DNA of 56,826 nucleotides, counting the filler, from Sphacelaria rigidula (taxonomy: Eukaryota), in NCBI GenBank assembly GCA_964200075.2. It is 5 parts of 5 records of this genome, joined end to end, with 100 filler letters (N's around TTAATTAATTAA, not from the genome) between each part and the next. Parts side by side here need not be neighbours in the genome. Positions count along the whole stretch, not along the records: positions 45,543 to 56,826 come from CAXNAA020005114.1; 4 more parts are not named here. One strand, written 5' to 3'. The notes beneath the pieces are model-generated. The model saw only the letters and a program-made list of their open reading frames with translations, did not search any database and had not been told where the DNA came from. Position 1 is the first letter of the stretch; every line of letters begins with the position of its first letter. The position numbers and the translations under genes are program-made. Positions 1 through 56,826 of this stretch are shown in pieces.

Positions 1-6
1 TCTTGG

Positions 7-41
7 TACCCACCCCCCCCCCCCCTATCTTAGGATGACTC
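7..41. mobile_element. Right terminal inverted repeat of a DNA transposon/MITE (same family as 9829-10078), truncated by contig start
   Basis: TACCC..CCCCCTATCTTAGGATGACTC closely matches the right TIR at 10049-10078 (AATACCCCCCTCCCTATCGTAGGATGGCTC). Confidence 0.75.
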
Positions 42-400
42 TATAGTTGCGGGTCTGATCAAGCTTGACTAGGCCGGATGTGAGACTGATAAAAGGTACA
101 GGCATGGATCCTTGAGCCCTTTCACTGTACTCGTCCGGGTGGAGCTGACTGTTAAGCATTCGCTATAGCCGGAGAGCAGCTGAGAGAGCATTGAAAGGAG
201 CGATAACGAATACGAGTGAACAAGAATCTTTTGTATCAAGTGGGTATAGCTTACTGCGTGAAGCGATTGTAGTGTGACTTGGTTTCGGATATAACCTGAC
301 CCTTTGTCGGTGCCAGGAGACCAGCAGGCATCTGACGTGAACGGCTTGCACAAGAGAGTGCATCCCGCCTAACACTATAACATTTGGCGTTCGACTTGGA
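42..400 (+). repeat. Putative 3' part of 5' LTR plus primer-binding site of the gypsy element
   Basis: ...CTATAACA (CA at 381-382) + TT + TGGCGTTCG (385) fits the LTR-end/PBS geometry. No second LTR in the contig to confirm, and the priming tRNA is not identified. Confidence 0.4.
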
Positions 401-1522
401 GTATCTGCTCGCTAGCTTGTTTTCCCTTTCCCGAGTAGAGCAGTTGTTTGCTTACCTACTGTCTGTACTACTCTCTAGTTGCTTTCCCCCCCCTCTTGCT
501 GTAGCTTTGTCTTGCATTTTGTTTCGTGAGTCATTTGCTTTTCGTTCGCTTGATTGATTTTTACAGTAGTCTACTGTACGGTACCGTACACGTGCACCCC
601 TAGTTGCCCCAACGGAGCGTTCTCTGCTGTTCGTTCCGTGCAGCGATTTTCTGCAGCACGGTTTCACTTGAATCGCGTATTATACGCGCTTCTCGACGCG
701 CTGCTTCTACTGCGTTCGCACTGTCTCCTCTGCGACCTTTTCTTTGGTCGCGCAATTTTGCTGTTTTGGCCACCCGACTGTGAACCTGTACTGTGTTGCT
801 TTTTCTTGGTACCAGATATCTATCTGCCTTATTCTGTTAAGCAGATACCCGTTGTTTTCGGCAGATATCCCCAAATTTTCTCCACTTTCCCCATCCCATC
901 TGCCCATTTCAGTGCAGCACACCATAAGACCGCAGGCGATATCTGCACGACGTTGTCGTGAATTCATTCCCCTGCACTTCCCCCCCACACACGTATTTCC
1001 TCTTGTTTGGGCGGCGCACAGCTGCACTTACTAGCTGACGAATTGTTATTGTTTCTTGCCGCTATTTCAGTAGCGTGAGGCGTTGAAACCCGGCGATCGT
1101 GGTCAATCACGAACAATTTTGACCCCGGCAGTTCAACTTTGTCTACTGCCTCCGCCGCCTTTTGCGGGGTGTTCCGCTGAACCATTTGTAATTGTCCCGC
1201 ACCCACCTTGGCTGCACTATTACAGGCTGCCTTTCCGATTTTTACACCACTTTTCGGCTTCGAGTTGCGTTTCAATCAGACATTAGTGATTGCCTCTTCT
1301 TGGTACTCTGCCCCTGTATTGTGACTATTACATACCCTCTCGCACATTCGTGATTTACAAAATAAAACAAAATAAAACAAAATAAAAAATAATAAATGAT
1401 AAAAAATACAATGATAATATTAAATAAATAATGAACCAATAAATATATCACGTATTGGCTTTCGCTTCTTGCTCTGGGTTCTCTGAACGTATCGCTTTGT
1501 TGACGCTGTATACGCTTCACCG

Positions 1523-4500
1523 ATGTCGCAACGTATCACCACCGCTTCTTCTCCCAACACAGGAGCTAAACCGCCCCGTCGCACGCGGAGCCAAGCTAAG
1601 GGATCTTCTACTTTTTCCGGACCCGATGCTGATTCTTCTTCAGCCTTACGGAAACCAGCCTCCAGCGCTGCTCGATCCATTGGTTTTGAGGACCAACCCG
1701 TGCAGCTCTCATTGCCCCCTCGCAGCTCCGATTTCGATCATAGCTCGGGTTCTCGTACCCTTCCGACCCTCCCTCATCATCCCACCCGTGACCACTCCTT
1801 ACAGACACGCTCTGTGCCCCAACCCTTCACCACGCCGGTGGCACCCGTCGTAGCACACACCCCATCGGACGCAGCCGTCGACACTTGACCCACCTTGACA
1901 AACCCTGTGTCCCACCTCCCAACCACGCTGGTGGCACCCGTTGTCTCTACCCCACCCTCTGACTCTATTGCCAGCGCGGATCTCGGCGTACAAGCTTCAG
2001 TCCAAGACCGTTCCGTCGTGCAGGTGGCACCCACGCCCGGATCCCCGACTGCTGGCACTACTGCCCGCGCTGCCCTGCCGGCACACACTTTGTCAACATC
2101 CGCGGCTACTTTTCGTGCCTCGGCTGATCATGATTTGTTGACAAATGTTTTGACTTCTGCTTTGCCCAACTCAGGACACCCGTCTTCGACCCCAGCGGCT
2201 GCTTCTGGCATAAATCTGGAACCAGCCCCTGTGCCAGGCGTTAGTATAGCCACAGCACTGCAAGTTGTATGCAATACCTTGCTCCGCTCTCCTTCGGCTT
2301 TTGCCGACATGCAAGCAGCCCACAGTGCCCAGCCCCGCCAAACCGCGCCCACCCCCACCGGACCTCGGCTTTCACCCACACCGCCACGCCCGCCTTTCCC
2401 CCGACACAACATAACCACCCCCGCTCGACGGATGACCGCGCGTGACGACAATTCGAGACAGACCTCTCGTTCCTCCCGTATTTCTGCTGCCTCAAGGGTT
2501 TCTTCACGTCGGCGCTCCCCACGTAATGATATTACAGTGCACGCCGACGCCATGAGAGACATTTTTTCAGATCTTCCTTCTGCAGAGGAATTGTCGATCG
2601 CGCATTCCAGCGACCAACCGCCCTACGACTCACGCCATCGCAGTCGCCATGCTCGACCCACACGCGATAGCTCTTCCCGCTTTGACGTGGCAGTCATCCG
2701 CTCCTTGCGGCGACAACTTGCCGATTTACAGCGCACAGTACAAAGACTTGTGAACAACCCCGCATCTCCGCCCCCCACTGCGCCCCCCGAACCCACAGCT
2801 TTTACTGCCCCAGCCCCAGCCCCCGCTGCCGCCACCGTCGCCGACACTGACGCCGATAGTGGTACCCATACTGGCTCCGGGCCCCCTAGTGCTCTCGCAC
2901 CCGCCTCAACCCCCCTTGCATCTACTGTCGCGCCGTCCAACCCTGCGCCTTTGTCGCAGCAGGACCGCCCACAGTTGGGTCCGGAACACTGTCCATTCGG
3001 GCTGCTCCCCCATATTTTCATGGACCATGGCCGCACTGCCCAGGAACGACTCAACCGTGAGTATGCTGACTACGCGCCAGCCATGATGAATGATTTCGTC
3101 AATCGACAACGCAACACGAATGCAGCGGCGTCTACACTTTCCACCGAGGAGTATCATGCTCCTCCCCGCGAGCTAGAGGGGGAGCGCTCACGCGCCTCTC
3201 ACGCCGTAGCCGCTCCTCGCTCCCACCGCACGCCATTCCCACCCCCCCTACTTCGACCGCCCGCCCCGACACCAGTGCCGAACCGCGCCGCTTCTCCATC
3301 CACTGCGATGACATCTCTTGGTTCACGCTTTCTGTGCAGACTCTTGCGGGCAAGTACACCCCCTCGAATCCTTTGCAAAGCTCTCGCGACGCTTGGTTAG
3401 CGCTCGCTCGACCGCTTCAAAGCGCCGTAGCTTCTTACTTGGACCATGACGGGGTCTGTCCTTCCGATGGTCCCCTTTCGATCACCATTGGCCAGTTAGT
3501 TCGCCACATCGAACAAATCACCAACTCCTACGAGGCTGTCCATTGTGGAGCTCTTCGACGCGTTGCGCGCCGCCTCCAAATCCGCCACAGCCCACGTTGA
3601 TGACGGCTGGACCACGGTGACTTCTCGTCGCCGACGCCACAGACATGATATTGCCGACCCTGAGCGCAATCGCCGCGGTGATTCTCACAACCACCACGGA
3701 GGATCAAGCTCCTCCTCTGGGAGGACCCCACCACACCTTGTGAACCGTCCCACCACCGGTTCGACCAAGACACACCAGAGTAGTGGCTCGTCGAGCTCTT
3801 CTTCCACCAAGCCCAAGGTTCGATCTACCACAAACTCGCCTGCTTCGGCTTCTGCCAACCTAAATCGCGCTACACCGCGTTTAGCAGATGTTTCGCGCCA
3901 GATGTTAGGCCTTTCGGACGACAACTCGGATAAACCGGTATCTTCCATTTCGGCTCGCACTCTGGCTGCCGCTTCCGCCGAGCGAGAGCAAGCCGCTACT
4001 AGTGCAGCAGCAGCCGCCGCTTGAGCGGAATCCGCCCGCACCGCCGCCATCCAGAGAGCATACATCCAAATAGACGTGAAAAACTTTGGCATGTGAAATC
4101 CATACCTGCAGCAGACAACGGAGACTCGAGACAATTCACTTCTGCTCTCATCACCTCTATAATCCGCACTCTTCGAAACATCCTTCAGCTAGCAGACTCT
4201 ACGGGTGCTCAACGTTTTGATAATTCCAACTGGGTTGACGGTTGGCAGACTCCTCTCCACAAAGCTCTTCACCGCACCATCAACTGACACAAGCCCTTAA
4301 TGGTTTCATGGCCGCTATGGATGCGGACCGCGCCTTGGGGAAGTCAGGCCCGGATTTACTCCGTGATCTGGAGCGCCGCTTGACCGGCTACTTCGATCGC
4401 AGCACTCAAGGGAGTGCTATCCAACGACTTAGATCTTTTGGTGTCGCAACAGATGTCCCCTTCGCGGACTACCTCCGAGAATTCAAGCTTCTCGTTTCCA

Positions 4501-5391
4501 GTACTCTTGGAGTAGGTCGCCAGACTGGCCCATCAGACGCCACGTGTCAATCATATGTGAGGAATAGTGTTTCCGAGCAGTTCCCGACACTAATGCCGTC
4601 GCTGTTTCCAGGTGCTTTAGCTCACCGCGAAGTGCCTTATCCCTCTGTGGATGCGATGTGGAGTGCGTTTGTTCATCAAGAAAATTATTTGACGCCAGCT
4701 ATTCGCGGCGACAAGTATCTTCAGTTCGTTCCCAGCCTGCTCCTGCGCCTTCTTCGACCCCTTCAGGTCCCGTCACCGGTCTCACACTTCGCTTCGTTCC
4801 TCGTGGGTGCCCGCCTCCGTGGCCGGCTCCGTCATGAGCGTTGCAAACAAGAGAGATCCGTTCAGCGCCAGTTTTGACGGATGGCCGTACTCCGCCGAGA
4901 CTTGGGATGATGTTTACACTGTATCTATCTCTGCGTTTACCACAGATGACCCACACCTGTGGAACCCCCGCCTCTCATCTGCTGCCAGACACGAGGCCTT
5001 CAACCGCCATGCCAATAGTTGCATCAATTGTAACACCCAGGGGCACAGTATGCGCGGTTGTACTCGCCCTTGTATCAACTCCTTCGACCTCATGAACTCT
5101 GAGCTGCGAGACAATGAGCCAGCATGGCGCCGATGGCAGAAACGCATGCGTGAATACCGCACACCCAACCGTCATTCTCGCCGCCCTTTCAACAACCGTG
5201 ACAACACTCGCTCGAATCGTGACAGTCGTCCCAACAACTACGACAACTCTGGCTCCCAGCGAAGAGAGAGTTCTTCTCACCGTCACCGGAATTTCGCCGA
5301 CAGACACCAGCGCACGGGGCCGAATGACCATCACTCGAACCCCAACGCCAGAAACCCTGGTCCCTTTATGATTGATCGTACCGATCCATGA
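1523..5391 (+). pseudogene. gag: Ty3/gypsy gag (very long, Pro/Ser-rich N-terminus; nonsense codon and several frameshifts)
   Basis: Chain of overlapping ORFs 1523-1888, 1895-3400, 3334-3600, 3545-4024, 4021-4287, 4242-4877, 4807-5391. Capsid-like segment (AIQRLRSFG...FADYLREFKLLV) and CX2CX4HX4C knuckle CINCNTQGHSMRGC. Lies directly upstream of pol. Confidence 0.8.
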
Positions 5392-8300
5392 CATGCCGAC
5401 GCCGGCGTTTTTACGTCTCCGGCGCCGCCGACAGCACCCACGAAGACTATTTCAACACCAACCGCGGAACGAGTGACAAAGCTTTGTCGCTCAACCTCCC
5501 CGGCACTATGCAGGAGTACTAATGACGGCCGCTCAGATCGACCCCCGTCTTCACCTCTCCGCACACAGCGTAACACTTGCGTCGACTCACAACTTAGCCC
5601 TACCCTCGGCTCTGGACTTGGTCCTCCGGAACTGAGCGTAAGTCTGAGGTGTGGGAACACCAACCGCCCGTCTCTGAGGTGAAGGCTTCCCTTAGCGACC
5701 GCACGCACAGGTAGTAGTGTAATTCACTCGACTGGTTCAAGTGTCGCTGGTCAGAATTTGACCGCTTCGGACCAGGCAACACCCACCCAGGTCGAACCAG
5801 TTCATTCTTCGCGTTCATTGCACCATGCGAAGCTACCCCTGAAAGGTTCCCACATAAACCATCCTACTATACCTTCGGCTATGACTCCTCAGCCAAGCTT
5901 GCCAGCGGACAGTCCACAAGCTTCGCCCGAGCATGCCCCGATGCTGAACTCATCCACTCACCTGGACGCAGTTGGGTTTTCCCCAAACACCTTGGAAGTT
6001 CCCCGCTCTTTGTCACGGCGAGAGAGGAAGCCCCGTGAACATGCCCCCACTGAAGCGCGCGCATCAACACGTACACCTCCCTCGAGTGGAAAATCTCAAC
6101 CTCACTCTCTCCAAAATGCGACGACTTTGAGCTCGATAACCTTATCAAGTGTCCCAGAAGAATCCAAATCAAATATTTCGGATATTTCTACCTCTTCTGC
6201 GGACTACACTGAACAAGACGGATCTACTTTAGACATTGATCCCTGCCTTCCCAACACGGTTATATATGAAATTGCTAATGACCAGCCGAGCTGTGCTTAC
6301 TCTGGGGACTACACATCATCCACCAAACTTTCTGGTGAAAAAGTTGACCCCCCGGCGGATCACCCGCCCTCCGTTTTCGCCGTCAGCACTACTGATTCCG
6401 ATCAATTTACCTTGGCTGAACACGGTTCGGATCTTGTCAGCGGTAAAGTGTCTGTTGATCCTGCCACTTTTACTACTCGCGTAGCGCTCCATTGTGGACC
6501 ATACGCAACCACGACGGCCAAATGCGTCTCTTTGTTAGACAGCGACAGCCCACGGACATTTATCCGTGAATCCATGTGAGAATATATGAAACAGATTGGC
6601 GCTGCTTCAGCAGCTTGCGAAATCACCACCAAACCTAGAGTATGGGGTGGTTTTGGTGACTCCACCGCACATTTGACCACACGAACATCAGTTCGTCTCG
6701 GTGTGCAATTCTTTCACAACACAACTCTTTCTGCCAGCCTTCCAGTCTGGGTATATATTGCCACCGACAGCACCATGGCTCACGCCTTACTCATGGGCCG
6801 AGATAGTTACATGCGGTTTGATCAACGCACCTCCCGCACACCAGCATCATTATCGCCACAGTCTACGCCTCGTGGAGAACTCAACCTTGTACATTTCGGT
6901 ACTCTTCATGGCGCCTTGGCCTACCAAAAAATTGAACAAGCTACCGGAGCTGCCTACCACCTCCGATACGATGGTATTGCTGGTGTCACCCTCTCCGATG
7001 ATCCTCAACTGCTAGAAGTTGCCCTAGTTCGTCGAAATGGCATGCCTGCCCTTACGGGACATTGCCTCGCTGAAATGCTTCCTCCGGTTGGTGCGCCTGC
7101 CGGCACAGAGCACTTTGTCTCCGCAGGGAAATAACTTTTGCCACTCATGGGTCACGCTAACTTGGAACCCGGAGATGTTTTGGGTACTGCTGCTGCTCCC
7201 CTCATGCACATTCCACTCGAGACATGTGCCACTGAACCCTCTATGCCCAACTCGCCGCCTCCGACAGACGGTTCTGTCAATTGCGTCGATGAGCCTTACT
7301 TCGACGTAACCTCTTCGTCTCCATCACGTACCCACACCGTGGACTCTGCACCGTCAACGTCCGACCCTCCTGCTGAAGTGCTGCAGCGCCTATCGCCCGA
7401 ATCTCGGACAAGTTCCTTGCACATGTGGGATCAACTTCCATCCCATATACGTGACATCAACTTTGACCTACATGAACCCGGTTGGGGACCCGCTGTAATC
7501 AGAGAATTGAGCGATGTTGTATTGGAGTACTAAGACAGTTTTTCTCGATCCAAAACGGATTTGGGGCATTGCAAAACGCTGCCCTTTTTAATCACCCTTC
7601 AACCTGGCGTCTGGTCAATCTCTTCTCGACCGTATCGGACGAGCCCCATCCTTACCAAAAAGACCATTTTAGATGCGTACTTAGGTGCCGGATTAATTCA
7701 ACACTCCTCTTCTCCGTGGGCCTCACCGCTAGTGGTAGTTCCCAAAAAGGATGGAAACATACGCATCACCGTGAATTATCAACGGCTAAATCGCGTCACT
7801 GTAGTGGGAAAACTTCCCATTCCTCGCACAGATGAAGTCTTCGACTCTCTAGGCGAAGGCAAAATATTCAGTACCTTCGATCTCGCTTCTGGATTTTGAA
7901 TGCCATCCACCCTTATACAGTCCCACTGACAGCGTTCTGTACACCTTCTGGGCTCTACGAATGGCGCCGTATGCCACGAGGTGCCGCCACTGCACCAGGT
8001 TGTTTTCAATGCTTAATGCAACGCGTTACAGAGAATCTCGAACACGTCATCATGTACTTGGACGACGCTATCGCATTCGATGCCTCCCCTCGTGCGCATG
8101 TGCACACCCTACGAGAGTTTCTTTCTCGACTGAGGAAACATGATTTGAAACTTCCTCCATCCAAAGCTCGCCTTGGCGCGACTGGACTGGATTTCCAGGG
8201 ACACTCAATTTCACCGGCGGGTCTACACCCCGAAACCAACAAAGTCGGGGCAATGACTCAATTTCCGATGCCCACAAACATTACTCGGCTCCGCTCATTA

Positions 8301-9828
8301 TTAGGTGGACTGTTCTACTATCGCAAATATTTGCCTAACCTGTCCAAACAGATTCGCCCCATTATGGACTTGCTTTAAAAAGGCGCCGCATTTGTCTTCA
8401 CCACAGATATGGAAGCTATCGTGCGCGACTTGTTGAGAACACTCACCGAAGAACCGGTCCTTTGTTTCCCGGACTGGGATGCCGTACAAGTACACACAGT
8501 CGCGAGCACCGACGGGTTCGGCGCGGTCCTGAATCAGCCTCAACTGGATGACTTAATTCGACCCATCCTCTACATCAGTCGCGCCACCCTTCCAAACGAG
8601 GCCAACTGGAGTCCACTGGAGCTGGAAGGCGGAGTCATCACTTGGGCCATAAAGCGCCTTCGACAATATTTGTTCCATTTACCTTTCCAAATCTACACGG
8701 ATCACGGAGCACGTGAAGAACTCGCCAAAGTTGGCGAACATAACCCGCGTGTGCAACGCTGGTTGGAGTTCCCGACAGCTTATCAGTTTACTGTCAAACA
8801 CCGCCCCGGCAAAACCAACGGGAATGCTGACCTTCTCTCCCGCTTGCCCCTTCCTCCAACGGCTGTGGATTTCAGTCCCGCTTGCCGACTAACTGAACCC
8901 GATGAACCCGGCGTGTATCCTATCCGGCGTTTCTCAACGCCCATTTACGCCCTTGATCTTCATTGCCCAGAGACGACTATGCACATGGGCGGCCCCCGCC
9001 CCCTACCGTATGATGTAGTCGTGGATGGGCTACAACCCACAGACGCCGATTTCGCCGATTTCAGTATTATCTGTCCTCGCGCAAATATTGCAGTTTCGCC
9101 ACCTCCAGCTGTCCATCTAATCTCCGACAACACGCGCTCTCGATCTGTTGCCCGCGCTAACCCTCCCCGTGCCCCGCCGCCACCGACAGCACCTACTGCT
9201 CCTGCGAGCAGCGTAGCGCCGGCCCCCCGCAACACCGCACCACGAGCCTTGACAACCACCGCCACGCGCCGTTCTCACCAAAAGCCCCGAGCGCGATCTC
9301 CTGTGCGCACTACTGCGACAACGCCGCCCGCCGCGGCCCCGTCAGTGCCCACCCCTTCTGATTCTTCCAATGTTCACATCGACGTTGGCACCTCCCCCCC
9401 ATCGCCTGTTCCACCGCTTCCTGAGCCACCATGTCTGGTCGGCTTTCTGACGGAAGACCAACTGCGCGAATTTCTCGCCAGTTACTCCCATCGTGATTGG
9501 GCTCGTGAACAACAAGCAGAACCATTATTCCGCGCAACCATGCGGTACCTCCGTGCTGGCTGCCCTGCTCCTATCCCGGCCAATGTATTGGCCCCGATTG
9601 GCACACTGCCACCACCAAACGCCGCTGAGGTGTACGAACTCGTACGTAAAGGTACTATCTTCACAACTGATGACGGAATCGAATTGCTTGTCCGCCGTCC
9701 AACGCCCCAGCAGGGTGTAACTTCACCCGCGCCCACTGGACGCCATGCACGCCTACTCGACGATGAACCCACTCGGATATGTGTCCCATTTTTTATACGA
9801 CCATGGGTAATGAAAGGCTGCCACACTG
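5392..9828 (+). pseudogene. pol: Ty3/gypsy pol: aspartic protease, reverse transcriptase, RNase H, truncated at the integrase zinc finger
   Basis: Protease LLDSDS (LDSGS in copy 2). RT motifs SSPWASPLVVVPKKDG, FSTFDLASGF, MYLDD. RNase H HTVASTDGFGAVL...ELEG...YTDH...NADLLSR. PR-RT-RH order. Multiple stops and frameshifts; ends at MKGCHT where the MITE begins. Confidence 0.95.
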
Positions 9829-10078
9829 GAGTCATCCTACGATAGGGGGGGGGGTATTTGGTTGCACGAAAAAAGAGGCTTATAAGTGTGTCAGACGACC
9901 TACCACACTCGCGGTGCGCTTGTATTTGGTTCGAAACGATGTTAATCGGCATGAATGAGCGTCACGTATCTATAACAAGCTTATCCGAGCAACCGTTGCT
10001 GCTTTTAACGACGATTTGACCTGGAATTTCGTGCAACAAATGGCCCAAAATACCCCCCTCCCTATCGTAGGATGGCTC
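9829..10078. mobile_element. 250 bp non-autonomous TIR element (MITE), GAG...CTC termini
   Basis: GAGTCATCCTACGATAGGGGGGGGGGTATTT at the left and AAATACCCCCCTCCCTATCGTAGGATGGCTC at the right, plus inner TTGCACGAAA/TTTCGTGCAA. No TSD because the two flanks belong to different elements. Confidence 0.85.
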
Positions 10079-10162
10079 TTGTCATGAATTTAGGTCAGGG
10101 AAAGCGCGGCTTTTGAGTTGAACCTCGTTTTTGTTCAACCCCATTTTCGAGAGTCCACTGTT
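10079..10162. mobile_element. Terminal fragment of the foldback element family seen at 55591-56013
   Basis: TTAGGTCAGGGAAAGCGCGGCTTTTGAGTT...CAACCCCATTTTCGAGAGTCCACTGTT matches 55930-56013. Confidence 0.8.
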
Positions 10163-11231
10163 ACCTGTTGGCAGCTATTGACAACTACTCCACGTCATAC
10201 GAATTTGGATTTCGTTCTCATCCCCGATAAAACCTCCATCCCCAATTTGTAAAACCCCGTGTTTTCAACAACACGTGCCTCCATTATGCGGTGGTTGTCC
10301 TGCGCAGCAATCGAACGCATTCCTACAAACGTGCACTCCACGCTGCTTGCACACACTGTGTTGGACAGATGATCCAAGCTGATCGGCAGGCCATCGCAGA
10401 CGCCACCCAAGCCGCGCTGCGAGCCAAAGCCGATGGAAAAGCGTTGGACTACATCTCGCTGTCGGTAGACGCGGCAAACCAGACAACGCATATCCTTCCG
10501 AAAGTATACCCCCCTACACATGGCGGCCAGAGGTGATTACTTTGCAATGCCAAGCCATAGTTACGGAGTTTTAGACGCATCTTCGGTGACAACCCGTTTT
10601 TGATGTCGTCCACTGTATCGACACTACTACCAAACGACGTCAGGTAACCCTCTGTTCATGTTGTCCTACGTCGCGATAATTGAACATGCTACCAGAAAAT
10701 CCAGTGTGCGCTAGTCGAAGGACAGTGCGTCAAAGTGTTCTTCACGCCTCAGAATCTCGGGGCAGGTGCGTTATTCTCCCAGTCAGAAACTAACGATTGG
10801 GCAGTACAACGTACTACATACTGCCACCGCCGATGGAGCAAGTGTCCGGCCGTGTCGTGCTGACCGCCACACTTCACTCCCTTGTTCTGCACGGCAATAC
10901 ACGCATGCAAAAATCCACCACAATCGAATGCCTCGCCCTGCGTCCGCAATCTTTGTCATGCAGGCTGCAATCTCGCGTGCACGGCTGTCCATCTCGCCCT
11001 CACCAGGGTGATCGACACGCACACGCATCACAAGCCGGACGGCGACGGGAGGTGCATCATCAAGCATGCGCACTGGCAGGGGAGCTCCATCACGGAACGC
11101 ATCGTCGTGAATATATGTCGAACATGTCGCCGAGGGCCTGGAGTGCATGCATTGTTGTAACGTGCAAACCGAGAGCCACCAGTTACGATCCTCAGATTGA
11201 TACTTGGGGTATTCGAGGCCCACAGACAAAA

Positions 11232-11288
11232 AACAACAAATTGTGCGAATTGAGGTTTAACTTCGAGATGAGGCTCAAGCCCAAAACA
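11232..11288. repeat. Dispersed repeat, also at 33941-33997 (both near contig ends)
   Basis: AACAACAAATTGTGCGAATT[G/C]AGGTTTAA..CGAGA.GAGG.TCAAGCC.AAAACA is shared between the two sites. Confidence 0.8.
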
Positions 11289-11388
11289 NNNNNNNNNNNN
11301 NNNNNNNNNNNNNNNNNNNNNNNNNNNNNNNNTTAATTAATTAANNNNNNNNNNNNNNNNNNNNNNNNNNNNNNNNNNNNNNNNNNNN
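11289..11388. other. Artificial contig linker N44-TTAATTAATTAA-N44
   Basis: Identical 100 bp spacer occurs four times. Confidence 0.99.
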
Positions 11389-13818
11389 GTTGGCTGAGTC
11401 GCGGGATGGGTGGCGTGGGGGCCGGGGGGGCGGGGGGGGGGGGGGGAGGGGGGGATAAACTTCGAAGGCAAAAACATGCAAGCAAAAATTGACCGCCTTC
11501 CCGTGTCTCTATTACTTCTAAGTGGGTACATTTCCATTTCTGCTTCTAAGACAGAACGGTACTATTCGTCGTGACTGCTGTCATCTATGCTCTTTCCAGC
11601 TAACGCGAGGGGGGGGGTAAACTGTGGAGGCAAAAACGTGCGAGTAAAAATTGACCGCCTTCAGATGGCACTCAAGATTGGTTTGTATTGCTCCCTACCC
11701 ACCCAAGGAAGCCTGGCGCAAGCCGAGTTTCACCGCCGTGAAGTGGGGGCCTGCCTTCAAAAGCGCAGCCTTGAAGTGGCTACACCCTTGAACTCTCCGC
11801 GAATGGACCCATTTCTTCCCTGGCACTTGATGAGGACGGCCCCTGGCACGTTTAGCTGCCCTGTATTTTGCTGTCGAGGATTGGATCGGCAATCCGTCAG
11901 CTCATCGAGTTTTCGTCGATCATATTCTGTCATCCCTCGTTGTCAAGCCAAGTGTTCGGATGACGTGAATCAGGAAAGAAGAAAAACTTCTACGATGCCA
12001 TCAATAAAAATAAATGAGTCAACAATATCCGCCGGGATGAGCATCAATGTTTTGCATTTTTGGTGATGGAGGTGCGGTGGAGTCTGGGAGCGACAATGAA
12101 CCAGGAGGAGAACGTTCGCGCAAAAATATTCCCTTGTTTTCTCAGCGTTTCGTGTCTTGAATGTGGCTGGCAAATTGGCTCCGTTCCGAATCGCGAAACC
12201 GCGATCATACCTACCCTAAACGTTCGTCCCTCATAACTATACACTTTCATCCAAAACTTGCGAGCGCACCGGACTAGTCCCAGGCTGCCCTAATACGAAC
12301 ACTGAATGGCCCCTGCGTAATAGTCACTATATCCAGAGATCGCGACTGCAACGATGTATATGGGTTTTGTGACTGACGATGGGTTATGACTGACAGTTTT
12401 CAGGAGGCGTTGGCGTAGATATAGCTCGGGTCCCAGACAGTGAGATGCAGCAGCATCGGCAGGACGTGAGCTTCCAGTTTGTTGCTTTGCCCTGGTTGTG
12501 CTTTTTCTTTTGTTCATGTTCTTGTTTCTATCCTCTTGCCCTCTTCCTTTTTTTATGTAGACCGTTTCCCTGGTTTCTCTGTTTTTTCTCCTGATTTTTG
12601 GGCCCCCGAATATGAAATTTTCCCGATGCTTGTAGGTTGAACAATGCGAACTTGATTCTCAATAAAGTGGCGAATGTAAAGTATTGAATGATTCGTTTTT
12701 AGGTACCATTTGTAATATCAATGATATCATATTGGTTATAAGAGATCTTATCCGTTTTAACTGTATACGTTTTCACTGCGATAGAATGAGTATCTTGGAA
12801 TGTGGGACAAAATTTTGTTTTTAGGGTATCATGGTAAAAAAAACCAACAATGAGTACTATTTCTAGTACACTACAAAAAACAGTGATATTCTTTTCAACG
12901 TTCAATTTAAATCCTGACATTTTTTTTTCACAATTTGGGCCTTCATTCCGTTTTGTATTTACCAGAAAAAAGGGCACTGGTTTTTGTGATTTGTCGGTCA
13001 CCAATACTCGCATTAAAAGCTTCAACATATTCTCACGGGAGACTGCTCACCTCGGGCGCTGTGTCCATGCTCTACTGTACTCACAGAGTTCAGCTTTGTG
13101 GGTGTACTGAGTGTGAGGTAGTGTAGAGCAGAAACAGGTTGCTTAGGGTAGGAGAGAGTGAGTACATGGAGGGAACTGGACAGCTAGCCAGGCGTTGGCC
13201 GTGGGGAATGACGTCCCGTTGATATTGCTTAGGGGACCACATTTTCAAAAGTCCAGGAATGTCAGAAACGTGCTTTCAACATCACCCTATTCCCCCTTAC
13301 GTGCCCCGAGTCTGTGCACAGGTCGAGCCAGTTTGAAGTTTTGCTCCGAAGTGAAATAGAGGCAGGTCTTGATGGTTCTAGTGCACACTCTAGTGGCACT
13401 ACGCTGAATCATGGGCCGTCATTCGCACCATCCGTCTTGGCTCATGGGAGCCATGTAACCAGACTTGATGAAATATCCAACCCGGCTTCACGTGTTATAT
13501 CTACGTATGCTCTCAATATTACCTCGCAGAACCTTGTTGTTCGACTTCTGATCGTGAGATTGGCGTGCAAAGTGTGTATCTTGCTCATCATGTTGACGAG
13601 CGAAGTAGTTGCGAAAGTCATGCTGGTCTGCTTCTGTGCGCACGCTTTTGTAATTTTGCATAGCGATCAAGTACCTGGTTTAAACGGATGTAGAGCGTAA
13701 TGCCGCACTTTCTTCGTTGACCATGATTGAGGCAGTCAGGAGGACGTACTCGCAATGAGTCGCAGTACGGGAAACGGGAAGATACTGTACTAAATCGTTG
13801 GATACTCGCTCGAGTTGC

Positions 13819-13875
13819 CGTTTAACAGGCACATATCGGATAGGTAATTTAGCCCCTTTACTTGTACGGAGCAAT

Positions 13876-13934
<59 letters not shown>

Positions 13935-14088
13935 ACACCCCACAGAAGAGAACGGAAGCAAAGACACCGAAAGCCACANNNNNNNNNNCCGTTTAAAAGG
14001 AACATATCGGGTAGGTAATTTTCCCCCTTTTCTTGTACGGGGCAAACCCCCCCCCCCCCCCCCCCCACCCACCCACCCACCCACCCAC
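13819..14088. repeat. Diverged tandem duplication with long poly-C tracts around a 10-N scaffold gap
   Basis: CCGTTTAA.AGG.ACATATCGG.TAGGTAATTT..CCCCTTT.CTTGTACGG occurs twice, each followed by a C-run. N10 at 13979-13988. Confidence 0.8.
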
Positions 14089-15515
14089 AACAGCAAGAGT
14101 TCCAAGAAGAGATGGCCAAAAGTGCAGTGAAATGTTCCGAACTGTTGGAACACGTAATAACAGTTGATACCGAAATGGAAAGAAACCGGGCAGGAGCGAA
14201 GGTTGTAGAAGGGTGGGAGCAGCTGGTCAAGAACACAGCGAGTAAAGTTATAGAGAAGAAGCTGATCATATGCAACAGAGCAGTGAAATGGTGGAATAAG
14301 GAAGTGGGAGAGGCTATAAGAGTAAGAAGAGAGGCCCACGCGAGATGGATGTCGAGCTGAAGTACGGTAGGATGGGAGGGGTAAACTAAAGTCCGAAAGG
14401 AAGTAAAAAAGATGGTACAGCAGAAAAAGAAGGAAGTTTGGGAAGGTGTAGTGAATGAAATAGATGAAGATTTCGATGGCGAGATGAAACAAACGTGGGT
14501 AGGGATAAAAGGGATGAGGGGAAACCAGGCAAAAAAGATAGACAACGGGATAGCCACACTGCGGGCGCAGAACGGTAAAATAGACAGCAGTTCGATAGGG
14601 GAGAGAGAAGTGCTAGTCGAGCACTTCCGCAAACTAGGAACAATAAAAACTATCGCGAAGTTCGACACGGAATTCGATAAGATCAACGAGTGGGCAGAGG
14701 CAAACGTAATGTAACGTCAAAACGGGAGGATAATGGCTCGAAAGAATTGTAGAGAATTTACCAGAGATGAAGTAAAGGTGTGCTTAGCTAAACTCGAGAA
14801 CAGAAAGGCAGCAGTGGCAGACGGAATAGTGAACGAATTTCTAATCATACGGAGGGAAGAGAATAATCACCATGATGGTTATGTTGCACAAATGAAACTG
14901 GGAAAACGAGTACACACCCAAGAGGTGGAGATAAGGAGTAGCAGTCAATCTTTTCAAAACAGGAGACAAGGTTGACCCAGGGAACTATAGCGGGATGACG
15001 CAACTGAGCACGGTAGGGAAAACGTTTTGTAAGATTCTGAATGATGGAGTAGGGACGGTGCTAGAAAAAGACGAAAACATCAGCAAGGGACAAGCAGGTT
15101 TCAGACCAAACCGTAGTTGCGTAGACCATGTGTACACACCAGGTAAGATTATTCAAGGTAGGAAAGACGCCGGGTTGACAACGTACTGTTTCTTTCTAGA
15201 CGTGTAAAAGGCTTATGACAGTATGGAGAAATTGGCTGTGGAAACAGTAGTGGGACAGTGGGATCAAGGGAAAGATGTGGAGAATGGTTAAGATGATAGG
15301 ATCTGCCAAAAGTGCTATGATGCTAGACGGGGAAATATCCAGGGATATACACGTTACCGTGCCACAACGTCACACGTCACGTTCACGTTACCTTTTGGCC
15401 GAAACGTTTCGTGAACGTGAAAAACGTTTTACGTGATGAACGTAACGTGAACGCAACGTTAAGTTTTCAAATGAAACGTGAACGTAATGTTGGAAATTTT
15501 TAACGTGACACACGT

Positions 15516-15585
15516 AACGTAACGTAACGTAACGTAACGTAACGTAACGTAACGTAACGTAACGTAACGTAACGTAACGTAACGT
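15516..15585. repeat. (AACGT)14 array in the hAT subterminal region
   Basis: Perfect pentanucleotide repeat; the same motif is scattered near both ends of the element. Confidence 0.95.
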
Positions 15586-15975
15586 GAAGGTTAAAATACC
15601 CGAACGCTCAAAACACGTAATATAAAACGTTTCATGTGACGTGTAACGTCTATTACACGCTACACGTGCACTAGACGTCATACGTTGCACTAAACGTTTC
15701 ATATTACGTTACACGTTACATGAAGCGATGACACTTCAAGTGTGCGATGAATTTTGAAATCCTAGAAGATTGTCCTCCAATAAACACGAGTGAGTTGGAA
15801 TGACCATGGTTTAGGACGTACTATTTCAGCAAGTTCGGGCGCTCGGCGCCACCACACACATTACAAGCTATCGTGGCAGCATGGCATCATAACATTATCA
15901 TCTTGACCACATTCATATCGAAAGACCGGGTGTAACGTACACGTGTTCACGTGAACCAGTACATGACATGGATAC

Positions 15976-18900
15976 ATGAGGGGGAACGGCAGGGCCACAA
16001 CGAGGGGGTGCCGCAGCAGCCTCCAGCAATCTCGGCCGTTGCCTGCAGCTGCAGCATCTGATGCGGGACTCGCCTTCCCCATGGCCGGCACGATCGTTGT
16101 CGGATACGAGTGGAGGAAGGTCAGCAGCGCAACAAGACATTGGCAGGGTGACTGCCATCGATGTGGAAGTACCTGACCCAATTCTCGCCTGCCTTGTCTA
16201 ACGGCAACAACGTCATCTGCCGAGTCTTGACGCCGAAGGGAGACTGGTGCGGCCACCTCGTGAGATACGTGTCGGGGAACGGAGTGGGGATCATGTCGAG
16301 CCACATGAAGTGAAGCCACCAAAATGTGTACGACTTGTGCATGGCGGCGAGTATACACTCCAGCTCAGCACAGCGCGAGAGGGGGGGTATCCTCCGAGGG
16401 GCCACATCAGCAACAGGTATGTGTGTGTGTGGTATGAGAGGATGGCAGTACAACTGAACGCCGAAAAGAAACCGCAGTAATGATGCCAGCGGTAGCAGCT
16501 GGTTCTCTTTTCTCATTTCTCTTGTTGGTTTGCGGTGGGCAACGTTTTGGTGACGGTACGGTGCTGTTACAATGCTTCTGCAACAGTGCTCACAGAATAG
16601 GTCAACTGTACTGTGCTACGTGCCGTACAACACGCTACGTTGCGGCGGCTGTGCCCTATATGCGTGCACCATAATACACGTCAGCTGCAGAGTACGTACT
16701 ATTGACAGTGAGAAGCTCGTGTGCTGTGTTTTGTGTACAGTTGTACTGGATGTACAGAGTTTTTATTCTTTCATGTGCATACAAGCCCTTTCGTCTTTTT
16801 CAGACCCGTGGTCGTCACCATGAAACATAAAACATGCAGTGTACAACTGTATGAAACAAGAGCGCGTACCATACGATACTATAACTCCCGCTGCAGTACT
16901 GCACTAGTACTGCACTAGTGTGATGCAGTATTATACTGTCTGTGCTACGCTCCTGTAGTGCAGACACACGGTGCGGCTGTACGTTATGTGCACCGACGAT
17001 TATACCGAACGTGTATCGTGTATTGTACCCTTTACTTTCTCCTTTCTACTTGTGTACTGCTGCACTGGATTTGATTGTTGTTACTTTTTAGTTGTTGATT
17101 GTGTACCGTTTTACACACATACTGTAATGTACTAGTACGATATCCTGCGCACACCCTTTTTCCCCACATTTTCCCCGCGGGAAAGTCCATTCAATGTTTG
17201 GTTATGTGTACTCTACCTTATCAAGACAACTCATGCGTACTCGCACTCTTTGCCCCACGAGGCTCAACTTATTTTCCATGCATTTTGTATATTTTTGTTT
17301 CCTCATGTTCTTTTGTGCTCAACTATAGGAAAGGAGACCTCTGGGAGAAACTCCTTCTCTCCGATTTTGGGCAGCATGCGGCCACAGTTCACACCGGCAG
17401 ACCGCGAGCGCCTGCACCGCAAGCTCGTCCTATTGTGCGTCGTCAACGGTCGACCGTGGGCATCCCTCGACGATGTCGGTTTCAAGATGCTCATCGCGGA
17501 GTTTGCGCCGCATTACGCCGGCGTAACACCGGCGAAATCGACGCTCGACAAGGTCTTTAACGACCTAACCTCAGAAGTAAAGGATGACATTGTTGGGGCC
17601 CTCAAGGCAGCGCATGAAGCGTACCGCAAGATTGGGTACACCGGTGGCTTCTGCGGCCTGCAGCTTGATCTGATAACTATGGCCAACCGGGAGTTCTGTA
17701 CACCATCAGCGTAATTGATTTTTCCGAACAGAACCGAGGTGGAGCTCATCAGTTTGGCAACGCGCGTGTTTCCTGGCACCCACAAGGAAGCCGACGTGTC
17801 ACCGTGGATCACAGAGGTGGTGAGATAAACTCGAAATACTGCGTATAGAAAGCATTAGCCATGTCCAGGGTAAGGTTTGTTGTTCGCTTTTTTTCTTTTT
17901 CCGGAATACATTTGTGAGGCCGTTTCCTACGGTTCTTATTTTGTTGGACTCGTGTTGTTCACTTCTGGGACATGTGACAAGTTTTTTTACCCCCAAACAG
18001 GGAAACTCTCCATCACACGTCTCGGGCAGTTTGCATAACCCCACCAGGAGGAATCTAGTCCACGTTCCTGATTCGCTTGGGCCATAGACTTCGGCAGTGG
18101 CCTCTGGGGGAGAAATCGAGTGAAAAATATAATGTGGTGCCTGCAGATATTTTTTCAGCCCGAAATCTCAAAGACAAGCGAAACGGAAAACTAGACTAGA
18201 CTCCTCTCGGTGGGGTGACGCAAACTGTCCAAGACTTGTGGTGGTGATTTTCCATGTTTGCGGGTCGAAAGCCTTGTCAAATGTCCCAAAAGTGGGAAAT
18301 ATGAGCCCAAACATGAAATACAAACCGGCGGAAACGACCTAAACTTTACATTTGATATTTGAAATTTGAAGTTTGTTCACAGCTTCATGTCCTGCAGTCG
18401 CGATTGGTTCATTTTTCCGTGCGTTGCGCCCACCAACGTCGGGATATTCGCTGTATCTGTGTCATTATTCTTACTTTCAACGAATGTGTAGAATATAATT
18501 GGTGGTGTAGATACAAACGTGAGTTTTCCGCCTTGCTCCGCCTTGTCAGTCCAGCAACATGAATTATAAACAGGAAATCGTGGTTATGCACATGAACACC
18601 ATAAAAATATATCAGAAATGAATACACTGATCCATGAACATGCTCCCATTTGTCCCTCTGCTGTTTTGTTTCATTCCCGCAGGTAACCACAGATACGTTT
18701 CGTTCTTTCATCGACAACGTCAAACCGGAAGATGTGTCCGTGGCACCGACAGTCGACCAGGGGGGAATTGTGGCCAGCGCCTGCAGATCTCTCGGCGTCC
18801 CCGTACTTCTTTGTCGCGCCCACCGGATCAACTCGGCTGTGATGTGGATGCTCGGGATCGCCGGGTCAGCCGCTAGGTGTTAGAACAAGGACATGAAGGA

Positions 18901-19167
18901 GCTCATCCAGAGAGCCGCCGCGTTGGTCGGCGGGTTCAGCCATTTCGCTGTCATCAATGACGCTCTGCGAGCAGTCCGGCGCAAAGTTCAGGAGGAAAAG
19001 ATGAAGGAAGAGCTGGAAACCATGACGGCGGAGGCAACTAGCATCCCTCTGACGCGAGGCGAGTTCCTGGAAGAGGCGAAAGAGATGGCTTCGTGTAGCG
19101 AGGGATCGATCAACTTGAAGAGTATCAAGTTCGACATCCTGAACCTAGTGCAGCATAATGACACCAG
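15976..19167 (+). pseudogene. Spliced hAT transposase pseudogene (exons ~15976-16416, 17329-17816, 18683-19167), C-terminus missing
   Basis: BED finger MWKYLTQF...C..C...HMK*SH, then RPWASLDDVGF, catalytic QLDLIT, FPGTHKEADV, second Asp TVDQGG, CxxH motif CRAHRIN and NDTR(W). GT-AG sites at the exon edges; in-frame stops. Confidence 0.85.
17870..18350. mobile_element. Foldback/MITE in hAT intron 2; related sequence at 22774-22950
   Basis: 17960-18060 is the approximate reverse complement of 18194-18294 (GACTAG.CTCCT...GGTGGGG...GTCCCAAAAGTG). A similar arm starts contig 3. Ends approximate. Confidence 0.65.
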
Positions 19168-19613
19168 GTGAGCTTCCCCGTAGGAAGGAAATGTGACGTT
19201 TGGGTCTGTACTGTCGACAGTACAAACCCAAACGTCAAATCTCCTTCCTACGGGGAAGCTCACCTGGTGTCATTGCGCCTCACTAGGTTCAGGATGTCGA
19301 ACTTGATACTATCCGAGTTGGTCGGTTCCTCGCTACACGAAGCCATCTCTTTCGCCCTTTCCAGGAACTCGCCTTGTGCCAGAGGGATGCTAGTTGCCTC
19401 CGCCGTCGTCGTTTCCAGTTGTTCTTTCATCTTTTCCTCCTAAACTTTGCGCTGGACTGCTCGCAGAGCATCGTTGTTGACAGCGGAATGGCTGGACCCG
19501 CCGACCAACGCGGCGGCGCTCTGGATGAGCTCCTTCATGTCCTTTTTCTGGCACCTAGCGGCTGACCCGGCGATCCCGAGCACCCACATCACAGCCGAGT
19601 TGATCCGGTGGGC
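18818..19613. repeat. Spacerless inverted duplication (2 x 398 bp) of hAT transposase exon 3 plus intron start
   Basis: Symmetry axis CTGTC|GACAG at 19215/19216. Arms are colinear without indels, with about 35 substitutions by manual count (~90% identity). Confidence 0.97.
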
Positions 19614-20195
19614 CATGTTCACGAACGGTTGTGTGCACAGTATATGCTGTCGCGCGATGATTCAGCATTCGACAATTGAAAATTGAATATTGGCAACAAA
19701 AAGATGAAACGAAAAGAGGAGATGATGAAATAATACGGTCAAAAACGAATGAACGATATACGGTAGAGAAAGTAACGCCACACAGTCAGATAATGCATCT
19801 ACGCTCGAACATACGACGGGCCACCGTCAGCGTCACGTACACGGTGACGTCACGCGTTACACGACACGTCACAACGCCTTCGATCCTGGTAAATAAGCCG
19901 CGACATGCACAGAAGGAAACGTTACATTTGAACGTTACACGTGTCAACGTAACGTTATATTGGACGTTACACATCACGTGGAACGTTTCATGTTACGTTA
20001 CATGTGACGAAACCTAACATTACTTGTTTTTTTTACGTGATGAACGTAACGTTAAATAATTCAATCGAAACGTTAACGTAACGTCAGTCTTTGATAACAT
20101 GACATACGTAACGTAACGTGAACGGTTAATTGTTTTTACGTCATGAACGTAACGTGAACGTGTAACATGTATATTCTGATATTTTGATATTTTAC

Positions 20196-20893
20196 CGTAC
20201 ACTCTGAACAGATTCTGTTTTTTGCTGATAGCGCTATGCCGTGTGTAGGCTAGACACGCCTTGTATGTTGTGTTTCCATAACGATGCTAATTGACCAGGA
20301 CCCGAGGGAGATCGTAGTTCCTGGCTTTCCCTCCTCATTGCCATCGGCTCTTCCTTTCTTTTGTTCTTCTTGTCTTTTTTTAATCTTTCTGTCTGACGTT
20401 GTTCAGTCTCCGGTGCACAGGCTCTGCAGAGAATATCTTTAACCCTTAGACGGCGAGATTAGTCTTTCTGGATCATGCATACTTTTTTCACTTGAAATTG
20501 ATGCCAATTCAACAGAAGACTAACCTCGCGGTTCGAGGGTTAAACAACACTCTAGACAGTAGATCTATTTTGGAATTGGTCTCTATTCTACGCGACCGTT
20601 TCGGTTATCGGCTTACTCGCTGTTACTACTCGGTGTATACACCAGTAAGTGGCAAGGTAGTCGGAGAGATAGCACGCGGGAACGTTTTAGATTCCAGTAG
20701 GTCTCCTGTAGGTCAATCGGTCTTCTACGGATCTATCGTTGTGTAGGTGCCCTTTTTCATGTAGATGTTTTGTTTCTTGCATTCCTCTGCGGGCTGCTTG
20801 GGTTATGGGTATGGGTGGTGTGCTCCTTGCACTCTGTGACCACGGGTTCGAGAGATCGGGATAATCCGACGAACATAGTAATAATAATAATAA
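20196..20893 (+). mobile_element. Second insertion in the LINE, ending in a (TAA)n tail (3' end of another non-LTR element/SINE)
   Basis: Interrupts LINE codons YFDIL|GVAQG and terminates in TAGTAATAATAATAATAA. Itself contains a piggyBac-type MITE. Confidence 0.6.
20443..20539. mobile_element. 97 bp piggyBac-type MITE with TTAA target-site duplication
   Basis: TTAA|CCCTTAGACGGCGAGATTAGTCTT...AAGACTAACCTCGCGGTTCGAGGG|TTAA; TIRs match at 19 of 24 positions. Confidence 0.85.
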
Positions 20894-22673
20894 GGAGTTG
20901 CACAAGGATGTATGATATCACCCACTTTGTTCAAGGTATTCATTAACGACCTGATATTCGCGATAGAAGCAGCAGATCGAGGGGTCAAGGTGGGTCAAGC
21001 TGTGATATCAGGTTTGATGTTCACAGATGATTTTATGGGGATTTCAGGAACAGGAGAAGGATTGCATAAACAAACAGAATAGGCCCCAGAATACACTAGG
21101 AGATGGAGAGTGACAGCGAATGTTATTAAATGCGCGGTACTCGTCTGTAACGGAGATAAGCAAAATCTGGTAGAGTTCAAGTGGAAGTGGGGAGAAGAGG
21201 AACTGCCGATCGTAGACCAGTACACATACCTTGGTGTAGATATGTCAAACAACTGTTATTGGGATGCACGCATAAAGTTACAGAAAAGGGTAAGGCACAG
21301 ATAGGAAGGATGAACGTGATCCTCAGAGATTCGCACCTAGACACTAGGGTTAAGTGGTGTATCCTGATAAATGTGATCATACCAAAGCTGGAATATGCAG
21401 GAGAAGTATGGGAGGGGAATGTGAAGCTCATGAAGAAGTTGGAAACAGTACAGATGACAGTAGCGAAGAAGATGCTCGGATGCTCGATAACGACGAGTAA
21501 TACAGCATCGAGAGCAGAGTTGGGAATGTACTCACGTGAAACAGACATGAGGAAATTGCGATGGCAATATAGCGTAGAGAACATGCAGAGAAAGAGATTG
21601 CCAGGTATAGTTGATAGGGCTGCAAGAAAGAAAAGTACGAAAGGGCATTCTGGAATAAGGTAGGATAGAGAATTCGAGAAAGTATGGAGGGATATTGATT
21701 GATTTATTGATTGTCTCACATCAGCTGACTGCAACGATCCAGCCCGTGGTCAGCAGCAGAAAAAAAAGAACAGAACGATATAAGAGGAAACCAAGACGAA
21801 ATATCATCCATAGGTGAAGGGTACAAGACAAAAGTAAGAACATTGCAGAAATAGGGGGAAAAGGAGCGCTCAGACGCATGGTAGACGAGGAAGAACACCT
21901 GAAAATATACAGGGGTTTGAGAGAGGGAATCGGGATGAAAGCATATCTGCATGGCCCCATGGACGCGGCTTCTAAATTGAAACTGCGATTCCAGGTGAGG
22001 GACCTGGATCTGTCAGAAAGAAGAAGAATATTCAACAGTAGGCGTGTGGAGGAGGAAGTAGATGCACAGAGCTGCCCTTGTGGCAAAGCAATTTAGAGCA
22101 GAAGTCATATAGTTGCAGGACGTGAACTATACAAGAAGGCACGGGAGTACTAGAGGGGGAAATGCGGGACGTGAACGAGGGTGGCATCAAATTGTTTGAT
22201 GCATCAGACAGTAGTGAGAAAGTGATGGCTATACTAGGAGATAGATTGTGACCAGAGACGGCGAAACAGGACGGGGATAAGGTATGAAAAAGGTTTTCGT
22301 GTAACGTATGAAAGAAACGTAATGAGCGCCGGAATGTTGGAGGTGTCTCTATTAGGAGTAGGAACGGTGCTCCGTCTCGAAAGGGCTGCGTGGTCAATGG
22401 TCAAACGGCTAAGGCAAGCAACAAATGAGTACGCTTCCCCCCCGCCCCCCCACCCCCCACACCTGGTCCGGCGAGAACCCGCGTGCTCCGTGCCGGCTTT
22501 TTAGGGGCGGACCCCCGATGGGGTTGGCGTCGGTTGGCGACGACGCGATAATACACGCCACTCACTGCGTAAGCTAGGCAACCATGTTACCGTTTTTTTG
22601 CGCGCTTGCATTTTTTGTTGCGGTAACCACGATGGTAGTCGAGCTAGATCATGTTGTGCGGCGTGGGAGAACC

Positions 22674-22773
22674 NNNNNNNNNNNNNNNNNNNNNNNNNNN
22701 NNNNNNNNNNNNNNNNNTTAATTAATTAANNNNNNNNNNNNNNNNNNNNNNNNNNNNNNNNNNNNNNNNNNNN
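22674..22773. other. Artificial contig linker N44-TTAATTAATTAA-N44
   Basis: Identical 100 bp spacer. Confidence 0.99.
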
Positions 22774-24053
22774 AGCACAGATTTTTGCGCGCGGATTTTG
22801 TTCAGCAGTCAATCTCGAAACCTCGGAGCCAAGGGAATCTGAAGAGCAGACTAGGCTCCTCTCTGTGGGGTGATGTAAAGTGTCCGAGACGTGTGGTGGC
22901 GGTTCTCTTGGTTTGGGGGTCAAAAGGTGGGTCAAACGTCCCAAAAGTGAGCAATCTGTGGGCCAGAAATGTGTTTGCCATAACATTCGGCCTTAGAACC
23001 CTGAATAGTGCGGGAAAGCGCCCTAATCGGGCCGGTTTTTATGTAGTGCGGGTACCCGGTATAGTGTGGGTAAATTTTCGTGACACATACCCGCACTATA
23101 TAGGGCCACCTACTGCAGTGTTAATTGATGAATTCCTTGCGAGAAACTTGACAAAAACAAAATCGAAAAAATCATGACAATTTTCAAAAAAATGTCCTCC
23201 GGAAGGGGGGGGGGGGGGGGCTACGTGTCCGAAAGTTTTCGCTCGACAGACCCTTGCCCTGACCCATATTTTTGTTCATCTGGAATCGTTAGGAGCCCCT
23301 GAACCAGACAAGATTTTGCGCATAAAGTGCACCTCTACATAGCATTGCTCACAGTATGTGCCCAGATACTGTGGATTGGACCGGGTACGATTCACAGTCT
23401 TCGCGAGCAGGACGCGAAGTATCCTTTGGGTCCTTCTAGACACCACGTATCCCACATAAACATCAGGTCAAACGCACAAACTGGATTCTACATTATTTTC
23501 ATTTTTGATCAAGTCCCAAGCAAATCGAGGAAGGCAGTTAATTCACTTTACCTTCAGGAACAAGGGGTAAATCACAGGACCGTCCGTTTTTCCTCCTGAT
23601 TTTTCTCCGACATTATCGTTTGTCAAGACGGGCCCTGAACAACGAACGACCCTCATAAATAAATGATGAGGGCCGCAGGGAAACCTCAGGCTTCTCTTGT
23701 AACAGTTCCTGGCAAAACTCCGACAAATTTTCTCCAACAGGCACGCAGAAGACTTGCGTAGCAAAAGTGTACAAACATCCTCAGCGCTAGACGACGAAAT
23801 ATTTTGCCTTCACAAATTCTTCTTGTCAAAAAACGTACGAAGTGAAGAGAGAAATGAAACAGGGAGGGGGGGGGCAGGCGGGTGTTGAGGATACCACCAC
23901 ATAGATGGTAATTATTGTTCGATCGTCGTCCGATGTAAGTCGCCCTGTTGTGATGTCGTAGAAGAGGGTCCTGGTGGAGAAGGGAGGGCAAACAATGCTA
24001 GAGAAAAAAAGGGGGGGGGGGAGAGGGTAACAGTTGCGACGAAGGAGCGTGGT

Positions 24054-27000
24054 TCAAAGCAAGGCGTGGACGTCGTGGGTGTGGTCGATGTTGCGCTGGA
24101 GACCGCGGCGAAGCCCTTCGGACTTAAGGTGCTGGAGGCACCAGGATCCGCGTGGTGTAGATGGGCATCGATGAAGCGCACGATGTATGTATCGGCCGAA
24201 ACCAGGTTGCCGGAGTGGGTCTGACCCAACCACCAGAGGTTGTCGCTGCCTTTGAACCAAAGGTAGCTGCCCTTGGGCAGTATTCGCTGGTTTGCGAAGA
24301 ACTTCGTCTTACAAGTCTTGGTGGGTACAAGTTCGTAACCATCGGCGACGAAACGTAGTCCCTGATCGCGGTGAATTTCGCGGGCTGCTGCGCCACGACG
24401 CATGTTGCGATATTTCTTGTTGTGAGCAAGATGCTGATGTTGGGATTGCGTCCAGTACAGGAGGATTGCACGGCGGTGCCATTGAAAGTCGGATTCGCGT
24501 TCCCAAGACGCTCTCCGGAGACCACGCCAGTGTGTCTTACACATGACAGCGATTTTGTCACCTCGGCCACGGTTTATCTGGTGGCCGGAGATGGAGGACA
24601 CGGTCAGTCGGAGGGGCTGTTCCGTCACGTCGTCGGTTGTAACGTGGTAGGGTGGGGACTTGGTCGAGTAGCTGTTGAAAACATACTGTGTGAGTCCGGC
24701 AGACAGGTACTTGGGCATGTCGCTTGTATCATGCGGGCTCGTGCAGGGTTTGCATCTGTGCACGGAGACGCGGGGTTTGGTGTCCTTGCCCTGGAAGTCG
24801 TGAGGCAAGTCGAGATAGAGAAGTTTGTCACCAACGGGTTTTTCATTCGGTGATGATGACGATGGTCCAACTGTCAGGATCTTGAATGGTCCTGTCCAGT
24901 TGAGGTACAATTTTGTCTTCAAAATTGTTTCGTTGGCTGCCCTGCTGGTGCCTTGGCGGATGGTCGACAAACTGTTGTAGATCCAAACTCAATCACCAAC
25001 TTTCCAGTTGGGGTGTTTGTGCATGAGGTTGTAGAGAGCAGTGTTAGACCTCTCTAGGCGCGAGGCGTTGATAGCGTGTTGTCCGCGCACGAGGGTAAAC
25101 GCTTTGCGTTGTCGTGCATGCGCTAGCTCGTGGTAGGATATCTGATCCTGATCCAACCCTTGGTGGCCGTCGAACGTGTGTCGCTCAAACACGGTGATGG
25201 GCAGCCGAGGGTAACGTCCAAGATGGAGTTCGTTCGGAGAAAGGCCTGTGGCGGCATTAACCGAGTTGTTGTAGGACAACATAATGTGCGAGAGATGTAG
25301 GTCCCAGTCGTTTTGGCGGTCATTGACAGTCATAGAGAGCATCTGGGCCATGATGTGATTCACTCTTTCGGTACCACCGTTACCGTTCGGGTGGAAGGCG
25401 CTCGTGGCAATTTCGCGCATGCCCAGGAGCTTGTAAAGCTTATCAGGGAGATCTGAGCAAAATTGCTGACCATTGTCTGAAAGATATCGCTTTGGGCAAC
25501 CGTAGTGCTCAATGTAGTCGCGAACCAATATGTCGGCCGTTCCAGCGGCAGTGAAATCTGCGGCGGTTACCGCGTATATGGACGCGTGGCGGCTGAAGCG
25601 GTCAGTGAAGAGTAAGATGTTGGTGTGCCGCGACCTGTTGTCGGTAGAGGGCCAAAGCAGTCAAAGGACACAAGGTTGCCTGGCTCGTTGGGGAGTCCCA
25701 CAGAGATGACGGGCCAGCGTACTGTCTACCGGAAAGTCTTTCGGGCCTGGTATTTGAAGCATCGCCGAATCCAGCAGCGGGTGGGAATTTCTATGCCAAC
25801 CCACCAGTAGACGCGTTCCAAGAGTGCTAGGGTGCGGATGACGTCAAGGTGATATTACAAGTCTGTGTGACAGCCTTTCATGACCCAGGGGCGCATTAAT
25901 AATGGGATATGTATGCGCGTTGGTTCGTCGCCGAGTAGTCGTGCGTGGCGTCCCGTGGTTGACACAGCAATTGCGCCTGTCAAGGGCGTGGCGCGACGCA
26001 CGAGTAGTTGTACACCTTCATCCGTAGTAAAAAGGGTGCCTTTACGCACGAGCTCGTATACGTCAGAAATAACTGGTGGTGCGAGTGTGCCAACCGGGGC
26101 CGGAAGGGCGGATGCAAAAGGGAGTGGGCAGTCGAGTTGTAAGTATCGGATGGCTACGCGACATAGCGGTTCCACGTTTTGTTCGCGAGACCAATCGCGG
26201 TGAGAGTAGCTGGCGAGAAACTCGCGCAGTTGACTTTCCGCTGGCGAGCCGACCAAACATGGTGGGATAGGCAACGGGAGAATAGGCGACGGGGCAGGAG
26301 TGCCGACGTCAATATCTGCCCCGGGAGCAGGACCTACGTCGTCAGCTCCATGCTCGGGAGTGGTGGATGTTGGTGGCGCCTTTATAGGCGGCAGGGCTGT
26401 AGTAGTGCGCGGCGAAGATTGTTCGCGGCGCGTAGTGCACGTGGCAAGGGTGCTCGAGGAGCGTTGCGTGCTGGTCCGTGGGACCTGTGTTGCGTAGCTC
26501 GTGGGATTTACAGGTGTTATCGGTGGCGGCGGAGCACTCGGGGTGGTGCGGGCGGCAGACCGGGAGCGCGTGTTGTCGGAGATTAGGTGGGTGACCGAAG
26601 GTGTCTCCGTGAAGAGCTTGGCGCGAGTACCGAAGGTGCGGAAATCGACAAAATCGGAGGTAGTGGGCGCTAACCCACCCAAGACGACGTCATATGGTAG
26701 AGGGCGGGGTCCTCCCATATCCATACCAGTTTCTTGGCACTGGAGGTCGAAGGCGTAAACGGGCGTTGAAAAACGTCTAATCGCGTAAACTCCAGGTTCA
26801 TCGGGTTCCGTGAAACGGCAAGCTGGGCTGTAATCTTTGGCCGTAGGCGGCAGGGGTAGGTGAGAAAGAAGATCAGCGTTCCCGTTGGTTTTTCCTGGAC
26901 GGTGCTTAATGGTATACCGATACGCTGTTAGAAACTCCAACTATCGTTGTACACGCGGGTTGTGTTCGCCAACCTTGGCGAGTTGTTCGAGTGCCCCACG

Positions 27001-30000
27001 ATCCGTATAGATCTCGAAGGGTGCGTGAAACAAATATTGTCGAAGGCACTTAATGACCCAAGTGATTACTCCACCTTCCAGTTCTAGCGGGCTCCAATTG
27101 GCCTAGTTGGGCAGGGTAGCGCGGTTGATATAAAGAATGGGTCGGATGGAGCCATTAACCTGAGGTTGATTCAAATCTCCTCCAAATCCGTTTGTGCTGG
27201 CGTCAGTGTGGAGTTGGGAAAGGCGAGAGCCATCTTATACTGCCTCCCAATCAGGACAGCAGAGTGTCGGCTTTTCGGTAAGCGTCTTGAGTAATTCGCG
27301 GGTGATATTCTCCATTTCGGTTGTGAAGGAAAACACGACTCCTTTCTTGAGTAGCTCAGTAAGGGGGTGAATCCCTTTTGAGAAATTTGACAAAAAGTTG
27401 CGGTAGTAGGATAGTCCGCCCAACAATGAGCGAAGTTGAGAAATATTAGTTGGCATCGGCAAGTCAGTCATCGCCTTGACTTTATTTCTATCTGGATGCA
27501 GGCCTGCTGGCGAAATGGAATGCCCCAGGAAATCCAAGTCAGTTGCACCCAGGCGAGCTTTGGATGGAAACAGTTTCAAATCGTGTGTTCAGAGGCGAGA
27601 GAGAAATTCTCGTAGAGTGCGGATATGTGCAATAGGTGAGGCATCGAAAGCGATAGCGTCATTCAGGTACATGATGATGTGCTCGAGGCCCTCGGTAACG
27701 CGTTGCAGTAAGCGTTGAAAGCATCCCGGAGCAGTGGCAGCGCCTCGTGGCATTCCAAACCCCTCATAGAGTCCGGACGAGGTTCAAAACGCCGTCAGTG
27801 GGACTGTGTCAGAGTGAATAGCATTCTGAAAGAATCCAGAAGCGAGGTCGAAGGTACTGAATAATTTTCCTTCGCCTAAGGAGTCAAAGACTTCGTCAAT
27901 GCGAGGAATTGGAAGTTTACCGATGACAGTGGCGCGGTTCAACCGTTGGTAATTTACGGTTATGCGTATGTTTCCATCATCCTTTTTGGGGACGACCACG
28001 AAGGGCGAGGCCCAAGGAGAGGAGGGATGTTGCATTAATCCCGCTCCCAAGTATGCATCCAAGATGGCGTTAATCTTTTTGGTAAGGATTGCGCTTGTCC
28101 GGTATGGCCGAGAAGAGATCGGCGAGACGCCGGTTGGAGGGTAACCTCAAAGGGCAGCGTTTTGCAATGCCCACGATCCGTCTTGGATCGGGTGAATCGG
28201 TCTTGGTACTGTAGCAGGACATCACTGAGTTCTCAGATGACTGCCGGTTTCCAGCCGGGCCTACAAAGGTCAACATTGACGTCGCGCATGTGTAGCGATA
28301 GTTGGTGCCACATTTGCAAGAAACCATCCCGAGAATCTGGTGACAAGCGTTGAAGCACTTCAGCAGGAGGATTGGAATTTGACTGGGCAGGATCCACGGT
28401 GTGAACCTGGGGTGGAGTCGCAGAGGCGAGGTCCAAATAAGGTTCATCGACACCATGGACTGACTCCACAGGAGATGTGGTGTTAGGCGCAGCAGGCTCT
28501 CTTACGTACGTCTCGAGTGGGATGTGCATCAGGGGAGCAGCGTCGATTCCTAAAATATCGCCGTGTTCCAAGTTTGCATGACCCGTACGAGGGAGGACTT
28601 GTTGTCCCGCCGAGACAAAATGTTCCGTGTCGGCTGGTGCGCCAATACGGGGTCACATTTCGGCAAGATTATGACCCATAAGTGCTAGCATGCCATTTCG
28701 GCGAAGTAGTGCAACTTCTAAAAGTTCAGGATCGTCGTCGGAGAGTGTAATACCAACGCTACTGTTGCATCGTAGGTGGTAAGCAGCTCCGGTCGCCTGA
28801 GTATTCTTCTGGTAGGCCAGGGCGCCGTGGAGAGTACTAAAGTGCTCAAGGTTGAACTCTCCACGACGAGGCGTGGAATTTGGCGATAGTGCTGGAAGCG
28901 TGCGGTAGGTTCGTTTATTAAACCGCATATAACTATATCTGCCCAATAATATGGCGTGGTGCATTGTGCTGTCGGGGACAATGTATGTCCAGACTGCCAG
29001 GCTGGCAGAACGAGTGGTGTTGTGAAAGAATTGCACACTGAGACGTACGGATTTTCGTGTCGTCAGGGGTACGGCAGAATCACCGAAACCGCCTCATACT
29101 CGAGATTGAGTGGTGGTTTCGCAAGCTGCAGGAGCAGCACCAGTCTGTTTCATATGTTTCCATGTCGATTCTCGAATAAATGTTTGCGGACTGCCGCTGT
29201 CCAACGAGGATACGCATTTGGTAGGCGTGGTAGCGTTTGGACCAGAGTGGATCGCAACGCGTGTAGTGAAAGTGGCCGGATCCACAAACACTTTACCGCC
29301 GACATGACCCGGACCATGTTTCGGCAAGGTAAATTGGTCAGGATCAGCGGGGCTGACAGCAAAGACGCATGGCGGGTGATCCGCCGGTGGGTCAGATTTC
29401 TCACCAAAGAAGAGTGTGGACGGTATACGAAGTATTATTTCCAGGTGTGGCACTGTCGGAGTGACCATTAGCGATTTCGTAAATGGTCGTTTTTGGTTGA
29501 CAGGGATCGCCGTCCGAGGGGGATCCAGATTGTGCGGGGTTGGAATCGTCAATTGAAGAAGTTGTGACGTCAGAAATATTTGATTTAGTTTCTTCCGTGA
29601 TACTTAATAGAGCCGTCGAGTTCAAAGTCGTCGCATTGTGGAGAGATTGAGACCGACGATTTCCGCTCGAAAGAGGTGTACGTGATGACGCGCGCATCCT
29701 TGGGGGCATGAATATGGGCCTTACCCTTCTCGCCGTGACAAAGGTCCGGGAACTTCCACAACATTTTGGGATGAAACCACAACTGCGTCCAGTCGGGTGG
29801 ATGGGGTCAGCATCGAGGCATGACGGAGCGAAACTTGTGCGCTGCTTTCCGTAGGCAAGCTTGGCTGGTGGGTCATAGCCGAAGGTATGTTGGGGCGGTT
29901 GGTATTCGAACCGGCCGCAGGTAGGTCCGTCCGTGTTGAAAATCGCAGGGAAGGAGCTCGATCGAACTGGTTGGGAATTACATGATCGGATGTGGTCAAG

Positions 30001-30713
30001 TGCAAACCAGCAACACTTGAGACAGCTGAATAAAGCTTCCTACTACCTGTGCGTGCGGTCGCTAAGGGAAGTCTTTGCCTCAGGAACTGGCGGTTGGTCC
30101 TCCCACACCTCAGACTTATACTCGGCACTGAAGAACCAAGTTCAGGGCCGGGTGTAGCTCTGAGTCTCGGGGTGACAAACCTGTTACGCGGTGTGTGAAG
30201 GGGTCAACACGGGGGTCGATATACACGGCCGTCAGTTGCGCTCCTGCATAATGCCGGGGAAGCCGGGCGGACAATCCTAGTCGCGGGCTCTGCGGGCTGT
30301 GTTGAAAAGTGTGTAGAGGTTGGAGACGGGGGTCGATTTGAACGGCCGTCTGTAACGTTCCTGCATAGTGCCGGGGCAGCCACATGAACAATTTTAGTCA
30401 CGGACTCCGTGGGCTGTGTTAGAAGAATCTTCGCTACTGCTGTCGGCGTCGGATAACACCGTAGAACGCCGACGTCGGCACGTCATGGGTTTACGCGATC
30501 CGTAGTGCAGGTACCAGGGTTTCTGGTATTGGGGTTCGAGTTATGTGTCGACCCCCTCTGCTGATGCCAATCAGAGGAAAATTTGTTGTCGCGAGAACGA
30601 TGATCCTTCTCGCGAGGAGTTATATTATTGTCGCTCTATCGGCGGCCGCGGGAATAACTCCTGTGGCCACGTTGATTCGAACTATAACGATGATTTCGGT
30701 TCGCTGAGCGATG
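24054..30713 (-). mobile_element. pol: Second Ty3/gypsy element of the same family (decayed): gag 3' end, protease, RT, RNase H, integrase with GPF motif and chromodomain-like tail
   Basis: LDSGS; PWASPFVVVPKK; FSTFDLASGF; NADLLS; integrase zinc finger (CH..H...YWW...C); core ILLFTDRFSR, LSDNGQQF, GGTERVN; WTGPFKIL; KTHWRGL...SWERE. Colinear with copy 1 across the shared region. Confidence 0.95.
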
Positions 30714-31952
30714 GTCGCGTGCATGTTTCCTTTCCGTTTCCCCCCCCCCCCCCCCCGTTCTATTCAACGGCTCCGCTCTCCCTACCTGCTGCCTAGTGTT
30801 GTATCTCCAAGATGCTTTGCTCCAGCTCTCTAGACCACCAACACTCCAAAACCCCGTAGTCCCGTATCTACCGATCTAACATAAGTGCCGGGAATCGTGC
30901 GTGTATGGACACCATGCGCACTGGCTGGCCAGAGCTGGCCCGTCTTACCGCACAGATGGCAGACTGTAAGGGGGCCGCGACTACGAGGACGAAGAAAGAA
31001 GAAAGAGTTGGTTCCACAGTCGATCAGGTACCACGGGTGAGCCGACCGAGCACTCTCTACACAGAGCATCGACCAGCTAACGTGAACGTGTGTATCTCTG
31101 GCGTAAGCGACAGGCTGTATCAGCGCGCCGCTTCCTTTCCGAGGTATCCCGCGCGCGGTGGCTTGGTGCTTGCTTGTGGGAGCTCGATATACGCCGCTGG
31201 TATATCTTCGTGTTTGGTGTTTCCTCCGGCTGCCCGGTTGCGCGTACGTCAACGTTTGCGTCCAAAGGTTTATGGTGTGCCTGCTTGATGTCGACATGGG
31301 GCTTGTACAAATACGATCGACGCCGCGTGCATGTTTCCTTTCTGTTTCCCCCGCCCCCCCCCCCCGTTCTACTCTACGGCTCCGCTCCCCATACCGCTGT
31401 TGCCTAGTGTCGTATGTGCGAAATGCTTTGCTCCAGCTGTCTAGACCACCAACACTCGAAAACCCCGTAGTCCCGTATCTACCGATCTAACACATCGACA
31501 TGGTGCTTGTGCAAATACGATCGACGTCGCGTGCATGTTTCCTTTCCGTTTCCCCCGCCCCCCCCGTTCTATTCAACGGCTCCGCTCTCCCTACCTGCTG
31601 CCTAGTGTCGTATATCCAAGATGCTTTGCTCCAGCTCTCTAGACCACCAACACTCCAAAACCCCGTAGTCCCGTATCTACCGATCTAACATAAGTGCCGG
31701 GAATCGTGCGTGTATGGACACCGTGCGCACCGGCTGGCCAGAGCTGGCCCGTCTTACCGCACAGATGGCAGACTGTAAGGGGGCCGCGACTACGAGGACG
31801 AAGAAAGAAGAAAGAGTTGGTTCCACAGTCGATCAGGTACCACGGGTGAGCCGACCGAGCACTCTCTACACAGAGCATCGACCAGCTAACGTGAACGTGT
31901 GTATCTCTGGCGTAAGCGACAGGCTGTATCAGCGCGCCGCTTCCTTTCCGAG
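30714..31952. repeat. TRIM-like array: ~200 bp terminal repeat x3 (30714-30881 partial, 31289-31492, 31493-31690) and internal segment x2 (30882-31288; 31691-31952 partial)
   Basis: The full repeat runs TGTCGACA...GATCTAACA (TG..CA). 30714-31143 and 31526-31952 are nearly identical; the middle copy is more diverged. Confidence 0.75.
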
Positions 31953-32049
31953 ATCAAACGGGCTTTCTCCGTCTTGGAACATGAAAATTCAAGCATCTGT
32001 TGATCGACTTTTTCGACGAAATTTGTGGTGTCCTTCCTTGGGTTATGCG

Positions 32050-33060
32050 GCGACAGCTCGTTCACGAAAAATGAAAAAGAAACGTCGTAGCGCCGGTTTT
32101 TCGGATGCCGGAATGGAGACTACTCGAAAATTTGACGTGGATCCCGTCGGACCTCCGAAAAACGGTGAAAACATCAACAAGTATGAAAATATCGTCCGTA
32201 GAAAGTTGCGTAATGACACATAGCATTTTCGTGGAAAGTTTCAGGATCTAACTCCTGATAAGGGCGTGAAGGTTTGCGCGTCGTGGAGGACGTGGGCTTG
32301 AAACCTGCAACTCCTAACTACTTGGTTTTAGTACGTAAACGCATTTTGGGTGAATATTGCGTTAAGGCAAGAAAACTGTATAAAGTTTCCAAGTTCATCC
32401 GCCAAACGTCGTACATGTGTTCCTTGGACTATCCTGGGACGCGTTACTTTTTTTTTTAATTTTTTGGGGCATTCTGTACCGCCTCCCGGGGGTCTTCATA
32501 CTGGGACCCCCGGAGGCCGGTACAGAACGGAGAAACCATGAAATATTGTCACAAAAACAGCTTTTCTACTTTGAGCATCAATATCTACGGAACTGCCAAG
32601 TTTGAGGGCGATTTGAGCTTTTCTACACTGATGGATAGAGGAGACACCGTCAAGAGGCTCCCTGGGTCTTTCGTGCATATCACTAGTGGAAATTAGACGA
32701 AGCCAACACCCGACATCACCGAAACATCACGGTTTCGGGTATAATTGGACCCTCGTAGTAACCGTTTTCAAATATGTTTTTCCCGTTAAATTCTCGAACC
32801 GATGACGGTTACTATGATCGGAAGCATGTGGAGATTGGGTTAAAATGAGGCTTGGAATTCGTAATTTCGATCTCGGAACAGTTTGACGGGCGCTGATTGG
32901 TCGATATACCTCTTCGCCCTTAGCGCTACCACCATGGCTATACACATGAATCCGGCAATGTCATGCTCTTCAGCTGTCCATGGCGGTCAGTATGATATCA
33001 TGTATGCGACTATTGGGGAGGTATCACGAAAGGCATTTGATGATGACACAATTTTGGGTT
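32050..33060 (-). repeat. Dispersed non-coding repeat family, copy A (inverted relative to copies B and C)
   Basis: Reverse complement shares CCAATAGTCGCAT..ATCATA.TGACCGC, ACCAATCAGCGCCC, AATCTCCACATGCT, GTAACCGTCATC and AAACGGTTACTACG with 44985-45360 and 50830-52200. Ends approximate. Confidence 0.8.
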
Positions 33061-34058
33061 ATGAGCGTGAACCAGCCTGTACCCACCGGACAAAACTCCG
33101 GGCGGGACGGCAAGTGGTTTCATACGCTGTAATAAAATAGCACAAAACGCACGAAATGGCGCTACTACGAGTACTGCACGGTGCTGTCGTTACCCACGCT
33201 CTATTTGTGTGGCTATCTTCCATTTCCATTTTTTCAGTTTTCCCACCCCACACAGACCAATCGTCCACATCAACGCCCACATGCCAACTTCTCAACAGAA
33301 GCACGCTCACCGGTACCCAATCCACTGTCTGGAGGAAAAGACAAACTTAGGTGTATGCGTACGTCCGGCATCACTAGACGCCTCGAACTGCTCATGTCCC
33401 GCCATGTAGTAAGCGGTGCCGTTCCCCCAAAAGGTCTGTCTCCTTTCACGTGTACTGTGTAGTGCTGCTCCTTCCACCCATCTACAACATTATCGGACGT
33501 GCACGGCTGGCTTACTGTAGCGTAATACGGTGGTTGTGTTCAGCACCAGAAAGTGAATAAACGCATGCCGAGGCAAACCAACAAGAGGGGCAAAAGTAAT
33601 AATGCATCACACCGAAACTAAATGCCAACACCGCGCAACCTTTACGGACCAAAAGCTAGGAGGAAACTATACTATATGCCTGACCTTTCAAGCGCTTGCG
33701 AGAACTACAAGTGCGACCAAACGCAGACGAGCACCCTGCACAGCCCAGCAGCCCCAAAAACGCAATGCCGTGGCGAAAAAAAAATGGGGCACAGAGTTGC
33801 ATAGAGCAAAAGCGTCTCCCTCATGCTTTTTCCAGTTCAGCAGGCAAAATCCAGCGCCGAGGGCAAAGGTCGCGCTGTCCACTGCGAAACTATATTTGAA
33901 TCTTCACCGCTGGTTGTTTTGCACATCAAATTCAGAGTGTAACAACAAATTGTGCGAATTCAGGTTTAATTCCGAGACGAGGTTCAAGCCTAAAACAGTG
34001 CTTGAGGGGGGTAATATCAGGGAAAATGACGGTTTCGGTCAGCGCTGTAAGCTCACAG

Positions 34059-34158
34059 NNNNNNNNNNNNNNNNNNNNNNNNNNNNNNNNNNNNNNNNNN
34101 NNTTAATTAATTAANNNNNNNNNNNNNNNNNNNNNNNNNNNNNNNNNNNNNNNNNNNN
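34059..34158. other. Artificial contig linker N44-TTAATTAATTAA-N44
   Basis: Identical 100 bp spacer. Confidence 0.99.
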
Positions 34159-34263
34159 GGGCATGTTGTGAGAAAAAATCCTAGATTGCTCCAGGAATTG
34201 AACCCCACTTCTCCACCACCAGAAGGTTTCGAGCTTACCAACTGAGCCACCGGGTCGACCGGC
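34159..34263 (-). mobile_element. tRNA-derived SINE 5' head, truncated by contig end
   Basis: Minus strand has Pol III A-box TGGCTCAGTTGG (34238-34249) and B-box GGTTCAATTCC (34194-34204) without a pairing acceptor stem. Confidence 0.7.
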
Positions 34264-34756
34264 TGTGTGAAGAAAAAAACGTTATCCGAAACAACAACAA
34301 CTGCTGCTGCTGCTGCTGCTGCTGCTGTCCAGTTGCTGCAGTTACTGCTGTAGATGTTTTTATTTCATACGTGAGGTTTCGCGAACACAAGGCTCCCAAA
34401 AAATAAACGGTATGCATGGAGTGTAATATATTTACATATATATCTGAAACTCTTCACTGCACTAGTATTACTTGATTAGAGCCTATCATCCCACCATTTT
34501 GTCGTTAATCCATTGGCGGGTCGTTTTCAAAAAGCTGTCCTCACAGATTGTTTTGTCTGTCTTTTTTTCAGAACAAATCTCGACGACGTGTTAGCAACTA
34601 CAGTAGTTGTTGATTGGTGACTTGGTTGGCCACTAATTTTGGGAAAACAATCTCCAGCGCACGATGACCAAGGGCAATTGCGTCCCTCCAAAATTCACTG
34701 CTTCCGCTACGCGCAAAACTATAACGTTGAAAACAAATCTGAAAAATCTGCGTGGA

Positions 34757-34858
34757 CCCTTCAACCGCCAGGATAGGCCATTGCTGAATTGGCATCATTT
34801 TCATGAAAAAAAATAGTAGCAAAACCCCCGGGTGATCCATATCCCGTCGGTCAAAGGG
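34757..34858. mobile_element. piggyBac-type MITE (diverged relative of 20443-20539)
   Basis: CCCTT...AAGGG ends. Core GAATTGGCATCATTTTCA is the reverse complement of the family core TGAAA.TGATGCCAATTC. TSD degenerate (CTAA on the right). Confidence 0.65.
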
Positions 34859-35842
34859 CTAACCCATAAGACTCGGAGCTTTACCTCGGAACAGTTTCAC
34901 CGGCTGACAGTCCAGGGACATGTGGGGGTTTCAACGTAGCGGAGGGGAAGGCTTTCGAGTGCCTCTTCGCAGAACAAAGGGAAGCTAACGAAGTCAACCA
35001 TGTGTGTTCAGGAGTTTCCCGTGGAAAATTCTAAGGCGGGAATAAGGGCCGAGAGGAGGGAAGCGACCACTGTGTTAGTTTTGATTGGTCGATTTGGTAA
35101 CTGTGGTCCCCTACAGATGATCTACAGCGATGATGACCTACGACCTACCTGGCATCGAAGCTGTATTTGACCATCCGGGTAACGATCAGTCAACCATAGA
35201 AAAAGATGGACTCAAGACGTGATCTTTGCCCTGCTCGTAGTCTTTGCCCCCTGCATAGCACCTCTTGTGCTGTCAATATAGCATAACACTGTCCATACTG
35301 CTGTTGTCGAACACTGAGAAGAGATAACAGCAGGGTGAAGCAGACTGTGTTCCGTGGACAGCGTTGCCACGCTGACTGTTCCGTACCTTTGTATTCAGCC
35401 GCTGATTGTGACAAGTTTTTATGTACGGTAGAGTATGCGACGTGTGTGCAAGATCAAAACACTCTTCAGATGGTGTGCCAGCCCTGCCCCCAGAGTACCA
35501 GGACTGCTGCGAAAGCGCAGATAGGAGGAGAAGATACATATTGTTTGCATACGTCGCAGAGGGGATGCTTGCCAATATGCATCATCTGCGAAGGATGAAC
35601 TCATGTCGCCCATTTCATATACAGTACTGGGACGTGACTTGTGTCTCAAAGTCGGCCAGGGTTTCAGGGTTTCGATTGGACGAATTCCTATACAGACATG
35701 TCCATGCACCCAATATACACATGTCCATGCAGAAAGGCGTTTTGTCTCTTGAAAAAGAAGCTGTTTGGAACCCTAGGTGTGCCTTGGGTCATTTTCTGAG
35801 ATTATCTGCAGGGAGGTCGCACCCTAATAAAATGAGGGTAAG

Positions 35843-35953
35843 CCATTTGACCACCAGGGTAGGTTGCCTGGGCCAGGCCGTAATTTTTCAAGTGAACATG
35901 CATGATGTACAAAAGATTCAACGGATGACCTACCTACCCTGGTAGTCGACGGG
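35843..35953. mobile_element. piggyBac-type MITE (diverged)
   Basis: CCATTTGACCACCAGGGTAGGT ... ACCTACCCTGGTAGTCGACGGG|TCAA inverted ends, similar to the 36205 copy. Confidence 0.55.
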
Positions 35954-36204
35954 TCAATAATGGAGTAAGAAGGGGGGCTGGAAGAAATACTGTTGATGGA
36001 AAATTGCTCCCAACAACCAAACAAATACGTTGTAGTGGACCGTATACTTGTGATGACAATACGATACTAGTTATACTAGTTTTCCTTTCGACACATCATA
36101 GATATCTATAAAACGACTCGATTTCTCGAAGCCCGAAACGGATTTCATTTTTCCCCTACTTCGCTGTTCGTCCGGAGTACGAGCTGCGGTAATACATGAC
36201 TTGA

Positions 36205-36310
36205 CCCTTTGACCACAAGGACAGGTCATGTGAGTATTCCCGTACTTGTACATTTTTTGGGTGAAAATGATGCCAATTCAACACATGACCTACCCTTGCG
36301 GCCAAAAAGG
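36205..36310. mobile_element. piggyBac-type MITE
   Basis: TTGA|CCCTTTGACCACAAGGACAGGTCATGTG ... CACATGACCTACCCTTGCGGCCAAAAAGG|TGAA, with the shared core TGAAAATGATGCCAATTCAACA. Confidence 0.7.
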
Positions 36311-37987
36311 TGAACTTGTGATTAGAATTACTATATCTTTGGGACATTGCAGCGCGTTGTTCCAATGGTCAGCAAATGTACAACGCACACCATACCTCCA
36401 GGGCAATCCGCAGGGCGGCGGCCTCAAGCACATGCCTAGGGTGGTCGCTACTCGCAGCCATCCTCCCGTTCAAAGGTGCCCAGGATGATTCTGAATCTAG
36501 ACTTCACCTGACCCCAGCACCAGACACCAGACATCAGACACCACTTGGGCAAGAGGCCTTGTAGGAAAGTTCATTCAGGAACGTCATAGAATGATCTTTG
36601 TATGCATGGATGTAGCATTGTCGCTCATGTTCGCTGTGACTCGACAACTTTCTGCGTGATGACAGTCCCACAAGAGAAGGCCAAAGACAGACTGTATGTC
36701 TACTACCCCTCATGTGTTTGATCCTTCCGAGTCATCTGCATATCCCTTCGGGGTCCTAACAGCCCGCCTCGAAGTGTATAATGAGCGCCGGTGGTATCTC
36801 TCACCTCAGTAAAGTTCTTTGAGGGCATTTGTCTACGGATGCGCCCATTTTTTTTTTTGCAATCGGGGGCCAAACCCGAGGCAGGAGGACACAACCAGAA
36901 AAATAGCCGGTGTACGCATTCGGTTGTTCATTCCGCTTCTGACATGCAACTGTTCTGTACGGTATATCTGTCGACCGTAGGTCGTTTACTCAGTGCAGTG
37001 TGTGTTCCGCTCGATGTCCGGCTGCTACAGTACAGTGCAGTAAATTATGCCGTGCAAGCACTGTACCCCCGAGAACGCACTTGAGAACAGAAGAGGGCGT
37101 GGGCAGACCACGACACTTGAGAACAACCATCAAACCAACCACACCGTATTTTTTGCTCGGGACTTTTTGCATGAAAAAACTGTCGTGATGAAGACCGGAG
37201 GCAGAGATTTGGCTCCGACGTCACTACGGTTGAGAACAGCGGGATGACATTTTATTTGCATTTTTGATGTTCTGTTTTTCTTCGAGGGCAAACACTCCAT
37301 TGGCATGCATATTATCGTGCTCTTCGGCCCGATAGTTTGGAAAGCTTGCTTGCATGCAGGAGTAAAAGCCTTGGTCTAGAGGGTTCCTAAGATATCTGAA
37401 TATCTCACATAGTATCGTAGTTACTTTCTATAAATCACGCTACGCAGCTGTCATGCCGTCACTGAAAATTCATCATAGTCACATACCAATGAGATACTTA
37501 TATTCAGCCGTAAAAAATAAGAAATGAGATAGATGACCGATCGCATGCAAAAAACTCGATCAACCATTAGGAAAAAGTCGAAGAGCGTAAAAATATTTAG
37601 CGCTGTCTGTACTCCAGTGTGGTCAAATTTTGATCTTCCAACAAGTTCACACATCTTCGTATGAAAAACGATACTAATTTCAAGTATACCCCAAAATACG
37701 ACCACCCCGTGTTGCCGCATCAGCTGAACCGAGAGCCTTCACAACAAAACTGCCTGCCCCCCCCCCACCACGCTTCCACAGGGGTGTGTGAAGCCCAGCA
37801 CCTACATACCCGTAGTACCCGGACGGGGCCAAGGGGTGTAGAGAGAATCCCTTGCTCCCACACCGGCGCCATCGAGTGCAGGCTGGCAGATAAAGTGGGG
37901 TATATTCGTGTGTACCGTTGGACGGGCTAGGGCATACAGCAAAATCACCAGAACAGACCGCAGCAGAACTGGAGAACCAGCACCAGC

Positions 37988-40874
37988 ATGTCTCTCCCAA
38001 GCTTTAGAGATGTGTTTCGAAACATCTCGTTCCAAGGTGAACCTGCGAAAGGCGCAAGGGCAGGGGCTATACCACGTAGGGAAAGAGCGAATTCAATGAG
38101 TGCACTCACCAAGGGCTGTGTTAATGTCGTAGAGGAAAGGCCGGTCCGCGGGAGAGAAGAGCGCAGGCAGCAGGCTGGTGGGCAACGCAGGCGAAGGCAC
38201 GACTTCGAAATGGACTCTGACAACTCGTGGGACTCCCCAGCACCCAGCACCCACAGCGCTTTTTCCGAGGCGAGTGGTTCGACGGCCGCCGGGGCGGACG
38301 CCAGTACCGGGGGCTGGAACGGTAGTAGTTCTTCCCATGATGGGAGCGAGTGTACATGGGACGGGACGGGAGATCCCGATGGGCACAGCCTTATCGCCAC
38401 ACCAAATGGAAGCGGCAGCTCGAACGGTAGCACTTACAATAGCCAGAAACGTGCCCGCTTCGCTTCCTCACGGTCACTCAGCATGCGTGCCGGCGGTGGC
38501 AACGGCGGCGGGCGCGGGAGTGGGGTGGGAGGAGAGGTAAAAGACAGGACTGGCCTGGTGCGCTCGAAGTCCGTGTTGGAGTCTGGCTTCCCCCAGCACT
38601 CGCAGTCGCATTCCACAGAGGAGTGGCGGGCCGTCCAAAAGGCGGCGAGGGTGCTAGGCGTTGACTCTTTAGAAGAGCGGGATGTAGAGGATCGGCAACG
38701 TTTTTCAACGCGGAAAGCTGCTCAGGTGCTGGGCGTGGAGAACGTGGAAGAGGTGAGAGAGATGCAGGAGACCGCCACTGGACGCCAGAAATGGGCGCCG
38801 CCGAGGAGCAGTGCTTCGAAAGCGGCGCGCATGTTGGGTGTAGAGGATGTGTCGGTTTTGGAGGAACCGGCGACGGGAAGGGGCAGGCGTAGTAAGTCGT
38901 CCTCTCGACATCAGAGGTCGTCATCCGTGCCAAAGGACGGGAGAACGAAGGCTCCTGGCATCTCGAGCCTCATCCGAGCACTCGAGATTGGGGGTGCTCC
39001 TCAGCACCATGCAAGTGCAGGAGACGGTGGGAAGGAGGGAAGCGGAGGGGAGATGGGCAGCAGTCCTCACAGTTACGCCACGCGCCGCACGGAATCCTGC
39101 AGCAGCGCCAGTGATGTCACGATAGCTGATCGTGAGACTGACGGCACGTCGATTACACCAGGCTCCTTGGGGAGCAACAGCAGCAGCGGTAGCAGCAGCG
39201 CAGCGGCGGCGGCAGCGGCGGCGGCGGCGGCGGCTCACGTCATGAGTAGGTACACCCCGGAGCCGGCGGACGATCAGATAGCGGGCCTGCAGACACCGGC
39301 ACAGAGAGCGGCGGCCGAGGCCGGCGCCAGCGGCAGCTACACTCGCAGTCGCGATGACATGGAGGTTGAGACGCCCCCGGCGCAACCTCGCTCCGCTGCC
39401 CTCGCGTCTCTCACGCACTCGCCGGCACCCTTGCACGCGCCGTACATTCTCTCTGGGTCGGGTGCCAACCGCCTCCCGCGTTCGCCACAGGGACCGGGTC
39501 CTTCGCCGTCTGGGTCGCCGCTTGCCTCGGCCCGCCTACCGCCGTACGGTATGATGTCTGGAGCGCCGCCAAACACGGTTGGTATGCGGTGTGCACCCGG
39601 TTTCTCTGTCGGCAACGGGACCACAAGCGGCAGCGACGGGGATCGCTCTACACCTCCTTCGCCGCTAGTCCTCTCGGAAGGGAAAGATGATTTCGGTGAG
39701 GATGGGGCGGCAGCGGATGAGAAAACGTCGCCTGCTAGGCGGATGGAGAGGGAGGCAATCGGGGACAGGCTGGACCGAGGCCTGGGTTGGGCCAGGCCTG
39801 CCTCTGCCCCGATACCATCCCAGGCAAGCGCTGATTGTGACTCAAGTCCTACTGCCGCTGCTGCTGCTGCTGCCGTGGCTGCTGCGCGCGAGCGTGCATC
39901 GAGATCCATGCGCGACGAGGCCAGGAAGAATATGACGACGCAATCTATGCCGCTACCATCGCCGATCGAGCCGACCGCGGGGTGGAGAAGAGGGTGGTCG
40001 GCTTCGGCTTCGCCAGCGTTTGCTGTCGCGGGTGCCAAAGAAACGCCTCATCAGGTGCGCAGCGGCTCTGACCACCGAGTCAGGAGCGAGAGAGGTGGTG
40101 AGGAGTACAAGCCGTGCATGGAGTACAAGCCGTGCATGGAGTACAAGCAGGAGGCTCCCATGGCACCAGCGATTGGTGGGGAGTGCTTCGTGGCACCGGC
40201 GCGAACATCCTCCCGAGAAGTTTCGAGAGGCCATGAGTACACCGGGTACGGTCACGCGATCGCATGGGGTTCGGCACACGAAACGCCTGCTGCAGAGTTC
40301 AAGCACGAGTCCAACGGCCCGGCGCCGGGAGACTGGCATGCCCCACCGGCCCGACCTTCGTCGGCGCCGATTCCAGGAGCCCCACAACAGCGGCCGCGAC
40401 CTCAACCGCCATACACCGACCGCTACTCACCGGGCGTGCTCGTGGAGCCCCCCCATCCCATGGTAGTGTCATCGGCCCCCACAGCCGCCTTCTCCATGGG
40501 CGTCGGCGGGGGTGGGGTTGCCGTTGGAGGAGGCGTTCCTCCAGCCCATGAAAGTTCTGGAAGCGGTGGCAGCGGCAGCGGCAGCGGGGGTAGCGGATCG
40601 GGCAAGGGGTCCTATTCGGCACTGGCGGCCTTGATTCCGTTTGTAAGCCCTCCAAACCCGATGGGTATTGGGTCGTCGCCCCCCGTGCCCGTAGGTTTGC
40701 CGCTGGTCAAGCAGAAAGACGTGTGTATTGTGCCCCAAGCGGCAGCTGTGGGGCCCGCAACCAAGTCCAAGTCACGACGGCGATCGACTCCCAAGGGCGG
40801 GCAGATCATGGTGGAAAATGCGGCCGTGGTGACTCCCGTGGATACTTCGCCGGTGCCAACTGTCCCGCCTGAGG
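37988..40874 (+). CDS. Large first coding exon (~962 codons) of an unknown, largely disordered Ser/Gly/Ala/Pro-rich protein; 3'-partial
   Basis: Uninterrupted 2.9 kb ORF from ATG with GC-rich coding-like composition, ending at a consensus donor GAGG|GTAAGT. Three KAAxxLGV repeats. No recognisable folded domain; downstream exons not established. Confidence 0.8.
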
Positions 40875-43699
40875 GTAAGTGATACTATGCAGTGCTGTCG
40901 TGTCGTCTTTCCGATCATGGGGTCTGCTCGATTCGTGCCGATTCATCTTATCGTAAAGTCTTGCGAACATACCCACATATCTAGCTCGGTTGGAGATGTG
41001 TGGTGACACTTCTGTGTTATTATTGAGGAATCTTCATTCTTTGATGCTTCGCTCGACATGAGGTTCCAAAAGGTGCGGCTAGGGTTTCGAAGTGGTCATT
41101 ATTCACCCTTTCGGCACACACGGGCGTCTCGGGATGCGGTGTTTGTTCAGCCCATTGCCGCCTTTTCCTATTTCCTGGATGATTTTGGACTAATTCAACA
41201 CAGTCTCTGGGGCTGAACACTTATCATCTACACGGAAATAAACGCGTAGGCCATCTTGAAATAAAATGTTCCCAAATGAAGCGGGGGGTGGGAGGAACCT
41301 CCACGTTATTCGGTGCCACTGTGCCATGTGACACTTTAACGTTGCAAATCTGGAAATAGAGGAACTTCACGCCTCGCACAAAAAAATTCAAGGGAAAATA
41401 GTCTGATGCTATTTGACGCACATAGCAGTGTCAGCTCCTCGCACAAGCTCAGCCATAACTTCATTAACCCCCGCTCCCACGACATTATATGAACCCTGCC
41501 TCACTTAACTTCTGTCCCATCTACTCCGTATTCTGTAAAGGGGACGCATCACACCGCTACCAGCTGTAATCAGCAGCCTAGTGATGCTCGGCAGCCAAAT
41601 GCCATGGATCCCCCCATTTTTGTAACAAGTGTGTATCAGATTTGTTCAAAATCTGCTGTTTCCAGCCGTTGGAAGAATGTTCCTCTCATTTTTTTTTGTA
41701 AAGAGCACGGCGCCGAGTCGTCCCCGCTGTGTCCACTTTTGTTACTTATCGACCTCCGTTTGAGTAGCTGTCAATTTCCACCACGGAGGGTTGGGGGCGA
41801 GTCAAACGGTCACCCCGCTGTCATCGAAGTGCGTTTCGTCACTCATGTTGGAACCGATTTTCGATATAGGCTTATTTCGCCAGTTGCATTACTATCGTGA
41901 ACCGTAGCCTTTATGAGCTCAAAAGTATGTTCCTTTGCCTACCAAGGACGATTTTACACCTTGCGCTCGTGGGGGTCGGTCCGCACCAAAAATGTCTTGT
42001 TCCAGATGCCCACTCTCCCTGTGGGAGTTCATGGTACCACTGCGCACATCATCACTAGCGCACGTGATCGATGGTCTGTGTCGCACTACTGTATGATAAA
42101 GTGTGGATCCAGCCATATGGTCGATAGTTTAACTGCCGTCTGATGACTTGTGTAGGAAAGTATCAGGGGCTAACTTCTGGGTATTATTATCTTGCCCGGC
42201 CATTCAAATGTTGAAAGTTGGCGCTCACGGAGTGATTGACTCAGCCGAAGGAGGACGGAGCACTAAGTATCATGATGCAATATGAAGCAACTGCTTTCGT
42301 TTTTGTCCCAGCGTAGTCAAGCGGTAAACGCCGAAATTCTCATTCGCAACACCCTTCTTATCTCACCCCCGCCCTCCCACCGTCTCCCTGTCGACCCCCC
42401 CCTCCTGCTCGTGACGGGTCCGTAGTCTCATGGGATCAGCTGATCTCCCCGCTGGTACCTGCCTGATTTTTTTCCCGGGTTTTGAGACGGCAATCTCGCA
42501 GCCAACACGATAAATTGTTTCTGTCGGCGTTGGGACCCACTACTCAACCCCCCAAGGATCCGATGATTCTCTAGTTTGATCATCGGACCCGGCGACTCTG
42601 TAACGTCTTGTTTATAACGATGTTTTGTTGTATTCCTGAGGGACATTTTTTTCTCAGGTCAGCGCCCCCCCCCCCGTCGCCCTTTGGCTTTCTCGTCGAC
42701 TAGCGGTGTTGAGCCAGTTTTCGGAGATATCCTAGCCTAGACATTCACTTTTCGTTTTGAGCCAACCGTTCTGGCGCCCTCGGCCAACGTGCAAATGTAA
42801 CAATCCCGCCGATTCTTGGAAGATGGCAATGATGTACGCGTAGATGGCCGGTAGTTGGCCGTCCTGGCGCTTCACAAACTTTTGTTTCGAGCTGGAAGTA
42901 TTGACCGATAGGATAAAGTAACAGTCTCGACACTGCCAAGGGAGGATTTTTTTCCAGGGCTGTGTCTCCTAATACGGCCTAGCAGCATACAGCCGCTGAC
43001 CGAAGCAGGGGTTTGTGGGAAGGACAAAGTTGCCACTATGTTTCCACGCTCATATTTTGCTTGTGTGTCTCAATTTGTGATTGTCCTGCTCAACTGTCTG
43101 TTGACCGGGCTGGGGAAATTTCTGTTAACCCCAACGCACCGGTACGCGCCGCCTGCGCCACGAGCTCTCCCCGGCAAACATGATGAGTGCACCAGCTGCT
43201 CAACAACGTTTCAACAGTTGCTTTGTGTGGGACCCAATGCGTGTACAATCCGTCGGCGCAATTGCGGCTGCTCTGTTAAACTGCTTTGAAATTGTGAGAC
43301 GGGCCCCGGCTCGTGTACGAATGGCTGTAATATGTACGACGCCGGGCATTAGTATGCCAACGTTTTTTTCTTCTGTTTTTTTTCTGCTGTAGGGATTGGG
43401 AACAGCACGGCACGTTACATACTCTCTCGCAATACGGGCTTCCCTGGGCGCTGTGTCGGTGCTCCAGTTTTCGAGTTGGGGTTTGTTGATGTGAAGCACA
43501 TACATGTTGGTAGTCGTGGAGACAAAGAATCTCTCGTTGATGATCAGCAAGCAATCCTTTATTCAATTAAAACCTTCTTCCTTGATTTAACCCAGGCAAG
43601 CCACAGTTACGGAACTTCAAGAAAATCACAAACCGGGTTGATGGAATTATGGGATACCAGGAGTGTGACGGGCGAGGAGACCGGGATTACGGATTCTCG

Positions 43700-44040
43700 G
43701 GAACCTTGAGAACATGCTTTCCACACGTAGTTTTCCCATCAGAAATCACCATTCGGACTCCCGGTTATTGAAGACAAAAATATCGGTTGGTTTGCGTAGC
43801 GCTACAAGGGTCAAAACATGCGTCCAGACCAGACAAACACGATAAGATGTCGCGAAACGGGATTACGGAATGTCGGGAATCTTGAGATCGTGCTTTTCAC
43901 ACGTGATTTCCCCAGCAGGAACGATTATCCGAACCCTCGAGTGTGAAAGAAAAACACACTGGTTGGTTTGCGTAGCGCTAGAAGGGTCAAGCTACGCGTC
44001 TAGACCAGACAAAAACGGTAATATGTCGCAAAACGTCGAC
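43700..44040. repeat. Diverged tandem duplication, ~177 bp unit
   Basis: GGTTGGTTTGCGTAGCGCTA.AAGGGTCAA...GCGTC.AGACCAGACAAA occurs twice (near 43786 and 43961). Confidence 0.8.
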
Positions 44041-44984
44041 GCCTGGCCCGTGGGTTTTAGGGCGTTCACTTCTGAGCATCACGCTGTCGACTGTGCGTGT
44101 CGATGTATATTAGCCCGGGGAAATGCGTGATGCCACGCCCTGAGCGTCTTCCGAGGCCCGCATTACGGTACCATCACGCATGAGGTTGTATGGATACGGT
44201 ATCAGAACCTGTGTCGGAATTTTGCGGCCTGGAATTGACCGCCGCTCTAAGTCATAGTTTGACATGATTATTCTTGTCTCAGTCTACGGTCTGTTCCACC
44301 TTTCTGTTTAGTTTATTCTTATTCTGCGAGTGTTTGCGTTTTGACTCCAGTCTGACACTGCCTGCTGGAACCCCGGATATCTGGCGGAGCCTGCCCCCCC
44401 CTAAGACCGCGTCCATACAGCCTTTCTAAATATCTCAGAGGACTTGTGTTCAAAATTGCAGGGTTTACCTCGAAAAGAGGGCATCAAGGATCACCCTCAC
44501 GTGCGTTGAAGTATACCACAATACGTGGTACCGACGTTTTCGTTCTGCGCTTGAGCACAGATGGACCGTTTGCGATCAGCTTTTCGAGTTACGCAACGAA
44601 ACTTTGTACACGCGTTCCTTGAACTATATCGGGACGAGTCATGTTAGATGCTGTTTTTGAAGTAATCTGTACTGGCTTCTGGGGTTCCTCATGCTAGGAC
44701 GGACCCCTGGAAGCCGGCAGAGGACGGATAGTATTTGAAGTATTCTCCACGGGTTTTTTCCCCCGTTCGTAGCATCCAATCTATCAAACTGCCAAGTTTA
44801 AGGATGATCGGAGCACTTGTAAGAAAGTCACGAGTCAAAATGGGAGGAGGCTTTATGGGTCTTCAATGCATGATGACAGTGAAAATCCGACGATGCCAAA
44901 CCCCACATCACCGGATTACCACGTTTCGGGGATCAACTCGATCTCGCACTAACCGTTTTTGAACACGAGCTGGTTCACGGTAAA

Positions 44985-45358
44985 CACCCAAAATTGTGTC
45001 ATCAACAAATGCCGTCCGCAATACGCACCCAATAGTCGCATATATGGTATCATATTGACCGCAATGAAGAGACGGAGGGTGACATAGCCGGATTTTCGTT
45101 TTAAGGCCGTAGCGGTGGCGCTATGGACGAAAATTCGTCTCAACCAATCAGCGCCCTTCAATCTGTTCGGAGATCGAAATTACGAATTCCAAGCCCAATT
45201 TCACTCAATCTCCACATGCTTCCGTAGTAACCGTCATCGGCACGGGAATCTAACGAGAAAAACATATTTTTAAAACGGTTACTACGGGGGTTGAATTATA
45301 CCCGAAACCGTGATGTTTCGGTGATGTTGGGTGTTGGCGTCGTCTAATTTCCACTAAT

Positions 45359-45360
<2 letters not shown>
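44985..45360 (+). repeat. Dispersed repeat family, copy B
   Basis: Shares the motifs listed for copy A. Confidence 0.8.

Positions 45361-45431
<71 letters not shown>
45360..45431. repeat. (ATT)n microsatellite near contig end
   Basis: Near-perfect trinucleotide run. Confidence 0.95.
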
Positions 45432-45433
<2 letters not shown>

Positions 45434-45442
45434 CCATCACAT

Positions 45443-45542
45443 NNNNNNNNNNNNNNNNNNNNNNNNNNNNNNNNNNNNNNNNNNNNTTAATTAATTAANN
45501 NNNNNNNNNNNNNNNNNNNNNNNNNNNNNNNNNNNNNNNNNN
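45443..45542. other. Artificial contig linker N44-TTAATTAATTAA-N44
   Basis: Identical 100 bp spacer. Confidence 0.99.
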
Positions 45543-46231
45543 CCCCCCCCCCCCCCCCCCCTCCGTCCGAAAAGTCCCATTTTCACCGTCGATCTTCCTC
45601 TCACCAAATTTCCTGAATGAGTCTAAAGTTTTGCCGAAACGGGTTTCATGGGTCTCAGTGATGGACGAGAGATAAACGGGCCTTGCCTGTTATGTACGTG
45701 AAGTATCAGGGCAAAATAATCCTACTCTACAAGTTTTGGGTGTTTTATTTCGTGGAAGGAGGTGCGTTTTTGTGTTGGAGAGTCCATTCTGACGGCACAT
45801 GCTCCGCCTACATCTGCAGTATAGCCCATCGGACGCAACAGTCGGGTTTGCGCAAATAGCACTCTGTCTGATCCGGCTTGTCGTGATGAGCTGGGGCATG
45901 TTGTGTTTTGTCAGGCATGCGAGCTGGGTACGTGAGTGGGATGAGAGTAAGTGGACCGTCCCTTTTTCATGTTGTTCTCTCCGTAAAGAACTAGAGATGG
46001 GACGGTCCACGCGTCCAGTATATAACCATGGTCACAGACACGGGTCAACCGTTCCGGTGGTACACAGTACGTGACTGCGGAGTGCTTTCACGTGGTATCC
46101 GCTTACATGACCCGTCGATCACGAACTGATGCGTACTTACTTTTTCGCCTGCTCTTCACGTCAATTGTCTCACCACCACCACCACCACCACCACCATCAC
46201 CATCATCATCATCATCATCAACGACAAACAG

Positions 46232-49200
46232 GCATTACGGGCCGAAAAAGTAAAGCCTCCTTACCCAAAACAAATCCCGCTAGATAACGTGGCCAAATTC
46301 TCCCGACTCCTACCGAAGACCCACATATTCGAGAAACATAAGGCGCGATCGGAGTCTCTGCCCGCTGCAACGTCACCCCCAACAGCAACAACCAGAGCAG
46401 CAGCAGCACGTGGCTCTCCTTCTGCAGTCAACAGTGACATGTCTCATGCCGGGGATCCCAAACTTGCCTCTTCGAGGACGAGCACGGGCAACTACACTGA
46501 GGGCGATTCGTCTGTGGGCGGTCCACATGCGGGAAAAGTAACCAAGCAAAGTGGACGGGGACGTAGCGATGAGACATCCGGACCGGTGTATTCAGGCAGC
46601 AGGGGCATACCCGCGAGCGGCAAGGAAGCTGTTTCCAATCTTTCGTCAAAGGGTAAGAAAGGAGATGCTTCCGGAAGCGCGGGACATGCAGTAAACCCTT
46701 CATTTCGACAGGATAGCACGTGCGTTGCTAGAGAGTGCTGGTTCGTCGTCGATGGACGATCTTCGGATCGGTCCTTTGCTGTTTGCGGAGCAAAGTGGGA
46801 TGTCATCTTTTCGGGATACGAGTGGGGGGGGAGGGTGTAGTCATGACATTGAATGCCGTAGTCATATGACCATGGATACGGGGGGTGGGGGGCGTAGTCG
46901 TCGTAGTCATATGACCATGGAAGTCTTCTGATTGGAAATGTGTTGGCACGCTTATACAAGTGATTTGTGCGCATCTGTCAATGCTTGTGATCTGGGTTAA
47001 GGACTGGTTTCACGATTGTTTGTTTTGCTTTCTTGTTTGTAGGGCAACTAACTGTGCGACCCTACCGCACCTCACACGCCGCAAGGAGACTCGAACTCTC
47101 AGGGTGAGTTCATTTGAGAGAAGACGAGGGATTCTGATGCGTCATTTTGGTTGTCGCCTCTTGGCACAGTGAAGGAAGCTTTTCCATGGTTGGCGTGATG
47201 TGAACTCTTGCGATAAACTTGAAACGTTACAGGGATTGACACGAAACAGCGCGATTCAGACTCTATGGTGGCTGCTGTGGGACACTACGGCCCGGGGGCG
47301 CGGGGGATGTTCACGTCGACGGACGATATAGGCAGGGCGGATATGATGAGGGCGAATCAACGACATCAGATGGTCATCGAAAGGCGGGCAAAACGAGGAG
47401 GCGAGTCTTGGTCGGTGGACGGAATTTTTGAGCCGTTTTTTTTTTTTTTTTAATTTTTATGTCCGCCTCGCTGCATGAACCTTCGGTACTTTTCGTGACC
47501 ACTCTCATCGCCCAGCCCCTTGATCGCAAAGCTTGTCGTCGTGGGTACGTGTGGGTAAATAAATCAAAGGAGGTGCTCTTGGATATGATGTGCAAACGAT
47601 TTCATTTTTTTTCATTTTCCCCTTTCTTTCTTTCTTTCTTTCTTTCCAACTTCATGCTTGGGTGAGTCACGCTACGGTAGGGGTTGCACGGGTGGGCCCG
47701 AATCTTTCTCGTGCAGGGTTTAGGAACTACACAAGAATGCAGGTCAGGATAATTCCGTTCGAAAATTCATTCAGGATATCCCTAGCCCGTTAGACTACCA
47801 GTCGGCGCATCCTCTCACATATTCCACAGGACGCTTATTTGGATGAGATGCAAGGCTCCTACAAAATTGAACCTCGGAAAATATTTCACGATTCGGAAGG
47901 ATCATCGCCGATTCGAACCACCAAATCCACGAGTTTTCAGGCCTGATTGCTCAACAAAGATAAAACAAAGTTGACCGCTCGTCGAAAAGGTCTCCACGCA
48001 ATTTTTGCGCCCATTCCACGTGCCTGGGCTGCGCGTACCCGGGTTGCAACGCTGAACACAAAAGCATAAGGACTGATTCGTACGGTACGAATCAATCACG
48101 TTAAAATCAAGTGATTTCCAGGCGAATCAGTAATCCCGACCCTTGAAATATTTTGTGCACCCCTCACGTAGCACCAGTCGGGTCATGTTTTTGATTTTTG
48201 CATCCGGACTAGGCCGTAGCCTCGGAGGTTCAATCCATCGCTTGCCCCGTTCCGTCCCGTGTATTCCGTCGTGGAGCATTGGATAATCGCTGTCAACACG
48301 TCCGCGGACCGTCTTTTTTTTTTTAAATCTGTTGAGCACTCTTTTCTAACAGGCTGATGTTCCTGTGAGTTCGGTTGAGCGGTGGCGGCATTCGAATCCA
48401 CGACCTTCACCCAAGCGAGTCCTGGTGTCTCTCAGTTTGATCGTTTGTTTTGCTTCACAGCGAAGCTGTTCTCGAAGGGCAGCTGTGCTTCCTTTTTTTA
48501 GAGCATGTGTCGTTGATACGTTGTTTCCACGGTTACTTGAAATAGTTGTATTGTCGGGGTGGTCCGGGTGTTTGCCCCATGAATGTCGTGATTTTTGTTT
48601 CACGTTATCTCCAGCAGACGCCTTTGGAACCCAGCAGCAGTCCGCCTATTCCATCCCACTCGCGGCTAATTGTGCATGTGCATGTGCGTGGTATTTGGTC
48701 ACAACCCACCCGGTTTGCTTCCAGGACTCCGTTGTATGACTAATCTTGAGCGTGCTGGCCCTGAGGGCGAGGGTTGGGCGAAGACTCCCATTTCTCCCAT
48801 TACATGTTCTTGTGCGGAGTTGCTGTGCGGCCGTCGGACTGCCGTCATTTCTTACCTTGACATGGAAATTGTTTTATGAAGAGGACGGAAACACGGTAAA
48901 TGCAAGCGTTCATCTGCAGACCTTTCACTTCGTCACATCTTGCAGTGATCGTACGCGAACGAGTTGGCGTCATGATTCAAAATGAATGAATGTTCATTGG
49001 TCGCTCTGTGGTAGGGTTCGTGACAGCGGCGGTGACGTGTAAGAAGAGACAAGCGGCGATAACTACTGTCCTCCACTGGTTTACGTACCTTTTGCGGGTA
49101 TTTGTCTTCTCAACCCTTCCTCATTGTTTCCCTAGCTGCACCGTGTCTACCGTCGAGTAGAATGCTGTCTACCTTTTGCGATGCAACGGTTTGTGTCAAA

Positions 49201-52200
49201 CGGAAACCCCCTGTCCGTCCCTCGAGAAATCAACAGCTGTCGGCACGATGTCCAGAGCATGCCGACGCCGTACCCACGTTTAGTGTCTTGTCCTTATATT
49301 CGTTAGCTGGTGCACGGGAAGTAAATAAGCTGCCATAGTGAGAAGACTCTGGCTTTCTACATCTTCGTCGAGACGAATTTCAGATTTACGAGAAGCGGCA
49401 GCCCATGAGATCGACCGCGTCGTTCTGGCCTTCGGCGCCCGAAGTGTGACCGGTCATGTTGAAACGTCCACACATTCTCGGGCCGTGCCGAATTTCCGTT
49501 CCTGATGTAACTCTCGTCGACAGGGCGGGCGTTGGATCACAATCTCACCCCCGTTGCGCGCATCATAAAGGAGTACGCCGGGACAGGACCGTACAGCCTG
49601 TTGCATCGCTTGCATGCGGAGAAGCGGAGGGCCTGCGTCATGATCCGGCGTGTCAATAGGTGATCATCCAGCATGTACTCTCAGAAGCGCGGCCAGTCTT
49701 GTGTGCGTCAGGCCGCAGAAACAATCACAGAGATTAACTGAAAATCTTGTGCACATGAACTGTAGCAGTCTTGTGTGAGATGCGCTATTACCACATGGGA
49801 ATTTTTCATGTGTGTGTTTGCAAGAAGATTTCTCATTTGTTTTTGCTTTGTTTCCTGCAAGTGGCGTCGTGATTTAAAACCACAACCGCTACACTCAGAG
49901 GCACGCTCTGAGATGCATTGTTAAGCAATGGAGGTGTAGCTGGTACTGTTTGAAACCTGGAGATTGCCGGTGTCTGACGATGATCATCGTGAGTTCCAGG
50001 AAATGGTGTCGCGCTCTTGGAGCATGACTAAAGACGAGCACCACAACCAGGGTGCCAGTTCTGCGAAATTGTTTTGCACAGATATTTCCGGGCTAGCGTG
50101 TGGAGCCCGTTTTCTTCGAAATCCTGATACGAGTAAAAAAAGTTCAGTGTTCTGTTTCCCAGCCATTTTTGTGAGATCTGACCGTTTGAAGTTGACAACT
50201 GTAGAAGTTGACTATTACAGCAGCAGCACGGTGCACTGTCAGATGGTCGAATGCAAGTTGAGATCAATAACTCGTGTTCGAGTTTTAAGATAATGGATAT
50301 TATTTCCTTGTCCGTTGGGTTCATACCCATCACAAGCTGCCGGAATTATAGGACTGAAACGATGATGACATATTTCGTACCAAAAGCCAGGAATTCTCCA
50401 AATCCTCCGTCACGAACAGTACGAATGGTGGACATACACACATTACTCGAGCGCAAAACCGTCCTCTCCATAGCGGGTAGCTATTTAAGCACTCGACTCG
50501 TCCTCCGGGTCAAATTTCCGCTTCATGTCGGAGCATCGGTTTCAATATTGGGCGAGGAAGACGGCGAATATTACCTCTTGTAGTTTGGAAATTTAGCGTC
50601 CGCACGGAAGTCTCGAGCACATCTCCTTCACCCTATTTTCTTTTTAATCAGATCTGTTAGGCTATGTTGCTATTTTTCGCTGTCGCTTGTTGCGAAGGTG
50701 CCGATATCTGGTATAATTTCCCATCAAAATTCATCCGAAATGGAGCGTTTGCGAATCACCAAGGAATGCTGCAATTTCAATTACTGTACTCGCGCAGTGG
50801 TGATCGCCTACAGGCTGGTTCACGCTTTTCACCCCAAATTGTGTCACAAGCTAATGCCCTTTCGCAATACTCATCCAATAGTCGCATGATATCATACTGA
50901 CCGCCATGGGCAGCTGAAAAGAGTTGACACAGACGGATTTGTGTTTAAGGCCATAGTGGTACCGCTATAGACGAAAATGTACTCCGACCAATCAGCGCCC
51001 CTCAAATTGTTCTGAAATCGAAAGTAAAAAATCCAATATTCGCATGATATCATACTGACCGCCATGGACAGCTGAAGAGATTGGCATAGCCGGATTTATG
51101 CTTATGGCCATAGGGAAAGCGTTATAGACGAAAATGTACCTCGATCAATCAGCGCCCTTTAAATTGTTCTGAAATCGAAAGTGAAAACGCCAAGCCCAAT
51201 TCTCACCTAATCTCCACATGCTCCAAATTGTCGTAACCGTCATCAGCGCGGGAATCTGACGGGAAAAAAACTACGTTGAAACGGTTACTACGGCGTCGAA
51301 TTTTACCTGAAACCGTGGCGTTTCGGTGATGTGGGGTTTTGGCATCGTCAAATTTCCAGCCATGATGCGCACGAAAGACCCAGGGAGCCTCGTGGCGGTT
51401 TCCCTTATATCTGTCGTAAAAAAGCTGAGATCGCCCTCAAACTTGGCAGTTCTGTAGGCATTAATGCTGTAAATGAACAAACTGTCCTCCTTGACAACAG
51501 TTCAAGGTTTCTTCGTTCTGCACAGGCTTTCGGGGGTCCCAGTGTGAAGACTCGAAAGGTGGTACAGAACGTCTCAAAAGAAGAAAAATGAAATGATGCG
51601 GCCCGGGGTAGTCTGAGGAATATTCTTACAAAGTTTGGTCGAGAAACTCGAAATCTCATACAGTTTTTCTCGCCTTGACGTTAATTACACCCCAAAAATA
51701 CGTTTTCATGCTAAACCCAAGTATTTAGGAGTTTGCACGTTTCAAGCTCACGTCATCGCACGAACGCGCAAAACGTCACGCCGTATTTAGGAGTTAGACC
51801 CTGAAAATTTGCACATAACCTTACACACGTTTTCCCGCGTTAACGTTAAATACACCCAACAAAGATATGAAAATCAAGCATCTGGGAGTTTGCACGTTTC
51901 AAGCTCACGTCATCGAACAAACGCGCGAAACTTCGCGCCGGTTTTGGGAGTTAGACCCTGAAACTTTGCACAAATGTGCTATGGGTCATTGAGAAACTTT
52001 CGAGGCCCGAGTATTTTCTTTTACTCTTTGACTTTTCCCATCGTTTTTCGGGGGTCCAACGGGATACAGATTTCCCCCCAAACCCTGGGAGCCCCTAAAA
52101 ACAGTAGGAAAAGTCGAAGAGTGAAGGAAAACACTCGATCCTCGAATTTTGCGTTATGGCCCATAGCAAAGGTGTGCAAAATTTCAGCGCCTACCTCCTG

Positions 52201-54010
52201 AAAAAGGCGTGAAGTTTTGCGGATCAGTGTTCGAAGGTTGATAGGCGTGAACTAGCCTGTTCTGTTGTTTCCGATCTGCTGCCATGGGTATCTATACTGC
52301 CTCCGCTCCCCCACCTCCCAGGAAGAGATTGCCAGCAATCGTTGATAGGGCTGTATGGAAGGAAATGACGAAGCGGCAACCTGAAATAAGGTGGAATAGA
52401 GTAGTCGAGAAAGTATCGAACGAGATACAAAGGAATCAAGAGGAGATAATGTTCATAGGTGAAGGCGGAGGGTACAAAAAAAAGTAAGAGTCGTGGTAGA
52501 AATACGGAAAAAAGAAGCGCCAAAACGGAAAGATGAGGAACAACACCAGGGTGCACGGCGGGTTGATAGAGGGGGTAGGGATGAAAATATATCTGTATGG
52601 CCCAGTGGACTCCGTGAAAAATTGAAGGTGTGATTTCGGGTGGGGAACCTGCACCTGCCAGAAACGAAAACGAGATACATTAATTTACTGGACTCCTAAA
52701 CTATGTATATATATATTTATATGTGGTGAATTTTTGAAAATGTTACTCAGTATGAATTGGCGCGAAATCTATAATTTCGCCGTAATTCTGGAGGGAAGAT
52801 GGCATGCATTCGACCGTGAGTAGAGGGATGCCGTAGCCTGAGGGAAGATACCACGTGATAGATCTGATAGACCTTGTCGCGGGGCAGCTGCGAAGCGTTG
52901 CCGACAGGGAAAAGGCGACCGTGTCTTCGAGCACGGTGTCGTGAACGTACTCAAAGAAGACATGGCGAAGCTCCTGCGGCAAGCAACAAATGAGTATGCC
53001 CCCCCCCGAACGACTAAGGCAAGCAACAAATGAGTACGCCCCCCCCCCTCCCCCCCCGCCCCCAACGCACTCACCATTTCCATTCGTCCTGCATCAGCGT
53101 TCGAGGCGTGTGCACGGGACTGATACGAGGCTTCGACAAGCACATGAACATTCTCTTGGCCGACGTAAGGGAGGACTACACAACGTCGGTGCCGGCACAC
53201 CCGCCGAAATCTCAACAAAAATCATCGCCATCACCGCCAGGTCGTGCGTCGAACCCTCCCTTGAGAGATCGCCATCACACACCGGGAGCCGTTGGGTCTA
53301 ACGCTGGCGCTGACATCGGGAAAAAATCGGAACCATCGCGGTTTCTTGCACAGGATGCTCATGATCTGAAGAGTGCACCTGGCCTCCATGTTCCCGTCAG
53401 GGATGGTTCACGTTTACTCGAGGATGGTTGTGCCACAGCTGGGTGTGGAATAGCGGTGATGCGTGAAGAACATGAAAGTGAGGTGGGTCTTGCTAAGCTG
53501 ACTGAGGAGGGGCACCCGCGGCGGGGACGTGAAGTCGTCAGAGGAGACGGGAAGGACGGCAGGAGAGGGGAAGAGGGTGTTGGGATGGGGTCTGACATTG
53601 GGGCGTGTTCTGGTGATGTTGATGGGAAGCGGGGCACTGCTGACGACAAGGATTGCGCGACTACGGCGCGAAAACCATCAAGTGGAGTTGTGAGTATTGA
53701 GGGTATCACCACCGATGGTTCAGGGCGAGAACAATTACAAAGCGGCGGCGGGGAAGGCAGGACAGGAGCCGAAGGTCGCACCGGTGATGGTGGCGGTAGT
53801 CGTGATTGTGGTGGCGGCGATAGCCTCAGGACCGTTGAGATGGAGAGGAAAAGTCCTCCTCAAAGGCGCGCGAAGTCTGGGGGAAGACGTAGTCGACATA
53901 AGGGGCGGTGGAGAGGGGAACTGGTGGAGGTTAGGCGGACGAGGTACCTGAAGCAGTTGTTGATCCGTGGGGATAACGTTGTGATGGTCTGGCAGGCACC
54001 CAGGGCATGA
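46232..54010 (+). CDS. LSM11: LSm11-like Sm protein, 5'-partial; join(46232..46652,47233..47400,49524..49659,53098..54010), 545 aa
   Basis: Exon phases are consistent (1638 nt in total). N-terminal motif ALRAEKVKPPYPKQIPLDNVAKF. Sm1 region GPYSLLHRL...VMIRRVNS|VRGVCTGLIRGFDKHMNILLADVREDY. ~250 aa low-complexity insert, then Sm2 RYLKQLLIRGDNVVMV. All resemble animal Lsm11 as recalled (PYPNAPCFNNVAEY; LRGVCTGFLVAFDKFWN; QIFIRGENV). Exon 47233-47400 is the least certain (GC donor). Confidence 0.85.
50830..52200 (+). repeat. Dispersed repeat family, copy C (within LSM11 intron), with internal tandem duplications
   Basis: Motifs shared with copies A and B. TCGCATGATATCATACTGACCGCCATGG occurs at ~50882 and ~51040, and GGAGTTTGCACGTTTCAAGCTCACGTCATCG occurs twice. 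Confidence 0.8.
52320..53050 (+). mobile_element. Internally deleted LINE 3' fragment of the contig 2 family, with duplicated 3' terminal motif
   Basis: 52320-52675 aligns with 21592-22025. GGCAAGCAACAAATGAGTA[T/C]GC plus a C-run occurs twice (~52978 and ~53018), matching 22413-22434. Confidence 0.75.
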
Positions 54011-55590
54011 TCGAACAGATGCAGCACGTCAGGAGATGTTAGCACTCGCGCCGGCGACAAACGTGGAGGCTGGTCATGCGTATGGATAGACGAGCAAAAT
54101 TGCTGTTTCCCCGTAAGGACTGTCCGCGTTCTGGCTGCCGCTTCGGCTGCGTATCATTCATGGAAAGTGTGGTTACTCTTAGGTTGCACCACCAGTTGTT
54201 GGACAATTTTGAAGAGACAGCGGCTACAAGTAGCGAGGCGTGCCGTCAGTGTGTACGAGTAACGTTCACTTCCAAGCTTTCTTTGCTACTACCAATACAA
54301 CGGGAATCGAAACCTCTGAATCCACTTCCGGTGGAATCAGAGTTGCCGTTTCACCCGGAACAGTTTTCTGTCGCGGGGGCCACATCGTGAAGTCGGTAGG
54401 GAAGGGTCCAGTACAACTGATGCTGTGGCCAATATAATATATTACAGTACCACACAGTGCTGCTGTACCAAAGTACTGTGTGTACCGCATCGTATATTAC
54501 TCAGTGTACACCACTACTGTCTGGGGTTATGCGGTAGTTTGCTGTCTGTAGATGATGTTATTTATCACTCATACCACAATGACAAAAATAGTGGGTACGA
54601 TATCAAACAGGCGGCAAGGCAGCGGCGGATCCTGCCAGTCGTGTCATGAACCTTGACCCGCGCATGCATCAAAGCACGAAGCAGAATACTTAATCAGCAC
54701 GGATTATGCTCTGTTATATTTCCGAGGGTACCAGGCTCAATGTTCCTTCTGCAACTCGCCCGACAGCGTGGCGGATTCATTTGAGGAATATTTCAATCCT
54801 TGATATCGCTATTGCTCTTCTTTCAGGTTCGGCATAACGTATCGTTCTAGTGTCCAATACTCGTAGGGCCAACCACTCTAAATTTAAACCTCCTCCGCAA
54901 CACCACTCGTATTATCCCTTTGACCGCTATGGTAGGTGATATGCTGAATCAGCATCAGTTACACATTACGTCCAGGCAAGTTAGTGTTCAATTCATTGAT
55001 GGGACATATCGAACGTCTTACTTTTTAAATGTCAAGTTCTCCGTGGGAAGAAACAATACCAACTTTTACGGGACCCATTTAAGGGTGATTCTACGGTATG
55101 CGTGCACTTTTTGGTTAAAGAGTATTCTGAGGCTGCACACTATGCCCCAGGGTATGCCATCGAGAGGCTACTGAAGTGCAAAACCTGAGAAAAAAGTTGT
55201 GCACCCCTACCTTCGAACACCTCTCAAATAAATAGATGCGCCTGACTTTGAACACCACGTGAAAACCACGTTAAAAACATGTTCGTGAGATGAGGAACGG
55301 ATTTTCTTTTAAGGACGGTCATTTTTCGTGGTTTACACCAAGATGCGATCGAATCGTCCGAAACGGCCGTCACCTCCCTGAAAGCCCGTGACCCGACGGA
55401 AATTTTGTGCCAAACTACTTCAAATCGACGTGGTCAGAGCTACTATAGAGAGCCCGATAGAGAGGTATCCTCAGTCACGGATTGCCCTCTTTAGCGGTGT
55501 AAAAACCGTTTGGAACGAATCCATGCCTTTTTAGCGGCATTCTACCGTTCTATCGGAACGGCGGTGATTTGCCGCTATATCGGAATAGCG

Positions 55591-56013
55591 AACAGTGGAT
55601 TCTCGGAAATGGGGTTGAAGAAAAAAATGAGGTTTCAACTCAAAAGCCGTGCTCTCCCTGACCTAAATTCACGGCAAATGGCTTTCATATGGACCACCCC
55701 ATCCCTCCCGACCTCCCTAAAACTGTTTCGAGCGATTTCTAGCCTTCCGTTCCCCCAAAGTGTATGTGCGAAAGCACGATTTTGGGGGCAAAAAATGTCC
55801 TTTTTTCACCTCGAAATCGAGGCAAAAATGTGCTTTCGCCCATATCCTTTGGGGGAATGGAAGGCTATAGATCACCCGAAATAGTTTGAGGGAGGTCGGG
55901 AGGGATGGGGTGGTCCATATGAAAATCATTTGTCATACGTTTAGCTCAGGGAAAGCACAGCTTTTGAGTTCAATCTCATTTTTTTTCAACCCCATTTTCG
56001 AGGATCCACTGTT
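55591..56013. mobile_element. 423 bp foldback element (arms ~190 bp, loop ~40 bp)
   Basis: AACAGTGGAT...ATCCACTGTT termini. 55591-55783 is the approximate reverse complement of 55824-56013; the ORF track shows FIWTTPSLPTSLKLFR on both strands. Confidence 0.92.
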
Positions 56014-56755
56014 GGCGGTTAGGGCCGCTATATTGGAATAGTGTGCTTGCAGTTGTTGTTGTTGTCTTCACATTTTTGCTTGCAGAGCCCCCCTTTTCTT
56101 GCTGTAGACGCCCCCAAATTCAGGCACGCACGCACGCACACATACACACACTGAAGATCTCAGACAGCTATGTGGACCCCTTCCATCATGAGCACATGAA
56201 CTTCAGCAGCTTTAGTCATTCATGTATCAGCCCTCATCACTTCATAGTACAGGGGAACAGGACCATCGTCTTTCTTCAACGGCGTGAAAACAACCCAACC
56301 TCATGGAGATAAAAACTCACGAAGTCCACTGGTCAGACCCGCAGACCCGCGATCCATTAACCAGCGTCAAAGGCCTACAACGCTTTGTACTGCCTACATG
56401 ATGTCCGTAACCTAGGTAAAAGTGGTGGCTACAGTCTACAGCACACCCAGAGCTCTTTCACTACCGACAAGTAGTAACGTTAGAGCTTGACAAAGTCAGA
56501 CATCATTGTTGCCTGATTAAGCTTCCTGTTTAATCAATAGGTACTGTGACGCCAGCCAGAAGAAGGACTGGTGGATCACTGCTGTTGAGGGACTCCCCAG
56601 TCTTACTGGCCTCAGTTTCAGTTGTCAGCCCTTACAACACTCTCATTATTCAGCAGTGATCTTCCAAGGCACCAGCCCTTCTGGACCCGCAGTTGCTATC
56701 TCCGTGTCCCCGGTCATCATCCAGAACTCTCCAGAATTCCCGTGTCCCCAGCCAG

Positions 56756-56826
56756 CGCAGTACTCGTCTGTAAAGGAGATAAGAAAAATCCGGTAGAGTT
56801 CAAATGGAAGTGGGGAGAAGAGGAAT
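56756..56826 (+). mobile_element. LINE RT fragment, truncated by window end
   Basis: GTACTCGTCTGTAA.GGAGATAAG.AAAATC.GGTAGAGTTCAA.TGGAAGTGGGGAGAAGAGGAA matches ~21137-21203. Confidence 0.85.

Follow-up and report, generated by a model that had tools for sequence, protein, structure and literature searches.

In animals, LSm11 is the mark of the small RNA particle responsible for trimming histone messages. The N-terminal extension of LSm11 carries an RG cluster that is methylated by PRMT5, while the region known as LSM11_N binds FLASH. Within the animal U7 ring, LSm11 occupies the position otherwise held by SmD2 (PMC7026596), and the long loop of the human protein, residues 207–337, has been called unique to Lsm11 (PMC10578488). 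A helix contacting CPSF73 has also been described, its conservation being reported among vertebrates only in the accessible text of that work (PMC12774660).

The taxonomic range attributed to the family has shifted within a short time. A 2025 paper still had Lsm10/11 arising in metazoans (PMC12117405), as far as its accessible sections go. This view was revised by a preprint of October 2026, whose available text describes homologues of LSM10 and LSM11 as widespread beyond animals, including in stramenopiles, with Ectocarpus named, and FLASH widely outside metazoans (10.64898/2026.10.14.759114). The caution in an initial annotation of the locus described here, that the protein taken by itself might already be known, is borne out by the LSM11 homologues of the same preprint. 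The locus, from the brown alga Sphacelaria rigidula, is thus a sound find of a type already known, LSm11-like genes outside animals having been reported before.

Structure of the locus

The window, that is the whole stretch of DNA analysed (56.8 kb), is composed of five contigs of 11284–11288 bases each, separated by spacers of 44 N, 12 nt and a further 44 N. The contig carrying the LSm11 gene begins at 45543, directly after the spacer at 45443–45542. No histone gene is present in the window. In four blocks, the window encodes without mismatch a protein deposited at NCBI under the source name Sphacelaria rigidula (P0001, 476 aa), which supports the brown-algal source that had been presumed. 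In addition, each of four public runs from one study (X1–X4) provides one intron-less contig of about 2.2 kb that unites all four exons. The RNA nature of these runs is presumed, and their intron-less contigs serve as the splicing evidence; exon borders were set from the contig joints together with the splice dinucleotides. The resulting features are as follows.

45543 to 46231, plus strand: contig start up to the splice acceptor, the 3' end of an intron with ACAG at 46228–46231; 5' exon(s) off the contig
46232 to 46652, plus strand: exon A, 421 nt, internal and without a start codon, placed by the P0001 match and contig joints
46232 to 46324, plus strand: second half of the LSM11_N-type motif, in exon A
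46550 to 46567, plus strand: GRGR, in exon A
46653 to 47232, plus strand: intron 1, 580 nt, GT..AG, phase 1, joint present in all four runs
47233 to 47400, plus strand: exon B, 168 nt, Arg-rich linker
47401 to 49523, plus strand: intron 2, 2123 nt, GC..AG, phase 1, with the non-canonical donor GCGAGT
49524 to 49659, plus strand: exon C, 136 nt, helix preceding the Sm fold and, from 49544, the first strands of Sm1
49660 to 53097, plus strand: intron 3, 3438 nt, GT..AG, phase 2, interrupting Sm1
53098 to 54010, plus strand: coding part of exon D, with the remainder of Sm1 (to 53182), loop, Sm2 and stop; Pfam LSM
53102 to 53119, plus strand: RGVCTG, in Sm1, exon D
53183 to 53902, plus strand: low-complexity loop, exon D
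53903 to 54007, plus strand: Sm2 block, exon D
54008 to 54010, plus strand: stop codon, exon D
54011 to 54447, plus strand: 3' untranslated region, given by the reach of the joined contigs, which end at 54373–54447

The spliced frame comprises 1638 nt, or 545 codons and a stop. P0001 starts at residue 70 of this frame and is identical to it over the 476 of 545 residues covered. The initial annotation had proposed four phase-compatible exons encoding a stop-free protein of 545 aa, and both the P0001 blocks and the joints in all four runs confirm this; the N-terminal motif, RGVCTG, the long insert and Sm2 were likewise each found where it had placed them. The junctions, for which it had suggested looking in RNA reads, are of the types GT-AG, GC-AG and GT-AG in 4/4 runs, if these are RNA as presumed. 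Three ambiguous letters accompany the intron 2 joint (47398>49522) in every run, the dinucleotides resolving it to GC..AG. The runs contain 0.14–0.23 of the sampled words, which agrees with the exonic share of 0.20 and counts in favour of the gene model.

Intron 3 had been characterised as a TE-filled intron of 3.4 kb splitting Sm1. The split stands, and the filling is half borne out: 1659 of the 3438 bases match repeats in the other contigs at 70–89% identity, and tandem duplicates of about 157 nt lie at 50873–51193 and 51713–51972, but none of the six ORFs in the intron matched a Pfam family.

The missing 5' end

Position 46232 lies directly behind an ACAG acceptor, and the sequence upstream of it has no in-frame ATG. 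The description of the gene as intact-looking consequently has to be withdrawn for this part, as the 5' exon(s), which hold the start codon together with the motif's first half, are off the contig. The joined contigs of the four runs extend a further 175, 164, 165 and 81 bases in the 5' direction, and these bases are absent from 45543–46231. Ectocarpus orthologues possess 152–193 residues ahead of the first residue of the Sphacelaria protein. The start codon is missing here because the contig opens only at 45543, downstream of the 5' exon(s); for the same reason the NCBI model starts at an internal Met and has lost the N-terminal motif.

Searches for the upstream exon were unsuccessful, comprising a motif scan of 38000–46300, tblastn of P0011, P0013 and P0006 against the whole window, and a survey of 30000–45442 in which 383 ATG-to-GT exon candidates were found and two passed the motif filter, neither convincingly. 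A six-residue match at 32850 was rejected as upstream exon, sitting in a repeat with stop codons. That these searches remained empty is explained by the start of the gene's contig at 45543.

A window without a start codon, an NCBI model that begins at an internal Met and an intron 3 that is half repeats could also describe a decaying or mis-assembled gene, a start-less truncated copy giving rise to noise transcripts. This is scarcely credible, given that the contig end and the extra 5' bases on the contigs account for the absent start, that 545 codons are open and spliced precisely in 4/4 runs, that the Ectocarpus orthologues carry their 152–193 upstream residues, and that allelic changes spare the conserved blocks (see below). 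Taken with the runs presumed to be RNA, the locus is an expressed, correctly spliced gene with its 5' end cut by the contig boundary.

Family assignment

The Sm fold is recognised by Pfam LSM (PF01423) with 35.5 bits (8.3e-9; cut-off 23.4) on 53018–54007, in the last exon, and in P0001 with 34.4 bits. SmD2 shares this fold and is the canonical Sm family nearest to the Sphacelaria protein, ranking as second-best family in all PDB searches. Distinction between LSm11 and SmD2 is narrow for P0001 by itself, with LSm11 at 27.1 bits (1.8e-5) and SmD2 at 23.8 bits (1.7e-4), a margin of 3.3 bits in a comparison that excludes the N-terminal motif. For the relative P0013 the corresponding values are 50 bits (2e-12) and 29.2 bits. 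A profile built from eight ochrophyte rows only, in line with a profile comparison that the initial annotation had suggested, scores human LSm11 at 78.5 bits (6.7e-21) and the best SmD2 at 37.6, the lead of LSm11 amounting to 41 bits in total and to 15 when just the Sm1 stretch is compared. On human LSm11, this profile distributes 21.8 bits to the N-terminal motif, 52.9 to the Sm1 region and 11.9 to Sm2. Exon C was aligned with the Sm1 region of human LSm11 in PDB sequence and profile searches. The homology first proposed thus holds, human LSm11 being the best solved-structure match, above SmD2, for both P0001 and the ochrophyte profile.

Further comparisons extend beyond the human protein. 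A profile built from stramenopiles also finds the oyster protein P0141, named U7 snRNA-associated LSm11 in its source, at 9.4e-22; the spliced Sphacelaria protein is collinear with it, with 45% identity over 53 aa in Sm1, 62% over 16 in Sm2 and 39% over 23 in the N-terminal motif. The relatives P0011 and P0013 have a precomputed assignment to PF28412, which the Atlas names LSM11_N, and the Atlas includes clusters bearing this domain in which Chlorophyta is the commonest phylum.

The constant second rank of SmD2 and the small gap seen with P0001 (27.1 against 23.8 bits) would also suit a component of spliceosomal snRNPs, either a diverged paralogue of SmD2 or a different canonical Sm protein, that carries a long insert. 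Such an origin is very improbable in view of the preference of the ochrophyte-only profile for LSm11 and the alignment of the N-terminal motif with the N-terminus of human LSm11. In PDB, SmD2 chains span 94–118 aa and have neither the N-terminal motif nor a long loop, whereas the Sphacelaria protein has at least 545 residues, the motif and a loop of 254 residues, and so does not match a short protein of the SmD2 type. Furthermore, the 150 representatives listed are all long LSm11-like proteins or fragments, and no SmD2-like protein of about 110–120 aa occurred among those of them that were inspected. A search of shorter proteins with the Sm region of P0011 returned two proteins from three candidates, both LSm11-like fragments. 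Judged by these sequence comparisons, the locus is very probably the Sphacelaria rigidula orthologue of LSm11.

Conserved and variable regions

The order of parts is identical to that of animal LSm11 (human 6v4x_D, 8g1u_D and 9nh5_D; oyster P0141), namely an N-terminal motif, a basic linker, a pre-Sm helix, Sm1, a long loop and Sm2, and the RGVCTG hexamer is common to the Sphacelaria and human proteins. The second half of the motif, encoded by exon A, matches P0013 with 18 identities in 45 positions (BLASTP, E 4e-7), the first half belonging to the missing exon. Exon A alone found no match in PDB at E values up to 10, and a search with it among longer proteins returned P0001 alone out of 2828 candidates.

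The protein differs from animal LSm11 in other respects. Its Sm1–Sm2 loop of 254 aa compares with 131 in human LSm11; in the relatives, the median spacing between the two motifs is 61.5 and the smallest 27 (in the 108 of 173 stored proteins where both motifs were found). No counterpart of the RG cluster was established in the Sphacelaria protein, which has a single GRG at residues 108–110, itself polymorphic and read as GRR in the X4 allele (G110R). Similarly, no counterpart of the vertebrate helix that contacts CPSF73 was established in it.

Within the ochrophytes, LSm11-like proteins are found in Ectocarpus (P0024/P0165), Scytosiphon (P0026), Phaeothamnion (P0023), Chrysoparadoxa (P0025) and Heterococcus (P0021), all of them 'unnamed protein product' in their source. 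The Sphacelaria protein is collinear with these over its full length, reaching E values of 1e-43 to 1e-50 against Ectocarpus and Scytosiphon, and shares with them the tail RRxSRxxGPWxGE...RFLKQLLIRGDNVVM; linker and loop sequences are weakly conserved among them. Compared with animal LSm11, the ochrophyte orthologues have an extra N-terminal helical module, identified with a pattern of our own in 28 of 173 stored proteins and lacking in those rows from animals, choanoflagellates and dictyostelids that were examined. This module has no Pfam match, and an Atlas search with the module of P0024 gave no usable match.

A second allele, present in run X4, differs at 16 coding positions, 6 of them synonymous and 10 nonsynonymous. 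None of the 16 lies in the N-motif, Sm1 or Sm2 blocks, which make up 133 of the 545 codons; the chance of this is (412/545)^16, approximately 0.011 by our own arithmetic. The freedom of the N-terminal motif and Sm blocks from allelic change suggests that they are under constraint.

Putative role in a U7-type particle

By analogy with animals, the protein would stand in for SmD2 in an Sm ring of seven subunits, next to a partner resembling LSm10, and this ring would assemble on a small RNA of the U7 type. Through the N-terminal motif, LSm11 would dock a FLASH-like adaptor, which would in turn recruit the CPSF73-containing cleavage module to histone pre-mRNAs. Whether such a role applies in Sphacelaria is an even call on this analogy; the variant Sm ring with its small RNA partner put forward in the initial annotation is a reasonable proposal. 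An Rfam search returned no matches in the 56.8 kb window, a result of little weight, and the only organism for which the accessible preprint text names a U7-like RNA is Rozella (10.64898/2026.10.14.759114).

A true LSm11 descendant could instead not serve, or never have served, histone 3' end cleavage in brown algae, forming an Sm-type ring on another small RNA or acting as an adaptor for other work at 3' ends or in RNA surveillance. The stem-loops of stramenopiles, described in the available preprint text as further downstream of histone genes and their stop codons and as less conserved (10.64898/2026.10.14.759114), would fit such a departure, as would the ochrophyte-only helical module and the restriction to vertebrates of the conservation described for the CPSF73-contacting helix. 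This alternative is nevertheless the less likely one: the FLASH-binding-type motif, Sm1, Sm2 and the pre-Sm helix are conserved between oyster and brown algae, the conserved blocks are without allelic change, and the same preprint reports homologues of LSM10 and of FLASH beyond animals. The balance tips slightly towards the full account, in which an LSm11 orthologue, expressed and spliced and cut at its 5' end, would operate through a U7-type ring.

Implications

For Sphacelaria, the practical gain is a corrected gene model, the public one being truncated at the 5' end and the motif thereby hidden. Alongside the Ectocarpus record there is now a second order of brown algae, backed by direct evidence of splicing from runs presumed to be RNA, and the motif that binds FLASH in animals is retained at this locus, its second half being visible and without allelic change. 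More broadly, it is conceivable, at somewhat less than even chances, that ochrophytes including brown algae keep a working U7-type particle, with an LSm10/LSm11 ring on a predicted small RNA, docked to a FLASH-like adaptor through the conserved N-terminal motif, and a helical module adding a contact which animals lack. If this is true, the U7 system would predate the divergence of stramenopiles from animals, and LSm11 could act as bait for retrieving its RNA, in a lineage for which genetic tools exist in Ectocarpus.

Exon-intron structure and gene model

Four blocks of the window spell, letter for letter, P0001, a 476-aa database protein assigned to Sphacelaria rigidula. The DNA thus derives from this brown alga or from a source that the locus does not distinguish from it. 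Three stop-to-stop frames carry recognisable pieces:

46130-46840, +, frame with the motif AL...PPYP...LDNVAKF
49511-49663, +, frame ending ...GPYSLLHRL...MIRRVN
53018-54010, +, frame whose coding part opens SVRGVCTG...FDKHMN and ends ...LKQLLIRGDNVVMVW

Contigs of four public sequencing runs of one study (X1-X4) were placed on 45543-55500, and in each run (4/4) a single contig of ca. 2.2 kb unites the same four stretches, omitting 580, 2123 and 3438 bases. Exon borders were fixed after allowing for ambiguous letters at each joint.

Exons and introns of the Sphacelaria LSm11-like gene
46232-46652, +, exon A, 421 nt
46653-47232, +, intron 1, 580 nt, GT..AG, phase 1
47233-47400, +, exon B, 168 nt
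47401-49523, +, intron 2, 2123 nt, GC..AG (donor GCGAGT), phase 1, joint in 4/4 runs
49524-49659, +, exon C, 136 nt
49660-53097, +, intron 3, 3438 nt, GT..AG, phase 2
53098-54010, +, exon D, 913 nt, stop included
to 54373-54447 (reach of the contigs), +, 3' untranslated region, ca. 0.4 kb

The spliced frame of 1638 nt comprises 545 codons and a stop, with P0001 beginning at residue 70; the initial annotation had proposed a four-exon, stop-free protein of the same length, and its junctions are now backed by contigs spanning all three introns in 4/4 runs. That these runs are RNA is a guess, none of those listed being on record as RNA, and an intron-less DNA copy is a less likely source of the joined contigs than spliced RNA. 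X1-X4 contain 0.14-0.23 of the sampled words, in agreement with the 0.20 of the queried stretch that is exonic, as expected of spliced RNA.

The gene is incomplete at its 5' end in this contig, and the earlier description of it as intact-looking does not hold. ACAG, the acceptor form seen at the other introns, lies immediately 5' of 46232, there is no in-frame ATG upstream of that position, and the joined contigs extend a further 175, 164, 165 and 81 bases 5' with sequence absent from 45543-46231. Since the contig begins at 45543, the 5' exon(s) lie off it. The contig that bears P0001 is recorded at 11284 bases, in accord with this start. The window consists of pieces of 11288, 11285, 11285, 11284 and 11284 bases, parted by one recurring spacer (44 N, a 12-nt word with stops in all frames, 44 N), so that neighbourhood across the spacers is meaningless:

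11289-11388, spacer
22674-22773, spacer
34059-34158, spacer
45443-45542, spacer

The missing 5' exon was sought in the other four pieces of the window and not found. In the Ectocarpus orthologues, 152 (P0024) to 193 residues (P0165, which lacks an initial Met) precede the visible start of the Sphacelaria protein. Because the 5' exon(s) are off the contig, the public model P0001 takes the first internal Met (46439) as its start; it leaves out the 69 in-frame residues before that point and so has none of the LSm11-type N-terminal motif.

Assignment to the LSm11 family

Sequence comparison makes it highly probable that the locus is homologous to LSm11, as initially claimed, the main alternative relative being SmD2. 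The frame at 53018-54010, which holds the RGVCTG of the first Sm motif (Sm1), matches Pfam LSM at 35.5 bits, above the cut-off of 23.4; no Pfam family was returned for the remaining two frames (46130-46840, 49511-49663). Used as a query against protein databases, the 53018-54010 frame gave 19 proteins at E <=0.01 among 5829 candidates, headed by P0001 ("unnamed protein product"). Human LSm11 ranks above SmD2 in all three comparisons with Protein Data Bank chains. For P0001 the margin is thin (27.1 bits, 1.8e-5, against 23.8 bits, 1.7e-4); for P0013, a relative with a whole N-terminus, human LSm11 scores 50 bits (2e-12) and the best SmD2 29.2 bits, the LSm11 alignment spanning the N-terminal motif through Sm1. 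An ochrophyte-only profile of 8 rows (Ectocarpus x2, Phaeothamnion, Scytosiphon, two unnamed JGI proteins, P0001 and exon A) scores 78.5 bits (6.7e-21) against human LSm11 and 37.6 against the best SmD2, the former made up of three collinear stretches: N-terminal motif (21.8 bits), pre-Sm helix with Sm1 (52.9) and the second Sm motif, Sm2 (11.9).

A 4-row stramenopile profile searched against 1.84 billion representatives matched 1190 proteins at E <=0.001, 528 of them at 1e-10. Organism names, taken from the clusters of 30 proteins among the best 150 of the 1190 matches, comprise the ochrophytes Ectocarpus, Scytosiphon, Phaeothamnion, Chrysoparadoxa and Heterococcus, as well as the fern Psilotum, the slime mould Acytostelium, the choanoflagellate Stephanoeca and an oyster protein named by its source U7 snRNA-associated Sm-like protein LSm11. 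The latter aligns collinearly with the spliced Sphacelaria protein over Sm1 (45%/53 residues), Sm2 (62%/16) and the N-terminal motif (39%/23), this last alignment alone not being significant (E 0.12). The long insert between Sm1 and Sm2 noted initially measures 254 residues and corresponds to loop 207-337 of human Lsm11, which PMC10578488 describes as found in no other protein. Precomputed PF28412 (Atlas name LSM11_N) is present on 2 of the 19 first matches, and the Atlas clusters nearest P0001 are LSm11 clusters, at scores (0.88-0.89) under the tool's reliance level. When short Sm proteins were sought, the database yielded no more than two fragments, both LSm11-like.

N-terminal features

Exon A alone had no match in the Protein Data Bank and, among longer proteins, matched only P0001; compared with the motif of P0013, it is identical at 18/45 positions (E 4e-7). 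In a local alignment with 9 informative relatives (a mis-anchored Ectocarpus row being disregarded), the pattern AL...P.P...PLDN(V/I/L)...LLP is common to exon A and relatives from oyster to Phaeothamnion. The AL...PYP...NVA.F of the initial annotation belongs to the second half of the motif, the half that exon A carries; the first half (L-D/N-F-x-S-x-x-F-D/N-x-L in relatives) would sit on the missing exon, off the contig. In animals, this region of LSm11 binds a dimer of the histone 3'-end factor FLASH (PMC5636114). No counterpart was established in the Sphacelaria protein of the helix contacting CPSF73, another such factor, which is reported as conserved among vertebrates only in the accessible text of PMC12774660.

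Many LSm11-like relatives, including P0013, P0020, P0023, P0024 and P0025, carry an extra N-terminal helical module, L..RL..(F/Y)Y....P......KY.G..E..L...L.KKYG. Its pattern is matched in 28/173 stored proteins, the named carriers being ochrophytes only (Ectocarpus, Phaeothamnion, Chrysoparadoxa); the module had no match in Pfam and no usable match in the Atlas.

Allelic variation

X1-X3 match the window, and the X4 contig differs from it at 21 positions within 46345-54285, which indicates a second allele or strain inside one study. Sixteen of them lie in the coding sequence (6 synonymous, 10 nonsynonymous), the other 5 past the stop. All 16 lie outside the N-terminal motif, Sm1 and Sm2 blocks (133/545 codons), an outcome expected by chance about 1 time in 90 by our arithmetic, and the pattern fits conserved functional blocks parted by freely evolving linkers. 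The sole GRG of the Sphacelaria protein, possibly a PRMT5 site by likeness to the human RG cluster, is gone in the X4 allele.

Intron repeats and other contigs

Within introns, contig depth summed over the four runs reaches ca. 26,000-34,000 at 53009-53057 and 600-1100 at 48011-48056, many contigs continuing into unlike sequence on one side; these stretches look like ends of abundant repeat or low-complexity sequence. A word of ca. 30 nt with a C-run is duplicated at 52979-53008 and 53019-53050. Intron 3 also holds tandem duplicates of ca. 157 nt (50873-51193 and 51713-51972) and shares a non-coding repeat family, at 70-78% identity, with two other contigs (32138-33081, 44787-45361). Retroelement remains occur on other contigs at 7836-9842 (+) and 24992-25660 (-), with matches to RVT_1 reverse transcriptase (1.7e-14) and RT_RNaseH (1.6e-21) and a weak one to the integrase core (23.2 against a Pfam cut-off of 32.6 bits). 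The 983-residue open frame at 37931-40879 (+), where G+C is high (0.635 over 38001-40000), matched no Pfam family at E <=0.001.

Possible relation to U7-type processing

U7-dependent processing was regarded as a metazoan innovation by Marz and colleagues (PMC5054213), and a 2025 paper likewise has Lsm10/11 arise in metazoans (PMC12117405). An October 2026 preprint describes homologues of both LSM10 and LSM11 as widespread beyond animals, stramenopiles among them ("for example the brown alga Ectocarpus"), so this kind of find is already in print, and the initial caution that the protein alone may not be new was well placed. The same preprint holds FLASH to be widespread too and stramenopile stem-loops to be less conserved and further downstream; in its available text Rozella is the one organism credited with a U7-like RNA (10.64898/2026.10.14.759114). 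It was the only source found in the literature on brown algae, SLBP and histone stem-loops. An Rfam search of the window gave no match. By analogy, it is reasonable to infer that the Sphacelaria LSm11 may have a U7-type role, a reading we hold at about even weight. To this record the locus contributes a second order of brown algae, direct evidence of splicing, the conserved motif and a revised gene model.
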